From Ignavibacteriota bacterium (GTDB lineage: Bacteria > Bacteroidota > Ignavibacteria > UBA10030 > SZUA-254): DNA of 64,000 nucleotides. A program made the position numbers and the translations under genes. Where the stretch lies: the NCBI GenBank assembly GCA_025358305.1, contig JANYJZ010000030.1:96382-160381 (forward strand), written 5' to 3'. How positions within the stretch are numbered: the stretch's first letter is position 1; every line of letters begins with the position of its first letter. Positions 1-64,000 of the stretch are shown in pieces. Under the pieces are notes generated by a model. That model was not told the origin of the DNA. It did not search any database and worked only from the letters and a program-made list of their open reading frames with translations.

Positions 1-702
1 CATCGCGCAGCGCCGCCGGACGGCCTCGACCTCGCCCCTGTTCTCCGAGGCGTGCGTGTGGAAGAGCATCCCATCGAAGGAGCCAAGCATGTCGCGGGCT
101 TCCGCAAGGAGCGCGTCGCTGCAGGAAAGCACGAACCGCGGGGCGACCGCGTACTTGATCCTCCCGTCATAGGAGTTGTGCCACGCGTCGGCGAGTTCCC
201 GGGTCGACCGGAGCGCGTCGGCCGTGGACTCCTTGAAGGCGGGGAACGCGTCATTGATGTCCATCATGGCCTTGCCGACGAACGCGCGGAGGCCCGTTTC
301 GCCGATCGCGCGAATGACCTCCTCTTCATGGCGGAGGCTCCCCATATCGAGGATGGTCGTCGTGCCGGAGCGGATGAGCTCCATGATCCCGAGCATCGCC
401 GAAGTGTACATCGACCGGGCGGTATGGGCGGCTTCGAAGGGAAAGATGCGGAGCCGGAGCCAGTCGAGGAGTTCGAGGTCGTCGGCCATGCCGCGGAAAA
501 GTGTCTGGCAGAGGTGCACGTGCGTCTGGATGAACCCGGGGATCGCCACGAGCGCGCGGGCGTCGACGGCCGGGCCGGGACCGGCGGCGCCCGTTGGAAG
601 GATGCCCGTGATGCGGTTCTTCTCGATCGTCACCGAGACATCCTTGAGGACCTCGCCCCGGGCGTTGCCGGTGACGAGGAGCCCAACATCGATACGCGTC
701 AT
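1..702 (-). CDS. Amidohydrolase-family deaminase, 5' part of the gene only (MTA/SAH deaminase or chlorohydrolase-like); start codon at 700-702, the 3' end runs off the window
   Basis: The minus-strand translation begins MTRIDVGLLVTGNARGEVL and contains HVHLCQTLFRG (metal-binding HxH) and FHTHASENRGE, both typical of the TRZ/ATZ-MtaD amidohydrolase family. The plus-strand ORFs in the track at 52-855 and 176-988 are shadow ORFs. Confidence 0.6.
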   Translation of the reverse strand, partial: MTRIDVGLLVTGNARGEVLKDVSVTIEKNRITGILPTGAAGPGPAVDARALVAIPGFIQTHVHLCQTLFRGMADDLELLDWLRLRIFPFEAAHTARSMYTSAMLGIMELIRSGTTTILDMGSLRHEEEVIRAIGETGLRAFVGKAMMDINDAFPAFKESTADALRSTRELADAWHNSYDGRIKYAVAPRFVLSCSDALLAEARDMLGSFDGMLFHTHASENRGEVEAVRRRCAM

Positions 703-814
703 GCCTATAGGGAAGAAAGGGGAAAATTACATGGATCCGTACAGCAATATAGCAAATGGGGAGAGAATTTCAACCGTAAAGGGGGTGGAGCAGAGGGGGC
801 GACGCCGCGCGGGC

Positions 815-1036
815 TCAGGCGTCGGGGGCGGTGGAATCGTAGAGTCCTGTCCTGATCCTCTTCCTATAGAGGAAAAAGAGGAACGCCGTGTAGAGCGAAC
901 AGAGTACAACGAGCGTGGCGGCATTCAGCGTGATGAACTGAGCGGCCGTCACCCCATGACTCTGCGATATGTTGAGGAGAAGATTTAGCACGATGATCCA
1001 ATTGAGATGAAACCCCTGAAATGCCTCCGTGGCCAT
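815..1036 (-). CDS. Hypothetical small hydrophobic protein (73 aa)
   Basis: Short ORF with a hydrophobic core (IIVLNLLLNI...LVVLCSLYTAFLFFLY). No recognisable family, so it may be spurious. Confidence 0.25.
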   Translation of the reverse strand: MATEAFQGFHLNWIIVLNLLLNISQSHGVTAAQFITLNAATLVVLCSLYTAFLFFLYRKRIRTGLYDSTAPDA

Positions 1037-1216
1037 CCACGTCTATAATCTACGTCTCGGCGGCCCGGAATCAGGTGACTCAGATCACATTTTCCAGCCT
1101 TACCCCTCTCTACGGGAACGAAATCGGGAAAAACGCTGTCGCGCTTTTCCCGATCCGCCTCGCTCGACCATCAGGCACTTTCAGGAGGCCCTACGGGCCT
1201 CCGCCCGAAATGAGCG

Positions 1217-3193
1217 TTATTCTTCCTTCGCCCGCATCGAATCCCAGATAGTGTACGCCACAAGGAGCCCGAACATCACCAGGCCGAGGACCTCCGCGTT
1301 GGCGGACGCCGCCCATGCGGTGTTGAACCAGTCAAATCCGCCGAATTTCAGGAATGCGCCCAAGACGCCGAAGAGCGAACCGCCGGCGATGAACCCCGAT
1401 GCGATGAGCGTGCCGCGGGAGAGGCGCGCATTGTTGAGCTTTTCGTTCTTCGTACGGGAGGAGACCCACCAGGCGACGAGACCGCCGGCGAGGAGCGGGG
1501 TATTGAGCTCCTGCGGGATGTACATGCCGAGGGCGAAGGCGAGCGGGGAGATCTTGAGCATCGTCATGAGAAGCGCGATCACCGCCCCCACGACATAGAA
1601 CATCCACGGCGCGGCGGTGTTCGACATGAGGGGCTGGATGACGGCCGCCATGGCGTTCGCCTGCGGGGCGACGAGGGCCTGCGGGCCCTTGAACCCGTAC
1701 GTTTGGTTCAGGATGAGGATGACGACCCCCACCGTCGCCGACGAGACGAGCGTTCCGAGGAACTTCCAGCTCTCCTGCTTCCGCGGCGTCGTGCCGAGCC
1801 AGTAGCCGATCTTGAGGTCGGTGATGAACGACCCCGACACCGAGAGCGCCGTGCACACGACGCCGCCGATGATGAGAGCGCTAAGCATGCCGGAGTTCCC
1901 CGTGAGCCCGATCTGGACGAGGACGAACGAGGAGAGGATGAGGGTCATGAGCGTCATCCCGGAGACGGGGTTCGTTCCGACGATCGCGATCGCGTTCGCC
2001 GCCACCGTCGTGAAGAGGAACGAGACGACCGTGACGAGGAGGAGTCCCACGACCGCGTGGAAGATGTTGAACGTCACGCCGCCCGCGAAGAACACGAAGA
2101 GGAGGAGGGCGGTGAGGAGAATGAACATGACGTTGAAGAGCATCGGGATGTCGCGCTGGGTCCGCACCGTGGTCTCGGCGCCGGCGGACTTCCGGCGGGT
2201 GATCTCGTTGTAGGCGAGGGAGACGGCCCCGCGGATGATCTTCGAGGAGCGGATGATGCCGACGACGCCTGCCATCGCGATCCCGCCGATGCCGATCTGG
2301 CGGACGTAGCCGCGGAAGATCTCTTCCGGCGTCATCGCGGAGATGAGCTTCACCGCGCTGGCACCGAGGGGGCTCGCGAGCCCGTTCCCGATCTCGTGGA
2401 AGAGGGGGACGAGCACGAACCACGAGAGGAACGACCCGGCGCAGATGATCGTCGCGTACTTCAGTCCGACGATATACCCCAGACCGAAGACGACGGCGAG
2501 GACGTCGATCTTGAAGACCATCTTGACCTTGTCCGAGAGCGTCTGGCCGACCGACGTGATCCTCGAGGTGACGACCTCCGACCACCACCCGAGCGAGCCG
2601 ACGATGAAGTCGAACACGCCGCCGATGAGCCCGCTGACGATGAGGACGACCGCTTGCTTGCCCCCTTTCTCCCCCGCGATGAGGACCTCCGTGGTCGCCG
2701 TCGCTTCGGGGAAGGGGAGTTTGCCGTGCATGTCCTTCACGAAGTACTTCCGGAAGGGGATGAGAAAGAGGATGCCGAGGAACCCGCCAAACAGCGAGGC
2801 GAGGAAGACCTGGTAGAAGTTCACCGGGAGGTCGAGGATATACATCGCGGGAATGGTGAAGATAGCCCCCGCGACGACCGCTCCGGAGGTGGAACCGATC
2901 GACTGGATGATGATGTTCTGGCCGAGCGAGTCCTTCCTCTTGAACGCCGTGGAGAGCCCGACGGCGAGGATCGCGATCGGGATGGCGGCCTCGAACACCT
3001 GCCCGATCTTCAGGCCAGAGTAGGCGGCCGCCGCGGAGAAGAGCATCGCCATGAGGAGGCCCCAGAGGACCGACCATGGCGTGACCTCCGCCGGCGTTGA
3101 TTCGGGGGGCATGACCGGGCGGTATTCCTCTCCGGGCTGGAGTTCTTTGTACGCGTTTTCCGGCAAGCCGGTCGTGGTGACGTCTGTCTTCAT
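1217..3193 (-). CDS. Oligopeptide transporter, OPT family
   Basis: 658-aa polytopic membrane protein. Its length and repeated Gly-rich transmembrane segments are typical of the bacterial OPT superfamily. Confidence 0.8.
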   Translation of the reverse strand: MKTDVTTTGLPENAYKELQPGEEYRPVMPPESTPAEVTPWSVLWGLLMAMLFSAAAAYSGLKIGQVFEAAIPIAILAVGLSTAFKRKDSLGQNIIIQSIGSTSGAVVAGAIFTIPAMYILDLPVNFYQVFLASLFGGFLGILFLIPFRKYFVKDMHGKLPFPEATATTEVLIAGEKGGKQAVVLIVSGLIGGVFDFIVGSLGWWSEVVTSRITSVGQTLSDKVKMVFKIDVLAVVFGLGYIVGLKYATIICAGSFLSWFVLVPLFHEIGNGLASPLGASAVKLISAMTPEEIFRGYVRQIGIGGIAMAGVVGIIRSSKIIRGAVSLAYNEITRRKSAGAETTVRTQRDIPMLFNVMFILLTALLLFVFFAGGVTFNIFHAVVGLLLVTVVSFLFTTVAANAIAIVGTNPVSGMTLMTLILSSFVLVQIGLTGNSGMLSALIIGGVVCTALSVSGSFITDLKIGYWLGTTPRKQESWKFLGTLVSSATVGVVILILNQTYGFKGPQALVAPQANAMAAVIQPLMSNTAAPWMFYVVGAVIALLMTMLKISPLAFALGMYIPQELNTPLLAGGLVAWWVSSRTKNEKLNNARLSRGTLIASGFIAGGSLFGVLGAFLKFGGFDWFNTAWAASANAEVLGLVMFGLLVAYTIWDSMRAKEE

Positions 3194-3286
3194 GCGGGGT
3201 ACCTTCCGTGTTCGTCGTGTAGGGAATTAACGGGAACAATCCGGCGCCAATTTGGCGCGACGATCCCCGGTGAAGCGGAACAAGGT

Positions 3287-4558
3287 CTATCCCCTCGTCT
3301 TTTCCACCCAGATCTGGACGAGGTGCAGCACGGTCTCGACGGCCTTTTCCATCCCCCAGACGGAGGCCCATTCATTCTTGCTATGGTAGTTCTGCCCGCC
3401 GGTGAAGATGTTCGGGCAGGGAAGTCCCATCGCGGTGAGCTTCGAACCGTCGGTGCCGCCCCGGATCGGGACCCACTTCGGCGTGAAGCCGGCGCGTTTC
3501 GTCGCCTCGAACATGTAGTCGATGACCCGCGGATCTTTCTCACATCCTTCGCGCATGTTGCGGTAGGTCTCCGTCACCTGGAGCTCGATCCTCGCCTTCG
3601 GGTGGAGGGGCCGTACTTCGGCGATGATCGCCTCGAGTCTCTTTTTCAGGACGGCGAGTCCCGAGGTCTCAAAATCCCTCAGGAGGATGTTCAAGGTCGT
3701 TTTCTCCTCCTCGCCTTTGAGGACGTGGGGGTGAATGTAGGGCTCGTAGCCTTCGGTTGTCTCGGGCGCGACGTCCTTCGGCATGCGCGTGATGATATCC
3801 GCCATGACTCGGAGGGAATTCACCATGATCCCCTTCGCCGAGCCGGGATGGATGTTCCGGCCGTGGACGGTGATCGTGGCGGAGTCGGCGCTGAAGGTCT
3901 CTTTGTTGAGCTCGCCCGGCACGTCGCCGTCGACGGTGTAGGCGAACTTCGCCCCGAACGCCTTCAGGTCGAAATACTTCGTCCCGGCCCCCACTTCCTC
4001 GTCCGGCGTGAATCCGATCTTGATGTCGCCGTGCGGGATCTTCGGGTCGTTCATGAGGCTTTGGACCGCGGTCATGATGATGGCGAGGCCGGCCTTGTCG
4101 TCGGCGCCGAGAAGCGTCGTTCCGTCGGTCGTCACGATGGTCTTGCCGATGTTCTCCTTGAGCTGCGGGTTCTCGGAGGTGCGCAGCACGATCGAAGGAT
4201 CGCCAGGAAGGACGATGTCTCCCCCCTGGTACTTCTGGATGACTTGAGCCTTCACGTTCTCGCCGCTCGCGGACGGGGACGTGTCGACGTGCGAGACGAA
4301 CCCGACCGCCGGTACCTTACCGTAGGCCTTGTCCGTCGCCGCCAGGTTGCTCGGGAGCGTCGCCATGACATAGCCGTACTTGTCGATGCGGACGTCGCGA
4401 ACGCCGAGCTCCTTGAGCTCCTTTTCGAGGAGGCGCAGGAGGTCGAACTGTTTCGCGGTGCTCGGGTATGTTTCGGACTCTTCAGAGGACTGCGTGTCGA
4501 TCTTGACGTAGCGCAGGAATTTATCGAGAACTGATTCGTTCATGGTCGTTTCCTTCAA
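3287..4558 (-). CDS. pepT: Peptidase T (tripeptide aminopeptidase, M20B family)
   Basis: 423 aa with the M20 hallmarks GFVSHVDTSP, GADDKAGLA and FTPDEEVGAG, plus C-terminal GGTDGS. The length matches PepT. Confidence 0.85.
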   Translation of the reverse strand: MKETTMNESVLDKFLRYVKIDTQSSEESETYPSTAKQFDLLRLLEKELKELGVRDVRIDKYGYVMATLPSNLAATDKAYGKVPAVGFVSHVDTSPSASGENVKAQVIQKYQGGDIVLPGDPSIVLRTSENPQLKENIGKTIVTTDGTTLLGADDKAGLAIIMTAVQSLMNDPKIPHGDIKIGFTPDEEVGAGTKYFDLKAFGAKFAYTVDGDVPGELNKETFSADSATITVHGRNIHPGSAKGIMVNSLRVMADIITRMPKDVAPETTEGYEPYIHPHVLKGEEEKTTLNILLRDFETSGLAVLKKRLEAIIAEVRPLHPKARIELQVTETYRNMREGCEKDPRVIDYMFEATKRAGFTPKWVPIRGGTDGSKLTAMGLPCPNIFTGGQNYHSKNEWASVWGMEKAVETVLHLVQIWVEKTRG

Positions 4559-4762
4559 GAAGTAATGCCGGGGCGATAGGCGTGGTGAAGTTCATTGTCG
4601 AGCAGCGTAAATGTGGCCGAATTGTATTGATTTTTCCAGCCATTAGCAAGTCTCCCAGCGCGGATCCTCGTTGCCGGATCAGGACCATTTTCACTTCATT
4701 TTCATGGAACATCCGTATCTTTCATGATACCGAGCATCCTTGCAGGTCGATCGCGATAACCC

Positions 4763-4770
4763 TATATTTG
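4763..4770 (+). promoter_or_regulatory. Candidate Bacteroidetes-type -7 promoter element (TAnnTTTG) upstream of the PepSY-like gene
   Basis: TATATTTG lies about 80 nt upstream of the ATG at 4852, with a TTG about 21 nt further upstream, in the divergent pepT/PepSY intergenic region. Confidence 0.3.
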
Positions 4771-4851
4771 TGCACAGTCAGGCGGCCTGTCGCCGATTCG
4801 CGCACCGGAACGGAGCGGTCCGCTTACCGTCCTCCATGAAAGGAACCACAG

Positions 4852-5334
4852 ATGAAACGATCATCCCTCGTGCTGTTCATCCTCGTGTTCGCAGCAGCCG
4901 CCATGATGGCACAGTCGAACGAAGACCAGGAACAATCTCTGAAGAAGAAGGATATGCCGAAGGCCATCCTCGATGCGTTCGCGAAGTCCTACCCGCACGC
5001 GGTCGTGAAGGGGTACTCGAAAGAAGTGGAGAACGGCGCAGCGGAGTACGAAGTGGAAAGCAAGGACGGTACGGTCTCCCGGGACGTATCGTACGCCGCG
5101 GACGGAAGCGTCCTCGCCGTTGAAGAAAGCATGGCGTACGCCGATCTCCCCGAAGCGGCCCGCGCCGCGATCACCAAGGAATACCCGAAGCATACGGTGG
5201 CGTCATGCGAAAAGGCCACCAAAGGATCCACGACGCAGTACGAAGTGCACCTGAAGCTTGGAAAGAAGACAACCGAGGTCCTCTTCGACGCGAACGGCGC
5301 CGTCGTACAGAAGGAACCGAAGGTCAAGAAGTAA
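4852..5334 (+). CDS. Secreted PepSY-like (beta-lactamase-inhibitor-like) domain protein
   Basis: The N-terminal signal peptide is MKRSSLVLFILVFAAAAMMAQ. Two repeated units of about 60 aa with the pattern YP.A....Y..E......YEVE..... are typical of the PepSY_like family. Confidence 0.55.
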   Translation: MKRSSLVLFILVFAAAAMMAQSNEDQEQSLKKKDMPKAILDAFAKSYPHAVVKGYSKEVENGAAEYEVESKDGTVSRDVSYAADGSVLAVEESMAYADLPEAARAAITKEYPKHTVASCEKATKGSTTQYEVHLKLGKKTTEVLFDANGAVVQKEPKVKK

Positions 5335-5407
5335 CCCGCGTCACGCCGCCCGCCCGACGAGCACATTCGAAGAAAGCACCGACAGGATCGCGCATCTCCG
5401 ACACAAT

Positions 5408-6736
5408 ATGACGAACGCACGCCGAGACCTGCCGACTGTTCATCCGTTGCGGCTCGCGGCCCTCATCCTCCTTTCCCTCGGGAGCATAGCGCCCGGCCTC
5501 GCCCAGCGCGTCCTCTCCCTCGACCAATGCACGGCCATCGCGCTTGACCAGAATCTGAACATGCGCAGCGCGAACGTCGCCCTGCGGTTGGCGAAGCTCG
5601 CGCGGGAGGAAGCGGACCGTTCCGGCCGCCCGCAAGTGCGGGCCTCCGCGAAGGCGCTCGTCGCACCCTATTCCGACAAGCTCGGGTACGATCCCGCGAT
5701 CACCGACGGCGGCCAGTACTCCGCGCAGCTCGGCGTGCAGGGGCTCCTCTTCGACGGCGGCGCACGGAGCTCCAGGGCCCGGCAGCTCGACGCCGACGTC
5801 GAACGCCTCGGCATCGACGAGCGCCGCGCCGCGAGAGACGTGCGGGCAAGCGTCGCGGCGGCGTTCTTCGACCTCCTCCAGGTGATGGATGAATCGAGCC
5901 TCCAGCGGGAACGAATCGACGGGCTCTCACAGTACCTGGACCTCGTGAACCGGCTCTACCACGGTGGCGGCGTGAACTACACCGACGTCCTCAAGACCGA
6001 AGTGAGCCTGGAGAACGCGCGGACACTCCTTGAGAAAGAGGTCCAGGCCGGCGAGTCCGCAAAACTGTCCCTCGCCGAAGCGATGGGGTCGCCGGACGAC
6101 ACGGCCTTCGCCATCGCCGCGCCGGCGCAGCCGTTCGATTCCGCCGCCGCGGAGTCCCTCCTCGTGCGCGGCGCGGTCGATTCCGTCCGATCCCTCGACC
6201 TCCAGAGCGCCAGGCTCAACGTCGAGCGAAGCCTCTTCAGCGTCGACATCGTCCGGTCGGAGCGGCTCCCGTCGGTCTCGCTCACCGGGGACGTCGGGCT
6301 CCTCTCGTCCGGCGACAATCTCAAGCTCCCGTCGGGCCGGCGCGCGGCCACCGTCGGCTACTCCGTCGGCATCACCGTGGAGAACCTCCTGTTCGACTGG
6401 GGCTCGACCGGCCTCCGGATCGAGCAGCAGCAGCTCGAAACGGAGAACCTCCGCCTGAACTTCGAACTCCAGCGCCGGACGCTCAACGCCTCGCTCGAGC
6501 GCCTGCGCGGCGAGATCCGCAGCACGATGGGCCAGATGCGCTCGATCGCCAGGACGCAGAATATCGCGGAGGATAATTACGCGCTCACGAAGGCGCAGTA
6601 CGCCGGCGGCGGCACGACCGCGCTCGACGTCCTCTCCGCCGAGCAGCTTCTGGCCGACAGCCGGCTCGCCGCGCTCCAATCGCGCGCCGATCTCAAACGA
6701 TTGCTCTCGAAGCTCGAACAATTCTATGCACAGTAG
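5408..6736 (+). CDS. Outer membrane efflux protein (TolC/CzcC-like outer membrane factor)
   Basis: Signal peptide (LRLAALILLSLGSIAPGLAQ) and two-repeat organisation of the OEP family. It is the first gene of an OMF-MFP-RND set. The start is moved to the ATG at 5408, because the N-terminal extension of the ORF in the track is Arg-rich junk. Confidence 0.75.
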   Translation: MTNARRDLPTVHPLRLAALILLSLGSIAPGLAQRVLSLDQCTAIALDQNLNMRSANVALRLAKLAREEADRSGRPQVRASAKALVAPYSDKLGYDPAITDGGQYSAQLGVQGLLFDGGARSSRARQLDADVERLGIDERRAARDVRASVAAAFFDLLQVMDESSLQRERIDGLSQYLDLVNRLYHGGGVNYTDVLKTEVSLENARTLLEKEVQAGESAKLSLAEAMGSPDDTAFAIAAPAQPFDSAAAESLLVRGAVDSVRSLDLQSARLNVERSLFSVDIVRSERLPSVSLTGDVGLLSSGDNLKLPSGRRAATVGYSVGITVENLLFDWGSTGLRIEQQQLETENLRLNFELQRRTLNASLERLRGEIRSTMGQMRSIARTQNIAEDNYALTKAQYAGGGTTALDVLSAEQLLADSRLAALQSRADLKRLLSKLEQFYAQ

Positions 6737-7748
6737 AACGGGAACCCAGGTGACCTCACGACTCATTGTCCTCGCGTCTTTCGCCGCGTGCCTCATCATC
6801 GCCGGATGTTCTCGTCCGAAGGAAGAGTCCAGCGACGCTCCCGCGGCGAACGTGCGCGTCCCGGTCTGGGTCCGCAGCCTCGTCCGTGGTTCGATCGAAT
6901 CCGCCGTCACGGCCGTTGGGAGCACCGAGGCGCTCCGGAAGGAGAAGATCCTCTCGCCGATCGCCGGCAGGGTCGTTTCCCTCAAGGTCCTCGAAGGCTC
7001 CTCCGTCAGCGCCGGCGATGTGCTCGCCGTCCTCAGGACGCGCGAAGCCCAAGCGACGCTCGAGGGGGCCGACGCTCTCCTCCGGACGGCCACGACCGAG
7101 AGGCAGCGGGCGGAGGCCCGACGCGCCCGGTCCCTCGCCGATTCGGTACAGGGGCAGATCCTCGTCCGAGCGTCATTCAGCGGGGTAGTCTCCTCCCGCA
7201 ATGTCGCCGAAGGAGAACTCGTCGCCGAACAGACGGTGCTCCTCTCGCTCATCGATCCGACGACGATCATCTTCGTCGCGGATGTCCCTGCGGCCAACAT
7301 CGCCGGGGTCCGGACCGGCCTCTCCGCACGGATCCGCCTCAACCAGTTCCCCGCCGGCGAACTCAGCGCGTCCGTGGACGCCGTCAGCCCCGAGGCCGAC
7401 GCGCAGAGCCAGTCGGTGAAGGCCCGGCTGCGGTTCCGCGGACTGACCGCGGTCCAGCAACGCTCCATGAAGTCGAACCTCGCCGGGACGGTCCGGATCA
7501 TCACAGAGCTCCGGCGCAGCGTCCTCCTCGTCGGGAGCTCCGCGCTCCTCCACGACGACGAGTCCGACGCCTTCTCCCTCGTCATCATGACGGCGGACTC
7601 GCTCGCTCGGATCATTCCGGTCACGCTCGGGGCGCGTTCCGACTCGCTCGTCGAGGTCATGAGCCCGGCGCTCCATGAGGGACAGAACGTCATCATGCAG
7701 GGCCAGTACGCGCTGGCGGACTCCACTCGGGTCACCGTCGAGCCGTAA
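6726..7748 (+). CDS. RND efflux membrane fusion protein (HlyD/CzcB-like periplasmic adaptor)
   Basis: Lipoprotein signal (LIIAGCS) and a lipoyl/beta-barrel motif (ILSPIAGRVVSLKVLEGSSVSAGDVLAVL). It overlaps the upstream OMF gene and its stop overlaps the RND gene start (TAATG). Confidence 0.8.
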   Translation: MHSRTGTQVTSRLIVLASFAACLIIAGCSRPKEESSDAPAANVRVPVWVRSLVRGSIESAVTAVGSTEALRKEKILSPIAGRVVSLKVLEGSSVSAGDVLAVLRTREAQATLEGADALLRTATTERQRAEARRARSLADSVQGQILVRASFSGVVSSRNVAEGELVAEQTVLLSLIDPTTIIFVADVPAANIAGVRTGLSARIRLNQFPAGELSASVDAVSPEADAQSQSVKARLRFRGLTAVQQRSMKSNLAGTVRIITELRRSVLLVGSSALLHDDESDAFSLVIMTADSLARIIPVTLGARSDSLVEVMSPALHEGQNVIMQGQYALADSTRVTVEP

Positions 7749-10700
7749 TGAGCATCTTCGCCTACTGCCACCGCCACCGGAAGGCGCTCCTCTTCACGAT
7801 CGCAGTGCTCACCGCGGCGGGCGTGGGAATGATGCTCCATCTCCCGATCTCGCTCTTCCCCGACATCACGTTCCCGCGCATCGTCATCGTCGCCGACAAC
7901 GGCTCCGAGCCAGCGGCGCGCATGATGGTGGAGGTGACGAAGCCGCTCGAGGAGGTCGCAACGGCCGTGCCCGGGGTCAAGTACGTCCGCTCCACGACCT
8001 CGCGGGGCTCGACGGAGATCTCCATCGGGCTCGACTGGGGAAGCGACGTCCAGCAGACGCTCGGACTCCTCCAGGGCCGCATCGCCAACATCCGCAACGC
8101 CCTTCCGACGACGGCGTCCATCCGGTCGGAGCAAATGACCGTCGCCATCTTTCCGATCGAGGGGTACAGCCTCACGTCCGATTCCCTCTCGCTCGTCGAG
8201 CTCCGGGATATCGCGCTCTACCAGATCCGCCCCGCGCTCCTGAAGGTCGCGGGCGTCGCCCATGTCGACGTCACCGGCGGCGACACCAGGGAGTTCCTCG
8301 TGACGGTGAACCCCGAGAGGCTCGCCGCCTACCGCCTCACCGTCCAGCAGGTCTCCGACGCCGTGGAACACACGAACTTCGTCGCATCGACCGGCCTCCT
8401 GAACGATAATTACCAGCTCTACCTCTCGCTCGTCTCCGGCCTCATCTCAAGCGTGGACGACGTTGCGCGGATCATCGTCGCGGTGCGCAACGGCGTGCCC
8501 GTGCACGTCCGGGACGTCGCCGAGGTGAAGCCGTCGGTGGCGGACCTCTTCATCCGGACGACCGCGCACGGCCGCGACGCCGTGCTCATCAGCATCCTGA
8601 AGCAGCCGAACGGCAGCACCGTGCGGATCTCCTCCGACATCACGGAAGCCATGCGGCGCCTCTCGCTCCCGGCCGGCGCGCACTTCGAGAACTTCTACGA
8701 CCAGGGAAGCTTCATCAGCGGCTCCATCGCGGGGGTCCGCGACAGCATGCTCATCGGCGTCGGTCTCGCGATGGTCATCGTCCTCGTCTTCTTGCGGAGC
8801 TGGCGCCTCACGCTCATCATCCTCCTCGTCGTTCCGGCGACCATCGCTGTGACCTTCCTCTGCCTCGGCGCGCTCGGTAAGACGATCAACATCATGACCC
8901 TCGGCGGCATCGCCGCGGCCGTCGGGCTCATCATCGACGATTCGATCGTCATCATTGAGCACATCTTCACGCGGTTTGCGCGCCTCGACCGGTCGTCGCA
9001 CACGGCGGAGGGGTTCGCGCGCAACGCCGACAGTTCCATTCGGTCCTTGATGCCGGCGATCATCGGCTCGACCGCGAGCACCATCGTCATCCATATCCCG
9101 CTCGCGTTCCTCGGCGGCGTCACGGGGGCCTTTTTCGCGTCTCTCTCCATCACGATGGTCTGCGCGCTCACGATCTCCTTCCTCCTCTCGATCACGCTCG
9201 CGCCGCTCCTCGCGTCGTCACTCTTGCGCGAGTCGGATATCGCCCGGGAGGTCGCGCACGAGCACCGCGAATCCACGCTCGCCCGCCTCTACGGCCGGTG
9301 CGTCGCCTTCTCGCTGAAATACCGCTTCGCCCTCCTTCCCGCGGCGGCCGTGATCGTCTTCGTCGCGTTCACGTTCTATACTCGGCTGGGGTCCGAGTTC
9401 TTGCCGGAGATGGACGAAGGGACGTTCATCCTCGACTACCTCTCGCCGCCCGGCACGTCGCTCGCGGAAACGAACCGCATGCTCGGACACGTCGAGACCA
9501 TCCTCCAGGCGACACCGGAAGTGGAATCGTACTCTCGGCGGACGGGGACGCAGCTCGGGTTCTTCATCACGGAGCCGAACGTCGGGGACTACACCGTGAA
9601 GCTCCACGAGGGGCGCTCCCGGTCGATCGAGGACGTCATGAACGGCGTCCGCGACGAAGTGCGCTCTAACGAGCCGTCGCTCCAGATCGACTTCTTCCAG
9701 CTCATGACGGACGTCATCGGCGACCTGACGAACTCCCCGTCGCCCATCGAGATCAAGCTCTTCGGCGACGACGCCTTGGCCCTTCAGGCGACGGCACAAC
9801 AGGCGCGCCAGCTCATCGAGACGGTGCCGGGCGTCGTGGACGCGTTCGACGGGATCGTCATCTCCGGGCCGTCGCTCATCATCCGCGTCGACCAGGAGAA
9901 GGCCGCCCTCGCCGGGTTCACGCCGCAGGACGTCCTGAGCCAGACCGAGAACATCATGGAGGGGCGCATCGATACAAAGGTCCAGCGGGGGGAAAAGCTC
10001 ATCGGCGTGCACGTCCGGTACCCCGACGCGTACCGCCAGGACATCGCGCGGCTCACGGCGGTCTCCCTCGTCGCGCCGGGCGGCGCGCTCGTCCCTTTGC
10101 GGTCCATCGCGCGGATCGACCGCGTCGCCGGGGAAGCGGAGATCAAGCGGGACCAGCTCCAGCAGCTTATCGCCGTCACCGCGCGGACATCCGGGCGCGA
10201 CCTCGGCAGCACGATGGCCGACATCAAGAAGCTCCTCGCGGGGAAGCTGCGGCTTCCGCCGTCCGTGTCCGTCGAGTTCGGGGGGATCTACCAGACGCAG
10301 CAGGAGTCGTTCACGGGCCTCGCGCTCGTCGCCCTCTCTGCGCTGCTCCTCGTCGTGATCGTGCTCCTCTTCGAGTTCGGCGAGTTCACGATCCCGCTTT
10401 CGATCTTCCTCATCAACGCGATGTCGCTCGCGGGCGTCTTCGCGGCCCTGTGGCTCACGAACATGACGCTCAACGTCTCGAGCCTCGTCGGCATCATCCT
10501 CATCATCGGCATTGTCGCGGAGAACGCCATCTTCATTTTCCACATGATCCAGCAGTTCGAACGCGAAGGGGTGTCGATTGACGACGCCATCAGCCGCGCC
10601 ATGGCGGTCAGAGCCCGCCCGATCGTCATGACGACGCTCGCCGCGATCCTCGCCCTCCTCCCCCTCGCCCTCGGCATCGGGGCGGGGGCCCAGATGCAGC

Positions 10701-10798
10701 AGCCTCTCGCCATCGCCGTCATCGGCGGGTTCTCGGTGTCGAGCCTGCTCCTGTTCTTCGCTCTACCGCCGTTATACCGCTCTCTGAGGCGCGGGTAG
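7748..10798 (+). CDS. RND efflux pump inner-membrane subunit (CzcA/HME-like)
   Basis: 1016 aa with 12 transmembrane helices and large periplasmic loops of the AcrB/CzcA superfamily. The gene order OMF-MFP-RND mirrors czcCBA, and a CDF transporter sits next to it. Confidence 0.85.
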   Translation: MSIFAYCHRHRKALLFTIAVLTAAGVGMMLHLPISLFPDITFPRIVIVADNGSEPAARMMVEVTKPLEEVATAVPGVKYVRSTTSRGSTEISIGLDWGSDVQQTLGLLQGRIANIRNALPTTASIRSEQMTVAIFPIEGYSLTSDSLSLVELRDIALYQIRPALLKVAGVAHVDVTGGDTREFLVTVNPERLAAYRLTVQQVSDAVEHTNFVASTGLLNDNYQLYLSLVSGLISSVDDVARIIVAVRNGVPVHVRDVAEVKPSVADLFIRTTAHGRDAVLISILKQPNGSTVRISSDITEAMRRLSLPAGAHFENFYDQGSFISGSIAGVRDSMLIGVGLAMVIVLVFLRSWRLTLIILLVVPATIAVTFLCLGALGKTINIMTLGGIAAAVGLIIDDSIVIIEHIFTRFARLDRSSHTAEGFARNADSSIRSLMPAIIGSTASTIVIHIPLAFLGGVTGAFFASLSITMVCALTISFLLSITLAPLLASSLLRESDIAREVAHEHRESTLARLYGRCVAFSLKYRFALLPAAAVIVFVAFTFYTRLGSEFLPEMDEGTFILDYLSPPGTSLAETNRMLGHVETILQATPEVESYSRRTGTQLGFFITEPNVGDYTVKLHEGRSRSIEDVMNGVRDEVRSNEPSLQIDFFQLMTDVIGDLTNSPSPIEIKLFGDDALALQATAQQARQLIETVPGVVDAFDGIVISGPSLIIRVDQEKAALAGFTPQDVLSQTENIMEGRIDTKVQRGEKLIGVHVRYPDAYRQDIARLTAVSLVAPGGALVPLRSIARIDRVAGEAEIKRDQLQQLIAVTARTSGRDLGSTMADIKKLLAGKLRLPPSVSVEFGGIYQTQQESFTGLALVALSALLLVVIVLLFEFGEFTIPLSIFLINAMSLAGVFAALWLTNMTLNVSSLVGIILIIGIVAENAIFIFHMIQQFEREGVSIDDAISRAMAVRARPIVMTTLAAILALLPLALGIGAGAQMQQPLAIAVIGGFSVSSLLLFFALPPLYRSLRRG

Positions 10799-10841
10799 AG
10801 GTTCGTTCGGGGGGGCGGGGCGCTTGATGTCGGAAAGTGGC

Positions 10842-10859
10842 CGTACGGAGCTCCGTACG
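10842..10859. terminator. Perfect 18-nt palindrome between the convergent RND and CDF genes (candidate bidirectional terminator hairpin)
   Basis: cgtacggag/ctccgtacg. There is no T-tract on either side. Confidence 0.35.
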
Positions 10860-10881
10860 CGACGATGGTGCGTGCGGTAGG

Positions 10882-11814
10882 TCAGGCGTGCGGACGATCG
10901 GTGCGGTCCAACGCGACGTCGTCCCAAGAGCTCGGGTCATCCGAGGATTCAAGGTGGGTGAACACGGTTGCATTTTCAATGGCGGCGCGGATGTCATTCT
11001 CGATCTTTTCGAGAAGTTGGTGTCCGTCGTGGACGGTCCATTGGCCGGGAACAAGGACATGGACAGAAATAAACCTCCGGGAGCCCGCTTGCCTCGTTCG
11101 CAGAGCGTGATAGGACACATCTGAGGAAGCGTACGTGTGAAGGATCCGTTCCACTTTCTTCTGTTCCTCGTCTGGCAGCGATATATCCATCAGCCCTTCC
11201 ACCGATGTCCGAACGATGCCGAAGCCGGACCAGACGATGTTGCATGCGACACCAAGCGCGACGATCGCGTCGAGCGGAATCCAACCCGTCACAGACACAA
11301 CACCGACACCGAGAAGAACTCCCACCGACGTCCACACGTCGGTCATGAGATGGCGCGAATTTGCTTCAAGCGTGATGGAACGATATGTCCGACCGGCCCG
11401 TCGAAGGATCAGGGCCGTGCCAAAATTCACCAGTGAGGCCCCGACCGAGACGATCAATCCAAGCCCGATCTGCTCGATCGGTCTTGGATGGAAGAGCCGG
11501 TCGATTGCCGTAAAGCCGATGCTGAGTGCCGCTATCAGGATCAGCAATCCTTCAACGCCGCTCGAAAAATATTCCGCTTTGCTGTGTCCGTAGGAGTGGT
11601 CGTCATCGGCGGGACGCGATGCGATGGTCAGCATCGCCAGCGCCATGAACGCGCCGATGAGGTTCACAAGTGACTCAACCGCATCAGAAAGCAACCCAAC
11701 CGAACCGGTCAGCTTGTACGCGATCGTTTTAATTGCGATGGTAAGAATGGCGGCTCCGATAGAAAGCCAGGCATATCTCGTAAGGAATGTCCTATCGGGT
11801 GATTCCGGAGTCAT
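10882..11814 (-). CDS. Cation diffusion facilitator family transporter (CzcD/FieF-like)
   Basis: 310 aa with the CDF signature [12 protein letters not shown], six transmembrane helices, a C-terminal cytoplasmic domain and an HSYGHS motif. Confidence 0.85.
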
Positions 11815-12070
11815 CGTTCAATTCCACATATGGGTGAGCGACTTGTGAATTGCGGGAAGGAGGAGCGGTTTCCCCGCCCGCGCGTCAGGGTGAATGTACG
11901 ATTTTTTTGCCACGGAAAATGGCGCGGGGACCATGCGGATCACACATGCGGATCACGCCGATTGCGACGCGGGTGTGAGGGAATACGAGACCCACACGAA
12001 AAGGGAGGAAGGCGCGATCGGCTGACTGGGGGGGTCGAGGACGCTCCCGGTCCCGAGCCGGGAAACGACA

Positions 12071-12093
12071 CCGGGAGTCGTTTCGACTCCCGG
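12071..12093 (-). terminator. Perfect 10-bp hairpin just downstream of tRNA-Asn
   Basis: ccgggagtcg-ttt-cgactcccgg. The minus-strand T-tract is weak. Confidence 0.3.
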
Positions 12094-12103
12094 TTGGGCA
12101 ATG

Positions 12104-12175
12104 CTCCACAGGCGGGACTCGAACCTGCAACCCTCCGGTTAACAGCCGGATGCTCTACCATTGAGCTACTGTGGA
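12104..12175 (-). tRNA. tRNA-Asn (anticodon GTT)
   Basis: The minus-strand sequence TCCACAGTAGCTCAATGGTAGAGCATCCGGCTGTTAACCGGAGGGTTGCAGGTTCGAGTCCCGCCTGTGGAG folds as a cloverleaf. The D-arm is TAGCTCAATGGTAGAGC, the anticodon loop cTGTTAAc, the T-loop GGTTCGAGTCC, and the acceptor stem is 7 bp. The T-stem has one A-C mismatch. Confidence 0.8.
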
Positions 12176-12309
12176 ATGGTTCACAACGCTTGGGTCTGGG
12201 GGACAGTAGAATTACCCCAAAAAGACGGGCATTCACGAAGAGAACGCAATAATATATGAAAGTCCGTCAAGAATGTCAATATCCGCACTCTTGCCCGCTC
12301 TCCCCCCCC

Positions 12310-12348
12310 AAAAAAGCACATCCCCGATGAGACAAGTCTCCCGGGGAT
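12310..12348 (-). terminator. Intrinsic terminator-like hairpin plus T6 after the small Cys/His ORF
   Basis: On the minus strand atccccg/cggggat encloses a nested gagac-aa-gtctc hairpin and is followed by gtgcTTTTTTggggggg. A 4-nt spacer separates the stem from the T-tract. Confidence 0.4.
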
Positions 12349-12440
12349 TGTGTCGCCTTCGCTCTCTCGGGGATCGTGATTCTTAGTAGGAGGTGAAAAT
12401 CCGATCCGGATGAGGAAGAATTAAGACTCAATGCAGAGGA

Positions 12441-12716
12441 TCAGCCGTTCACGAAGGGATGCCGGCCCATCGGGTGTGGCCTTCCGCTCTCCTGCGCGTC
12501 CGGCAGCGTGATCGCATGACTCTTGTTCCGGCCCGGGCGCCGCACTCCCCTCTTGATATGATGATCATAACAGAGGACCGTTCCCATATACGCCTCCTGT
12601 CCACAGAGCATACATTGGCCGTCCCGCACTTTGCGGAGCTGATACTTGCGCTGCCGGGAGAGGGGGAGATCAGCGACCTCGTCGGCGACCTTGCGCCGGT
12701 TGTTTCTGTTGTCCAT
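12441..12716 (-). CDS. Hypothetical small Cys/His-rich protein (91 aa), possibly zinc-binding
   Basis: GC3-rich codon usage consistent with coding. It carries a C-x2-C ... C-x2-HH motif (QCMLCGQEAYMGTVLCYDHH). It lies 63 nt downstream of the GT28 gene on the same strand and is followed by a terminator-like hairpin. No family was recognised. Confidence 0.4.
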   Translation of the reverse strand: MDNRNNRRKVADEVADLPLSRQRKYQLRKVRDGQCMLCGQEAYMGTVLCYDHHIKRGVRRPGRNKSHAITLPDAQESGRPHPMGRHPFVNG

Positions 12717-12779
12717 GAAGGTACCCTTGACGAAGGTGAAAAATGCGTGTGACGGGCGAGAGAATGATGAAGCGCCGGA

Positions 12780-13916
12780 TCACGCGGCGTTGAATCTCAC
12801 AATATAGTCCGATACCTGATGCACGCCATTGACAAGGTGTGCCCGCGCGATGTTCTGATGGAACGAGTCGAACAGCTGGGCATCGCTGAAGAGCTTGTGA
12901 ACCCACGAGGAGAGCTTCTCTGTGTCCTGTTCGTAGATGCCCATGCGGTTCTGGCACAGATAATCGACGTTCCCCTTCTCCTGCTCCCACAGATAGTTGT
13001 TCACGATCGGGATCTTTCCAGCGAAGAGTGTCTCCATGAACATCGACGCACCGCACTTCGTGATGACGATGTCGGAGGCCTGGAGGATCTCGTGGACGGA
13101 ATCAACGTAACCAAACACGTGGAGCCGGTCCAGCCTCACTGATGCCTTGAGCGCCGCGATCCGCTCCCGCATGGCGTGATTTTTGCCGCAGACCACGGCG
13201 ATCTCCGCCTCGGGATTCCTGCGAAGAAGGTGCTTCACGATCTGCGTCCCCTTGGGGATGCCGTCAGCGCCGCCGATAATGAGAATGAGTCTCCTCTCCG
13301 GGTGGAAACCCCAGCGCCGGCGGAGGACGTCCTTCGACCCGGCGGGGGCGCCGAACCGCTCGTTCAAGATGAACGGGAACACCGTGAGCCTGTCCTGCCT
13401 GATCTCCTTCTGCAGGCAGTGCGTGCGCAATTGCTCGCTGAAAACGATGAAGTGGTGGTCCTTGTCCAGGAACCAGAGCGGGTGCGCGGTGAACGGGTCC
13501 GTCACGACGACGAGCGTCGGGATCGCCAGAGCATGCCTGGCGAGTATCTCCTTGACCGGCCGGATCAGGAAGAAATGGAAGATCACGATCTTTTCCGGGA
13601 GTTCCGACAGGATGCGGCGCTCCAGGTAGGGTGTAACGAAGAACGAGACGATCCGCGCATTCGCGCGGGCCACGAACGGCCACTTGTTGACATAATAGAG
13701 GAGCGCGTAGATCCAACGGCCGTACGCCTGCAGGAGCCTGTAACCGTCCTCGATGCAGCGCCGGATCGCCGCCGGGGCCTCGCCCAGGCCGTCGATGAGC
13801 ACCGGTTCGTGGATCTCCGGATATCGCGTCTTCAGCAATGACGTCACGGAGCTTGCGGGAGCGAGGTGGCCGCCGCCCGTCTTCAGGTAGAGAAAGAAAT
13901 ACGGCCTGTTCGTCAT
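12780..13916 (-). CDS. MGDG synthase / UgtP-like diacylglycerol glycosyltransferase (GT28 family)
   Basis: The N-terminal part resembles the MGDG-synthase domain (YFFLYLKTGGGHLAPA, VVTDPFTAHPLWF). The C-terminal part matches Glyco_tran_28_C (LILIIGGADG, VVCGKN, ITKCGASMFMETLFAGKIPIV). The start is set to M17 (MTNRPYFF). Confidence 0.7.
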   Translation of the reverse strand: MTNRPYFFLYLKTGGGHLAPASSVTSLLKTRYPEIHEPVLIDGLGEAPAAIRRCIEDGYRLLQAYGRWIYALLYYVNKWPFVARANARIVSFFVTPYLERRILSELPEKIVIFHFFLIRPVKEILARHALAIPTLVVVTDPFTAHPLWFLDKDHHFIVFSEQLRTHCLQKEIRQDRLTVFPFILNERFGAPAGSKDVLRRRWGFHPERRLILIIGGADGIPKGTQIVKHLLRRNPEAEIAVVCGKNHAMRERIAALKASVRLDRLHVFGYVDSVHEILQASDIVITKCGASMFMETLFAGKIPIVNNYLWEQEKGNVDYLCQNRMGIYEQDTEKLSSWVHKLFSDAQLFDSFHQNIARAHLVNGVHQVSDYIVRFNAA

Positions 13917-14018
13917 GTCGTCACCCTCATCCTCTGTTGGCATGCTTGAACATACGAAACACACAACACGGAATGATGACCGGAATGTTACCTTCCTGTT
14001 GTGAGTGTCACGGACGCA

Positions 14019-15446
14019 TCAGCGCAAGAGCGGCGAATCATCCGCATGCGTTCTCCCTTCGCGGAGGATGTCCAGGATCTTGTAGGTGCCGAGTTTCCGC
14101 GCCTTGAGGAACCCCGCCCAGGCGGCTTCGGCGAACCTGCCGTTCTCGAGTAGATCGAAGAGCCACTGGTCGGTGTACTCAGGGTTCTCCTGCTTGATCC
14201 CGGCCTGGATCTCGAGGAGCCACTTTTGATTGAAGTACTCCTGGGACCCGATCGCAGGGGAGATGATGAGCGGTATTCCCAGGCCGCAGTAGAACGAGAG
14301 TTCGCTCGGCTTCGACCAGAGGATGTCCGTTGTCCTGAGCGTTTCGTTGAAGAGTGCGTAGTACCGTTCGAACGATTCGCCGAAAACGATGTTGATGCTC
14401 CGGGACGGGCCCCCACCGACCTCGCGCCGGACCTCTTCGAAGTACTCCCGCACCGCCGGCGCCGTTCCGGCGACGAGGTTCAGTACCATCTCCCCGGACT
14501 CGAGCTTCGATCGGAGGCTCACGGCGATCTTCTTCCCTATCTCCTTCTGGGCTTCCGCACCGCCGACCGCGAAGGTGAGCGTCAGCGCGCGGTGCTTCCA
14601 GGGGATGCAGTGCTCCTCGCCGAGGATGTGCTCGACGTTCTTGTTGTGCAGCGGCCAGAATCGTTGGTTCGGGTCGAGATAGTGCAGCCGCTGTCCGAGA
14701 TCGGTCTTCAAGGTCGAAAGATCGCGGCCGCCGAGGAGTTCCTCCGGCAGCGGAAACCCCGTCAGATGGATGCGGTCATGCGGCACGCCGTATGACTGGA
14801 GGCGTTGCGCCGCCTTGCCGCAGGGCGCGAAGTAGAGGATGCGGCTTTCCCATGGGTCCTTCGACACCCAGACCCGATTCAGGTCCGCATCGCAAATGAT
14901 GCAGTAGACCGGCCGCAGTCCCCGCAGGTCGGCCGCGATGGCCGGCGCATAGAAGGATGTGACGACCGGGAGCGGATGCTCCGCCACTCTCCGCAGCACT
15001 CCCGTACAGAGCCCGCGCCGGATGAACGACTCGAGCGCGTGCACCTGGAACGTGCTCTGCGAGAGGTTCCGAATGGGATAGAACGACGGAATGTAGAGAA
15101 ACCGGTTGAGGATCTTGAAGAGGTACTTACCAATCCAGGGAATCCCCTTCGCACGGGAGAATCTCGCGTAGACGGCGAGGATCTTCTTCCAGAGCTTCTT
15201 CTCTCGGGGGGTCGAACCGTCGTTCTCGCCGAGCGTGATGATCTCCCGGTAGGCGATCTCGTGGAGGGGAAGAATGGCCCGCAGATGCCCGTATCCCATG
15301 TTGGCCGAGACGAGCCACACCTTGCCTTTGCCGCTGCGCGGGTCCTCCCCGCGCCGCTGCGGCGCTCCCTGCCGTACGGATGATTCGATCTCGTTGTCTT
15401 CGTGCACTGGTTGATGGGGGCGATCGCTGGAGGCGGGAACCGTCAA
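14019..15446 (-). CDS. Second MGDG-synthase/UgtP-like GT28-family glycosyltransferase (paralogue)
   Basis: The N-terminus VWLVSANMGYGHLRA matches the UgtP GYGNGH motif. Further motifs VVTSFYAPAIAADL...ICDADLNRVWV...IHLTGFPLPEEL follow the MGDG-synthase domain pattern. Its start overlaps the upstream gene stop (ATGA). Confidence 0.55.
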   Translation of the reverse strand: MTVPASSDRPHQPVHEDNEIESSVRQGAPQRRGEDPRSGKGKVWLVSANMGYGHLRAILPLHEIAYREIITLGENDGSTPREKKLWKKILAVYARFSRAKGIPWIGKYLFKILNRFLYIPSFYPIRNLSQSTFQVHALESFIRRGLCTGVLRRVAEHPLPVVTSFYAPAIAADLRGLRPVYCIICDADLNRVWVSKDPWESRILYFAPCGKAAQRLQSYGVPHDRIHLTGFPLPEELLGGRDLSTLKTDLGQRLHYLDPNQRFWPLHNKNVEHILGEEHCIPWKHRALTLTFAVGGAEAQKEIGKKIAVSLRSKLESGEMVLNLVAGTAPAVREYFEEVRREVGGGPSRSINIVFGESFERYYALFNETLRTTDILWSKPSELSFYCGLGIPLIISPAIGSQEYFNQKWLLEIQAGIKQENPEYTDQWLFDLLENGRFAEAAWAGFLKARKLGTYKILDILREGRTHADDSPLLR

Positions 15447-16354
15447 TTGAGCACCAGCTCCCCCGGCGCCAGGAGACCGGGCGCCGCCGAATGCGCCGGC
15501 AGTTCCGTCGGCTGCGGGGCCAGCGAACCGTGAAAGCGATTGAGGTGGACGGCGCCGTTCCGGACGCTGAGAAAACTGGGGGGGGACTCCGTCCAGCAGC
15601 CGCTGTTGAGATACTCAACGGCGCCGTCGACGAACCGTTCCGCGTGGTGCGTATGGCCGCAGCAGACCATGTCCGCGCCTTTTAGCCTGGCATAGGCGAT
15701 GGATTCGACCCTGATCTTCCGGATGCACCGCAAGAAGACCTTCGTGTTGCTCTTCGCGAACCGGGCGACCCGGTGGGTGCGGTCCGTCCACTGGAGGAGG
15801 CGATAGACCAGGTCCGCCAGGAGCGTGATCGTCGGATACATGTTGATGAAGTCGTCGAACTGGTGTCCGTGAAGCACGAGCACTCGGCGGCCGCCAGTCT
15901 CGAACTCGTGTTCGTCCCGCACTTGGACGCCCAGCAGATGGGAGATCGTCTCCGCAGGCCCGTCGTGATTGCCGCACACCCAGGTGATCTCCATGCGGTC
16001 CGACAGCTTCCGGACGAGCGAGAGGATCTTCCAATGACGCTTGTTGAGCCGGCGAAAGTCGATGGAATCAAAGACGTCGCCGTTGAGAATGAGCCGGCGC
16101 GTCCGGATGTCGGAGCGCTCGAGGGATTCAAGGAATTCGATGATGGAGGCGTCCCGGCAGAGGGAGCTGCCGAGGTGGAGATCAGAGATGATGACCGCAT
16201 CGTGGAACGATGGATCGGTTGAGAGGAAGAATGTCGTCGGGTGGATCGGGCGAATTCGTTCCAAACACTTTCCTTCCAATCGTGAGCAATCGTGTTCGTT
16301 CGGGCAACCGTACACGCGAACCTTTGCGCTTGCATACACAAGATAGCATTTCAT
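15443..16354 (-). CDS. Calcineurin-like metallophosphoesterase (LpxH-like)
   Basis: Metallophosphoesterase motifs ISDLHLG, NGDVFD, GNHD, GHQFDD and GHTHH are all present. The start is uncertain: M44 (ATG at 16354) is used, with an in-frame TTG further downstream as an alternative. The ORF in the track extends to 16483. Confidence 0.65.
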   Translation of the reverse strand: MKCYLVYASAKVRVYGCPNEHDCSRLEGKCLERIRPIHPTTFFLSTDPSFHDAVIISDLHLGSSLCRDASIIEFLESLERSDIRTRRLILNGDVFDSIDFRRLNKRHWKILSLVRKLSDRMEITWVCGNHDGPAETISHLLGVQVRDEHEFETGGRRVLVLHGHQFDDFINMYPTITLLADLVYRLLQWTDRTHRVARFAKSNTKVFLRCIRKIRVESIAYARLKGADMVCCGHTHHAERFVDGAVEYLNSGCWTESPPSFLSVRNGAVHLNRFHGSLAPQPTELPAHSAAPGLLAPGELVLN

Positions 16355-16597
16355 ATTACCGGATGATGACGCCAAGATTAACCTTGTCGTAACACCTGCG
16401 GGAGCCCCGTCGATTCCCCCTGATTGGACCAGATCCGGCTCTCGCACGCGGAGGAGGAATATATTCTTCACTTTTGGGATCAATCCGCTCGTTCGCGGAG
16501 TATCATGAATGCAGTCTCCCGCCCATTCTTGGCCGCCTCCCCTCCCGGGGACCCCGCAGGGAGGCTTGAAGCGGGGGCAGGGACGTGATCCCCGTTC

Positions 16598-16626
16598 TTG
16601 ACCTTTCGCGTCGATTTGACTATATT
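16598..16626 (+). promoter_or_regulatory. Sigma-70-like promoter upstream of clpC
   Basis: TTGACC, a 17-nt spacer, then TATATT, about 70 nt upstream of the clpC ATG. Confidence 0.4.
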
Positions 16627-16697
16627 AAGGGAGAAAATACGCCGACGTCTGTGTTTCGGTGCGCGGTACATGTCGATTCTATGGATAGGGACTCAGA

Positions 16698-19199
16698 ATG
16701 GAAGGAAATTTCTCGAACAGGGTTCAGGATGTCATCCGGCTCAGCCGCGAGGAAGCGCTCCGGCTGGGTCACGACTACATCGGCACAGAACACCTCCTTC
16801 TCGGCGTCATCCGTGAAGGCGAGGGGATCGCGGTCAAGATCCTCCGCAATCTCGGCGTCGATCTCTACAAGCTGAAGAAAGCGATCGAGGACACGGTCCG
16901 CACATCGGGCGGAACGCTCACGATCGGCAACATCCCGCTGACGAAACAGGCCGAAAAGGTCCTGAAGATCACCTATCTCGAGGCAAAGCTCTATAAGTCC
17001 GACGTCATCGGGACGGAGCATCTCCTCCTCTCGTTGTTGCGGGACGACGACAACATCGCCGCCCAGATCCTCCACCAGTTCAACGTCCATTACGACGTCG
17101 TCCGCAACGAGCTCGACAACATCATCAGCGGCAAACCCTCGAACCCGCCCGCGGCCCCGGCCGCGGAGCGCCGCGCCGACAAGTCCAAGACACCGGTCCT
17201 CGACAACTTCGGCCGCGATCTCACGAAGCTCGGCATGGAAGACAAGCTCGACCCGATCGTCGGCCGCGAGAAGGAGATCGAACGCGTCGCCCAGGTCCTG
17301 AGCCGCCGGAAGAAGAACAACCCCGTCCTCATCGGCGAGCCCGGCGTGGGAAAGACCGCCATCGCCGAAGGCCTCGCGCTGCGCATCGTCCAGAAAAAGG
17401 TGTCGCGCGTCCTCCACGACAAGCGCGTGGTGACGCTCGACCTCGCCGCGCTCGTCGCGGGCACGAAGTACCGCGGCCAGTTCGAAGAGCGGATGAAGGC
17501 CGTCATGAACGAGCTTGAAAAGGCAAAGGACGTCATCCTCTTCATCGACGAACTCCATACGATCGTCGGCGCCGGAGGCGCGTCCGGATCGCTCGACGCT
17601 TCGAACATGTTCAAGCCGGCCTTGGCGCGCGGCGACCTCCAGTGCATCGGCGCCACGACGCTCGACGAGTACCGCCAGTACATCGAGAAGGACGGGGCCC
17701 TCGACCGCCGCTTCCAGAAGATCATGGTCGATCCGACCTCCGTCGACGAGACCATCCAGATCCTCAAGAACATCAAGCACAAGTACGAAGAGCACCACAA
17801 TATCCGCTACACGGACAAGTCGCTCGAATCCGCCGTGCGCTTAAGCGACCGCTACATCACGGACCGGTACCTCCCGGACAAGGCGATCGACGTCATGGAC
17901 GAAGCGGGGTCGCGCGTTCACCTCTCGAACATCCACGTCCCGAAGCAGATCCTCGAGCTCGAGGGCGAAGTGGAGAAGATCCGCCAGTCGAAGAACAACG
18001 TCGTAAAGAACCAGAATTTTGAGGAAGCGGCCCGCCTGCGCGACCTCGAGAAGAAGCACCTGAGCGATCTCGACCTCGCGAAGCGCGAGTGGGAGCTCAA
18101 GGCCCAAGAGACGATCTACGAGGTGAACGAAGAGACGATGGCCGATGTCGTCGCGATGATGACCGGCATCCCCGTCAATAAGATCGCCCAATCGGAATCC
18201 GACAAGCTCCTGAAGATGGAGGACGCCCTCACCGGCATCATCGTCGGCCAGGAGGAGGCGATCGTCAAGCTCAGCAAAGCCATTCGCAGGACGCGTGCAG
18301 GCCTGAAGGACCCGAAGCGGCCGATCGGCTCGTTCATCTTTCTCGGGCCCACCGGCGTCGGCAAGACGGAGATGGCGAAGGCCCTCGCCCGGTATCTCTT
18401 CGACACGGAAGAGGCCCTCATCCGCATCGACATGAGCGAGTACATGGAGAAGTTCAGCGTCTCCCGTCTCGTCGGCGCGCCTCCGGGCTATGTCGGATAC
18501 GAGGAAGGCGGCCAGCTCACCGAGAAGGTCCGCCGGAAGCCCTACTCCGTCGTCCTCCTCGACGAGATCGAGAAGGCGCATCCGGACGTGTTCAACATCC
18601 TCCTCCAGGTCCTCGACGACGGCATCCTCACCGACAGCCTCGGCCGCCGGGTGGATTTCAAGAACACGATCCTCATCATGACCTCGAACATCGGCGCGCG
18701 CGACATCAAGTCGACCGGCGGGTTCGGGTTCGGCGCGGACACGCCCAAGGACAACTACAAGTCGATGAAGAACACGATCGAGGACGCGGTAAAGCGCGTC
18801 TTCAACCCGGAGTTCCTCAACAGGATCGACGACACGATCGTGTTCCACAGCCTCGACCGGGGACACATCGACAAGATCATCGGGATCCAGATGAAGGAGC
18901 TCATCAAGCGCATGGTGCAGCTTGATATCAACATACAGCTGACGAAGCAGGCGAGGGAGTTCCTCGTGGACAAGGGGTTCGACCCGGCGTTCGGCGCACG
19001 GCCGCTGAAGCGCGCGCTCCAGAAGTACATCGAAGATCCGATAGCGGAAGAGATCCTGCGCAACAAGTTCGGCCAGGGCAGCCTCGTCAAGGTGCGCCTG
19101 AACAAGAAGACCGAGACGCTGAAGTTCAGCGAGGGATCGAAGCGCCGGAAGGACGCGCCGGCTGAACCGGAGAAGCCGCAGAGCGCCAGCGTGAGCTGA
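16698..19199 (+). CDS. clpC: ATP-dependent Clp protease ATP-binding subunit ClpC (Clp/Hsp100 AAA+)
   Basis: Two Clp_N repeats ([42 protein letters not shown]). Two AAA+ modules with Walker A motifs GEPGVGKT and [12 protein letters not shown]-like linker, and a ClpB_D2-small C-terminus. Confidence 0.9.
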
Positions 19200-19229
19200 C
19201 GCCGCTCGGGCGCCCCGAGAAGAAAAGAC

Positions 19230-19263
19230 AACCCCGCCCCGGCGATCCGGAGCGGGGTTTTTT
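19230..19263. terminator. Bidirectional intrinsic terminator between the convergent clpC and PD40 genes
   Basis: aaccccgc[cccggcgatccggag]gcggggtt followed by TTTTTT on the plus strand. The complement is also followed by a T-rich stretch. Confidence 0.65.
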
Positions 19264-19284
19264 ATGACCGGGCCGGATGAGGCC

Positions 19285-20226
19285 TCAGTGCGTCAGCTGC
19301 CGCGCTCCCGTGCCGTCTGCATTCATCACCCAGACCTCCATCGCGCCGGTGCGGTTGCTCTGGAAGGCGATGTGCGTGCCGTCGGGAAACCACGAGGGGG
19401 TCTCGTCCAGGTAGTTTTCGTCGTGCGGCGCGAGCTTCCGGGCGTCGCCCGTGCGGACATCGACGATCCAGATGTGCGCGGCCCCTTTTCGCTTCCGGCT
19501 GTTCACCTGGACGGCGAGGCGCCTTCCGTCCGCCGACCACGAGGGGCACTGCGCACCCCCCTCTTCCGCAGCGATACGGGTCACCTGCCGGACGTTCGAT
19601 CCGTCGGCGTCCATGACGTACACGGCGAGCTCCGACGCGGAGTCCTTGCGACTCGTGTAGGCGATTTGCTTCCCGTCGGGCGACCATCGGCTGTTCCAGG
19701 CGATGGAGAATCCGCCGTTGATGAGCCGCGGCGGCGCGCCGTCGAGCGTCGACAGGAGCAGCCGCGTAGCCGTCCACGTTCCCCCCATGGAGACGAGTCT
19801 CGTGCCGTCCGGCGAGAGGGCCGGGCTGCGGCCGGAAACGCGGGCGAGCAGCTTTCTCTCCGATCCGTCCGGAGCGACGGCGAAGACGCTGCTCGTGTCG
19901 CTCGCGAAGACTGAGTAGACAAGCCGCGCGCCTCCCCGGGTCCACCCGGCGACCGCCTCATGCTCCGGAGAGTCGGTCAGGCGCGTAGCCGTTCCTCCGG
20001 CGGCCGGAATGAGAAAGAGGTCGTCCTTGCCGTCGACCGTCGAGGTGAAGGCGATCGTCCCGCCGTCCGGCGCAACGCACGGGGCCCCGCTCGTTCGTAC
20101 GGTCTTCACGGGAGTGGGCTGCGCCCCCGACATCGTGAACAGGCAGGCAACGACCAGAAGGGAGACACCGCCCGCGATTCGGGCGGCGATCCTGGGATGA
20201 CGGTTGAAGGGGTGCATAGGCCTCAT
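19285..20226 (-). CDS. Periplasmic PD40/TolB-like beta-propeller repeat protein
   Basis: Signal peptide present. Repeated SPDG...LV/A... blades (SWSPDGKQIAYTS, SWSADGRRLAVQ, SWFPDGTHIAFQSNRTG) are typical of PD40 repeats. Confidence 0.7.
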   Translation of the reverse strand: MRPMHPFNRHPRIAARIAGGVSLLVVACLFTMSGAQPTPVKTVRTSGAPCVAPDGGTIAFTSTVDGKDDLFLIPAAGGTATRLTDSPEHEAVAGWTRGGARLVYSVFASDTSSVFAVAPDGSERKLLARVSGRSPALSPDGTRLVSMGGTWTATRLLLSTLDGAPPRLINGGFSIAWNSRWSPDGKQIAYTSRKDSASELAVYVMDADGSNVRQVTRIAAEEGGAQCPSWSADGRRLAVQVNSRKRKGAAHIWIVDVRTGDARKLAPHDENYLDETPSWFPDGTHIAFQSNRTGAMEVWVMNADGTGARQLTH

Positions 20227-21198
20227 TCACTTCCAGATGTACGGTTGCTGGTTCGAGCCGTCGGCATGCATTGTCCAGATCTCCCAATTGCCATGACGCC
20301 GGTTCGTTTGAAAGTACACTGTCGTCCCCTCGGGCGACCATCGGGGCATTTCGTTGTCTCCGTCCTTCGTCTCGACGATCTTCGTCAGCTCGGTGCCATC
20401 CGCCTTCACCGCGTAGATGCAAAACCGCTTTCCCTCATTTGCCCACTGGAACAGCAGCTGCTGCCCATCCGGGGACCACGAACAGTACTCCCCGATCGAC
20501 GTGATGTAACGTTCGGTTCCCGTCGCCAGATCGAAGACGGCGAGGCCGCGCTCGCGCTCCGTTTCGGTCTTCTGCCGGATGCATCTGTAGGCGATCCTGT
20601 CCCCTCCCGGCGAGTATACCGCCCCGTAGCGGATCCCGCCTGGGGCGATGAGGGTGTCGACCGTTCCATTGACGAGATCCACGCGGTAGATCCCGAGACG
20701 GGGGAACGTACCTGCGGCGCAGATGAACCCCTTCCCGTCAGGGGTCCATGACGGTGTTTGCGGCAGTACGAGGTGAAACCTCGTACTGACGTCTTCGGCC
20801 GTGTCTCGCTTCAGATCGTAGATGCAGACGACCCCCTCCTTCGGCGTATAGAGGACGCTCGCTCCGTCAGCGGAGATGAGAGGCATGGAACCTTCACAGA
20901 GCAGGCGGTCCGAGGTATCTGCGACCGACCTCCGGAAGAAGATCTTGATCTTGCCTTCGGACCTGTTCGATTCGTAGGCGAACGACCCGCTGGCGGACAC
21001 AAAGGGCATGGAGTAATTGTAGGTCCCAACCCTGAGCAGCTGCATCCCGCACAACGGACACTGGCCTCCTGTCTCAAGGACCTTCGCGTCGTTCGGACAG
21101 TTGCACGGTGCGCAGTAGTATCCCGCGGGCGTCTGCGAGAAGCTGAGCACGGAGGCGAACGCGGCGAGCATCCAGCAAGCGAACATGCGGCTTTTCAT
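20227..21198 (-). CDS. PD40 beta-propeller protein with an N-terminal Cys-rich (CxxC-x14-CxxC) putative metal-binding motif
   Basis: The start is set at MKSRMFACW (21198). After the signal peptide comes YYCAPCNCPNDAKVLETGGQCPLCGM, then PD40 blades (SWTPDGKGF, YSPGGDRIAY, SWSPDGQQLLF, RWSPEGTTVYFQTNR). It abuts the downstream PD40 gene. Confidence 0.6.
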   Translation of the reverse strand: MKSRMFACWMLAAFASVLSFSQTPAGYYCAPCNCPNDAKVLETGGQCPLCGMQLLRVGTYNYSMPFVSASGSFAYESNRSEGKIKIFFRRSVADTSDRLLCEGSMPLISADGASVLYTPKEGVVCIYDLKRDTAEDVSTRFHLVLPQTPSWTPDGKGFICAAGTFPRLGIYRVDLVNGTVDTLIAPGGIRYGAVYSPGGDRIAYRCIRQKTETERERGLAVFDLATGTERYITSIGEYCSWSPDGQQLLFQWANEGKRFCIYAVKADGTELTKIVETKDGDNEMPRWSPEGTTVYFQTNRRHGNWEIWTMHADGSNQQPYIWK

Positions 21199-21314
21199 GC
21201 GATCCTCTCGTCCCTGAAATGGTGACAACTGCCCCATGGGAGCCCCGTTCGGTCCCATGCTCAGAGGGTACGCGAAGGGCGCCGGAAGGTTGCAGGCGGC
21301 GCCGCCAGGAAGGC

Positions 21315-23684
21315 TCAATAGCCCTGTTCCTGCACCTCCGTCGCGACGATGTCGAGCGTCCTGTGCATCTCGCCGAGGATGGATGTGAACTCGGGATCGC
21401 CGCGGAGCCCGTCGAACCAACTGTCCGACTGGTACCACGAATACCAGTAGTTCCCGAGGCGGGTCGCCCGGCGCATCCAGGCGAGCGCCTCGACGCGGTT
21501 CCCCAGCTTCGCATGGATCGCGGCTGCCTGCCGGGCCATGGCGTAGTCGAACTCCACGAACCCCTTGATCCGGCCGAGCGCACGGCCCGCCGCGGCCGTA
21601 TCTCCCCGCGCCGCCGCCAGCATGGCGCGCGCGAGATCGACCTGCGGGCTCGTCGGCTCGCTTTGTGCAGCGCGCGTGATCTCCTCCTCCGCCTTGCCGA
21701 GGTCGTCGAGCCTGATGTAGCTCAGGGCGAGGAGACCGGCCCGGAGCCACGCGTCGTCCGGGCTGCGTTGAATGGCGCGCTGGAGGTGGAAGATGCTCTC
21801 GCGGTACCGGCCTTGGAACTGGTACATCCGGGCGCGGACCCGATCGATGTTGAACGTCGGATCATAGTCGGCTGCGCGGTCGAAGATCTCCTTCGCGCGG
21901 TCGAACTCGCCCCGATACTGATAGAAGACGCCGACGTCCTCGAGTGACGAGCTCGAATGCGGATCGATCGCGAGCGCGCGGAAGGACTCCCTCACACCCG
22001 CCGGGTAATCGCCCTTGACGCGCAATGCAAATCCGAGCGCGGCGTGCGCCATCGCCATCGACGGATCGATCGCGAGCGCCTTCCGGGCCGTCACCTCCCC
22101 CTTCCCGACCCACGCGGTGTCCGCCGAATAATTGCTCCAGAACTGTTCGACGTAGACGTCGCTGAGCCGCGCGTAGGCTTGGGCGAAGAGCGAATCGCGC
22201 CCGACCGCGCGCTCGAACTGCGCCATGGCATTCTGGTTGTTCGCTTTCGAGCTCTTGTTGAGGTAGCCGATCCCCCGCAGGTATGCCTCGTAGGCCACGT
22301 GGCTCGACGTGCTCACCTTGTGGAGCGCCTGAACCTCCCCCTCGGTGAGGGGGATCCGGAGCCCTTCGACGATCCGTTCCGAGATGTTGTCCTGCACGTC
22401 CCGCATGTCCTGCCAGAGGAAGTCAAGCTTGTCCGCGACAAGGATCGCGCCCGAACCGACGTCCACGAGCTGGAAATTCACGTAGAGCCGGTCCCCCATC
22501 CGCTGGAACCTGCCCTCGAGGACGAACTCCGTTCCGAGGTCCGCGCCGGCCTTCGCCGCCGTGACACTCTTGCCCTCGAACGCGACGATCGCGCTCGTCG
22601 GACGCACGAGGAGCGACCGGACGTACGAGAGCCTCGTGATGATGTCGTCCGCGAACCCGATGGAGAGGAAGTTGCTCGCGGAGTCCTGCGCGGCGTTCGT
22701 AAACGGTAGGACGGCGATGGTCTTCTGCGCCCGGAAGGGGTTTCCGAAGCCGCGGAGGAGGAAGTACGATCCGATCCCGACGGCGACGAGGAGGACTGCC
22801 GCGATCACGGCGAGCCGCGGCGGCAGGAGCGTCGCGTCGATCGTGCGGCGCATGTTCGGGTGCGCCCGGAGCCGCTCAAGGTCGTTCCGGACCTCCGTCA
22901 TCGTTTGGTAGCGCCGGCGGCGGTCCTTCTGCATCGCTTTCGCGATGATGCGGACAAGTTCACCCGAGGTTCCCGGGCGGACCTTTGCCGGTGAATCGGC
23001 GTGCTTCCGGGTGATCGACGTGAGGAGCTCCGCGACCGTCCTTCCCTTGAACGGCAGCTCGCCTGCCACCATGAGGTAAAGGAGCGTCCCGAAGGAAAAG
23101 ATGTCGCTCTGGGCATCGATCTCCTCCTCGTTGATCTGCTCCGGCGACATGTAGGCAAAGGTCCCGATGAGGCTCCCGGGACTCGTCACGTGGCTCGACC
23201 CCATGAGGCGCGCCAAGCCGAAGTCCATGACCTTCACTTGGCCCTGCGTCGAGATCATGACGTTCTCCGGCTTGATGTCGCGGTGCACGATGCCGTGGTC
23301 GTGGGCGTCGGCGATGCCTGCGGCGATCTGGCCCGCGATCTCGAGTACGCGGTCGGCGCCGAGCGGTCCTTCCAGGAGGAGCGCCCCGAGCGTCTTTCCC
23401 TCGACGCATTCACTGGCGATGAACGCCGTGCCGTCGATCTCATCGAACTCATGGATGGTGACGATGTTCGGATGGTTGAGCGACGAGGCGAGACGCGCTT
23501 CCTGGAAGAACCGCGCCCGGTCGTCGGGGGATGCGGCGAGGATGGCGGGAAACACCTTGAGGGCGACGAACCGGTGGAGCTTCAGGTCCTCCGCCCGGTA
23601 GACAATGCCCATCCCGCCCTCGCCGAGCTTGGAGACTACGCGGTAATGAGAAATGGTCTGCCCGAGCATGCCGGATGGTCCCAT
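21315..23684 (-). CDS. Serine/threonine protein kinase with a transmembrane helix, a TolB-N-like periplasmic domain and C-terminal TPR repeats
   Basis: Hanks kinase motifs GEGGMG, VALKV, HRDIKPEN, DFGLA and SPEQ. A transmembrane helix (LAVIAAVLLVAVGIGSYFLL). Then IAVLPFTNAAQD...FVLEGRFQRMGDRLYVNFQLVD, a TolB-amino-terminal-like module, and then TPR-like repeats. The start is set to MGPSGMLGQT (23684). Confidence 0.75.
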   Translation of the reverse strand: MGPSGMLGQTISHYRVVSKLGEGGMGIVYRAEDLKLHRFVALKVFPAILAASPDDRARFFQEARLASSLNHPNIVTIHEFDEIDGTAFIASECVEGKTLGALLLEGPLGADRVLEIAGQIAAGIADAHDHGIVHRDIKPENVMISTQGQVKVMDFGLARLMGSSHVTSPGSLIGTFAYMSPEQINEEEIDAQSDIFSFGTLLYLMVAGELPFKGRTVAELLTSITRKHADSPAKVRPGTSGELVRIIAKAMQKDRRRRYQTMTEVRNDLERLRAHPNMRRTIDATLLPPRLAVIAAVLLVAVGIGSYFLLRGFGNPFRAQKTIAVLPFTNAAQDSASNFLSIGFADDIITRLSYVRSLLVRPTSAIVAFEGKSVTAAKAGADLGTEFVLEGRFQRMGDRLYVNFQLVDVGSGAILVADKLDFLWQDMRDVQDNISERIVEGLRIPLTEGEVQALHKVSTSSHVAYEAYLRGIGYLNKSSKANNQNAMAQFERAVGRDSLFAQAYARLSDVYVEQFWSNYSADTAWVGKGEVTARKALAIDPSMAMAHAALGFALRVKGDYPAGVRESFRALAIDPHSSSSLEDVGVFYQYRGEFDRAKEIFDRAADYDPTFNIDRVRARMYQFQGRYRESIFHLQRAIQRSPDDAWLRAGLLALSYIRLDDLGKAEEEITRAAQSEPTSPQVDLARAMLAAARGDTAAAGRALGRIKGFVEFDYAMARQAAAIHAKLGNRVEALAWMRRATRLGNYWYSWYQSDSWFDGLRGDPEFTSILGEMHRTLDIVATEVQEQGY

Positions 23685-23975
23685 GAGTGTTGACAGGAGC
23701 CCCGGCGTTTGCGCCGGGTACGAATGATGCGGAGGAGTGAGTCGAAAAATATACCAAAGGAGGGTGCAAGAAGCAACACTCGGTCCAAATCCCTGGAGCC
23801 TTGAATCATTTCCCCGCTTTTCGTATGTTAGGTCGGAGCGCGGATCGTACGACATCGCTTCCCCTCCCGGTATCCTCAAATGCTGGTACGATCGCCGGCG
23901 ATCGCGGCGTGTCTGTTATAGAGAGTCGTTGCGTCGGATGGTCTCTCCCACAGAATCAAGGTTTTCTCGCATTCC

Positions 23976-26228
23976 ATGAGACTCATATTTTTACTCACAG
24001 GCCTCCTCCTCTGCGCTCTGCCGGCCCGATCGAACGCAGGGACCTTTCAGAGAGTTGAGGGGACGCTCAGCGGGTTCGTTCGCGATAGCGCCAACGGCGA
24101 GTCGATCCCCTTCGCGTCGGTATACATCAAGGGATTGAAGATCGGGACGGCCACCAACGCGGAAGGCTACTTCGCCATTCCCAACGTACCCGACGGTGAA
24201 CATGAGGTCCAAGTCTCCATCGTCGGATATCTGCCGTCGCTCTTTGTCATTGCGGTCGAGAACGGTGCCGACATCGTCCACAATATCTCCCTCGTCGCTC
24301 AGTCGGTGGACATTCCGCAGGTAGTGGTGACGGCCGACCTCGAGGAGGAGCGGCGCGCGACGCAAACGAGCCACGTGATCCTCCAAGCGGCCGATGTGAC
24401 GACGATGCCGACGGTGGGGGAGCCGGACATCTTTCGCGCGCTCCAGCTCATGCCCGGCGTCAAAGCAACTTCCGAGATCTCCAGCGGGCTGAACGTCCGA
24501 GGGGGGAGCACCGACCAGAATCTCATCCTGCTCGATGGGACCGTCGTGTACAATCCATCGCACTTCTTTGGGTTCTTCAGCACGTTCAATACTGACGCTG
24601 TCAAGGATATCGACCTCATGAAGGGAGGCTTCCCGGCCGAATACGGCGGGCGGCTCTCCTCAGTGCTCAACGTGACGAACATCGACGGGGACCGGATGAA
24701 GAGCCGCGGCAAGGCGTCCATCAGCCTCCTGAGTACCCGGCTCACCGGTGAGGGGCCCGTCGGGGACGGATCCTGGTTCCTCTCCGCCCGGCGGACCTAC
24801 TTCGACCAGTTCATCTCTCTGGCGCATCTCGACACCGGCAAGGACGCTCTCCCGCTCTACTACTTCTACGATGCGAACTTCAAGCTCAATCAGAATTTCG
24901 GACAGAACGACAAGCTCTCCATCGTCGGCTATCTCGGCCAGGACAACCTTGATTGGAAGATCGGGAAGAATGAACTCGCCATCGATATGTCGTGGGGCAA
25001 CCGCACCGGCGCGCTGAAGTGGACGCACGTGTTCAGTCCGACCGTCTTCTCGAACATCATGGCCACCTACAGCAGATACACCGCGGCGATCGGCGTCGGA
25101 TTCAGCGGATCGCACTTCGAACAGGACAACGGGGTCGACGACTATTCGCTGCGAACCGATGTCGACTTCTTCGTGACGAACGACCATTTTATGAAACTCG
25201 GGGCCTGGTGGTCCGCCTACCGGGTCTCGTATCAGCAGTTCAGCGATGGCGACCCGTACGTCTTCCTCAACCGCCCCTCCCAGATCGCCCTCTACGCGGA
25301 GGACGAGTGGCAGTACGACCTGCGGTGGAAGATCCAGTACGGATTCCGGTTTGAATACCAGAACCTCTCCCGGTCCTCCACTATCGGCCCGCGGTTGAAC
25401 CTGCACTATGCGATCAGCGACAATACATCTCTGAAGTTCGCCACGGGGTTCTACCACCAGTATCTCACCGCGGTACCGGCCGGCACCGACAATGGGTTCT
25501 CCCCGTTCGATATCTGGGTCCCGATCAACGACAAGATGAAGACAAGCCGAGCCTACGACCTTGTCATGGGGTACGAAACGAAGAACATCGCCGATATGGT
25601 CGTGACGCTTGAGGCATATTACAAGAAGTTCAACAACATCCTCTACTTCAGAAACGAGATCACGGATTCCAGGGATGTGAGCGACCTCTTCTACACCGGC
25701 TCGGGCGACGCGTACGGCGTGGAACTCTTCCTGAACAAATCGGTCGGCCGTCTCACCGGCATGATCGGTTATACGCTTGCCTGGACCAACCGGAGGTTCC
25801 CTGAACTGAATCGCGGTGCGTCGTTCATGCCGAAGTATGACAGGAGGCACGATCTCTCGGTCACGGCATCATACGCCCTGAGCCCGGACTGGAAGATCGG
25901 ATCGGCATTCACCTACCAGACCGGGCAGCCCTATACTACCGGCGTGGCTCGCTACCAGGTGGATGCGAACGGCGCAATGTTCAGCCAGACCCTGCCCGGC
26001 CCCCTGTTCAACCGCCGCCTTTCGGCGTACAATCGTCTCGATTTCATGATCTCCAAGAGAATGTCGATCTTCGGACTCCAGGGAAGCTGGTACATCCAGG
26101 TCTACAACATCTACAGCCGGCGGAACGTCTGGTTCAAGCAATTCGATGATGCGAAGAACCCCGCGGAGGTCTCCGACGTCAAACTTCTCCCCATCATCCC
26201 GACGGTGGGGATGGAGGTATCGTTCTGA
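23976..26228 (+). CDS. TonB-dependent receptor with an N-terminal carboxypeptidase-regulatory-like domain
   Basis: Signal peptide. A CarbopepD_reg-like segment (GTLSGFVRDSANGESIPFASVYIKGLKIGTATNAEGYFAI), a plug, and a 22-strand barrel ending in an aromatic residue (MEVSF). Confidence 0.85.
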   Translation: MRLIFLLTGLLLCALPARSNAGTFQRVEGTLSGFVRDSANGESIPFASVYIKGLKIGTATNAEGYFAIPNVPDGEHEVQVSIVGYLPSLFVIAVENGADIVHNISLVAQSVDIPQVVVTADLEEERRATQTSHVILQAADVTTMPTVGEPDIFRALQLMPGVKATSEISSGLNVRGGSTDQNLILLDGTVVYNPSHFFGFFSTFNTDAVKDIDLMKGGFPAEYGGRLSSVLNVTNIDGDRMKSRGKASISLLSTRLTGEGPVGDGSWFLSARRTYFDQFISLAHLDTGKDALPLYYFYDANFKLNQNFGQNDKLSIVGYLGQDNLDWKIGKNELAIDMSWGNRTGALKWTHVFSPTVFSNIMATYSRYTAAIGVGFSGSHFEQDNGVDDYSLRTDVDFFVTNDHFMKLGAWWSAYRVSYQQFSDGDPYVFLNRPSQIALYAEDEWQYDLRWKIQYGFRFEYQNLSRSSTIGPRLNLHYAISDNTSLKFATGFYHQYLTAVPAGTDNGFSPFDIWVPINDKMKTSRAYDLVMGYETKNIADMVVTLEAYYKKFNNILYFRNEITDSRDVSDLFYTGSGDAYGVELFLNKSVGRLTGMIGYTLAWTNRRFPELNRGASFMPKYDRRHDLSVTASYALSPDWKIGSAFTYQTGQPYTTGVARYQVDANGAMFSQTLPGPLFNRRLSAYNRLDFMISKRMSIFGLQGSWYIQVYNIYSRRNVWFKQFDDAKNPAEVSDVKLLPIIPTVGMEVSF

Positions 26229-26296
26229 TGCTGATCGCCGCTCACACGAGAAACAGCAAGAACCTCCGACCGCACGCGATCGCACTTCTTCGCGCC

Positions 26297-27145
26297 ATGA
26301 CCCGTGCCGTCGCCGTCGCGCTCATACTGCTCATTGCCGTGCTCTCAGGCTGCGATGAAGCAACGTCGCCCTTTGATTACCGGCGGGAAGTTGTCGTGAA
26401 CGCGACCCTCGTCGCAGGCGAACATTTCGCCGACGTGTTCCTGACATGGTCCGGCAGGGTCGATGAGTATTACAGTCCTTTGGGCTTGGGGATCCGGGGA
26501 GCGCTCGTCATCATCAGCGACGCCCAAGGAGTGTTCGCCGATACGCTTCTCCCCGATAACGGCTACCCTGGACGCTACACCTCCGCGTCCTTCCGATCGG
26601 TGCAGCCTCGTCAAACGTACAATCTCTATGTCAGGACCCAGGAACCCGACGTACGGGTCGTCACCGGCACCACGAGCGTTCCCGATACCTTTCGCATCAC
26701 CGCATCGACGCTGCACAACGGGGACAGGGTCCGCTACGATCTGGACGCGCCCGTCCATTCGTTCGCATGGTCGACCTGCGGGAACTTTTCCGCCTATCTC
26801 CCGACCGTGTGGTCGATGGACGCGAATCCTGCGCTCATACCAAAGGCGTATTACGGCGACACCGCGAGCGCGACCTTCAAACGGCCGAGCCGCACCGTCT
26901 ACCGCATCGGACTCCCAAAGACGCAAACGAACACCGATGTTCCCTGGCTGTTCCTGAATTATTATGGGAGGACGAGATTTGATATCTTTGCCGTGGACGA
27001 GAACTTGGCTGACTTCCTCCGCCAGTGGCTGGCGCTGCAGACGGGGGAGCTGAAGGAGATCCGCTACAAGCTCCAGGGTGGGATCGGCTTGTTCTGTTCC
27101 AAGTCGCGTGCGGAGAACGGCGTTGAGGTCTATTTTGTGAAGTGA
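26297..27145 (+). CDS. DUF4249-family lipoprotein (a frequent partner of TonB-dependent receptors in the FCB group)
   Basis: Lipobox LSGC. The size, composition and position immediately after the receptor are typical of DUF4249. The start is set to M24; the ORF in the track begins at 26228. Confidence 0.5.
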   Translation: MTRAVAVALILLIAVLSGCDEATSPFDYRREVVVNATLVAGEHFADVFLTWSGRVDEYYSPLGLGIRGALVIISDAQGVFADTLLPDNGYPGRYTSASFRSVQPRQTYNLYVRTQEPDVRVVTGTTSVPDTFRITASTLHNGDRVRYDLDAPVHSFAWSTCGNFSAYLPTVWSMDANPALIPKAYYGDTASATFKRPSRTVYRIGLPKTQTNTDVPWLFLNYYGRTRFDIFAVDENLADFLRQWLALQTGELKEIRYKLQGGIGLFCSKSRAENGVEVYFVK

Positions 27146-27226
27146 AGAGGACTCGACGGGGAACAGCATCGGTGTTGTTCTCCGCAGACGGGCAAGAAGA
27201 AGGAATGCTTCTCGCTACCAAACGTA

Positions 27227-27262
27227 GCGAATCCCGCCGTCATATCGACAGCGGGATTCGCT
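27227..27262. repeat. 12-bp perfect-stem hairpin in a 350-nt convergent intergenic region
   Basis: agcgaatcccgc-[12 nt]-gcgggattcgct. Confidence 0.4.
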
Positions 27263-27495
27263 CTCCCTAGTCCACCTATCACAATCTACTGCACGTGAAG
27301 ATGCTACCTTGTTCTACCGTTCATATCGTATTTGCAAGATCCGTGCCACTGCCTGCGGAAGGCGCCGAGAAGAAGAAATGAGGCAACAGGACCGTTATTG
27401 ATGATGTGTTGATCCCAGGGGTCGCGCCGGAAAAGGGGGAGCTGCCAACATATCGGCAGAGGTGCCGTGCAGTTGGCACGGGGGGGAATAATCGA

Positions 27496-28944
27496 TCAGC
27501 GGGTGATGCCGAGCTTCTTCATTTTCGCCTGGAGCGTCGTCCGGTTGAGCCCGAGGATCTCCGCCGCCCGGGTCTGGTTCCAGTCGACGCGCTCGAGGAC
27601 CTTCACGATATGCTGCCGCGTCGTCGCACCGAGGTCGTTCGCATCGACCACGTCCGCATCGGGAAGATAAAAATCGCCGATGACCGACGGGTGTTCTGAA
27701 AGGAGGAGGGCCTTCCGGGCGATGTTCTGGAGTTCGCGAACGTTGCCGGGGAAGGGGTAGCGCTGGAGCGCCGAGATCGCCTCGGCGGTCGGGGACTTCG
27801 CGGGGAGATTGTTCTCAGCGCAGAAGGCCTTCAGGAAGTGCATCGTCATAGGGACGATGTCGTCGGGGCGGTCCCGCAGGGCGGGAAGGCGGATCTCCAC
27901 CCCGCAGAGGCGGTAGTACAGGTCCTGCCGGAACGCGCCGTCCCGGATCGCGTCCCGGATATTCCTGTTCGTCGCGCTGATGACGCGAACATTGACGAAC
28001 CGGTACTGTGTGTCGCCGACGCGCCGGATCTCCCCCTCTTGGAGGACGCGCAAGAGCTTCGACTGGAGGGCCGGCTGCATGTCGGCGATCTCGTCGAGGA
28101 AGATCGTCCCTCCGTCCGCCTCCTCGAAGAGCCCCTTCGTGTCAGCGACGGCCCCCGTGTAGGCCCCTTTCCGGGCGCCGAAAAGTTCGGCCTCGAGGAT
28201 CTGCTCCGGAAGAGCGCTGCAGTTGATCGGAACGAACCGCTTGTCCCGCCGCGGACTCTGGTAATGGATCGCCCGCGCCACAAGCTCCTTGCCGGTGCCG
28301 CTTTCGCCCGTGACGAGGACGCTGACGTTCGTCGAGGCGACGGCCTGTACCTGGTCGCAAACGCCGTGCATCTCGCGGCTGACGCAGATAATGTTGTCGT
28401 AACGGTACTTCCCGACCGCCTCCCCCTTCCAGTACCGCGCCTCGTCCCTCGTCGCCTCAAAGCGCCGCGCGTTCTGGATCGCGATCGCGGCGAGGTTCGC
28501 GAAGGTCTGCAGGAAGCTCACATCCTCGGCCGTGAAGACCTTCGTGACCTTGCGGCTGTCGAGGTAGATCGTACCGATGATCGCGTCCTTGTCCGCGAGC
28601 GGCACGCAGAGGATGGAGAGGATCTTGAACTCCTTCACGCTGTCGCGGCCCATGGTGTTCGGATCGTTCTGGACGTTCGAGGACAGGAAGTACCGGCCGC
28701 TCGACGCCACTTCGGTCGTAATGCTCCGGCTGATCTCGGTCGCGTTCTCCAGCGTCTCACGTTCCACGTTCCGCGCCGCCTTCGGCTGGAGGACGCCGTC
28801 GCCGTCTTTGAGGAAGAGGACGCCGCGTTCGACGCCCACCGCGGTGATCGCCGAGTCCATGATCGTCTCGAGGAGCTCGTCGATGTCGAGGAGCGAGTTG
28901 ATCGCCTTGCTGATCGCGATGAAGGATGCGAGCGTCTTTTCCAT
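27496..28944 (-). CDS. Sigma-54-dependent transcriptional activator (GAF sensor, AAA+, Fis-type HTH)
   Basis: The start is set at MEKTLASF (28944). GAF domain at the N-terminus. Sigma-54 interaction motifs GESGTGKE and GAFTGA-like ARKGAYTGA, plus RVISATNRN. C-terminal helix-turn-helix AAEILGLNRTTLQAKMKKLGI. Confidence 0.85.
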   Translation of the reverse strand: MEKTLASFIAISKAINSLLDIDELLETIMDSAITAVGVERGVLFLKDGDGVLQPKAARNVERETLENATEISRSITTEVASSGRYFLSSNVQNDPNTMGRDSVKEFKILSILCVPLADKDAIIGTIYLDSRKVTKVFTAEDVSFLQTFANLAAIAIQNARRFEATRDEARYWKGEAVGKYRYDNIICVSREMHGVCDQVQAVASTNVSVLVTGESGTGKELVARAIHYQSPRRDKRFVPINCSALPEQILEAELFGARKGAYTGAVADTKGLFEEADGGTIFLDEIADMQPALQSKLLRVLQEGEIRRVGDTQYRFVNVRVISATNRNIRDAIRDGAFRQDLYYRLCGVEIRLPALRDRPDDIVPMTMHFLKAFCAENNLPAKSPTAEAISALQRYPFPGNVRELQNIARKALLLSEHPSVIGDFYLPDADVVDANDLGATTRQHIVKVLERVDWNQTRAAEILGLNRTTLQAKMKKLGITR

Positions 28945-28952
28945 TGTGAAAT

Positions 28953-31772
28953 TTATTGAAAAACCGCCTGCCAGGCAAGTCGCTCGGTGTGCACGCCCTG
29001 GAACAGCACCTTGACGGCCCCGCCGTCGAGGGAGACCTCGGAATGCCGGACCGGCGCCCGCACGACCGACAGGGCCATGCCCGGAGGGATGTAGAGGACG
29101 ACGGCGTACTCCCCGGGCATGAGCTTTTCGCACGCGACCGAGAGGGTCTTGGTCTTGGGGTTCCACTGCACGTCCGCAAGGTCCACCGCCCCCTGCGTCA
29201 GGTGGCGGGAAGTGGAGAGGACGAACGGCTCAAGCGACACCTCATGGACCGCGTAGAGACCGCACGATGTCGGTGGAAGCGTGACCGAACGTGACGTGCC
29301 GAGTTCTCCGAGATAGACCCCGTTCCAAAAATCATACGCGACGTAACTCTTCCTGGGAGGAAGCCCGAGGCGTTCCGGCGTCAGCGGCAGGCGCCGCTCC
29401 CCGGACGACCAGTTGAAGAGCCCTACCGCGTTCCACTTGCCGAACTTCTTCCCGACCGGGAGGTTCCAGACCGTCGGGAGCGCCGTCTCCTGTGTACTGT
29501 AGAATCCGCCGGGTCCGCCTCCGTCAAAGACCCGAAGTGCGACGGTGTTCTCTTGTCCGCGGCGCAGGAGCGCTTCCGGGACGGCATACCTGCGGAACGA
29601 CTGCCACTGCGAATCGTACTCGGGCGGGAACGTCCCGGTCTTGCCGACGAGCTGTCCGTTCCAGTACGTCTGGTCGCAGTCGTCGATCTTCCCGAGCAGG
29701 AGCTCCGACGCTCCGGCCGGCCAGTCCGCGGGGAGCGTGAAGCGCGCCCGGTACCAGACGAGACTGTCGAGCCCCGGAAAACCGTTGTCTTCCCACTGCG
29801 AAGGGACAGGCATGTCGCTCCAGCGGCTGTCGTCGTACGATGGCTCCTTGCGCTCCTCGCCGTCGCCCGGGAGGAACTTCCACACCGCCGGCAGGGAGAG
29901 GGAGGCGCCGTGGTCCGGCGAGAGGAGCGTCAGCCCGTGTTCGTGCGGAGCCGTAAAGAGGTCGACCGGATCGGCTGCGACGCCGTAGCTCGGGATCGTC
30001 AGTGTAAGCAGGTCGATCCTGTCTTGGGGGAGCGCGGGAAGCTTGTCGCTCAACAGCGTCATCTGTCCCGAAAGCGCGACGACCGAGGCCCAGACGCGCG
30101 CCTGGTCTGTCGTGAGCGGTTCGCGCACGAGAAGGCAGTCGGGGTCGTCGTACCAGACGGCGTTGTGATAGAAGAACCGTTCCGCAGCGGCGTGAATGCC
30201 GGGAGTGACGCCGTCCCATCGTGCGGAGACGTCGGAGCCGATACGCATCCCGTCGACGAACCCCATCGAACTGCCCAAGGGCGCGCCGCAGCCGAGGATG
30301 AACTTGTCGGGTCCCACCCCTTTCCGGATCGCGCGCAGGCCCATCTGGTACGCCTGTGCAGACGAGACCGGGATGTGGTACGACCCTCCTTCGCCGGCAA
30401 AGTAGAGAAAATCGATCTTCACATAGTCGTAGCCCCACTTCGCGGTGACGGTGTAGAAGAGGTTCTCGAGCCAGAGCTGCACCGCCGGGATCGTCGGATC
30501 GAGGGCGTAGATCCTCCCGCCCCACCAGTCGTTCGCGAAGAACTCCTTGAGCGAATCATGCTCGTTCCTCAGAAGCCACTCCGGATGCCGCTTGACGACG
30601 GAACTGCTTTCCGCGACGGCGAACGGCGCGAGCCAGAGGCCCGCCTGGAACCCCTTCTTGTGGATCTGGTCGACGAGCCAGCGGTGCCCGTGGGGGAAGC
30701 GCTTGTTCGTGTTCCATTCCCCCGCGGCGATCTGGTACCCGTCGTCGATCTGGATGTACTGGAGCCCCGCCTTCTTCAGCTGCCGCGACGCCGTTGTGAC
30801 GTTCTGGAGGATGCTGTCCTCGGCAATGTGCTGGTAGTAATAGTACCAGGAGCACCATCCGGTCGGGACGTTCTGATTGCCAAAGAGCGCCGCGGGGGCC
30901 TTGCCGGTGGGGCTGAAGGGCTTGTTCTGCGCTGGCGCGAACTTCTGCTGGTACTCCGCGAACCGGCGCAGGTTGTCGTTCGGCGACGGGTCGAAGGCGA
31001 TCATGAGCGGGTCGGTCTCGAGCGTGCCGCCCGCCGGGACCGCGAGCGTTTTGATGTCGGAGGCCGTCGCGAGATGCTGGCTCCCGTCCGAGGGGAGGAG
31101 CCCATCGGACCGGATGCTGTTCGTCGCGCGGGCGTTCGTCAGGAACCCCAACAGGAGGGACTTCCAGGCCTGCGGCTCGTAGAAAAGCGTCGACCAGAAG
31201 CTCGTCTGCGAACGGACGGAGTCGAGCTTCACCACCTCGCTCGAACTCCAGGACTGATACCCGTTGACGTGCATGAGGACCGTGTCCGTCACGTACTGGA
31301 TGTGGGCCGCGCCGTGAAGGTCGATGAGCCGAAACTCCCTCGGCCTCCACTCGTGGCCCGAGACGTTCTTCAAGGCGGCGGAGACGAGGAGGAGCTTTCG
31401 TTCGTTGTAGAGGTTCACCCCGATGTCCCATTCCGCCTTGTCGTCGCTAGCGCGGAGATCAAGCCGCCTCCCCTTTCCGATCGAATCGTCGATCGCGGTG
31501 ATCTTCGCGAGGATCTCTCCGGAGGTGAGATCGAACGAGAGCGAATCGCTCTCCCTGAACCCCAAAACGGAGGTAGCACCGACGATGACCGGCTGCCAGT
31601 CGTTCGACTCGAACTCGAGGACGCTCCAGAGCTTCGTGCCCTTATCGAAGGAGACCTTGAGGAGCCCGTTGTCGAATTCGACGCGCTTCGGCTGGGCCGT
31701 AAGGGCGGCGGCAAGGATGGCGGTGATGGCCCCCGTGAGCAGCAAACGACGCATGAGAGCTCGCATATCCAC
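28953..31772 (-). CDS. Alpha-galactosidase (GH36/melibiase-like) with an additional carbohydrate-binding domain
   Basis: Signal peptide. GWCSWYYYY and IQIDDGYQ are melibiase catalytic-region motifs, with KIDF and CGAPLG further on. The C-terminal segment resembles a galactose-binding-like domain. Confidence 0.7.
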   Translation of the reverse strand: MDMRALMRRLLLTGAITAILAAALTAQPKRVEFDNGLLKVSFDKGTKLWSVLEFESNDWQPVIVGATSVLGFRESDSLSFDLTSGEILAKITAIDDSIGKGRRLDLRASDDKAEWDIGVNLYNERKLLLVSAALKNVSGHEWRPREFRLIDLHGAAHIQYVTDTVLMHVNGYQSWSSSEVVKLDSVRSQTSFWSTLFYEPQAWKSLLLGFLTNARATNSIRSDGLLPSDGSQHLATASDIKTLAVPAGGTLETDPLMIAFDPSPNDNLRRFAEYQQKFAPAQNKPFSPTGKAPAALFGNQNVPTGWCSWYYYYQHIAEDSILQNVTTASRQLKKAGLQYIQIDDGYQIAAGEWNTNKRFPHGHRWLVDQIHKKGFQAGLWLAPFAVAESSSVVKRHPEWLLRNEHDSLKEFFANDWWGGRIYALDPTIPAVQLWLENLFYTVTAKWGYDYVKIDFLYFAGEGGSYHIPVSSAQAYQMGLRAIRKGVGPDKFILGCGAPLGSSMGFVDGMRIGSDVSARWDGVTPGIHAAAERFFYHNAVWYDDPDCLLVREPLTTDQARVWASVVALSGQMTLLSDKLPALPQDRIDLLTLTIPSYGVAADPVDLFTAPHEHGLTLLSPDHGASLSLPAVWKFLPGDGEERKEPSYDDSRWSDMPVPSQWEDNGFPGLDSLVWYRARFTLPADWPAGASELLLGKIDDCDQTYWNGQLVGKTGTFPPEYDSQWQSFRRYAVPEALLRRGQENTVALRVFDGGGPGGFYSTQETALPTVWNLPVGKKFGKWNAVGLFNWSSGERRLPLTPERLGLPPRKSYVAYDFWNGVYLGELGTSRSVTLPPTSCGLYAVHEVSLEPFVLSTSRHLTQGAVDLADVQWNPKTKTLSVACEKLMPGEYAVVLYIPPGMALSVVRAPVRHSEVSLDGGAVKVLFQGVHTERLAWQAVFQ

Positions 31773-31787
31773 CTCGCTAAGGAATGA

Positions 31788-34700
31788 TCAGAACGTGACC
31801 TTCAGTGTCACCATCGAATGCTTCTTCGTGTGGACCCGGACGGTCGTGCCGTTCGAGGGCACCGGCGTACCGGTCCCCTCGAGCGCGTCGGAGAGCACGA
31901 CCTTCGACGGCGCCTTCGGCAGCGTCAGTTCTCCGTCGGCATCCTTCCCTTCGGCGTCGTACCACTGGATGATCCACGCATCCTCGTCCTCCGCCTTCTT
32001 CACCGTCGTGAGGATGAGCGACCCCGGCGAGAGCGCCACGAACGAATGCGACGCCGGCAGCGTCCGCGCACTCCCCTTGGCGGCCATCACCGGGATGAGA
32101 GGGTTGTTGTACTCGTACCCGCGATGGACGGTCATCGAGGATCCAACGCGTCCCTCGTGGGGATAGAGGGCGTAGTCGATCGAATGCTTGCCCCGGTCCG
32201 CCGTTGGATCGGGCCACTTCGGAGACCGCAGGAGCGAGAGCTGCGCGACGTTCCCCTTGATGTCGTAGCCGTACTTCGAGCGGTTGAGGAGGCTCACCCC
32301 GTAGTCGTCCTGGGAGAGGTCCGCCCAGCGCTGGGCGGGGACTTCCACTTTCGCGCTGTCCCAGCTGTTCCGCCATCCGGTCGACCGCCGGATCGAGCCG
32401 AACGGGATCTCGTAGGTCGCGGCGGTGTCGGTCACGGCCAGCGGGAAGGCGACCTTCGCCATCGTCTTCTCCTCCCACCAGTCGATGTTCGTCGTGAAGT
32501 CGATCCGGTCGAGGTTCTGATAGAGGATGACGTCCTGAGTGATGAACGTCGACGGAAAATCCTCCGTCGGGAAGTCCTTCTTTGTCCCGGGTTTGAGGTA
32601 GTCGCGCGTCATACGGATGACCGAGCGGACGGGACCCCGTTCGACGATCTCGACCTTCCGGAGCGTCGTCGGATACTGGACGCCCGTGAGTCCGATGTTC
32701 CAAGCGTCCCACGCCGACGGCGTATCCTGGAGAAACTGCAGCTCGTTCCCCGCGCCGGTGAGGAGTTCCCGGCCCCTGCGCTTGTCGACGAGGCTTTTGA
32801 GCCAGCCGCTCGCCGGATCGACCTCCGCCCGGAAGAGCGGGCTTTCGATGACGCTGCCCGGAGCAGCGGCAGCGGCGGCGGCGTCAGCCGCGGCCGCCGG
32901 GCCCGTCCTGAGTTCGTAGACCTTGTAGCCGATAGGGGGAACGTCGTCCGCGACGAAGAGAAGCTTGTGGCGTCGCGGGCCGTCGCTCACGATTTGGGAG
33001 GGCACGGCCGTCCCTCGATCGTCCGCCACCGAGTACTGCGGCGGCGAACTCCCTTCGGGGAGATCGAGCGTGACGAGGTCCGAGCGCTTCCAGGCGAGCG
33101 CGTTGAAGACGACGACCGGCGTCCCCTTCACCGACGGGGCTTTGACGGCGCCGGCGATCTGTTCAAGGGACGCGCGAAGCTCGGACGTTCCGATCGACAT
33201 GGACGCCGCGTACCGCTCCGCCGCGTCGATGTAGATCTCGCGGATGCCGGAGCCGGGAAGCAGGTCGTGGAACTGGTTGAAGAGCACCCCTCTCCAGGCC
33301 TCCTCGAGGTCCGCTCCCCGGTACGGCTTCCCGTAGAGGGTGGCGAGCGTCGAGAACTTCTCCGCGTTCGTCAGGAGGACCTCGCTGCGGCGGTTGTTGC
33401 TCTTCATCGCCGACTGTGTCGTGTACGTTCCCTGATGGTACTCAAGGTAGAGTTCGTCCTTCCACACCGGAAGGTTCGCCAGGTCCTGCTGCCGGATCCA
33501 GGAAAGATAGGTTCCGGTGTTGCCATACTCGATCGTGGGGTAGATGTCGATCGTCTTCAAGCGTTCGATGCGGTCGATCATCTCGAGCGAGGGTCCGCCG
33601 CCGTGGTCGCCGACGCCGAAGAGGATCATCATCTTTGTCATGCCGGTGTTCGCCTCGAACTGCCGCGACCAGTCGACGAGCTGGTACGGGTCGTCGATCG
33701 TGTTCACATAGTCGAACGGGAAGTAGCTCAGGACCCGCGACCCGTCGGGGGACTCCCACCAAAAGAGGCGGTACGGAAACACGTTCGTCGCGTTCCATCC
33801 GATCTTCTGCGTGATGAAGGCATCGATGCCGGCGTTCTGATAGAACATCGGCATGTTCCCGTTGTACCCGAACGAATCGGGGTTCCAACCGATCTTCACG
33901 TCGGCGCCGAGGCTCTTCCGGAAGTAGCGCTTCGCGTAGAGAAGGTGGCGCATCCATGATTCGCCGCTAGGCAGATTGCAGTCGGGCTCGACCCACATGC
34001 CGCCCGTGACCTCCCACCGGCCTTCCGCGACCCTCTTCTTGATCCCCTGGAACAGGTCGGGATAGAGCTTGTCCATCCAGTCGTAGTACGCGGCGGCGCT
34101 CTGCGTGTAGGTGAACTCGGGGCGCGCGTTCATCATGTTGAGGACGGAGGAGAACGTGTTCCGGACGACCTGCTTCGTCTCCGCGTCCCGCCAGAGCCAT
34201 GCGGCGTCGATATGCGCATTCGCGTCGAAATAGAGCGTGAACTTCCGCGCGTACTCGCTCACCGGACGCAAAAGCGGCCTGATCACGTCGACCGAGCGGC
34301 GGTATCCGGCGGCGTCTCCCGCGGCGAGGGCCTTCACGTCCACCCGAGCCGCAAGCGACTGGAGAAGGTCGTTCAGCCGGAGCTTTTCCGTGCGGTCCAT
34401 ATGGGACCGGTCGGTCCCCGGATCAAGCTTTCGCCGGGCGTTCGTCTGGTACGTGTCGAAGCTCAGGAGCTTCTGGCCGACGCGCAGCGACAGAGAGAGG
34501 TCCTCGATGCTCTGGCGGAGCTCCTTCGACGCGGCGGTCGTGACTTCGGCGCGGATGAGCCGGAGCGGACCGCCCGTGTTGATCGCCTTGATGACGATGA
34601 GGAACTTTTGGCCCGGGGAGGCGTTGCGCGTCAGCTCGAAATCGCCGTCCCACGGGAACATCCCTTTGCTCTCCCCGTTCACCCAGAGGTACCCGTAGTC

Positions 34701-35027
34701 GTCGACGGAGAGGAGAAGCCGCACAGGGCCGCTGATCGGGGCCCCGAGGACGTTCTGGGGGAGGACGATCTCCTTCCGAATCCAGCAGGAATCGGGGTAG
34801 ATCGATTCATTGAGGGAGAGGGTGTTCCACTGCGCATCGTCGAACCCGGGCTTCGTTGGGGCGTCCCCGATGGACCGGAGCCCCTTGAGATCGGCGCTCA
34901 CCTTCCAGTGGTTGAACGAAAGGCTGCCGAGGGAGTCGAGGGCGCCGGCGAGGCGGTCGACGTTCGTTTGCGCCGGCGAGAGCTGAAGGGCGACGAAGAG
35001 CGCCAGGAGAACGGTGAGAGTTTTCAT
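31788..35027 (-). CDS. Alpha-mannosidase, glycoside hydrolase family 38
   Basis: 1079 aa with a signal peptide. GWNPDSFGY and GVGDHGG are GH38 catalytic motifs. The overall length and the C-terminal beta-sandwich domain fit GH38. Confidence 0.8.
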   Translation of the reverse strand: MKTLTVLLALFVALQLSPAQTNVDRLAGALDSLGSLSFNHWKVSADLKGLRSIGDAPTKPGFDDAQWNTLSLNESIYPDSCWIRKEIVLPQNVLGAPISGPVRLLLSVDDYGYLWVNGESKGMFPWDGDFELTRNASPGQKFLIVIKAINTGGPLRLIRAEVTTAASKELRQSIEDLSLSLRVGQKLLSFDTYQTNARRKLDPGTDRSHMDRTEKLRLNDLLQSLAARVDVKALAAGDAAGYRRSVDVIRPLLRPVSEYARKFTLYFDANAHIDAAWLWRDAETKQVVRNTFSSVLNMMNARPEFTYTQSAAAYYDWMDKLYPDLFQGIKKRVAEGRWEVTGGMWVEPDCNLPSGESWMRHLLYAKRYFRKSLGADVKIGWNPDSFGYNGNMPMFYQNAGIDAFITQKIGWNATNVFPYRLFWWESPDGSRVLSYFPFDYVNTIDDPYQLVDWSRQFEANTGMTKMMILFGVGDHGGGPSLEMIDRIERLKTIDIYPTIEYGNTGTYLSWIRQQDLANLPVWKDELYLEYHQGTYTTQSAMKSNNRRSEVLLTNAEKFSTLATLYGKPYRGADLEEAWRGVLFNQFHDLLPGSGIREIYIDAAERYAASMSIGTSELRASLEQIAGAVKAPSVKGTPVVVFNALAWKRSDLVTLDLPEGSSPPQYSVADDRGTAVPSQIVSDGPRRHKLLFVADDVPPIGYKVYELRTGPAAAADAAAAAAAPGSVIESPLFRAEVDPASGWLKSLVDKRRGRELLTGAGNELQFLQDTPSAWDAWNIGLTGVQYPTTLRKVEIVERGPVRSVIRMTRDYLKPGTKKDFPTEDFPSTFITQDVILYQNLDRIDFTTNIDWWEEKTMAKVAFPLAVTDTAATYEIPFGSIRRSTGWRNSWDSAKVEVPAQRWADLSQDDYGVSLLNRSKYGYDIKGNVAQLSLLRSPKWPDPTADRGKHSIDYALYPHEGRVGSSMTVHRGYEYNNPLIPVMAAKGSARTLPASHSFVALSPGSLILTTVKKAEDEDAWIIQWYDAEGKDADGELTLPKAPSKVVLSDALEGTGTPVPSNGTTVRVHTKKHSMVTLKVTF

Positions 35028-35079
35028 ATGAGTTCCCGTAGAGGATGGTCAGATGCGGCCGCGCGCGGAGCGCGCGGCA

Positions 35080-35691
35080 CTAATTGAAATTGACGGTCAC
35101 GCCCACTTCCAGCCGGATGCCGCCGAAGTCGCCGGAGAAGCCTCGGTCGAGCGAGCGGCGGTATTCGTAGAGGATGTCGGAGTAGATCGACAGTCCTCCG
35201 GTGCCGAGGATGTGTTCAAGCCCGACGCCGCCGAAGTACCCGAACCTCTTCGGGAGCGCGCGTTCCTGGCTGCCGCCGAGGGGGCCGAAGGACGATTCGC
35301 TGACCGTGGAATAGCTGGCCCCTCCCTGGAAGCGCACCGCCTCCCGCTTGGAGAAGAATACCTTGTTGAGCAGCCCGAGGTGGATGAAGCGCTCCCGGAT
35401 CTTCAGCGAACTGTCCGCCGGGGCGTCGATGGGCGCCTCCGAGGCGAACCATGCGATATCGGTCACGAGGTAGAGATAATCGTCGGTGATCGGGAATGCG
35501 ACCCCGAACCCCCAGATAATATCCGAACCCGTCTTGTACGATTCACGAAAGTTCTCCCGGGAAGGAAAGAAGAGCCCGCCGTGGACGTGGTAATAGAAGG
35601 GCAGGCGCGATTCGGTGAACTGCGCCAACGCGGAGGAGTTCCCTGCGAGGAGCGAACCGCAGAGGAGCCACGAAAGAAGGAAGGTCTTCAT
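35080..35691 (-). CDS. Outer membrane beta-barrel protein (OmpA-like/porin-family barrel)
   Basis: Signal peptide MKTFLLSWLLCGSLLAGNSSALAQ, alternating amphipathic beta-strands, and a C-terminal aromatic residue (VNFN). The start is set to M13. Confidence 0.5.
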   Translation of the reverse strand: MKTFLLSWLLCGSLLAGNSSALAQFTESRLPFYYHVHGGLFFPSRENFRESYKTGSDIIWGFGVAFPITDDYLYLVTDIAWFASEAPIDAPADSSLKIRERFIHLGLLNKVFFSKREAVRFQGGASYSTVSESSFGPLGGSQERALPKRFGYFGGVGLEHILGTGGLSIYSDILYEYRRSLDRGFSGDFGGIRLEVGVTVNFN

Positions 35692-35723
35692 GATATTCCT
35701 GAAAATGAGTGGGTACACATGGT

Positions 35724-36681
35724 TCATCGCCCCCGCAGCCGGTCGAGGAGCACGGCGGAGAGGATCACCACGCCCAGGAGGATCATCTGGACGTAGGAGC
35801 TGACGTTCATGAGGTTGAGGCCGTTGCGCAAGACGCCGATGAGCATCGCCCCGATGAAGGTCCCGACGACCGACCCTCTGCCACCGAAAAGGCTCGTCCC
35901 GCCCACGACGACGGCGGCGATGACGTCAAGCTCGTACATCTGTCCGGCGTTCGGCTGGCCGGAGTTCATCCTCGACGCCAGGAGGATCCCGCTGAACGAG
36001 GCGAGCATGCCGCAGAGCATGTAGACCTTGAGCACGACGCGGTCCGTCGGAACGCCGGAGAGCCGCGCCGCTTCAGGGTTTCCGCCGACGGCGTAGACGT
36101 GCCGTCCGAAGCGCGTGCGGTCGAGGACGACGTACGCGGCAACATAAACGATGACCATGCAGATCGTCGGGACGGGGACGCCGAAGAGCCGTCCGCTGCC
36201 CAGAAGGCTGAACGCATCGGGGAGGCCCCAGACCGGCCTGCCATCCGTGAACATGTAGGCCGCCCCGCGCCAGATCGTCATGAGCGCCAAGGTCACGATG
36301 AACGGCGTGATCTTGAGCTTCGTGACGAATGTCCCCGCGAGCGCGCCTGAGAACGCGCCGATGGCGAGTCCCGACAGGACGACACAGAGGAGCGCGACGG
36401 GATACGGCGCGTTCATCTTTAAGACCGTCGTCACGATAACGCCCGTGAACGCCACGATCGCACCGACGGACAGGTCGATGCCCGCAGTGAGGATGACGAA
36501 GGTCATCCCCACCGCGATGATGGCGATGATGGAGGTCTGGAGCGATATGTTGAGGATGTTCTCCGCGGTGAAGAAGTAGGGCGAGAGAAGGGCGAAGAGG
36601 CCGATCTCCGCCGCCAGTACGATGGCGATGCCGAACTCGCCGACGAGCGCCTTGAAGGTCTTCGAGGAGCGGGTCACGGAC

Positions 36682-36689
<8 letters not shown>
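35724..36689 (-). CDS. Sugar ABC transporter permease (RbsC/XylH-like, BPD_transp_2 family)
   Basis: Transmembrane-rich, with an IGGTSLFGGRGSV motif. The start is assigned to the GTG that overlaps the ATPase gene stop. The ATG at 36797 would overlap the ATPase gene by 115 nt. Confidence 0.7.
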
Positions 36690-38190
<1,501 letters not shown>

Positions 38191-39102
38191 CTAGTGCGCC
38201 GCGTTCAGGGATGCCGCGTCGACGATGCCGACCTCGACGGGGATCTTCTTCGGGAGTTGGGCTCCCGAGAAATATTCGCTGATCTTCATGATCGTCGTGG
38301 CGCCGATCTTCTTCGGATACTGCACGACGTCGGCCTTGAGGGCCGTGCCTTTTGTGATCGCGTCCACCGCCGGCGGCGTCGCGTCGTAGCCGACGATGCT
38401 GATCCCTGTTCGGTTGAACTGCTTGACCGCATCGAGCGCGCCGAGCGCGGAATCGTCGTTGATGCCGAACATGCCGTTGAGGTCGGGATGCGCCTGGAGG
38501 ACGTCGGCGGCGGCCTGCATCGCCATATCCCTCCTCCCTTCGCCGTTCACGTCCGCGACGATCTCCATGCCGGGATACTTCGCGACGGCGTCCTTGAACC
38601 CTTGGACGCGGTCGAGGACGGAGGTGATGGTGGGCTGGCCGATGATGGCGACCTTCCCCTTCCCGCCGAGCGCCTTGGCGAGGTACTCGCCTGCAAGGGT
38701 GCCGCCGGCGACGTTGTCGGAGGCGACGTGGCAGACGATCTCGCCCTCAAGCGAGGCGATGTCGGCCGTGAAGACCGGGATCTTCGCGTCATTTGCTTTC
38801 TTCACGGAGGGGCCGATCCCCCGGGAGTCGACCGGGCAGACGACGATCGCGTCCACCTTTCGCGCGATGAAGTCCTCGATCTGCGCGCTCTGCTTGCCGA
38901 GATCGAACTCCCCGGCGGTGACGATGAGCTCGTACCCGTGCTTCGCCGCTTCCGTCTGGAGCCCTTCTTCCAGGTCCTTGAAGAAGACGTGGGCCCGGGT
39001 CAGGAGCGAGACGCCGATGACCTTGGAGGCTTTCGCCTCTTTCTTGCCGCAGGAAATCGAGACGAGGGCGATCGCGAGGATGACGCAGAGGATTTTTTTC
39101 AT
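38191..39102 (-). CDS. Sugar ABC transporter substrate-binding lipoprotein (periplasmic binding protein type I, ribose/galactose class)
   Basis: Lipobox ISCG. The Peripla_BP_4 pattern (VIGVSLL..., AIVVCPVDS, KIPVFTAD) is present. Confidence 0.8.
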   Translation of the reverse strand: MKKILCVILAIALVSISCGKKEAKASKVIGVSLLTRAHVFFKDLEEGLQTEAAKHGYELIVTAGEFDLGKQSAQIEDFIARKVDAIVVCPVDSRGIGPSVKKANDAKIPVFTADIASLEGEIVCHVASDNVAGGTLAGEYLAKALGGKGKVAIIGQPTITSVLDRVQGFKDAVAKYPGMEIVADVNGEGRRDMAMQAAADVLQAHPDLNGMFGINDDSALGALDAVKQFNRTGISIVGYDATPPAVDAITKGTALKADVVQYPKKIGATTIMKISEYFSGAQLPKKIPVEVGIVDAASLNAAH

Positions 39103-39109
39103 ACAGCTC

Positions 39110-40066
39110 CTATGATGATGTGGTTCTTCTGTCGAGGATGACCGCCAGCACGATCACCAGGCCGATGGCGACCTGCTGCCAGTACGCGGAAACATCTAAT
39201 AATACTAAACCGTTGCGTAAAATGCCCATGAGGAGCGATCCGATGATGACCCCGAGGATCGTCCCGCGGCCACCGGTGAGGCTCACCCCGCCGATGACCG
39301 CCGCCGCGACCACGTCGAGCTCGTACCCGAGCCCCGCGGTCGACTGTCCAACCCCGAACCGCGAGGTGAAGAGGACCCCGGCGATCCCCGCGGCGAGCCC
39401 GCAGAGGGCATAGACGGCGATCTTGACGCGGTGGACGCTCACGCCGCTCAAGAGGGCCGCCTCCTCGTTGCCGCCGATGGCGTAGGTGTACCGCCCCCAC
39501 GGCGTCGACCGGAGGAGGAACCCGACGGTGGCCGCAAGAAGCGCCATGGCGAGGATCGGAATGGGCAGGCCGAGGATCTCGCCCTGGCCGATGAGGAGGA
39601 ATCCTGGTGGAAGGCTTCGGATCGTCTCGCCGCCGGTGATCGCGAACGCCAGGCCGCGGGCGATGCTCATCATGCCGAGCGTGACGATGAACGGCGGAAG
39701 CTTTGCGCGCGTGATGACAAGGCCGTTCAGGATGCCGCCGAACAGTCCGACGACGACGCCGGCGAGGACGGCGGCTGGGGTCCCGACGTTCGCATTGAGG
39801 AGGACCGCCGTGACGACACCGGAGAGCCCGAGGACGGAACCAACGGAGAGATCGATGCCGCCGGTGATGATGACGACGGCCTGTCCCACTCCCATGATGG
39901 CGATGAAGGAGAGGGCCCGGATGACCTGGGAAAGATTGGACCAGTTGAGGAAGGTGGACTCGAACCCGCTGCTGCCGCCGAAGGAGGAGGTGAGGATGGT
40001 CAGGAGCAGCACTTCGAGCAGGAGCGCGAGCCAGATGCCGAAGCGCATGGTCTTCAAAACCGGCAT
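39110..40066 (-). CDS. Second sugar ABC transporter permease (BPD_transp_2 family)
   Basis: Ten transmembrane helices and an IGGVSLTGGRGTI motif. It is the first gene of the permease-SBP-ATPase-permease set. Confidence 0.8.
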   Translation of the reverse strand: MPVLKTMRFGIWLALLLEVLLLTILTSSFGGSSGFESTFLNWSNLSQVIRALSFIAIMGVGQAVVIITGGIDLSVGSVLGLSGVVTAVLLNANVGTPAAVLAGVVVGLFGGILNGLVITRAKLPPFIVTLGMMSIARGLAFAITGGETIRSLPPGFLLIGQGEILGLPIPILAMALLAATVGFLLRSTPWGRYTYAIGGNEEAALLSGVSVHRVKIAVYALCGLAAGIAGVLFTSRFGVGQSTAGLGYELDVVAAAVIGGVSLTGGRGTILGVIIGSLLMGILRNGLVLLDVSAYWQQVAIGLVIVLAVILDRRTTSS

Positions 40067-40664
40067 GAATCCGCGAATTCTATGATGGAGGGTTCGATAA
40101 GCCGGGATATCTTACAAAGATTTAGCCCGTTTTGCAAGCCTCACACCGACGAACGACGGCCCGCTTCGAGGGTTCGTCCACATGTTATCAGTTTCAGGTA
40201 TTACAGCCGTGTCTCAGCGATGTGTGTTCTAAGCCGTGGACTGATATCCGCCAATCTGGGCACGAAAGCGCAATTCAAGGCATTGGACTTATCCGAACTT
40301 GTTACGAGACACGACAATGGTGCCGGTGACGGCATGAGGATTCAAGTGCCCCCTCAAGCACTTATTTTGGCCACTCTTATTGGCGAGAGATGAGCGGCCG
40401 AGAAGATCTTATTGGCCATCCGTCGGACTAAGTTTCAATACTCATAAATGCCTGATGGGTGATCACCTAATCCTGCTCACTATTTTTGAAATGCTCGATT
40501 GTCAGGAGGCTCAAGGCGGTTCGCGAATGTGATCATGTTGAGGCGGGAAGGAGCTGGCTTTCAGCGAACGAACACGTGCAACGAGGGAATCGCGAGAACG
40601 ATCGTGCGGGGCGGAAACAAAATGCGCCCCCGCCGCATGGTGGAGGGGGCGCATGGTCGAACGG

Positions 40665-41252
40665 TTACTCTTTCGTGACGGACCCGAGGAGCACGTCGAA
40701 GTCGGCCTTCGAGGCTTCGATCGTCTTATCCGGTCCGGTGAACTTGAAGAACACGCGGCCGTTCGGAGCATCAATGATGGCGCCGAGCAGCGAATAGTGC
40801 GCCTTCTTCCCCTGCGACTGCATCATTGGACCCGCGGGGGCGAGGTAGGTCCCCTTGATGACCACGTTCGTCACCTGCATGCCGTGCACTTCCGAGTTCG
40901 TCTGGGTCTTCCCCGTAACGCCCTCGAACTGCGCAGCCCAGCGATCGACATTCGCCTGCACGTCGCCCCCCTGGTTGGCGCCAAAGTAGTACGCAGCGCA
41001 TTCCCCCCCTTCGGCGTCGCCGCCGCCGGCGGGGACCGCGTACGTCCCGACGCGCATCGGCCGCTCTGCCTCGACGGTCCAGCTGCTCGGTACCTTCCAT
41101 GTGACCCCTCCTGCCGAGGTCGGGGTGGTCGCCGGCGCCTGACTCAGCATCGGCGGCTGTTGCTGTTGTGCCTGCTGTTCCTGGCCGTTCTTGTTGCAGC
41201 TGCTCAAGGCCAGCATGGTGGACATTAAAAGAATGATACGAAAACTCATCAT
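40665..41252 (-). CDS. Hypothetical lipoprotein
   Basis: Lipobox LALSSC, followed by a Gln/Pro-rich linker and a soluble domain of about 150 aa. No family was recognised. The start is set to M24. Confidence 0.45.
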   Translation of the reverse strand: MMSFRIILLMSTMLALSSCNKNGQEQQAQQQQPPMLSQAPATTPTSAGGVTWKVPSSWTVEAERPMRVGTYAVPAGGGDAEGGECAAYYFGANQGGDVQANVDRWAAQFEGVTGKTQTNSEVHGMQVTNVVIKGTYLAPAGPMMQSQGKKAHYSLLGAIIDAPNGRVFFKFTGPDKTIEASKADFDVLLGSVTKE

Positions 41253-41338
41253 GATCGCTTTTCCTGTATGAAACATGTGGTGAGAATATTTAAAGGTACC
41301 GGAAATTTTCCTCAATGGCAACGTCTAGTGGGCAACGT

Positions 41339-43237
41339 CTATGCCTTCCCTGTGCGCACGCCCTCCAGCGCGTGCCAGCGGGCGTAGAGTCCCTCCACGG
41401 AGCCCTTCGCCGCATCGAGTTCGGCAGTGAGTTTCGCGGTCTGGCCCCCATATACGTCGAAAAAATCGGGGCGCGCGAAGACCGCCTCGATGCGGATGAC
41501 CTCTTCCTCGGCGCGCATGATGTCGGCCTCGATGGTCTCGAGCTCCTTTGCCTCCTTCCAGCTGAGCTTCTTCTTCGGCCTGGCACCCGGGGCGTCGGGC
41601 GTCGCGTCGCGCGGGGCCGAAGCGGCGGCCTGCGCCGCCGCTTCGGCCCGGCGTGCGATCCGCTTTTCGAGATAGTAGTCGTAGTTCCCTTCGCTGAAGT
41701 GCACCACCCCGTCCCCCTCGAACGCGAGGATCCCGTTGCAGACCCGGTTGAGAAAGTAGCGGTCGTGGCTCACGGCGATGAGGCAGCCGTCGAACGCGAT
41801 GAGTGTCTCTTCGAGAACCCGCATCGTCGCGAGATCGAGGTCGTTCGTCGGTTCGTCGAGGATGAGCATGTTGCCCCCGTTCTTCAGGATCTTCGCGAGG
41901 AGGAGCCTGCTTCGCTCGCCGCCGGAGAGCTTCCCCACCTGCGTGTTCATCCGGTCATCGGCGAACAGGTATCGCCGGAGATATTTCCATATCGTCATCT
42001 TCTCCTCCCCGAACATGATCCACTCCCGTCCTTCGCCGATCTCCTGGATGACGGTGTTCCCGTCGTCGAGGGCGATGCGCGACTGGTCGATGTAGTTCAC
42101 GGCCGTGAGGTCCCCCTTTTCCACGAGCCCGTCGCTCTGCTCAAGTTCCCCGAGGATGATCCGGAGCAGCGAGGTCTTGCCGAGTCCGTTGCGGCCGATG
42201 ATGCCGAGCTTTCTCCCCTTCGTGAAGAGGAAGCTGAGGTCTTCGATGAGTCGCTTGCCGCCGAGGGTCAGACCGAGGTGCTTGAAGTTGAGGATCTTCG
42301 AGCCGAGCTGGGATGCGGGCGGGATGAGGAAATCCACCTCTTCGTCGGCGCGGTAGCCGGCCTTGTCGGCGAGCTCGAAATAGCGGCTCATCCTGCTCTT
42401 GGACTTCGTTCTCCGGGCCTCCGGGCTCCGGCGCACCCATTCGAGTTCGCGGCGGAGGAAGCGGTTCCGCTTGTGCTCCTCCGTCTCCCGCTCCACCTCA
42501 CGCTCGGCCTTGTCGAGGAGAAAATCGGTGTAGGAGCCCGCATGGGAATAGCACTGGCCGTCCGCGAGCTCGATGATCCGGTTCGCGAGCGCGTCGAGGA
42601 AGTAGCGGTCGTGCGTGACGAAGAGGCACGCGCCGGAGTAGCCCGCGAGGAACTGTTCCATCCATTCGATCGATTCGGTGTCGAGGTGGTTGGTCGGTTC
42701 ATCGAGGATGAGAAGGTCGGGCCGGGAGATGATCGATCGGCAGAGCGCGACCCGGCGCTGCTCGCCGCCGGAGAGCGTGCGGATGTCGCGGCTCCCATCG
42801 GGCACGTTGAGGGAATGCATCGCTGATTCGATCCTGTTGTCGAGGTTCCAACCTTCGCGCTGACGGATCTGTTCCTCTAACAGGTGCCTGCGCTCTGAGG
42901 TGTACGGAAGGGATTCGTACTCCTTCAGAAGGTCGGCGACGTCATGGGCCCCTTCGGCGATGTTCTCGTAGACCGTCAGCGCTGGATCGAGAAGGAATGC
43001 CTGGGGAAGGTACCCGGTGACGAGGTCACGCTTCCGGGAGACGGAGCCGCCGTCGGGTTCGAGGATGCCCGCGACGATCTGGATGAGCGTCGATTTGCCC
43101 GACCCGTTGTTGCCGATGAGGCCGATCCGGTCTGCCTGGTGGATGCTGACCGTCGCTTCCCTGAGAACGATCTGCTCGCCGAAGCGGATGGAGACATCCT
43201 GCGCCGCAATGAGGACGGGACTGATGGCTTTTGACAT
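41339..43237 (-). CDS. ABC-F family ATPase (Uup/EttA/YbiT-like; two NBDs, no transmembrane domain)
   Basis: Start at MSKAISPVL (43237). Two Walker A motifs (GNNGSGKST, GRNGLGKTS) and two LSGGE signatures. An inter-domain linker and a C-terminal coiled coil. The upstream extension of the ORF in the track is Arg/Ser junk. Confidence 0.85.
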   Translation of the reverse strand: MSKAISPVLIAAQDVSIRFGEQIVLREATVSIHQADRIGLIGNNGSGKSTLIQIVAGILEPDGGSVSRKRDLVTGYLPQAFLLDPALTVYENIAEGAHDVADLLKEYESLPYTSERRHLLEEQIRQREGWNLDNRIESAMHSLNVPDGSRDIRTLSGGEQRRVALCRSIISRPDLLILDEPTNHLDTESIEWMEQFLAGYSGACLFVTHDRYFLDALANRIIELADGQCYSHAGSYTDFLLDKAEREVERETEEHKRNRFLRRELEWVRRSPEARRTKSKSRMSRYFELADKAGYRADEEVDFLIPPASQLGSKILNFKHLGLTLGGKRLIEDLSFLFTKGRKLGIIGRNGLGKTSLLRIILGELEQSDGLVEKGDLTAVNYIDQSRIALDDGNTVIQEIGEGREWIMFGEEKMTIWKYLRRYLFADDRMNTQVGKLSGGERSRLLLAKILKNGGNMLILDEPTNDLDLATMRVLEETLIAFDGCLIAVSHDRYFLNRVCNGILAFEGDGVVHFSEGNYDYYLEKRIARRAEAAAQAAASAPRDATPDAPGARPKKKLSWKEAKELETIEADIMRAEEEVIRIEAVFARPDFFDVYGGQTAKLTAELDAAKGSVEGLYARWHALEGVRTGKA

Positions 43238-43328
43238 TCGTGTGTGCTCTTTGCGTGAGGGTAACAGCGTGAGGACTTGCTCAAACATAGGGAGAAAATC
43301 CGCTCCAAACAAATGAAGCCGGGGCGCA

Positions 43329-45194
43329 TCACCGCAGGAGGAGCATCTTCCCCGTCCTGTGCACCGTTCCGGCTTCGAGCCGGCAGTAGTAGACGCCGGA
43401 GGATCGGTCGTCGGCATGCCATGGGATCCGGTACTCGCCCGGCTGCAGGCGCTCCTCCACGAGCGTCGCGACGCGCCTGCCGAGGAGGTCGTAGACCTGG
43501 AGCCGCACGGACGCCGGGGCGGCGAGCGTGAAAGAGATGACGGTCGTGCTGTTGAAGGGGTTCGGGTAGTTCTGCCGCAGCTGGAACTCCGCCGGCACTC
43601 CCGCACCGGCGTAGGTGACGCCCGTCGGCGAACCGATGAGCGGAAGCTCGATGTACGACGCGCGGTCCGCATCCATGCGGACGGAGACCCCCGTGTTGGC
43701 GAACATTGGTACGACGAATGGGTAGGATCCGAGGTCGATGCGGTTCGTGACGTCGATGTTCGTGAGCTCGACCCGGATCCGGCTGCCGGCCGTGAACCTA
43801 TGCGCGTGGGGGATCCCCTCCGCGAGCACCGAATCGGGGGCGCCGGGGAGCCAGTGTCGTCCCGTGTAATTGATTCTGTTCAAGAAGTACTTGACGCCGA
43901 GCGAATCCACTTCGTAGATCTGCGCGTGGATCGGGAACTTGTCGGTCAAGGGCCGAAGGTAGAGCTTCATCCGCGGCGTCCCGATCCAGGTAAGGTCCGT
44001 AGGAAGGGGCGGTGACTGGAAGACGAGCGAACGGTGCGGGAGCCTTGAATCGAAGAACGAACCGCGGAACCCCTCGATGAAACCGGAATCGAACGTATAG
44101 GTGGAGTCGGTGTAGAGGTTCTCCAGATAGAGCGAGTCGAGGCTCACCGCGGGCGGAGAATATCCGAGCGTGGAATCTGCCCCAAGATAGAATCGGAAGG
44201 GCGCAACACCGACTGGCGGCCAGGAGTTCACTCCGGAGCGCGTCCAGGTGAAATACCCGAGCGAATCCATGGGAAGGCTGCTCGCGGCATACGTGTAGAG
44301 GGGCTCGTCGGTGATCCCATTGTCGGCCCCCTGGAGAAAATGCCCGAGCCATCGCGTCACCTGGTCGTATTGATAGACGCGCTCGGATTCCACGTGGTCC
44401 GAAAAATGGCCGCGGGTTCCGACGTAGACCTTCTTCGGTCCCGCGTACCGGTTGAAGGCTTCGATGCCGTCGTTCGCGGCAAAATAATGGTCCTGCCACT
44501 TGAGGAACCGGAGCGTCGGGACCGATGCGCTGTTGAGGAGCGCGGTATCGACATCCCGGTACGCCGTGAACGTCGACCGAAACGCGTCGTACGCGTCGTC
44601 CCGCAGGAGACTCCAAAGCGTGTCGCGCACCGGGGCATAATGCACGGTAGCAGACTGAAGGAGGAGAAGCACCGTCCGGCGGACCGAGCCGTTCATGAGC
44701 ATGTCGCTCGCCCAGTGCGGGACGATGACGTCCGATGATACCGCCTGGACCGGCAGCCTGTCCGCCGCGGCCCAGAGCCCGTGCAGCCCTCCCTGCGAAC
44801 CGCCGACGATCCCCACCCGCGCGGTGTCGACGCCGGGAAGGCCGCGGAGGAATGCAAGCACCTCGACGAGGTCGGCACGTTCCTGGAGCGACATGATCGT
44901 CGAGTTCCCTGAGGAATTGCCGTGGCCGCGCACCGAATAGCACAGGGTGAGATAACCCAGGCCGGCGTAGATGCTGCCGTTGGCCGTATCCGCATCCTTG
45001 TCGAGCCCGTACCCGTGAACAAAGAGGATTGCCGGAGCGCCGGACGGAGGAAGGATCGCCGGCGTGTAATACGTCGCGTCGAGGCTGTCCCCCGTGGCAA
45101 GCGGAATGAAGAGGTCGTGACGCACCTGCGCCGACAGGGTCGCTGCAAGAAGGAACGCCGCGAGGATGCCGGACAAGCGGATGAAGACGGTCAC
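43329..45194 (-). CDS. S15/CocE-NonD family alpha/beta hydrolase (X-Pro dipeptidyl-peptidase-like) with a C-terminal T9SS sorting domain
   Basis: Signal peptide. The nucleophile-elbow motif is GGSQGG. The C-terminal 80 aa match Por_Secre_tail (NYPNPFNSTTVISF...VYDLLGRRVATLV...SGVYYCRLEAG...KMLLLR). Confidence 0.7.
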   Translation of the reverse strand: MTVFIRLSGILAAFLLAATLSAQVRHDLFIPLATGDSLDATYYTPAILPPSGAPAILFVHGYGLDKDADTANGSIYAGLGYLTLCYSVRGHGNSSGNSTIMSLQERADLVEVLAFLRGLPGVDTARVGIVGGSQGGLHGLWAAADRLPVQAVSSDVIVPHWASDMLMNGSVRRTVLLLLQSATVHYAPVRDTLWSLLRDDAYDAFRSTFTAYRDVDTALLNSASVPTLRFLKWQDHYFAANDGIEAFNRYAGPKKVYVGTRGHFSDHVESERVYQYDQVTRWLGHFLQGADNGITDEPLYTYAASSLPMDSLGYFTWTRSGVNSWPPVGVAPFRFYLGADSTLGYSPPAVSLDSLYLENLYTDSTYTFDSGFIEGFRGSFFDSRLPHRSLVFQSPPLPTDLTWIGTPRMKLYLRPLTDKFPIHAQIYEVDSLGVKYFLNRINYTGRHWLPGAPDSVLAEGIPHAHRFTAGSRIRVELTNIDVTNRIDLGSYPFVVPMFANTGVSVRMDADRASYIELPLIGSPTGVTYAGAGVPAEFQLRQNYPNPFNSTTVISFTLAAPASVRLQVYDLLGRRVATLVEERLQPGEYRIPWHADDRSSGVYYCRLEAGTVHRTGKMLLLR

Positions 45195-47980
45195 CGTAGG
45201 AGCAGGAGCTTCTTTGTTTCCACGAACGCGCCGGAGTGCAGACGGTAGAAATACACGCCCGTTGGAAGGGTCCCGGCGTTCCAGTTCACGCGGTACCGAC
45301 CCGGCGGCATCGGCTCATTGACGAGCACAGCCACCTCGCGTCCCAGGATATCGTAGACGGTGAGCCGTACCGCTCCACCCTCGACGATCGAGAACTCGAT
45401 CCGTGTCTCGGGATTGAAGGGGTTCGGGTAATTCTGCGAGAGCTGATACGTAATCGGAAGATCCTGGACCGGCGGCGCCACCCCCGTCACCGTGCCTGAT
45501 GCCGTCGTCGTCAGGACCGACCCTCCGCTCCCGACCGCGAACCCGTGCGTACTGTCCGTGAAGGTGAGCCCGAAGAGATCGTGCGTATCGGCGCCGTATT
45601 GGGAGTACCAGTGAGTCCCCGCATCAGTGGAGTACCAGATCGCACCGCCGTCGCCGGCCCCATAGATGTGAGACCCGTCGCGTGCGAAGAGCCGGCGGAT
45701 CGTCGCACTCCCCGGTGTGGCGACCGATTGCCAAGGCGAGGCGGTGGAGGCGCGATAAAAGACCTTCCCGCTGTCACCGGCCGCCCAGAGCGCGGAGGAA
45801 TCACTGGGAGCAACTGCGTTGATCGATCCGGTGAGCTCCACGCCCGTTGTGCTCCAACTCAGCCCGCCGTCCGGCGACGAATAGATCGACAATCCACGTG
45901 AAGAGCCCACGCTCAGGATATCATAGCCGCGCGCGGTGAGGCATTGGAACGATTGCGTAGAATCGGCCACGATCGTCGACCAAGTGCCGCCGCCGTCGGT
46001 TGTGCGGAGGATATCGCCGTCGCCGGCAAGATAGCCGACAACAGGACCCACAAAGGCGATCGCGCGAAACGTCGACGTCACACCCAGATCATGGCGAGTC
46101 CACGTCTCGCCGCTATCGGCGCTCTCATACACCGCGCCCGATTGCCCGACCGCCCAGAGCGACGCAGGGGAGAGGTGAAAGAGGCTCGTAAAGATTACAT
46201 TAAAGCCGACGGCCTTCTCCGCCCATGTGGTGCCGCCATCGGTCGTTTTCAGGATCGATCCGTGATCCCCGAGGATCCAGCCGTTCTGCGTTCCCGAGAA
46301 CGTAACGTCATACCATCGCTGCCAGTTGTTCAGGGGCATGCGGAACCACTTCTGCGTGTAGGTCGGCGAGAGTGCGAGCCCGAAATGCTTGCCCGCGCCG
46401 CATTCCTGCTCGGTGACGGAATCGATCGTCGCGATGTTCGCGATGGGGTTGATCACCGACGGCAGCGCCCGGCGCTCCGCGCCGTCGAAGACGAAGCTTC
46501 GCAAGAGCCGTTCATCCTGGACGCCGGTGCCGACCTCGGTCACGTTCGTCGAGACGTCCACATAGGACCACTGGAGGCGCGCGGTGAACGCCGCAGTCGA
46601 GGGGAATGGCACGACCTCCAGCCACCGCCGGATGTATTTTCCGTCCGCCGCGGCGAGCGACGGGGGCATGGAATCGGGGTGCGCCACGACGAGGACGCTG
46701 TCGAGGCCGAACATGCTCGTGAACCAGAGCGTTGCCAGCTGTCGGCCGTCATACGCCACAAAATGATACGGCACGCCGGTCTGCGTGACGGGAAGGGTCA
46801 CGCTGTTGTACTCTCCTGACGGGGGATGGATGAACGTCTTGAGAAGATAGTTTCTCCGCGCGGTGATGAAATACTTCAGGGCGTCGACATGATCATGAAA
46901 GTCCTGGGCCGTCCCCCATTTCCCGGGGTCGTTCTCCGCCGCGGCGGAGACATAGGCCGCGAGGCTGTCGATCCGCGGCAGCATCCTTGCTTCCGTGAAG
47001 ACCGTCTGCAGCACGGTGTCGACCCGGAGCCGGAGCTCCTCCATAAGGCCGGGCGCCGCCATGAACCGGTCCTTGAGTACGCTCGAAGGTCCAGAGAGCA
47101 CCGGGTACGTGTACGCGAATCGGTCGTTGAGAAGGGATGCCGGATACGGGATCGCGAGATCTCCCGACCGTCCGAACGAGATATCGTAATCCCACGGGAT
47201 GACGGTCCACTGCTGCGTGGCGCGCGAGGTGTCGCGGTAGATCGCATAGTTCTTGCTGTAGCTGTCTCCCATCATCATCACGATGTTCCCCGTGAACCAG
47301 TTGAGGATGCTCGGCATGTCGAAATACCGGTCGAGCGTGTCGGCGAACGAGGCGTCAGGAGCAGTGTTGATGGCATGGAGAAGGACACTCAGATCGGAGT
47401 AGTCGGTGCTGCTGCCGACATCTTTCGCATAGTAGAGCTTCAGGATGCTGTCCGGCTGCTCCGTCATGTCCGCATTGTCATAGGTGTCGTCCGCCTCGTA
47501 CACCGGCGCGACGATACGGCCCCGGCGCTGGAAGAAATATTTGTCAAACTTGTCGATGGCGAGGTAGAGCCCGTCGGGCTGGCCGTTCAGGGAGAAAAGC
47601 GCGTGCTCGGCGATCGGAGCCATGTCGTTCATGTCGGCGAAGAGCCCCCATGCGAGGCGTTCGCGAAGGAACGACTTGTCGGTGTACATGGAGTTGAAAT
47701 TAAGGTCCCGCTGGGCATGGTAGAGGTGAGCCGTGGGGACACGCACGCGGAACGATTTCTTCGAATAGTACCGCGTGGAATGGCCCTTGAACCTCACGAG
47801 GGAATTGTTCCAGAGGGAATCGTGCACCGTGAGCGATGCCGGCAGCAGGGAGTCGCTGAAGATGTCCCGAGTGTAGAGAAGCTGGTAGTCGGCCGGGGTC
47901 ATCGTGACCGAATACCGGGTGAGCTGTGCGTGTGCCGGGAGTGAAAGCAACAACAGCACGAACACGAACATGGTCTTCAT
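45191..47980 (-). CDS. CotH kinase-like domain protein fused to BNR/Ycf48-like repeats, with a C-terminal T9SS sorting domain
   Basis: Signal peptide. CotH-family motifs in the N-terminal roughly 450 aa (SKKSFRVRV, LNFNSMYTDKSFLRERLAWGLF). At least six BNR/Asp-box-like repeats (TTDGGTTW, SADSGETW, TTDGGGTW, SPDGGLSW, STDAGTHW). Por_Secre_tail at the C-terminus (NYPNPFNPETRIEF...VYDILGREVAVLV...GVYFYRLHSGAF...KKLLLLR). Confidence 0.6.
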   Translation of the reverse strand: MKTMFVFVLLLLSLPAHAQLTRYSVTMTPADYQLLYTRDIFSDSLLPASLTVHDSLWNNSLVRFKGHSTRYYSKKSFRVRVPTAHLYHAQRDLNFNSMYTDKSFLRERLAWGLFADMNDMAPIAEHALFSLNGQPDGLYLAIDKFDKYFFQRRGRIVAPVYEADDTYDNADMTEQPDSILKLYYAKDVGSSTDYSDLSVLLHAINTAPDASFADTLDRYFDMPSILNWFTGNIVMMMGDSYSKNYAIYRDTSRATQQWTVIPWDYDISFGRSGDLAIPYPASLLNDRFAYTYPVLSGPSSVLKDRFMAAPGLMEELRLRVDTVLQTVFTEARMLPRIDSLAAYVSAAAENDPGKWGTAQDFHDHVDALKYFITARRNYLLKTFIHPPSGEYNSVTLPVTQTGVPYHFVAYDGRQLATLWFTSMFGLDSVLVVAHPDSMPPSLAAADGKYIRRWLEVVPFPSTAAFTARLQWSYVDVSTNVTEVGTGVQDERLLRSFVFDGAERRALPSVINPIANIATIDSVTEQECGAGKHFGLALSPTYTQKWFRMPLNNWQRWYDVTFSGTQNGWILGDHGSILKTTDGGTTWAEKAVGFNVIFTSLFHLSPASLWAVGQSGAVYESADSGETWTRHDLGVTSTFRAIAFVGPVVGYLAGDGDILRTTDGGGTWSTIVADSTQSFQCLTARGYDILSVGSSRGLSIYSSPDGGLSWSTTGVELTGSINAVAPSDSSALWAAGDSGKVFYRASTASPWQSVATPGSATIRRLFARDGSHIYGAGDGGAIWYSTDAGTHWYSQYGADTHDLFGLTFTDSTHGFAVGSGGSVLTTTASGTVTGVAPPVQDLPITYQLSQNYPNPFNPETRIEFSIVEGGAVRLTVYDILGREVAVLVNEPMPPGRYRVNWNAGTLPTGVYFYRLHSGAFVETKKLLLLR

Positions 47981-48130
47981 ACCAACAATCCTCGTTTAAT
48001 AGCAGATCGGTCAGCGCCAAACGTTCGAATCGGTCGATCCCGACCGATCCCACGTTGCACGTCAACACACAATCTACGATATCCCACGAAATTGTGGTGT
48101 GACCGGCATCAGGACACCCGAAAAGGGGCG

Positions 48131-49060
48131 TTATTTCTTCACTGCGCTGTTTTCCACGGGAAAGAGGCTCTTGCCATCGCGTTTCGGGAACGGGAAGCCG
48201 AAGATACCTGCGATCGTCGGAGCGATGTCGATCTGCATATGGCGTTCCGCCACGACCGCCCCTTGGACGAACCCGGGACCCATGCCGAGGAGCATGATGT
48301 GGCGGCACCCCTCGCACGAGTCTCCGTGGTTCTGAAATCCGCCATGGGCCTCATCGTGCCGTCCATGATCGTTCGTCACGAACATCGTCGTTCGCTCGCG
48401 GTAGACGCTGTCCGATTCGATCTTGTTCCAGAGTCGGTAGACGAGCGAATCCGCCCCCCGGATCGCGCTGAGATATGCGTCCCAGTTCTTCGCGTGGCCG
48501 TTCACGTCCACGTCGGGAAAATTGATGATGAGAAGGCGCGGGTGCTCCGTATCCATGACCTTCACGATCTGCCTCCAGGTGGCCGTGTCGCTCGTGGTCG
48601 CCCCTGCGACGAACCGCGCGCCGTAGGCCGATCCGAACGCCGTGTCGACGCTGTGCGTCAGCATCTCGAGCTTCGTCTTCCCGGAGATCACGAAGCACGT
48701 ACTTTCCGGCTGTCCCGTGTATTTCCGGTAGAATTCAAATACCGTCGGGGTCGCGGGGCGGACGCTGCCGTCGTTCGGCATGTCCTGCCAGACGCCTGTC
48801 AGGACGGCGCTGTGTCCGGCGCAGGTCTTCGTGATCCCATCGTTGCGGAAGTTCGTGTAGACCGTCCCTTTCGGCCGGAGGTCGTTCCAGATCCGGGGCA
48901 TGTTCGTCGCGCCCGCACCGAAGGATTCATCGTACCGGGCGCCGTCGATCATGACGATCACGACGTTTTGTGCGAGCCCTGCGGTGGTGACAAGCACAGA
49001 AAAGATCGCGAGGAAAACAAGCGCGCGCGCGACGACGGGTCGGATACGTTTCATGTGCAT
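48131..49060 (-). CDS. Alkaline-phosphatase-superfamily metalloenzyme (phosphodiesterase/sulfatase-like), secreted
   Basis: Signal peptide. VVIVMIDGARYDE is a metal-binding Asp motif, and TNDHGRHDEAHGGFQNHG sits in the second metal site region. The start is set to M34. Confidence 0.55.
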   Translation of the reverse strand: MHMKRIRPVVARALVFLAIFSVLVTTAGLAQNVVIVMIDGARYDESFGAGATNMPRIWNDLRPKGTVYTNFRNDGITKTCAGHSAVLTGVWQDMPNDGSVRPATPTVFEFYRKYTGQPESTCFVISGKTKLEMLTHSVDTAFGSAYGARFVAGATTSDTATWRQIVKVMDTEHPRLLIINFPDVDVNGHAKNWDAYLSAIRGADSLVYRLWNKIESDSVYRERTTMFVTNDHGRHDEAHGGFQNHGDSCEGCRHIMLLGMGPGFVQGAVVAERHMQIDIAPTIAGIFGFPFPKRDGKSLFPVENSAVKK

Positions 49061-49085
49061 CGGAGATGTCCTTTTTGTAGTTATG

Positions 49086-50861
49086 TTATTTCCAGGCCGA
49101 CCGCAGCCAGTCCTGGTAGATGGTCTTCTGGATCTCACTCGGTGATGTACTTCGGACAACGGTACATGCGGGTACCGGCTGGTGGGCCACCGCGACGGTG
49201 AATTCCTGCAAACGGTCGTTCCGGAAGACCGTCAGGATCACCTTCCCGCCGGGCTTGAGTTCCCCGGTCCTGTCGGTGATATCAGCGCTCCTCACCCGAA
49301 AACCGTTGAGTGCCACGACCTCGTCGCCGAGATCGAGTCCCGCCTCATACGCGGGCGAACCGGCAACGACCCTCGTGACCTTCGTCCGGCCGTCCGCATC
49401 GGAGGTCATGAGACCGATCCACGATTTGGCGACGGAGTCGCGCTGCATCACCTTGAGGCCGGCATACGCGAGGACAGACTCCCACGGAAGCGCCTGCGTG
49501 CCGTCGACAAAATCCGAAAAATACTTGCCGAAGTCCTCCCCCGTGACGTCACGGAGCGTGCGGAGAACATCTGATTCGGTATATCCGACACCCAGGGGAA
49601 ACTGTTTGTAGAGGGTCCGGAGGACGTCGTCGAGCGAATGCGCGTTCGCGGTCCTGTGGCGGATCTCGAGATCGAGGAGCATCGAGACGGTCGACCCTTT
49701 GTCGTAGAAATCAGATTCTGTGTTGAACGCCTGCTGCGTCCCGCGGTTGAACTTGATCCACGCATCAAAGCTCGATCCCGACAGCGGCTGCACCGCGTTC
49801 CCCGGCCGCAGTCGGTCCGCCTGCAGCTCATTCTGGAGCATCTCGAGGAACACCTCCGGCGTCCGGAGTCCGGCGCGGACGAGGATGAGTTCGCCGTAAT
49901 ACGACGTCGTCCCCTCGGCGATCCAAAGTTCGGTCGTATAATTCTCTTTCGTATAATCATACGGCGTCATGCCGCGTGGACGGAGCCGCTTGACGTTCCA
50001 GGTGTGGAAATACTCGTGTGACACCACCGAGAGAAATCCCCGGTACGAATCAGCGTTCTTGAAGACGAAGGGCCGAGTGCCGATGACGGCTGAATTCAGG
50101 TGTTCCGTTGCGCCCCCCGAACTCGGCGTACAGTGGATGAGGAAGACGTACCGTCGATACGGCATGTCGCCCCACTGCGACACCGTCGTCCGGATGATCT
50201 TCGTCATGTCCCGGACCAGTGTATCCGCGTCCCAATTGCCCTCGCCGAAGATGCTCAGGACGTGCGGAATTCCGTCGACGTCGAACGAGAAATCCTTCTG
50301 CGTGCCGATCTCCAGGGGGCAGTCGACGAACGTATCGTACCCCGGCGCCGTGAAGGTCGTGCCGATCCCCTCGAGCCCGGTCGTGACGTGCCAGCCCGCA
50401 TAGGGCTTCACCTCGAGGGTGACCGGTAGGGAGCGGTACCGTTCCGCGTAGAGGAACAGGGCGGCCCCGTCGACGAATGCGTGCGCGTCGTTCAATCCGC
50501 GCGTCCGCAGGTTGAACTCGTTTGCGAACACGGTGTAGCGGACCTTCACCTCTTGCGCCGCGCCGCGCGCGACACGCCAGAGCGATTTCTCCACTTTCTT
50601 CCAGGGAAGCGCGTTCCCCTTTCCGTCGACGGCGGAAAAGTCCACCACTCCCCCGGCGAGATCGAGAACGACGTAGCGCCCGGGGCGCCAGGCCGGCAGA
50701 ATGAGATCGAGATCGGCCGGTTCCGCCGGAAGCCGGTCATAGGTCAGCTCGACCTCAAAGAGGTGCGTGGCAGGCTTGGACATGCCGAGCGTATAGCGGA
50801 TGGTCGGTTGTTGCGCGAGGGTCATTGTCGTGGCCGTAAGTAGAATCAGGAGTAGGTTCAT
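49086..50861 (-). CDS. M61 family glycyl aminopeptidase with a C-terminal PDZ domain
   Basis: Signal peptide. The zinc motif HEYFHTWN (HExxH) appears in an M61 context, followed by a PDZ-like segment (GLDLGDEVVALNGFRV). Confidence 0.75.
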   Translation of the reverse strand: MNLLLILLTATTMTLAQQPTIRYTLGMSKPATHLFEVELTYDRLPAEPADLDLILPAWRPGRYVVLDLAGGVVDFSAVDGKGNALPWKKVEKSLWRVARGAAQEVKVRYTVFANEFNLRTRGLNDAHAFVDGAALFLYAERYRSLPVTLEVKPYAGWHVTTGLEGIGTTFTAPGYDTFVDCPLEIGTQKDFSFDVDGIPHVLSIFGEGNWDADTLVRDMTKIIRTTVSQWGDMPYRRYVFLIHCTPSSGGATEHLNSAVIGTRPFVFKNADSYRGFLSVVSHEYFHTWNVKRLRPRGMTPYDYTKENYTTELWIAEGTTSYYGELILVRAGLRTPEVFLEMLQNELQADRLRPGNAVQPLSGSSFDAWIKFNRGTQQAFNTESDFYDKGSTVSMLLDLEIRHRTANAHSLDDVLRTLYKQFPLGVGYTESDVLRTLRDVTGEDFGKYFSDFVDGTQALPWESVLAYAGLKVMQRDSVAKSWIGLMTSDADGRTKVTRVVAGSPAYEAGLDLGDEVVALNGFRVRSADITDRTGELKPGGKVILTVFRNDRLQEFTVAVAHQPVPACTVVRSTSPSEIQKTIYQDWLRSAWK

Positions 50862-50877
50862 GGCTGTCGCACGGATT

Positions 50878-51693
50878 TCAGTGGGAGCGTCTGCCGGCCA
50901 TGTCCATCACGATCGGGGAAACGAACACTGTCTCCGGATTGTCCCGGTGTGCGAGCCAATCCTGGAGCATCGCGTCTCCCTCTTCGGCCGTCAGGACCTT
51001 CTTCTCGACCATGTGGTGGATGTGCACCGTGAAGAACCGGTGCGCCCATTCGAAGACGCCGCTCTTGGTGCCGCCTGCGAGACAGTGCGGAGAATAGTCG
51101 AAGAGCTCGATACCGTGCGCGCGAAAGATCGTCGGGACGCGCGCACCGACGTACGGATCGCCTCCGCCGGAACGCCAGTAGGCGCGCACTGCGTCGGCCA
51201 TCCGGTCGAACGGGCCTCCGCGCGGAAAGAGCGAGAGGCCTTCGTAGACGTAGTCCTGAAGAGCGATCACTCCGCCGGGTTTGAGCGCCCTAAAGAGTGG
51301 TTCAAGGAACTTCTCGGGGGATGGCACGAACCCGATCACCCACCGGGAAAAGATGAGATCGTATGTCTTCTCCGGCAGCTGCGCCGACTCGGACGTGCCG
51401 GGGAGCGTGTGAATGTTCTTCCAATCCCGGCGCTGTGCTTCCCCTTTGAGCCAGGAAAGGTAGAACTCGGAGGGCTCGAGAACGGTCACTTCCCCCTGTT
51501 CGCCGACTCGGTCGCGGAGGTCCATCGCGACGAACCCCGGTCCGCCGCCGACATCGAGGCATTTCCATCCGGGCTTCACGCCCATCCGGTCGAAGAGGCC
51601 CTCGGTGACGTGCTTCCAGACGCCGTGCTGGAACCGGAGGCGTTCCAGCTCGCGCTGGTTGACGCCGAGAAGATAGTCGGGAAGCTGGGCCAT
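50878..51693 (-). CDS. Class I SAM-dependent methyltransferase
   Basis: Motif I is CLDVGGGPGF, followed by an acidic residue after beta-2 and motif II PGGVIAL. Confidence 0.7.
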   Translation of the reverse strand: MAQLPDYLLGVNQRELERLRFQHGVWKHVTEGLFDRMGVKPGWKCLDVGGGPGFVAMDLRDRVGEQGEVTVLEPSEFYLSWLKGEAQRRDWKNIHTLPGTSESAQLPEKTYDLIFSRWVIGFVPSPEKFLEPLFRALKPGGVIALQDYVYEGLSLFPRGGPFDRMADAVRAYWRSGGGDPYVGARVPTIFRAHGIELFDYSPHCLAGGTKSGVFEWAHRFFTVHIHHMVEKKVLTAEEGDAMLQDWLAHRDNPETVFVSPIVMDMAGRRSH

Positions 51694-51698
51694 GGCCG

Positions 51699-53405
51699 CT
51701 ACCGTGCCTTTCGTTTAAGGATGAGGAGCGTCATGTCGTCGAATTGGGGGTGTTTCCCGACGAACTTCCGTACGGTCGAAAGGATCTTTTCCATAAGTTC
51801 GCGCGCGGAGAATTCCCGGTATTTCAGGATGGTCTCCGCGATCCGCTCTTCGCCGAAGAACTCCTCCTTCTTGTTCATCGCATCCGCGACGCCGTCGGAA
51901 TAGATGACGAGCAGGTCCCCCGGCCGGAACGCGATCTCCGACTCTTCGAACGAGAACTCCTCGATCGCCCCGAGGACGATCCCTCCCGTCGACAGACGCT
52001 GCACAGGGTTCTTTTCCGAGTGAAAATACGGGTTATCGTGGCCCGCGTTGGAGAAGACGAGGCGGTGCGTCCGCGTATCGAGAATGGCGTAGAAGAGCGT
52101 CACGAACTTGTCGATGCTCGTGCTCCTGTGAAGGAGCTTGTTGGAGCGCGAGAGGCACTCCTTCACGCTCACGCCGGGATACGTCTGGCCGCGGAGCGTC
52201 GCCTGGAGGTTTGCCATGAGGAGTGACGCCGGAAGACCCTTGCCGGAGACGTCGCCGAGGCAGACCGCCCACTGATGTTCGTCGACCGGGATGTAGTCGA
52301 AGTAATCTCCGCCGACCACCTGCGCCGGGATGGACGTTCCCGCGACGTCATAGCCGGCGATCTCCGGATGGACCTTCGGGAGGAGATCCGCCTGGATGCG
52401 CGCGGCGAGCCGCACCTCTTCGCGCATTCGGTGGTATGCCTTCTCTGATTCGTAGAGCCGAGCGTTCTCGATGGCGATCGAGGCATGTATCGAGAGGGCA
52501 TTGATGAAGTGTTCGTCGTCTCGGGTGAAGTCGCCCTTTTGCTTGTTGAGGAGCTGCAGGACGCCGATGATCTTGTCATCCTTGTTCTTCATCGGCATGC
52601 AGAGGATCGTCCGCGTGTGGTACCCGGTCTTCTTGTCGAACTCCGGGTTGAATCGCGAGTCAAGATACGCGTCGGAGATGTTGAGCGTGTCGCCCGACGC
52701 CCCGACGTATCCTGCGATACCCTTCCCGAGCGGGAGGCGGATCGTCACGAGTTCCGATCCCCGCAAAACCTTCGACCAAAGCTCCTTCTTCTTTTCGTCG
52801 AGGAGGTAGAGCGTCCCTCGGTCGCCTTCGACGATCTTGAGTGCCGTGTCGAGGATGAGGGAAAGGAGCTTGTCGAGGTCAAGAGTGGAGTTCACGACCT
52901 TCGCCGCCTCGTTCAGCTGCTCCATATGGCGAAGCTCGACGATGGCCTTGCGCGACGAGCGTTCGAGCTCGTTGATGAAATAGGTATTGCTCGACCGGAG
53001 GCGGAGGCTCATCATCTGCATGAGCCGGATGGTGAACGGATGGCTAGCCTGGAGGAGGGCGTCAAAATCGTCCTTGTGGAGCGTAAAGACGACGCAGTCT
53101 TCCATCGCGACGACGCGCGCCGAGCGGGGACGCCCGTCGACCATCTCGAGCTCGCCGAAGAAATCCCCTTCGTGGAGAAGGGCGAGCATGTTCTCTTCGC
53201 CCGACCTCGTCCTCTTGACGATCTTGACGCGGCCGGCAGTGATGAGGTACAGCTCCATTCCCTCGCTCTCGTCCTCCAGAATGACGTCGTTCTCATGGAA
53301 CTTGCGTTCCTTGAGCTTCGGCTTCAGGGTCTGGAAGGCGTCGTCGCTGAGGTCCTCAAAGAGGATGTTCAGCCGGAGCCTGTCGAGGGAGGAAATGGGT
53401 TTCAT
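51699..53405 (-). CDS. Cyclic-nucleotide-binding domain + GAF + PP2C/SpoIIE-type protein phosphatase
   Basis: The N-terminal CAP-like cNMP domain reads FGELEMVDGRPRSARVVA. A GAF domain follows. The C-terminal PPM/SpoIIE motifs are GDYFD, GDVSGKG, FSNAGH and VIYSDG. Confidence 0.8.
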   Translation of the reverse strand: MKPISSLDRLRLNILFEDLSDDAFQTLKPKLKERKFHENDVILEDESEGMELYLITAGRVKIVKRTRSGEENMLALLHEGDFFGELEMVDGRPRSARVVAMEDCVVFTLHKDDFDALLQASHPFTIRLMQMMSLRLRSSNTYFINELERSSRKAIVELRHMEQLNEAAKVVNSTLDLDKLLSLILDTALKIVEGDRGTLYLLDEKKKELWSKVLRGSELVTIRLPLGKGIAGYVGASGDTLNISDAYLDSRFNPEFDKKTGYHTRTILCMPMKNKDDKIIGVLQLLNKQKGDFTRDDEHFINALSIHASIAIENARLYESEKAYHRMREEVRLAARIQADLLPKVHPEIAGYDVAGTSIPAQVVGGDYFDYIPVDEHQWAVCLGDVSGKGLPASLLMANLQATLRGQTYPGVSVKECLSRSNKLLHRSTSIDKFVTLFYAILDTRTHRLVFSNAGHDNPYFHSEKNPVQRLSTGGIVLGAIEEFSFEESEIAFRPGDLLVIYSDGVADAMNKKEEFFGEERIAETILKYREFSARELMEKILSTVRKFVGKHPQFDDMTLLILKRKAR

Positions 53406-53428
53406 GGCAGGCCTTCGCCCTCACTGCG

Positions 53429-54187
53429 TCAGCCGAAGTTCCTGCCCGTGACGACCTGGTACCCCGTGACAGCCATGTCGTCGCTCGTCGTGGAATGCGC
53501 TTTTGTCTCTTTTTCGAGCTGCATCTTCCACTGATATACTCCTGAAAACGTGTGGGCAACCTTTTCGGTGAGCGATTTGAATGAGCCGCTCGCCTCATAC
53601 TTCTCGGCGTCGTGCAGGCTGTTCCAGATCGTGAGGGAGATGGGGTGATCTGGGTCGTTCGCGTTCTCGGTGAGGGCGGCGTAGAGGCAGCCTTCCGCAG
53701 CGCGCAGGACCGGGATGACCTCCTCGTTGAAAACGCGCTTGAACTCATCGATCTTACCGGGGCGTATCTGGGGAGAGACGATGCGGACGAAGAGCGGCCC
53801 GACGCGGCGCTTCGGCATGATGGCCGAGACCCTTTTTTCGGCGATGCTGTACGCTTGGACGACGGGTTCCACCGGAACCGGTTCGTACTCCAGGACGTTG
53901 TCCTTCGAGAGATGAAGGCGCCACTCGGAGGTGCCGGCAAGGTAGGGCTCGGCGCCCTTGAGGAGCTCGGCGAAGACGCCGCTCTTCTCATAGGCCTCCG
54001 CGTGCTGCGGCGTCTCCCAGAGTGTGAGAGAGATGTACTCATTGTCGTCGCGTACGCTCTTCGTCAGGCCGACGTAGAGGCATCCGGGCGTCTCTTGCAG
54101 CCTCGGAATGACGTTGCGCTCGTAGTTCTCCTGAAGCTCGGCAACCCTTCCAGGGTTGGCCGTCACTTGGAGCATTCGCATATGCAT
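53429..54187 (-). CDS. Tandem ABM (antibiotic biosynthesis monooxygenase-like) domain protein
   Basis: Two repeats of about 100 aa with the ABM pattern (...PGRVAELQENYERNVIPRLQETPGCLYVGL...LTLWETPQHAEAYEKSGVFAEL, and ...PGKIDEFKRVFNEEVIPVLRAAEGCLYAAL...LTIWNSLHDAEKYEASGSFKSL). A 35-aa C-terminal tail follows. Confidence 0.6.
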   Translation of the reverse strand: MHMRMLQVTANPGRVAELQENYERNVIPRLQETPGCLYVGLTKSVRDDNEYISLTLWETPQHAEAYEKSGVFAELLKGAEPYLAGTSEWRLHLSKDNVLEYEPVPVEPVVQAYSIAEKRVSAIMPKRRVGPLFVRIVSPQIRPGKIDEFKRVFNEEVIPVLRAAEGCLYAALTENANDPDHPISLTIWNSLHDAEKYEASGSFKSLTEKVAHTFSGVYQWKMQLEKETKAHSTTSDDMAVTGYQVVTGRNFG

Positions 54188-54302
54188 GGCCGTATCTCCT
54201 TATGAAAGACAGAGCCGAACAGAGCCGTCGTTCCGAGGCTCTGCGGCAGGATACTCTTCTCTGAACACTGTTTTCCGTTTCTCCGACCGCACGCGGGAAC
54301 GC

Positions 54303-55589
54303 TTACGCGTCCGGTTTACGCTTCACCACGATAATGGTCATGTCGTCCGACTGCGGCGTGCGCCCGGCGAACGACTTCGCGGCACTGATGATCGTATCGA
54401 TGAGGTCGATCGGCGACAGATGGTGGTTCTTCACGAGAACCTCCGTGAGCCTCTCCTCCCCGTACAGCTCCTTCTCCGCGTTCATCGCCTCGGGAATGCC
54501 GTCGCTGTAGACGACGACGGTGTCTCCCGGCAGAAGCTGGACCGCGGCCTCTTCGAACGGGAAGTGCTCCATGATCGAAACGACGATGCCTCCGGTCGGC
54601 AGGCGGACCGGCGCCTTGCCTTCGGAGAGAAGGAACGGATGGTCGTGGCCTGCGTTGCAGTACACGAGCTCGTGCTTCTTCGGGTCAAGGATGCTGTAGA
54701 ACAGCGTGACAAACTTCTCCGGACTCGTGCTCTCGAAGAGGAGCTTGTTCGACCGCACGATGACGTCCCGGGCCGTCGCGTTCACGAGCGTCTGGCCCCG
54801 GAGCGTCGCCTGGAGATTCGCCATGAGGAGGGATGCCGGAAGGCCCTTGCCGGAGACGTCGCCGAGGCTCAGGGCGATGCGGTCCCCGTCCATCGGGATG
54901 AAATCGAAGTAGTCGCCGCCCACCATCTGCGCCGGGATGCTTCTCCCGGCGATCTCGTAACCGGCGATGTCGGGAAACTTCTTCGGGAGGAGCTCCAGCT
55001 GGATGTTGGAGGCGAGGCGGACCTCCTCCTGCATGCTGATGAGCGATTTTTCGGACTCGTAGAGACGGGCGTTCTCGAGGATCTGACCCGATTGCGCGGC
55101 GATGATGGAGAGCAGGCGCTTGTCGTCCTCGCTGAATCCCGCGCCGTCCTTTTTGTTGAACACGGCGAGGATGCCGATGAGCCTGTTCTTCACGAGGAGC
55201 GGGACGCAGAGAAGCGACCGAATGTCGCCGTCGCCTTTGACGCCCGTGAATCGCGGGTCGTTCGAGAGGTCGTTCGTCAGGAGCGCCTTCTTATTGATCA
55301 TCATCCAGCCGAGGATATTCTGGTTGATGTGGAACTGCTGGTGGTTCGTCGTCGAGTTTTGGGCGCGCACAAGGGTCTTCATCTCCGTCGGCGCCTCCTC
55401 GTCGACGAGCGTGATCATGCCCTGCTGGCCCTGCGCGGTGCGCACGGACCGCTTCACGACATGATCGATGACCGTATCGAGGTTCATCGTCGAGCTGATG
55501 ACGCGGGCGAGCTCGTTCAGGATCGAGAGTTCGTCGACGGCCTTCCGAAGCCGGACGTTCTCCTCCTGGAGTTGTACTAATGGGTCCAT
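54303..55589 (-). CDS. GAF + PP2C/SpoIIE-type protein phosphatase (paralogue of 51699-53405, without the cNMP domain)
   Basis: GAF domain followed by GDYFD, GDVSGKG, CNAGH and VVYSDG. It is about 55% identical by eye to the C-terminal two-thirds of the upstream paralogue. Confidence 0.8.
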   Translation of the reverse strand: MDPLVQLQEENVRLRKAVDELSILNELARVISSTMNLDTVIDHVVKRSVRTAQGQQGMITLVDEEAPTEMKTLVRAQNSTTNHQQFHINQNILGWMMINKKALLTNDLSNDPRFTGVKGDGDIRSLLCVPLLVKNRLIGILAVFNKKDGAGFSEDDKRLLSIIAAQSGQILENARLYESEKSLISMQEEVRLASNIQLELLPKKFPDIAGYEIAGRSIPAQMVGGDYFDFIPMDGDRIALSLGDVSGKGLPASLLMANLQATLRGQTLVNATARDVIVRSNKLLFESTSPEKFVTLFYSILDPKKHELVYCNAGHDHPFLLSEGKAPVRLPTGGIVVSIMEHFPFEEAAVQLLPGDTVVVYSDGIPEAMNAEKELYGEERLTEVLVKNHHLSPIDLIDTIISAAKSFAGRTPQSDDMTIIVVKRKPDA

Positions 55590-55693
55590 AGTATGAGCTT
55601 TCGATCGAGAAAGGTGACTGCGAGAACGGAAAATGGATGAAATAATGTAGAAAATACCGACTCAAAACACAACACCGGGTGCTCCTGCACTCC

Positions 55694-56824
55694 TCAGGAT
55701 GCCCTGTTCGCGGCCAGGCGACGGTAGACATCCTCCACTACATCCACCATGACACCGGTCGTGAAGCGCCGGAGGAGGAGTTCGCGGCTCCGCGCCCCCA
55801 TCGCGGCGATGCGCCCGCGGTCAGAGAAGAGCTCGCCGAGGGCCCGGGCGAGCGCTTGTGGATCCCGGTCCGCCACGGCAAAGCCGTTGACGCCCTCGGT
55901 CACCATCTCCGCGACGTCCCCGACCTTGGTCACGACGACCGGCAGCTCCTGGGAGAGCGCCTGCAGCACGGCGAACGGAAATGTCTCTCCGCCCCCTTCG
56001 ACGGACGAGTGGCAGTAGATGTCGAACGCGGAATAGACAGCCGTGAGATCGTCCCGGAAGCCCGCGAAGGAAACGAGCGGCCCGACCCCAAGTTCCTGCG
56101 AAAGACGGCCAAGCATCTCTCTGAGCTCTCCGTCGCCGATGAGGAGGAGGCGCGCGGAACTCTCGCGCTTCGAGACGTGCGCGAAGGCCCTCAGGAGGTA
56201 CTCCTGTCCCTTGAACGGCACGAGCCTGCCGACATTGCCGACGACGACATCGCCTGGAGCGTAGCCGAATTCCGCCCGGACAGCTTCCCGGAGACGGGGA
56301 TCGCGCTTCATCGCTTCGGGGTCGACGCCGAGGTGGACGACCGAGATCTTCGACGGCGCGATCCTGTCCTCCCGCACGAGAAGGTCCTTCACGCAGACGC
56401 CGTCGACGAGGAAGTGCTCCGTCGCCCAGCGGTTGCGAAACATATGGGTAAGGTTGTGGCTGATCGAATGGAAGCTATGAACGTTCGTCACGTGCTTCGC
56501 GCGTTCCAAGAGGGCGGCGAAGGCGCCGGCAGTGCGGTCGTAGTTCGTGTTCGTGTGGACGATCGCGATGCGGTGCTCACGAACGAGCGAGCGGAGGATG
56601 CCGACGTACTTCGCGAGCTCTCCGTTCGGGGGGAAGTTCACGCCGATCGTCGGGACGCCGGCTGCGGCGCACTTCTTCGTCAGGAGGTTCCCCGGCGGAC
56701 AGGCAACCCAGACCTGGTGTCCTCGCTGCATCAGGGAGGCCGAGAGCTCCAGGACGTAGAATTCCCCGCCCGCATAGAGGGAGGAGGAATTCGTCAGAAG
56801 GATGTTGAACGGCGCGCTCGGCAT
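55694..56824 (-). CDS. Glycosyltransferase family 4 (GT-B, group 1)
   Basis: The N-terminal Glyco_trans_4 region and the C-terminal Glycos_transf_1 region carry the EX7E-like motifs (SSVEGGGETFPFAVLQALSQELPVVVTKVGD). Confidence 0.75.
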   Translation of the reverse strand: MPSAPFNILLTNSSSLYAGGEFYVLELSASLMQRGHQVWVACPPGNLLTKKCAAAGVPTIGVNFPPNGELAKYVGILRSLVREHRIAIVHTNTNYDRTAGAFAALLERAKHVTNVHSFHSISHNLTHMFRNRWATEHFLVDGVCVKDLLVREDRIAPSKISVVHLGVDPEAMKRDPRLREAVRAEFGYAPGDVVVGNVGRLVPFKGQEYLLRAFAHVSKRESSARLLLIGDGELREMLGRLSQELGVGPLVSFAGFRDDLTAVYSAFDIYCHSSVEGGGETFPFAVLQALSQELPVVVTKVGDVAEMVTEGVNGFAVADRDPQALARALGELFSDRGRIAAMGARSRELLLRRFTTGVMVDVVEDVYRRLAANRAS

Positions 56825-56914
56825 GGGGCGTAATGTAAGAAATCAACCGGTGAAAGAAAAAGGCGCCCTTCCACGCTGCCGGGGAAGGGCGCCTGAAGCT
56901 GCTTCGCGAACCCG

Positions 56915-57322
56915 TTACTGCTGCTTGCCGTACACCAGAGCGGCGATGACGCCGAGGATGATGTACTGGATGAGTCCGTAACAAAACCACTGGATGGCTA
57001 GCGCATACGGGATCGGATAGACCGCGTAGGAATCATATGCCATCGGGATGGCGACCATCATGCCCACATAAAAGCCGTACCGCAGTCCTTCGCCGATCCC
57101 TTTCCCCAGATACCCCTTGGAGAAGATGAGGGTGAAGAAGTAGGAGAACACGAGCGCGGTGACGAAGTGCACCCACACCATCGCATCGGCTGCCGGGCGC
57201 ATGATCTTCGCCACGGCGTCCGTCTGGTAGATCGCTCCGAGGAGACCGACGTGGATCACAAAGTTGAGAATGTTCATCGCGATATACACCGCGAGAAACG
57301 TCATCAGAAATTTCTTATTCAT
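56915..57322 (-). CDS. Hypothetical small integral membrane protein (4 predicted transmembrane helices)
   Basis: 135 aa with four hydrophobic segments. No family recognised. Confidence 0.45.
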   Translation of the reverse strand: MNKKFLMTFLAVYIAMNILNFVIHVGLLGAIYQTDAVAKIMRPAADAMVWVHFVTALVFSYFFTLIFSKGYLGKGIGEGLRYGFYVGMMVAIPMAYDSYAVYPIPYALAIQWFCYGLIQYIILGVIAALVYGKQQ

Positions 57323-57399
57323 ACCTACACCTCCTGTAGTATGTGAGAAAGTGACCTGCCGCCGGTTCGATTGTACAAAAGAATAGGCCGAATGTCAAG

Positions 57400-58185
57400 C
57401 TAGTCCCGCTCGTACTGCGCCGGCTTCCGGTCCCGGAAGAGGTCGTTCCACTCGTTGATCGATTTTCGGCGTGAAAGCATGAGATCGACCTCCCGGACGG
57501 CGATCCCCGGTTCCCGCTCGCCGAGCCGGCAGAGGATCTCGCCGCGAGGGGTAACGATCTCGCTCTTCCCGATGAACGAGAGCGAAAGCCCTCCCCGGTC
57601 CTCGGTGCCGATGCGGTTCGCTGTCGCGCTGAAGACGCGGTTCTCCAGGCAGCGCGTCACCATGGCGTCGGGGCAGTGGGGCATGACGAGGTTCGACGGA
57701 TGGGCAATGAGGTCGGCGCCCCGCAGGGCAAGGGAGCGCGCGCTTTCCGGGAAAAGCCAGTCGAAACAGACCATCATGCCGACATTCCCGAACGGGAGAG
57801 GAAAGACCGGAAAGCCGAGGTCTCCGGGAGCGAAGAGCGTGGTTTCCTTATGATAGAGATGCACCTTCCGATAGAGGCCTACGAGGCCCTGCGGCCCGAC
57901 AAGGGCCGCGGCATTGAACGGCACGTCCGCCTTCTCGGCGAACCCGTAGACCACGAAGCAGTTCCGCTTCTTCGCAAAGCCGGAGAGGGCCTGGAACGTC
58001 GGTCCGGTCGGCGGCTCGGCGAGGAGCGCGGCCTCCTTCGGGTCGGTAAAATTGTACCCGGTGTTGAAGAGTTCCGGCAGGACGAAGAGATCGGCGATGG
58101 TTCCCTCCATGAGCGAGAGTGCCTCACGGACGTTCGCGGCGGGTTCACCAAAGGCTGGATCGGTCTGTACGATGGCAAGATGCAT
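57400..58185 (-). CDS. Carbon-nitrogen hydrolase (nitrilase superfamily)
   Basis: Catalytic Glu (VLPELF), Lys (YRKVHL) and Cys (MMVCFDWLFPE) lie in the canonical order. 261 aa. Confidence 0.8.
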   Translation of the reverse strand: MHLAIVQTDPAFGEPAANVREALSLMEGTIADLFVLPELFNTGYNFTDPKEAALLAEPPTGPTFQALSGFAKKRNCFVVYGFAEKADVPFNAAALVGPQGLVGLYRKVHLYHKETTLFAPGDLGFPVFPLPFGNVGMMVCFDWLFPESARSLALRGADLIAHPSNLVMPHCPDAMVTRCLENRVFSATANRIGTEDRGGLSLSFIGKSEIVTPRGEILCRLGEREPGIAVREVDLMLSRRKSINEWNDLFRDRKPAQYERD

Positions 58186-58245
58186 GGCGTTATCTCGTCA
58201 AATGGGGCATGATGGATGAGATGGAAATGCGTCTGAAGAAACCTC

Positions 58246-58274
58246 TTGCTATTCGCGGGGAATAGTTGTATGTT
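58246..58274 (+). promoter_or_regulatory. Sigma-70-like promoter for the cold-shock gene, with a long 5' leader
   Basis: TTGCTA, a 17-nt spacer, then TATGTT. The implied leader is about 205 nt, consistent with the long csp 5' UTRs seen in other bacteria. Confidence 0.35.
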
Positions 58275-58368
58275 AGTACTGCAATCAACAGTACACCGTT
58301 GTTTCGCTTTTAAGATCTTGCTGATGTACCGTTCGCACTCCGTGTGGATTTGAGTGTCACCAGCTGTC

Positions 58369-58420
58369 GAAATCGCAATTCATGGTCGCTTTGAAAGCCA
58401 TGGTTGCGATTTGTCGTTTT
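58369..58420 (+). promoter_or_regulatory. Terminator-like hairpin followed by a T-rich tract inside the csp leader (candidate attenuator or thermosensor)
   Basis: gaaatcgcaattcatgg-[12 nt]-ccatggttgcgattt is a 15-16 bp imperfect stem, followed by gtcgTTTTaag and lying 66 nt upstream of the csp ATG. A Shine-Dalgarno sequence (AAAGGA) sits 7 nt before the ATG. Confidence 0.4.
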
Positions 58421-58485
58421 AAGAGCTTACCATCTGGGCGTACACTTCCCGCAAGGGATCATCAAATCAAAGAAAGGATTGTTCT

Positions 58486-58689
58486 ATGGAAAAAGGAACA
58501 GTCAAATGGTTCAACGGAGCAAAAGGCTTCGGTTTCATCTCACGCAATAGTGGCGAAGATGTGTTCGTTCACTATCGGTCCATCACCGGCGACGGCTACA
58601 AGAGCCTGAACGAAGGTGACACCGTTGAATTTGACGTCGAGACGGGTCCGAAAGGACTCCAGGCGGCAAACGTGACGAAGGCCTCCTAA
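58486..58689 (+). CDS. cspA: Cold-shock protein (CspA family)
   Basis: 67 aa. The RNP1 motif is KGFGFI and the RNP2-like motif is VFVHY. The N-terminus [18 protein letters not shown] is canonical. Confidence 0.95.
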
Positions 58690-58746
58690 GGGCCCTTCGC
58701 AAGATCGAACGGAGAGTCCCTCTCCGAACGAGCTTGAAACACCAAT

Positions 58747-58778
58747 CCCGCACAGAGCGATCTGTGCGGGATTTTTTT
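58747..58778 (+). terminator. Intrinsic terminator of csp
   Basis: cccgcacag-agcgat-ctgtgcggg followed by aTTTTTTTg. Confidence 0.8.
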
Positions 58779-58779
58779 G

Positions 58780-59202
58780 CTACACGCTGTACCTGTCGAC
58801 GACCTCCTGCGGGATCGGGGCGGACCTCCCGGTCGCGAGGTGCACCATCGCATATTCGAACTCGCCGTCGGCGGCGAGCTTCTCGGGGCTTTTCCGGAGA
58901 ATCTCGAACGCCACCGTCGCGGTCGAACCCTTGAGTTCGACCATCCGCGTCCGTACGATGACCACGTCCCCGAGCTTCAGCGGCCGCTTGTATTCCACGC
59001 GGCAGCGCTTCACCACCCACCCGAGGCCCATGGAGACGAACTTCTCCATCGACATCCCGTAGCAGCGCTCCATCTGGTCGTACCGCGCGGCAAGAACGTA
59101 ATCGAGGTACTTCGAGTTATGGACATGGTTGTTCATGTCGATGTCGTCGGGCCGGACGGTGAGCTCGGATTCGAACGTCGAGTAGCGATGCGGCTTCTTC
59201 AT
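58780..59202 (-). CDS. Acyl-CoA thioesterase, hotdog fold (4HBT/YbgC-like)
   Basis: 140 aa. The pattern ...VRPDDIDMNNHVHNSKYLDYVLAAR... matches the 4HBT active-site region. Confidence 0.7.
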   Translation of the reverse strand: MKKPHRYSTFESELTVRPDDIDMNNHVHNSKYLDYVLAARYDQMERCYGMSMEKFVSMGLGWVVKRCRVEYKRPLKLGDVVIVRTRMVELKGSTATVAFEILRKSPEKLAADGEFEYAMVHLATGRSAPIPQEVVDRYSV

Positions 59203-59218
59203 CGGGGCGCCCTTCGCC

Positions 59219-62200
59219 TCACTTCTTCCTCTCCGATGGCTTCAGGATGACCGCGGGCACGTCAAGGGTCTTCACGAGCGCGTTGAACGCCGAGAGCTCG
59301 GTCGTCATCGCGGTCTTGTATCGTTCGAGAAGCCCGTCAAGCTTGCCCGATAGCTCCTGGTAGACGTCATACGTCTGCTGCGTGGGCTTGGCGTCTGCGC
59401 TGGATGCGACGCCGGAAAGCGTCGCGATCTTGTCGTTGAGCTTGATGGGGTAGTTCAGCGCATCCTGGCCGGCCTTGATCTTCACCTGGAGGATATCCTC
59501 CTCCACCGCCTTGAGCTTGTCGTTCAACCTCTTGGCGGCATGCGATACGGAGTCCTTCGCCGGATGTTTTTCCATGCGGCTCACGAGATCGTTCGTCTGC
59601 GCGCGGATGTTGCGGATCATGTTCACCGCCTCATGCGCGTCGCTCACTTTGTCACGGACCTTCATGAGAAAATCGAATTGTTCCTTGAACTCCGCGTCGG
59701 TCGTCGCGATGCGCGGATCCTTTCGGATCTCGAACGGCTTCGTCCAGCTCTTCTTGCCGACCGAGAGGCGCACCTGATACGTCCCCGGCACCGCCTGAGG
59801 TCCCGACGTCGTGCCACTCCACATGATCGCCCCCGGTACCTTTACGGCATCGGCGTAGCGCATGTCCCATTCAAAGCGGTTCATGCCGGAATCGGCCGGC
59901 GCGATCTCCTCATCGTCGTCCCCCCCGCCGGGAACGGCGTGTTTTACCGTCGGCTTCCCGAGGAACGATTTGATGAGCGTTCCCGACTGGTCAAGGAATT
60001 CGAGACGCACCGTGTCCTTCGGTGCATTCTTCAGCCGGTAGGTCACGACGACACCGCTCGGCGGATTCTTTCCGAGCGCGAGGCCCGGCCGGTCGAAGCT
60101 GAATCCCCCGATGCGGTAGGTCTCGCGCGGCTGGAAGAGATAGGCCGCTGACGAGGCGATGCTGTCATTCATCTGATAGAGGTGCGTGAGATCGTCCAAG
60201 ATCCAAAACGACCTGCCGTGCGTCGCCGCCACGAGCTCCTTGTCCCGCTTCTGGATGGCGAGATCGTGGACCGGAGTGGCCGGGAGGTTGCACTGGAGGG
60301 GCTGCCAGAGCTCCCCGTCGTTGAAGGAGACGTAGACTCCCCGTTCCGTTCCGGCGTAGAGAAGGCCTTTGCGGTTCGGGTCTTCGCGCACGACATGCGT
60401 GAACTCCTTGTCGGGGATCCCGCGGACGATCTTCCTCCATGAGCCGCCGAAATCCGTCGTCTTATAGATGTACGGCTGGAAATCGTCAAGCTTGTACCTG
60501 TTCACCGCGACGTACGCCGTTCCCGCATCGTGCGGGGAGGGATCGATGATGCTCACCATGCTCCATGCCGGGACATCGCGCGGCGTGACGTTCTTCCACG
60601 ATGTGCCGTCGTCGGTCGACACGTGGATGAGCCCGTCGTCGGAACCCGACCAGAGCACACCCTGCCGAACGGGTGATTCCGCGAATGCGAAGATCGTGCC
60701 GTAGTATTCGACGCTCGTATTGTCCTTCGTGATCGGGCCTCCGGACGAACCGAGCTTCGAGGTGTCGTTGCGGGTGAGATCGGGGCTGATCCGTTCCCAG
60801 CTCGATCCTTCGTTCTTGCTCCGGAAGACGTAGTTCGCCGTCGCATAGAGCGCGTGCGGCGCGAACGTCGATACGACGATCGGATAGGTCCATTGGAACC
60901 GGTATTTTGCCGTGGCGGCTCCGCCGCCCATCGGGTTATCGGGCCACACGGAGATGTTTCGCTCCTGATCAGTGCTCTTGACGTACCGCGAGAGGTAGCC
61001 GTCGTAGCTCCCGGCGTAGACGACATCGGCATTGGTGGGGTCCACCGCGATATAACCGCTCTCTCCGCCGCCGACGGGATACCAGTCGGTGCGGTCGATG
61101 CCAAAGCCGGTCGTTCTGCTCGCAATCCTGAGCGTACTGTTGTCCTGCTGTGCGCCGTAGACGTTGTACGGGAACTCGTTATCGAGGGCGACATGGTAGA
61201 ACTGCGCGGTCGGTATGTCTTCCTCCGTCCAGGTTCGTCCTCCGTTGAACGACACGGTGGCGCCGCCGTCGTTCCCTTCGATCATACGCTGCGGGTCATT
61301 TGGATCGATCCAAAGGTCGTGGTTGTCGCCGTGCGGCACGGAGATGTTGGAAAGGGTCTTCCCGCCGTCGATCGATTTATGGAACCCCACGTTGAGGATG
61401 TAGACGACCTCGGGGTTCTTGGGGTCGGCATAGACGTGAGAGTAGTACCACGCGCGCTGCCGCAGACGCCTGTCCTCGTTCACCTTCGTCCAGTTCTTCC
61501 CCGCGTCGTCGGAGCGGAAGAGCCCGCCCTCGTCGGACTCGACGATAGCCCAGACGCGTCCGGCTTGCGCCGGCGAGGCTGCGATGCCGATTTTTCCTTT
61601 GATCCCCTTCGGGAGCCCCTCCTTCTCGCCGAGCTCCTTCCACGTGTCTCCGCCGTCGGTCGACTTGTACAGTCCGCTTCCCGGCCCGCCGCTCGACATG
61701 CTCCAGGGGTTGCGGGACGCTTCCCAAAGGGCCGCATAGAGGATCCGCGAGTTCGTCGGGTCCATCTCGATGTCGACGCCGCCGGTCTTCTCGTTCTTAT
61801 AGAGTACGTTTTGCCACGTCTTGCCGCCGTCCTTCGACCGGTAGATGCCCCGCTCTTTGTTCGGGCCGAAGAGGTGCCCGAAGACGGCCGCATAGACGAG
61901 ATTCTCGTCCTTCGGATGGACGACGATCTTGCTGATCGTCTGTGATTCCGCGAGGCCCGTATATTGCCAGCTCTTTCCAGCGTCGATCGATTTGTACATT
62001 CCCTCGCCGGGCATCGCGTTGCCGCGGATGCACGATTCGCCGGTCCCCGCATAGATGACGTTCGGGTCGGATGGCGCAATCGTCAGGGCGCCGACGATGC
62101 CGAGCTTCAAGAAGCCGTCGGAGACATTGATCCAGGTGATGCCGCCGTCCTCCGTCTTCCAGATTCCGCCGCCAGTGGCGCCGAAGTAGAACGTCAAGGG

Positions 62201-62431
62201 CTGGTCAGGACGACCGACAACCGCGACCGACCGACCGCCGCGGAACGGGCCGATCTCCCGCCAGTGCATCTTGCCGTAATAGCTCGTGTCGTAGACCGCA
62301 GCCGATTGGGCTACAAGGGACGGCGCAAGCGTGAGGAACGCCGCCGCTGCAAGAAGAATCAAGACGACGGGAACCAGCGCACGCGAAGCGGAAGGCCCGC
62401 GGAGTTCGCGGTAAGATGAACGGAACGACAT
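59219..62431 (-). CDS. Sortilin/Vps10-domain BNR-repeat protein (secreted, about 1070 aa)
   Basis: Signal peptide. Many Asp-box/BNR repeats (TEDGGITW, SIDAGKSW, SKDGGKTW, STDGGDTW, SDDAGKNW, SIDGGKTL, SFNGGRTW, STDDGTSW, TTDFGGSW). The size and repeat spacing match bacterial sortilin-N/VPS10 family proteins. Confidence 0.7.
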   Translation of the reverse strand: MSFRSSYRELRGPSASRALVPVVLILLAAAAFLTLAPSLVAQSAAVYDTSYYGKMHWREIGPFRGGRSVAVVGRPDQPLTFYFGATGGGIWKTEDGGITWINVSDGFLKLGIVGALTIAPSDPNVIYAGTGESCIRGNAMPGEGMYKSIDAGKSWQYTGLAESQTISKIVVHPKDENLVYAAVFGHLFGPNKERGIYRSKDGGKTWQNVLYKNEKTGGVDIEMDPTNSRILYAALWEASRNPWSMSSGGPGSGLYKSTDGGDTWKELGEKEGLPKGIKGKIGIAASPAQAGRVWAIVESDEGGLFRSDDAGKNWTKVNEDRRLRQRAWYYSHVYADPKNPEVVYILNVGFHKSIDGGKTLSNISVPHGDNHDLWIDPNDPQRMIEGNDGGATVSFNGGRTWTEEDIPTAQFYHVALDNEFPYNVYGAQQDNSTLRIASRTTGFGIDRTDWYPVGGGESGYIAVDPTNADVVYAGSYDGYLSRYVKSTDQERNISVWPDNPMGGGAATAKYRFQWTYPIVVSTFAPHALYATANYVFRSKNEGSSWERISPDLTRNDTSKLGSSGGPITKDNTSVEYYGTIFAFAESPVRQGVLWSGSDDGLIHVSTDDGTSWKNVTPRDVPAWSMVSIIDPSPHDAGTAYVAVNRYKLDDFQPYIYKTTDFGGSWRKIVRGIPDKEFTHVVREDPNRKGLLYAGTERGVYVSFNDGELWQPLQCNLPATPVHDLAIQKRDKELVAATHGRSFWILDDLTHLYQMNDSIASSAAYLFQPRETYRIGGFSFDRPGLALGKNPPSGVVVTYRLKNAPKDTVRLEFLDQSGTLIKSFLGKPTVKHAVPGGGDDDEEIAPADSGMNRFEWDMRYADAVKVPGAIMWSGTTSGPQAVPGTYQVRLSVGKKSWTKPFEIRKDPRIATTDAEFKEQFDFLMKVRDKVSDAHEAVNMIRNIRAQTNDLVSRMEKHPAKDSVSHAAKRLNDKLKAVEEDILQVKIKAGQDALNYPIKLNDKIATLSGVASSADAKPTQQTYDVYQELSGKLDGLLERYKTAMTTELSAFNALVKTLDVPAVILKPSERKK

Positions 62432-62570
62432 GGCGGTAATTCCTTCAAAATGAATAAGGAGAGGAAGCGGGTGAAATATAGGAAAGATTTGTCAAAAGGA
62501 AAAGACGATCGTCGAAGGCTTCGCGACCTTAGAATCGGGCCTTTCCAGGCAGGATGAGACATCAGCCAAT

Positions 62571-62596
62571 GCGGGTGGGCATGCGTGCCCACCCGC
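62571..62596. repeat. Perfect 11-bp stem / 4-nt loop hairpin between the YVTN and sortilin-like genes
   Basis: gcgggtgggca-tgcg-tgcccacccgc. There is no adjacent T-tract on the minus strand. Confidence 0.45.
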
Positions 62597-62682
62597 TGGT
62601 TGTAGACGAGAATCCTCTTATTTCGTCAGCACAAGAAACACCGGCATACGCTCAGACAGCCGGAGTCTTCCTGTAGCAGACT

Positions 62683-63714
62683 TCAGTGTGAGATGACGTA
62701 TAGAAAAGCGCCTGTCACGGGCCCCCGCGCTCGACGACCGGATGGATCCGGTTTGGCGTCGGCTGGCGGCGGGCCGTATGTCGGTTGGAACAGATATGCC
62801 ACATGCTTCACGGGATCGACCGAGATCGTCTTCGCGCCCCGTGCGGTCGCCACCGTGGCCACGGTCGTATATGTGTCGGGCGAATCCTCATGGACGATCG
62901 TCACGCTGCTATCCCTGCCCGCAGGAAGATAGATCAACTTCTCACTCGGATCCCAACCCAACGCATCCACCCCGTCGCCGTTCTTGATCGTTGCGACGAT
63001 CTTGCCCGTGAGCGCGTTGAGGACCGCCGACGTCTTACCGCATCCCGTAAAGATCCTGTCGGTCGTACGATCGTAGGCGATGCCGGTCGGTCCGTCCAAT
63101 GAATCCAGCGGCCAGGATGAGAGGACCTTCATCTCTTTGGCGTCGAGCACCTGGATGGTATTCTTCCCCTCGTTGTTGACGAAGAGCTTCCCTTTCCCGT
63201 CGCTCGCCGCGCCTTCCGGTGCGGTGTCCTCCAGCTCGGCCTGTCCGGTGATCGCGCCTGACACCGGGTCGATCGCGACCGCCGTCCCCGGTTTGCTGTG
63301 ATTGGTTAGAATGACCCGGTTGGTGAAATCGTCGTACATGATGCCGTCAAGACCGCCGACGGCGACCTTGATCTTCTTGACGACGGCGAGCGTCTTCAGA
63401 TCGAACATTGTTACGGTGGAATCACCGCGATTGGTGGTGAAGCCGTGATTTGCAGCGGGGACAAGCGCGATACCATGCGTGCTCGGTGTCTCTGGGATAT
63501 CCCCGATGACCGTCCCTTTGATCCCGTCGAGGACCATGACGTGCGTTCCGCGCGACACGAAGACCCGGCCGGTCCCGGGCTCCGCCGTGAGGTAATCCGT
63601 TCCGCCCTCACCGCCAATGCTGAATTTCTGAACCTTGAATGTTTGCGCCACCGAGGGCGTCGTGAGGCTCGACATCGCGACGATCGCAACGGCAACTCCA
63701 AAGTACCATTTCAT
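62683..63714 (-). CDS. YVTN-family beta-propeller repeat protein (YncE-like), secreted
   Basis: Signal peptide. Repeats of about 40 residues with the pattern G..P.GIA..P....VYV.N.....V.VID; for example TGRVFVSRGTHVMVLD and NRVILTNHSKPGTAVAID. Confidence 0.65.
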   Translation of the reverse strand: MKWYFGVAVAIVAMSSLTTPSVAQTFKVQKFSIGGEGGTDYLTAEPGTGRVFVSRGTHVMVLDGIKGTVIGDIPETPSTHGIALVPAANHGFTTNRGDSTVTMFDLKTLAVVKKIKVAVGGLDGIMYDDFTNRVILTNHSKPGTAVAIDPVSGAITGQAELEDTAPEGAASDGKGKLFVNNEGKNTIQVLDAKEMKVLSSWPLDSLDGPTGIAYDRTTDRIFTGCGKTSAVLNALTGKIVATIKNGDGVDALGWDPSEKLIYLPAGRDSSVTIVHEDSPDTYTTVATVATARGAKTISVDPVKHVAYLFQPTYGPPPADAKPDPSGRRARGPVTGAFLYVISH

Positions 63715-63846
63715 GGGAACCTCCTATAGGATTGAGAGAGCTCTATGAACATACCCAATTTGCGTCTCAATCTCAACTCTGCGTCTGCGGACGACGGAAG
63801 CGTGATTTCCTGTTTGAAAATGGACCGGGAAATCCTACATTAGCCA

Positions 63847-64000
63847 ATGCGCACACGCAATGCACAATCAGACTGGCCGGCCATTCTGGCCCCGCTTCTT
63901 TCACGCTACGCCAGCCGGAAACATCCGCTCGAATACCGCGGCCGGTACCAGCTTCTCGTCATGGTCGTCCTCTCGTCGAGAACGACGGACAAGAGCGTCA
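63847..64000 (+). CDS. nth: Endonuclease III (Nth), 5' end only, truncated at the window edge
   Basis: Translation MRTRNAQSDWPAILAPLLSRYASRKHPLEYRGRYQLLVMVVLSSRTTDKSV matches the Nth N-terminus pattern ...PHP.tEL.f..pfeLLvavlLSaqtTDvsVN. The ATG at 63847 is preceded by an in-frame TAG. Confidence 0.6.
   Translation, partial: MRTRNAQSDWPAILAPLLSRYASRKHPLEYRGRYQLLVMVVLSSRTTDKSV

Follow-up and report, generated by a model that had tools for sequence, protein, structure and literature searches.

A tandem-ABM protein encoded between two SpoIIE/RsbU-type phosphatases in an Ignavibacteriota genome is probably a component of a Ser/Thr phosphorylation switch

Within a 64,000-nucleotide stretch of an Ignavibacteriota contig (JANYJZ010000030.1, hereafter the window) a standalone tandem-ABM protein, which we call ABM2, is encoded between two SpoIIE/RsbU-type phosphatases, A and B (Table 1), and in about a hundred loci from uncultured bacteria ABM2 nearly always adjoins Ser/Thr kinases or phosphatases. 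Its functional coupling to Ser/Thr phospho-signalling is well supported, and ABM2 is probably an undescribed component of a phosphorylation switch and possibly its substrate; the literature searched contained no description of such a module. Our working interpretation, tentative and a little short of an even chance, is that the three genes are a pared-down version, with two phosphatases, of a conserved module for Ser/Thr phospho-signalling similar to partner switching, with ABM2 as its constant member and as the phospho-switch protein or target.

Table 1 Features of the phosphatase-ABM2 locus and a candidate kinase gene, in window positions
Feature	Positions	Strand	Evidence
GAF-PP2C phosphatase B, 428 aa	54303..55589	-	Pfam, PPM motifs, orthologues, nearest solved relatives
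ABM2, standalone tandem-ABM protein, 252 aa	53429..54187	-	Pfam, AF2 model, Foldseek, family size, RBS
ABM2 loop T228-D237 (TKAHSTTSDD), candidate phospho-acceptor in T234-S235-D-D	53477..53506	-	translation, pLDDT, conservation
cNMP-GAF-PP2C phosphatase A, 568 aa	51699..53405	-	Pfam, paralogy to B, cassette, synteny
Pkinase-TPR Hanks-type Ser/Thr kinase, 854 aa; candidate unlinked module kinase	21315..23879	-	Pfam, 31-34% identity

The three genes lie on one strand with the same limits in the ORF listing as in the preliminary description, and their spacing is operon-like, with gaps of 115 bp and 23 bp and an AGGAG ribosome-binding site upstream of the ABM2 ATG. The same arrangement is seen again in dozens of species and is therefore not a product of chance. 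Pfam searches identified cNMP-binding (residues 33-120, 81.5 bits; nucleotides ~53046-53309), GAF (176-312; ~52470-52880) and SpoIIE/PP2C domains (375-565, 165.7 bits; ~51711-52283) in phosphatase A, and GAF (35-172; ~55074-55487) and SpoIIE/PP2C domains (234-424, 166.7 bits; ~54318-54890) in phosphatase B. The two proteins share 45% identity over 418 aa (E 8e-129), and both contain GGDYFD, LGDVSGKG, NAGHD, YSDG and DDMT, among which we take GDxxD, GDVSGxG, SDG and DD(M/I)T to be the metal-coordinating Asp motifs from general knowledge of PPM enzymes. With all metal-binding motifs intact and matches that exceed the PF07228 cutoff of 25 bits and cover the full-length profile (1-191/192), A and B belong to the SpoIIE/RsbU-type PPM (PP2C) phosphatases. 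The bracketing of a tandem-ABM protein by two GAF-PP2C phosphatases, the motifs common to both and the extra N-terminal cNMP-binding domain on one paralogue had all been proposed in the preliminary description and are confirmed here. Both enzymes are predicted to have phosphoserine/threonine phosphatase activity, and A also carries the phosphate-binding cassette FGE...RSA. Phosphatase B has 3640 close homologues and orthologues of 58-82% identity in relatives, its nearest solved relatives being a Pseudomonas response-regulator PP2C (3es2/3eq2), Rv1364c and SpoIIE, and a counterpart of phosphatase A follows ABM2 either directly (L001, L008, L016, L075, L117) or after one or more kinase genes (L007, L009).

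The protein between them matches ABM PF03992 in two stretches (78.1 bits, cutoff 23.1), and its AF2 model (pLDDT 81, pTM 0.74) consists of two ferredoxin-like halves followed at the C-terminus by a helix, a loop and a last strand, with tandem-ABM structures such as 3mcs/3f44 as the top Foldseek matches. ABM2 can be placed in the PF03992 family with the modelled fold of an ABM pseudo-dimer, which settles the choice between a STAS-like and an ABM fold that had been raised for this region; a cryptic STAS was rejected, there being no STAS Pfam match and only ABM from the model and the fold search. Grouped at 50% identity, the family forms no fewer than 150 clusters, all with proteins of ~250 aa, and the homologue alignment shows that the C-terminal tail noticed earlier is real and conserved across it. 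In the model, loop residues 228-236 have a pLDDT below 50, and among 90 unique homologues S or T is found at residue 234 in 96% and at residue 235 in 97%. The T-S-[E/D]-D motif is near-universal, although the loop around it is modelled with low confidence and varies at its other positions. On the strength of this conservation T234/S235 is a candidate phospho-acceptor. Changes to the TS motif occur in the RsbW-linked clade described below and in L064.

ABM superfamily members are usually annotated as monooxygenases by default, and some sources name ABM2 homologues as IsdG/IsdI/HmoA-type heme-degrading enzymes. That identity was rejected, since the NCBIfam IsdI model scored 20.8 bits against a cutoff of 200, and PDB sequence matches to IsdI, HmoB and MhuD had E values of 0.3-0.9. 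A wider role in ligand handling is in our estimation improbable; on this view ABM2, as a cofactor-free oxygenase or isomerase or as a sensor of small molecules or redox state, would make, destroy or present the signal read by the GAF domains and kinases, or regulate those enzymes allosterically. Its fold matches the putative monooxygenases 3mcs/3f44, the anthrone-oxidase-like 5f9p, PenE and sulfur oxygenase reductase, each barrel retains invariant residues (G35-C36/G166-C167, S53/S184, W57/W188, Y66/Y197), and the neighbouring phosphatases bear GAF small-molecule sensor domains. The IsdI score speaks against this role, as do the lack of conserved redox or biosynthetic partner genes around ABM2 and the persistence of its linkage where the kinases are GAF-less (TPR or PD40 types) or bare and RsbW-like. 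The likeness to tandem-ABM enzymes (3mcs, 3f44, 5f9p and PenE 9kdp) lies in the two-domain architecture (Foldseek E ~1e-9, TM 0.57-0.74) with only 7-13% sequence identity; some of these proteins are uncharacterised and the others belong to metabolic or polyketide contexts, whereas ABM2 adds the conserved C-terminal helix, TS loop and strand. No ABM protein tied to protein kinases or phosphatases was found in the literature searched.

In order to quantify the linkage we used 63 species-representative loci and defined a cluster as contiguous same-strand genes. The cluster with ABM2 holds a PP2C gene in 42 of 63 loci, a Hanks kinase in 38 and both in 32, and one or other lies within 10 kb of ABM2 in 53. 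Among the remaining ten are three from Acidobacteriota (L065-L067) in which ABM2 is preceded, at a distance of 4-16 bp, by an RsbW/SpoIIAB-like HATPase_c_2 kinase gene, a pairing also seen in four further metagenome loci and, in reversed order, in L074, and such a gene adjoins ABM2 homologues only in this Acidobacteriota-type clade and in L084. In seven loci the flanks available contain neither a kinase nor a phosphatase gene. The 2 kb immediately upstream of ABM2 (122 kb summed) contain 39 PP2C genes versus 3 in the next 376 kb, an enrichment of more than 40-fold, and the association between ABM and PP2C genes across genomes that the preliminary description had left to be checked is present. 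The association does not depend on any particular neighbours, order or type of enzyme: the outer flanks are not the same from one locus to the next, the kinase moves upstream or downstream with adjacency kept, and the neighbour may be a kinase only (L038, L044), a phosphatase only (L008, L016) or an RsbW-like kinase only. In all, three different classes of Ser/Thr signalling enzyme are linked to ABM2, and the linkage extends over at least two phyla. The dismissal of ABM2 as a stray monooxygenase gene was rejected on this cross-phylum linkage to PP2C enzymes and to Hanks and RsbW-like kinases.

Most of the loci come from one broad lineage of Ignavibacteria, Kryptoniota and Bacteroidota MAGs, whose genomes carry many kinase genes. 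Homologues sampled from the phosphatase side have ABM2 nearby in only three of five cases, and at L116 a phosphatase orthologue of 72% identity keeps the upstream synteny with no adjacent ABM2. Inherited gene order within one lineage, abundant kinase genes and L116 are what one would expect if ABM2 were a syntenic passenger, or a co-transcribed housekeeping gene, beside common signalling genes. We judge this very improbable given the steep fall in PP2C density beyond 2 kb, the variable outer flanks, the rearranged order with adjacency kept and the different kinase superfamily that occupies the neighbouring position in another phylum.

STAS proteins are the textbook substrate of SpoIIE/RsbU-type phosphatases. 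As stated previously for this DNA, no STAS, anti-sigma or sigma factor was found in the window: Pfam scans of ~45 of its ORFs returned no STAS, HATPase_c_2 or sigma-70/ECF protein, HMMs constructed from STAS and RsbW-like proteins found at related loci had no match at E<=10 in any ORF of at least 45 aa, and the only sigma-related gene is a GAF-sigma54 activator (27496-29166). A further ~7 kb beyond the right window end also contained no STAS, anti-sigma or sigma gene. The locus accordingly has none of the STAS, RsbW-type kinase and sigma factor genes of a canonical partner-switching module. In 20 of the 63 related loci, however, a bona fide STAS with the DSSG phospho-site motif (PF01740, VDSSG) adjoins ABM2, usually between it and the orthologous GAF-PP2C gene; the order PP2C-STAS-ABM2-(small protein)-kinase is found in 17 species loci with STAS-ABM2 gaps of -75 to +121 bp, most below 40 bp. 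The wider module thus includes the canonical substrate, whose gene may lie in another part of this genome. The suggestion that ABM2 is the only candidate partner of the phosphatases is weakened by these STAS neighbours and by the L116 orthologue.

Given the STAS genes of the relatives and their textbook role, ABM2 could be downstream of the phosphatases and not their substrate. The phosphatases would then act on a STAS protein encoded elsewhere, and ABM2, bound or released by STAS or a kinase, would be an unphosphorylated effector in the place of the sigma factor. We consider this unlikely, though several observations fit it. The 17-locus order resembles rsbU-rsbV-rsbW-sigB, in Acidobacteriota the RsbW-like gene precedes ABM2 as rsbW precedes sigB, L084 carries STAS, RsbW-like and PP2C genes as a complete set oriented divergently to ABM2-STAS-kinase, the closest characterised relatives of the phosphatases act on STAS proteins (PMC11418112), and partner switches with non-sigma outputs are known (PMC7647112, PMC13555669). 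It leaves the conserved TS loop without explanation, and STAS is missing from two thirds of ABM2 clusters as well as from the window and the 7 kb beyond. PP2C occurs without STAS in 23 loci, and the kinase-only and RsbW-only pairings have no detected STAS within 6-10 kb. This independence of the ABM2 linkage from STAS favours a direct partner over a STAS-dependent one.

In the phospho-switch interpretation ABM2 would be the point at which kinases and phosphatases converge, with Hanks-type kinases phosphorylating the T234/S235 loop and the two flanking phosphatases removing the phosphate. Each phosphatase would contribute an input of its own, B responding to a GAF ligand and A to a GAF ligand together with a cyclic nucleotide, and the phosphorylation state would alter ABM2 binding or catalysis. 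In relatives such kinases, often in arrays, are encoded right after ABM2; they have TPR or PD40/Tricorn C-terminal regions. In the window the nearest Pkinase gene lies 28 kb from the cluster, so that no Hanks kinase pairs with the phosphatases by adjacency. It encodes a protein that belongs to the family of the kinases adjoining ABM2 in relatives, with full-length identity of 31-34% to them, and may be the unlinked kinase of the module. Neither the arrays nor this gene featured in the preliminary description. Counting against ABM2 as the switch are L116, the phosphatase-side sampling, the seven loci with no kinase or phosphatase in their available flanks, the altered TS motifs, its lower conservation between the same genomes (~50% vs 70-75% for phosphatase B) and the lack of fusions to a kinase or phosphatase among the 150 best family representatives.

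With considerable doubt we also put forward that ABM2 may found a new class of bacterial phospho-switch protein, in which a tandem-ABM protein replaces or accompanies STAS as direct substrate of SpoIIE/RsbU-type phosphatases and of Hanks and RsbW-type kinases, many sensor enzymes converging on one TS loop to control an output. SpoIIE/RsbU-type phosphatases are very abundant in environmental bacteria, and to our knowledge few of their substrates have been identified other than in Firmicutes and a handful of model species. If true, a standalone conserved non-STAS partner would carry the partner-switching paradigm to a new fold, give the large kinase arrays of Ignavibacteria and Kryptoniota a testable substrate or target and assign a regulatory role to an ABM superfamily member.

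The locus shares with RsbU-RsbV-RsbW-sigmaB and SpoIIE-SpoIIAA-SpoIIAB-sigmaF of Bacillus subtilis a PPM phosphatase of the SpoIIE/RsbU type that carries a sensor domain at its N-terminus and is clustered operon-like with its partners; the phosphorylatable STAS directly after the phosphatase gene is shared in relatives only, and the RsbW-like kinase beside ABM2 in Acidobacteriota. It differs in that the window lacks STAS, RsbW-type kinase and sigma factor, the linked kinases of the main lineage are Hanks-type, often in arrays, and the constant partner is a tandem-ABM protein of unrelated fold. In SiaABCD of Pseudomonas aeruginosa the threonine phosphorylation of a small switch protein is set by the balance between a PP2C and a kinase, and this protein controls a non-sigma output by partner switching (PMC7647112, PMC8457831). 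However, the fold of SiaC resembles anti-sigma-factor antagonists (PMC7647112) and not the ABM pseudo-dimer, and the genes conserved beside ABM2 include neither a diguanylate cyclase nor any other output gene. The M. tuberculosis Hanks kinase PknD acts on the STAS protein Rv0516c (PMC1847690), a precedent for the Hanks kinase, STAS and PP2C of the fuller ABM2 clusters, although that system has no ABM protein and ABM2-linked kinases differ in their C-termini and tandem arrays.

PADLOC defence-system models had no matches for ABM2, phosphatase B, STAS or the small protein, and gave only generic cNMP-domain and kinase-domain matches. In Anabaena HenR-All4160 a SpoIIE-type phosphatase controls a non-sigma target via phosphorylation (PMC13555669), that target being a STAS fused to a glycosyltransferase. 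A glycosyltransferase gene (55694-56824) likewise lies beside phosphatase B, directly upstream of it; its product is STAS-free by Pfam, and this neighbour is seen outside the window only in L001 and L116.

The preliminary description placed a tandem-ABM protein (ABM2) between two GAF-PP2C phosphatases (A and B). The three reading frames are co-directional on the minus strand, their coordinates match our ORF listing exactly and their Pfam scores are all well over the curated cutoffs. The two phosphatases are 45% identical across 418 residues (E 8e-129) and, because both keep all of the PPM metal-binding motifs that they have in common (GGDYFD, LGDVSGKG, YSDG and DDMT), they are probably active enzymes. 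The cNMP domain of phosphatase A, as read from its sequence, carries a canonical phosphate-binding cassette (FGE...RSA). Spacers of 115 bp (B to ABM2) and 23 bp (ABM2 to A) separate the genes and an AGGAG ribosome-binding site precedes ABM2. A scan of 48000-58500 gave no promoters or terminators above shuffled expectation, and RNA folding of the 115-nt spacer was no better than that of shuffles (z -0.06). The same-strand flanks encode by Pfam a GT4 glycosyltransferase, a methyltransferase and an M61 peptidase. None of them accompanies ABM2 consistently: the related locus L001 lacks the methyltransferase, and L002 lacks both it and the glycosyltransferase. Membership of a defence system was dropped, as PADLOC made no such assignment and returned generic domain matches only. 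A cold-shock protein gene is the sole plus-strand gene of the minus-strand block.

Features of the window referred to in the text
Feature	Coordinates	Strand	Domains or remarks
Phosphatase A, 568 aa	51699-53405	-	Pfam cNMP_binding + GAF + SpoIIE/PP2C
ABM2, 252 aa	53429-54187	-	Pfam: two ABM (PF03992) stretches
T-S-[E/D]-D motif of ABM2	53477-53488		
Phosphatase B, 428 aa	54303-55589	-	Pfam GAF + SpoIIE/PP2C
Hanks kinase	21315-23879	-	TPR repeats
PD40-repeat ORF	20227-21750	-	
PD40-repeat ORF	19285-20226	-	
Enhancer-binding protein	27496-29166	-	GAF + sigma-54 interaction + HTH_8
S15 peptidase	43329-45194	-	Por tail
CotH kinase-like protein	45191-47980	-	BNR/PSII_BNR repeats, Por (T9SS) secretion tail
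Cold-shock protein, 67 aa	58486-58689	+	CSD

A word-indexed search with ABM2 returned 97 homologues, nearly all of 245-254 aa, and an exhaustive profile search gave at least 150 clusters (50% identity) at E<1e-30 and 300 at E<1e-10, all of about 250 aa or fragments and none fused to another domain. Fusions of ABM2 to a kinase or phosphatase were absent among the 150 best family representatives. In the AlphaFold2 model (mean pLDDT 81, pTM 0.74) two ferredoxin-like halves come first, after which residues 216-228 form a helix, 228-236 a loop of low confidence and 238-250 the last strand. Sequence searches of the PDB gave marginal matches only (E >= 0.17); the best Foldseek matches there were tandem-ABM structures, namely 3mcs, 3f44, 5f9p, PenE and sulfur oxygenase reductase, at E of about 1e-9 and 7-13% identity. 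The choice between a STAS-like and an ABM fold for this gene thus falls to ABM on both Pfam and fold matches, and a cryptic STAS fold was ruled out by the model and Foldseek. Some sources label homologues as IsdG/HmoA-type heme oxygenases, an assignment ruled out at the equivalog level (20.8 bits against the IsdG/IsdI equivalog profile, cutoff 200). That ABM2 serves as a ligand-processing or sensing accessory is a further reading, which we consider decidedly unlikely.

In order to look at gene neighbourhoods, loci of homologues were collected from one genome per species with a 9-sequence ABM2 alignment as seed, giving 64 loci that derive mostly from Ignavibacteria, Kryptoniota and Bacteroidota MAGs with a few from Acidobacteriota and one from Rhodothermales. 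The profiles used to annotate six-frame ORFs of the loci derive from the window proteins as well as from kinases and STAS proteins encoded at related loci. A same-strand order recurs, consisting of GAF-PP2C, optionally STAS, ABM2, optionally a 110-aa protein, one to six Hanks kinases and sometimes a cNMP-GAF-PP2C. The association of GAF-PP2C with tandem ABM extends across genomes, with PP2C lying inside the contiguous cluster at 42 of 63 loci, a Hanks kinase at 38/63 and both at 32/63, while one or the other is found within 10 kb at 53/63. STAS lies inside the cluster at 20/63 loci, PP2C occurs without STAS at 23/63 and the two-phosphatase architecture of the window is seen at five of the 63. 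Upstream of ABM2, 39 PP2C genes fall in the first 2 kb (122 kb summed) versus three in the next 376 kb, and for STAS genes the figures are 18 versus one. Independent contigs with precomputed Pfam annotation give the same picture. From the phosphatase side, in a sample of five B homologues picked only on the length of their contigs, ABM2 is at most two genes away in three (L117, L118, L120), whereas L119 has only a kinase nearby and L116 neither. At this last locus (6001-11407) the B orthologue is 72% identical and lies in the same upstream gene context as in the window, but downstream of it ABM2 and phosphatase A give way to genes for an MFS transporter, an ECF sigma factor, a HEAT-repeat protein and a DUF4097 protein. 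Between the same genomes phosphatase B is much better conserved than ABM2.

Ten loci have no PP2C or Hanks kinase. In three of these, from Acidobacteriota (L065-L067), a 164-aa HATPase_c_2 protein (PF13581, about 100 bits), whose top NCBIfam matches are RsbW and SpoIIAB, is encoded upstream of ABM2 at a distance of 4-16 bp. When the Acidobacteriota sequences were used as seeds for a metagenome scan, the same pair was recovered in four further loci (L071, L072, L073, L106), and with the order reversed in L074, together with many further PP2C-ABM2 and ABM2-kinase loci; in L084 a STAS, an RsbW-like kinase and a PP2C are divergent from ABM2-STAS-kinase. ABM2 therefore adjoins three enzyme classes (PP2C phosphatases, Hanks kinases, RsbW-type kinases), while gene order and outer flanks vary. 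One would predict this pattern for a protein that physically partners Ser/Thr signalling enzymes, and not for a passenger gene. Pure coincidence is hard to square with the recurrence of the cluster and with an RsbW-type kinase in another phylum, and we regard it as very improbable. Functional coupling of ABM2 to signalling enzymes as such is, in our judgement, highly probable.

The preliminary description had argued that ABM2 is the only candidate partner of the phosphatases since the window encodes no STAS protein, anti-sigma factor or sigma factor. That absence was upheld: Pfam found no STAS, HATPase_c_2 anti-sigma kinase or sigma-70/ECF domain among the approximately 45 plausible ORFs spanning the whole window, HMMs representing the STAS proteins and RsbW-like proteins in relatives had no match at E<=10 when run on all window ORFs of 45 aa or longer, and a contig that reaches ~7 kb past the right end showed no STAS, HATPase_c_2 or sigma-70/ECF either. 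With STAS, RsbW and sigma all absent, the window does not hold a canonical Rsb/SpoIIA module. Its sigma54-related regulator is an enhancer-binding protein, which is also the third GAF-domain regulator of the window. The case for ABM2 as the exclusive partner is weakened, in that the STAS proteins of relatives are genuine (PF01740 with the VDSSG phospho-site motif), usually lie between the phosphatase B orthologue and ABM2 and often abut the latter. The nearest characterised phosphatase relatives (a Pseudomonas response-regulator PP2C, Rv1364c and SpoIIE) also act on STAS (PMC11418112), so that a STAS-free window is no proof against a STAS substrate elsewhere in the organism. A model in which STAS is the phospho-substrate and ABM2 the regulated target, like sigma factors or SiaD, is the main alternative, although we hold it to be rather unlikely.

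As regards ABM2 itself as the direct substrate, the reading that we prefer but propose only tentatively, a candidate site lies in its C-terminal loop. Of 90 unique ABM2 sequences, 96% have S/T at position 234 and 97% at position 235, with E/D and then D coming next, while the loop residues ahead of them vary. The resulting T-S-[E/D]-D motif, a putative phospho-acceptor, is located at the end of the one stretch where the pLDDT of the model drops under 50. In the RsbW-linked clade the loop is shorter and different. The ABM2 of a Rhodothermales MAG (L064, 10001-10777) has I-E at 234/235 instead of T-S and is still within a PP2C-STAS-kinase-ABM2 cluster, so this variant may be constitutive or phosphomimetic-like.

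If ABM2 is the module's switch protein, its T-S loop would be phosphorylated by Hanks kinases, or in Acidobacteriota by RsbW-type kinases, and the GAF-PP2C enzymes would dephosphorylate ABM2 again. The window may then represent a reduced module with an unlinked kinase, in which the two paralogous phosphatases would integrate inputs, a GAF ligand via B and a cyclic nucleotide plus GAF ligand via A. The obvious candidate for the unlinked kinase is the Hanks kinase with TPR repeats, which aligns over its full length with ABM2-linked kinases at 31-34% identity. Downstream of it are two PD40-repeat ORFs joined by TGAATG, an arrangement that resembles the kinase-PD40 fusions beside ABM2 in locus L004. 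Elsewhere (L012, L018, L023, L027, L058 and others) ABM2 is followed on the same strand by Hanks kinase paralogues in tandem, as many as six, which are 700-1100 aa long and have C-terminal TPR or PD40/Tricorn beta-propeller repeats.

In its logic the module resembles partner-switching or Hanks-kinase/PP2C systems. Among switches with a non-sigma output the nearest precedent is SiaABCD, in which however SiaC is STAS-like (PMC7647112) whereas ABM2 has an ABM fold. PknD-Rv0516c illustrates that Hanks kinases are able to act on STAS proteins (PMC1847690) and HenR-All4160 that an enzyme can be controlled by a SpoIIE-type phosphatase (PMC13555669). Full-text searches found no literature linking ABM-domain proteins with partner switching, RsbW, STAS, PP2C or Ser/Thr kinases; the signalling logic is known and the conserved tandem-ABM component is undescribed in the searched literature.

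The ~110-aa protein, present at 26 of 63 related loci where its gene either immediately follows ABM2 or separates it from the PP2C gene (for example L018 10774-11118 and L012 9566-9973), has the motifs GGWFD, GCTWGGSAIK and EFGN. Searches of Pfam, NCBIfam and PADLOC gave no match to it, and it was not found in the window; it seems to be another uncharacterised module member. In the window the CotH kinase-like gene adjoins that of the S15 peptidase, and in L001 this pair recurs on the downstream side of the ABM2 cluster.

Follow-up and report, generated by a model that had tools for sequence, protein, structure and literature searches.

Long structured leaders in front of csp genes have, to our knowledge, been dissected almost only in Enterobacteria, and the control of Csp proteins in other phyla is largely obscure. 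The protein itself binds single-stranded RNA, and leaders of other small RNA-binding-protein genes offer a second point of comparison: Chlorobi-RRM, which we take to be a candidate cis-regulatory motif found by comparative genomics, lies upstream of genes for RNA-binding proteins. In E. coli, csp leaders have been described as switching kinetically or with the help of a chaperone (PMC13271884).

We examined a csp gene in a 64-kb stretch of Ignavibacteriota DNA (the window), where it lies between a divergent CN_hydrolase gene and a convergent thioesterase gene (Table 1). An AT-richer leader of about 205 nt precedes it, as the preliminary description of this DNA had noted, and GC content is 0.445-0.455 across 58200-58499, and 44-46% in the 300-nt spacer before csp, versus approximately 0.62 in the flanks. 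From the predicted transcription start at 58281 to the AUG at 58486, this makes a long 5' UTR directly before a CspA-family gene. Judged from the comparisons below, the leader is a conserved structured RNA that starts at that predicted position and is shared by many uncultured Ignavibacteria-like bacteria. We consider it likely, with a probability of roughly 60%, that this folded leader exerts cspA-like posttranscriptional control over csp, acting on mRNA stability, translation, and Csp autoregulation. The preliminary description had likewise proposed a regulatory leader; the part of that proposal that stands is a long, transcribed, conserved, and structured 5' UTR specific to csp, and the part that finds no support is the hairpin as a terminator or attenuator.

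Table 1. Features of the csp locus and its leader, in window coordinates. Pairing values refer to the R1 alignment of 20 type A leaders, which leans towards the structure of R1 itself.
Feature	Position	Strand	Description	Pairs in R1 alignment	Cells paired	Variation in R1 alignment
CN_hydrolase gene	57400-58185	-	upstream of csp, divergent
Sigma-70-type promoter	58246-58274	+	-35 TTGCTA (58246-58251), 17-nt spacer, -10 TATGTT (58269-58274)
5'-terminal stem-loop	58281-58304	+	predicted transcription start 58281 +/-1; stem 58283-58289 with 58298-58304; loop AGUACACC 58290-58297	6	85.8%	5 pairs changed on both sides
P1, 5' strand GCUUUUAAGAU	58306-58316	+	long-range helix closing the three-way junction	11	98.6%	6 pairs vary on one side only
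P1, 3' strand GUUUUAAGAGC	58416-58426	+	includes the U-run read earlier as a terminator tail
P2 arm	58320-58364	+	GCUG 58320-58323 pairs with CAGC 58361-58364; irregular hairpin with middle GUAC 58326-58329	4 (closing helix)	96.3%	1 pair compensatory
P3 arm (hairpin of the preliminary description)	58370-58412	+	about 16 pairs, one bulge, loop 58387-58396	17	92.9%	6 pairs compensatory
3' GUAC element GGGCGUACAC	58436-58445	+	GUAC in 47/47 leaders
P5 hairpin UCCC-GCAA-GGGA	58447-58458	+	MFE fold; GCAA loop
Shine-Dalgarno (SD) GAAAGGA	58472-58478	+	preceded by A-rich linker
Start-codon hairpin P6	58477-58485 with 58495-58503	+	AUG 58486-58488 in 9-nt loop; MFE fold
csp coding sequence	58486-58689	+	67 aa; Pfam CSD, E = 1.2e-28
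csp intrinsic terminator	58744-58780	+	13-bp stem then UUUUUUU; score +48.5
Thioesterase gene	58780-59202	-	downstream of csp, convergent

Our comparison covered csp leaders of related MAGs and of metagenomes, 47 distinct ones in all, which were drawn in three ways. The neighboring CN_hydrolase served as bait for the first sample and found relatives at no more than 70% identity, from MAGs labelled Ignavibacteria, Ignavibacteriota, Bacteroidota, and 'uncultured Chlorobiaceae'; eight of these loci have csp beside the hydrolase, a sample unbiased with respect to the leader, and all eight csp genes carry a homologous one, including an exact 15-nt match to the 5' end of that in the window. A scan of metagenomes for this exact 15-mer gave the second sample of 120 loci, 24 of them with a csp gene 180-420 nt downstream, and invariance of the 5' element is built into those 24 since the pattern selected them. 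The third was drawn by Csp protein similarity alone (82-96% identity) and includes L214 and L215, from an Ignavibacteria MAG. All groups of this third sample except two carry the leader; L222 and L225, from the same sample, have no such leader, and in L211 and L218 the 5' element is displaced (AACGUACACCAGU). Csp homologues at E <= 1e-20 numbered 5552. Nine contigs that share this gene order encode an identical Csp, and their leaders are 97-100% identical to that of the window.

The sigma-70-like promoter proposed in the preliminary description is borne out, both at its position upstream of csp and by position-specific conservation. Across 34 leaders, TTGC(T/A)(A/T)TT at -35 to -28 and TAT(C)TT at -12 to -7 are kept and the intervening positions vary, and in every leader compared the conserved TAT(C)TT sits 17 nt past the conserved TTGC(T/A)(A/T). 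The distance from the promoter to the first conserved base of the RNA is also fixed, with the RNA beginning 7 nt past the -10 hexamer in all leaders. These values agree with those of sigma-70 promoters (hexamers 16-18 nt apart and a start 6-8 nt downstream), the start here being a prediction from sequence. With 8 of 12 consensus matches, the site in the window falls one under the cut-off of our promoter scan and so was unlisted by it. Given hexamers kept at a constant spacing amid variable spacer and surrounding bases, we regard the promoter as almost certainly real, with a predicted transcript start at 58281 +/-1. The scan found no promoter-like site on the plus strand between 58420 and 58470, which suggests that csp is not transcribed from an unrecognized promoter downstream of the hairpin.

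In the predicted structure, the 5' domain of the leader (58281-58428) opens with a 5'-terminal stem-loop and continues into a three-way junction, in which the long-range helix P1 closes the arms P2 and P3. RNAalifold predicted all three helices on two alignments, and the 5' domain of the window folds on its own into the same junction (MFE -44.1 kcal/mol, z = -2.37, 2 of 200 shuffles as stable), with the local 5' stem forming in that MFE fold. For the leader as a whole, single-sequence folding is unremarkable (z = -1.15). Conservation is highest in the 5' loop: its eight nucleotides, AGUACACC, fall within a nearly invariant 13-mer, ACAGUACACCGUU, which is unchanged in nearly all leaders that were sampled independently of that element. 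The distal part of P2 is variable in sequence, yet it forms a hairpin in most of the orthologues that we folded. Most type A orthologues have an equivalent of P5 that differs in sequence (by reading, GUCUCG/CGAGAC versus GUCCCG/UGGGAC), and L236 is without this hairpin.

Covariation supports the multi-helix junction, in P3 within alignments and in P1 across leader types. We used 10 leaders to build R1, a covariance model with 149 positions and 38 pairs. In the R1 alignment of 20 type A leaders, which leans towards R1's own structure, 94% of cells were paired, as compared with 34-50% when partners were slid by 1-3 columns, and 12 pairs had changed on both sides; none of 500 shuffles reached any of five measures, and this is to be read as a count and not as a probability, given that the leaders are related by descent. 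P3 was also recovered when 14 leaders were aligned with MAFFT alone: 89% of its cells were paired versus 28-49% when slid, four pairs were compensatory, and 0 of 500 shuffles (again a count) reached its covariation score. Within type A, P1 shows only one-sided variation, from G-U to A-U. Across leader types, with its strands registered by hand, two of its positions have changed on both strands (G-U to U-A and U-G to G-C), and by eye the two strands of P1 in L214 compensate each other, with CUUUU-A-GAAUC on the 5' side and GAUUC-AAGAG on the 3' side.

Searching with R1 indicated how closely this motif is tied to csp. The whole window contains a single match, at 58281-58428 with 142 bits; all type A leaders scored 42-160 bits, and other leader types gave weak matches, as did strand-flipped echoes of P3. 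There was no match among 28 loci that have a relative of the CN_hydrolase without csp, and the 97 remaining pattern-selected loci yielded one more leader, three cut by contig ends, and otherwise marginal matches (E at least 0.03). The sole occurrence away from csp, in L151, is a duplicate of the promoter and the first ~125 nt of the leader, placed before another gene. This partial duplicate aside, the leader motif is specific to csp genes in our sample.

The preliminary description had drawn attention to P3 as an inverted repeat with a terminator-like tail, and both sequence elements are present. The repeat has perfect 9-nt arms (58370-58378 and 58404-58412) and pairing continues inward with U79.G03, a bulged U80, and CAUGGU/GCCAUG as far as 58386/58397, for a total of about 16 pairs around a 10-nt loop; GUCG (58413-58416) and UUUU (58417-58420), together GUCGUUUU (58413-58420), follow directly on its 3' side, ahead of the ATG at 58486. 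In single-sequence folding the hairpin stands out only modestly (-18.8 kcal/mol, z = -2.06; 7 of 200 shuffles were at least as stable). Covariation in orthologous csp leaders, which had been suggested as a check, identifies it as a genuine, maintained RNA structure: 89% of P3 cells are paired in the MAFFT alignment and 92.9% in the R1 alignment, the latter with compensation at 6 of 17 pairs. The repeat is present in most orthologues and absent in some.

What found no support was the reading of this hairpin as a transcription attenuator, in which P3 and the U-rich stretch would halt polymerase ~60 nt before the AUG until temperature or Csp melted the stem and allowed read-through. We scored terminators by the method of d'Aubenton-Carafa, with a threshold above 0 and optimization over all possible stem ends, and used the terminator at the 3' end of csp (58744-58780) as a positive control. 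On this measure P3 of the window scored -19.3 versus +48.5 for the true csp terminator, and a consensus terminator scan of the window did not call P3. Scores were negative in 12 of 13 orthologues; the exception, L012, lies just over the threshold at +4.6 and speaks for attenuation, as do the conservation of P3 with covariation and the U-rich stretch that follows GCGA, with 7-9 U in 11 nt in the majority of type A leaders and a tail score of 3.1-4.3 in most orthologues. E. coli CspA-family proteins are also able to act as antiterminators, which we counted in its favor.

Several features of the orthologous leaders nevertheless argue against attenuation. P3 is missing from L014 and L152, which retain the promoter, the 5' stem-loop, P1, P2, the GUAC element, the SD, and P6, and an unrelated hairpin occupies its position in L160, L207, and L214 with the rest of the leader kept. 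L214 has no U-run at all; GAUUC stands in its place, and by eye P1 is maintained there by compensation on the 5' strand. P1 and P3 are compatible in one fold, both in RNAalifold and in single-sequence folding, and the comparison indicates that the UUUU after P3 is the 3' strand of P1, the best-conserved helix, base-paired within it, and not a terminator tail. By eye, we noticed no antiterminator among the conserved leader sequences that would compete with the 5' arm of P3. In addition, a hairpin that is stabler in the cold would, alone, lower expression rather than induce it. We therefore regard attenuation as improbable, with a small probability left for weak or factor-assisted termination, and the case carries the lesson that a leader hairpin followed by a U-run can be the misread strand of a long-range helix.

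A different possibility is that temperature alone opens and closes P6 at the SD and AUG, as in a zipper-type RNA thermometer, with the 5' domain merely stabilizing the mRNA. In the window P6 holds the AUG in its loop and covers part of the SD, and its sequence is conserved in type A, with matching changes by eye in L037 (GUACC/GGUAC) and L103 (CUCCC/GGGAG). As a fixed-register covarying helix, however, P6 was only 71% paired, and shuffles did equally well; we retain it as a weak feature of the leader, predicted by folding. Equilibrium folding at 5, 15, 25, 37, and 45 C gave the same MFE structure throughout and predicted no switch. Over this range, from cold to warm, the unpaired probability rose from 0.43 to 0.64 for the SD and from 0.75 to 0.86 for the AUG. 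These changes are small, and since both sites are slightly less accessible in the cold, they are the opposite of what a zipper thermometer induced by cold would need. The cspA-family leaders of E. coli do act as thermometers (PMC13271884), and this precedent counts for the thermometer, which we think is quite unlikely for the present leader.

It has also to be asked whether the junction itself could be an aptamer-like sensor, either a riboswitch or a site bound by some protein besides Csp, that controls the translation initiation region downstream. Its build would suit this role: a closing P1, covarying arms, conserved nucleotides in the junction and loops, and optional peripheral insertions are typical of such RNAs, and the 5' loop is extremely conserved. 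Yet formation of P1 is not coupled to SD or AUG accessibility in our predictions. When either strand of P1 was blocked in 11 leaders, there was no consistent change in accessibility at the SD or AUG, and the freed strand did not pair with the SD. No Rfam riboswitch matches the leader, and the occurrence of the motif only before csp in our sample points to gene-specific feedback rather than to a metabolite. We thus assign the aptamer-like sensor a low probability.

Finally, that P3 is a functionless chance repeat in an AT-rich intergenic spacer is scarcely credible, for the modest single-sequence statistics that would favor it (z = -2.06 for the hairpin and -1.15 for the whole leader) are contradicted by conservation, covariation, and gene specificity over 47 leaders.

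The GUAC elements bear on what might recognize the leader. Each of the 47 distinct leaders has a GUAC in the interval from -90 to -12 relative to the AUG, as compared with 26.5% of shuffles. This second GUAC is 29-90 nt ahead of the AUG, usually with G-rich bases before it and often with AC(C) after it. RNAalifold pairs the 5' loop with this 3' element, GUAC.CC with GG.GUAC; both sides are invariant, which makes the pairing uninformative for covariation, and in L214, where the loop reads GUAUUCC, it would still be possible through a G-U. In about half of the orthologues that we folded, the middle GUAC of type A (58326-58329) is predicted to pair within P2. The L211/L218 leader type has three copies of GUACACC or a close variant, an arrangement that from its sequence resembles a repeated site for protein binding more than it does a pairing partner. 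The GUAC elements may thus possibly form a loop-to-tail pseudoknot, or they may be repeated sites for a single-strand-binding protein such as Csp.

In the cspA-like control that we favor, csp would be transcribed from the promoter at 58246-58274 with a folded leader of ~205 nt, and the structured 5' end together with the junction would set the lifetime and translatability of the csp mRNA. The invariant GUAC-containing loop would serve, in the manner of a cold box, as the feedback site for a trans-acting factor, the most plausible candidate being the Csp protein itself. Since this assignment of function rests on analogy with the enterobacterial cspA leader, we infer it, and any dependence on cold would follow from the same analogy.

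A further and more tentative idea, which we hold to be doubtful, is that the ACAGUACACCGUU loop, the second GUAC, and the junction together make up an RNA sensor not described before and common among Ignavibacteria-like (FCB group) bacteria. If so, the loop would be a lineage-wide counterpart of the cold box, read by a dedicated factor (Csp or another), possibly via a pseudoknot, and the leader would belong to a new class of regulatory RNA and would not be a diverged cspA leader. In either case the locus offers a covariation-supported architecture, absent from Rfam, from a poorly studied uncultured lineage. Its loop, P1, P3, and 3' GUAC are mutable elements with which to ask whether cold-box-type autoregulation is general. 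We regard it as a good candidate RNA family that does not overturn current ideas.

Database comparisons place the leader outside the described families. Against 4227 Rfam families, the leader alone (58275-58488) had no match at E <= 10, and among 13 orthologous loci no family other than rRNA reached its gathering score. The enterobacterial cspA family, RF01766, scored 47.3 bits on the whole csp mRNA against a gathering score of 78, with the signal carried by the coding sequence and the terminator, and 40-55 bits on orthologous loci; in the reciprocal search, R1 gave 0.3 bits on the E. coli cspA leader. Because 47 bits is below 78, the leader alone is unmatched, and R1 does not recognize the E. 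coli leader, we do not assign it to RF01766. Our literature searches on Ignavibacteria, Bacteroidetes, or Chlorobi yielded no description of a csp leader motif. Three other resemblances were rejected. A hammerhead-like core, GCUGAUGU...GAGUGUC, is without the required A9 and GAAA and has no Rfam match; by eye, in the orthologues read, a leader peptide from the conserved AUGG in P3 would have inconsistent ORF lengths (four codons in L009, for instance) and no SD; and in the tRNA-like GGUUCAAGUCC that replaces P3 in L207, ARAGORN finds no tRNA.

Set beside known systems, the leader resembles an intrinsic terminator or attenuator in having a hairpin and then a U-containing stretch within a leader. 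It differs in that P3 has a long, irregular stem capped by a 10-12-nt loop, the U-run is set apart from the stem and paired in P1, the hairpin is not retained in all orthologues, and the score is below threshold. Motifs of the Chlorobi-RRM type are closer in kind, being lineage-restricted structured leaders before the gene of a small RNA-binding protein, an arrangement that suggests autoregulation, although the gene here encodes a CSD and not an RRM protein, and no such Rfam family matches the leaders tested.

The closest parallel is the enterobacterial cspA leader (RF01766). In both, a long leader (159 nt in E. coli and ~205 nt here) precedes a small CSD gene and begins with a 5'-terminal stem-loop that contains GUAC(A), UGACGUACAGA in E. 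coli and ACAGUACACCG here, although GUAC(A) is all that the E. coli cold box and the present stem-loop share. Both also have a GNRA-capped hairpin ~30 nt ahead of the start codon (GCCGAAAGGC in E. coli and CCCGCAAGGG here) and an A/U-rich linker leading into the SD. Homology between the two is nevertheless undetectable, no structure of the Rfam cspA model aligned with the central P1-closed junction, and folding of the present leader predicts one structure from 5 to 45 C. The roles to be expected, by analogy, are those of the cspA leader in mRNA stability, translation, and autoregulation (PMC13271884). Taken together, these comparisons suggest that the csp leader of the window is probably a distinct and previously undescribed RNA architecture of a known functional kind, lying outside the detectable cspA family.

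The structured leader of csp is, on the sequences compared, a lineage- or paralogue-specific element that is not universal among close Csp relatives. This reading follows from contigs L222-L225, which carry a Csp homologue (P0110, 81% identical) without such a leader, in AT-rich surroundings and with a gene start that overlaps the ORF upstream.

Two further leader types were found besides the window-like type A. The type B leader shares its 5' loop and 3' GUAC element with type A and retains a helix resembling P1, whereas its interior differs, and two tandem cold-shock-domain (CSD) genes lie downstream of it. Because a CN_hydrolase gene follows these tandem genes in L247-L254, the linkage of csp with CN_hydrolase extends to both arrangements. 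Next to the third type lies a convergently oriented gene that encodes an RRM_1 RNA-binding protein, and similarity between the region upstream of that gene and the csp leader was not obvious in these contigs (L211-L213, L218-L221). In one leader, that of L207, P3 is replaced by a sequence resembling a tRNA T-arm; an actual tRNA at this position was rejected, as ARAGORN found none in the locus. In the window's own neighborhood, the near-identical contigs of the same species (L001-L003) likewise carry the 135-aa ORF at the corresponding position.

Coordinates of the leader variants and neighboring features
Feature	Location	Strand	Remarks
135-aa ORF	window 56915-57322	-	no Pfam match; hydrophobic by eye
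GUACAC(C)G	window 58290-58299		L211/L218: UUGUACACCG
P1 strands	window 58308-58319, 58417-58428		UUUUAAGAUCUU and UUUUAAGAGCUU
Type B leader	L246-L255, L148, L179, L198, L204		second leader type
Third leader type	L211-L213, L218-L221, ~230 nt upstream of csp		GUACACC or close variant, three times
T-arm-like sequence	L207 ~960-1000		GGUUCAAGUCC
Promoter-leader duplicate	L151 2775-2905		exact duplicate; compare L151 5937-6100
334-aa ORF	L151 2926-3930

A partial copy of the leader also occurs away from csp, in contig L151, where the csp promoter and the first ~125 nt of the leader are duplicated. The copied piece comprises the promoter, the 5' stem-loop and the next hairpin, and immediately 3' of it, with csp absent, lies a 334-aa ORF that we judged by eye to encode a PD40/TolB-like lipoprotein. 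The arrangement has the appearance of a capture of promoter and leader together.

Because the sequence is quasi-palindromic, the P1 strands can also be read as near-identical direct repeats of each other. Bacterial Csp proteins are reported to prefer U-rich single-strand motifs, and each P1 strand is a motif of this kind, so that Csp binding could compete with P1 formation.

Finally, the GUACAC(C)G sequence of the leader presumably resembles a universally conserved stretch of 16S rRNA (UUGUACACACCG, E. coli ~1390-1400), a likeness that could reflect either coincidence or mimicry.
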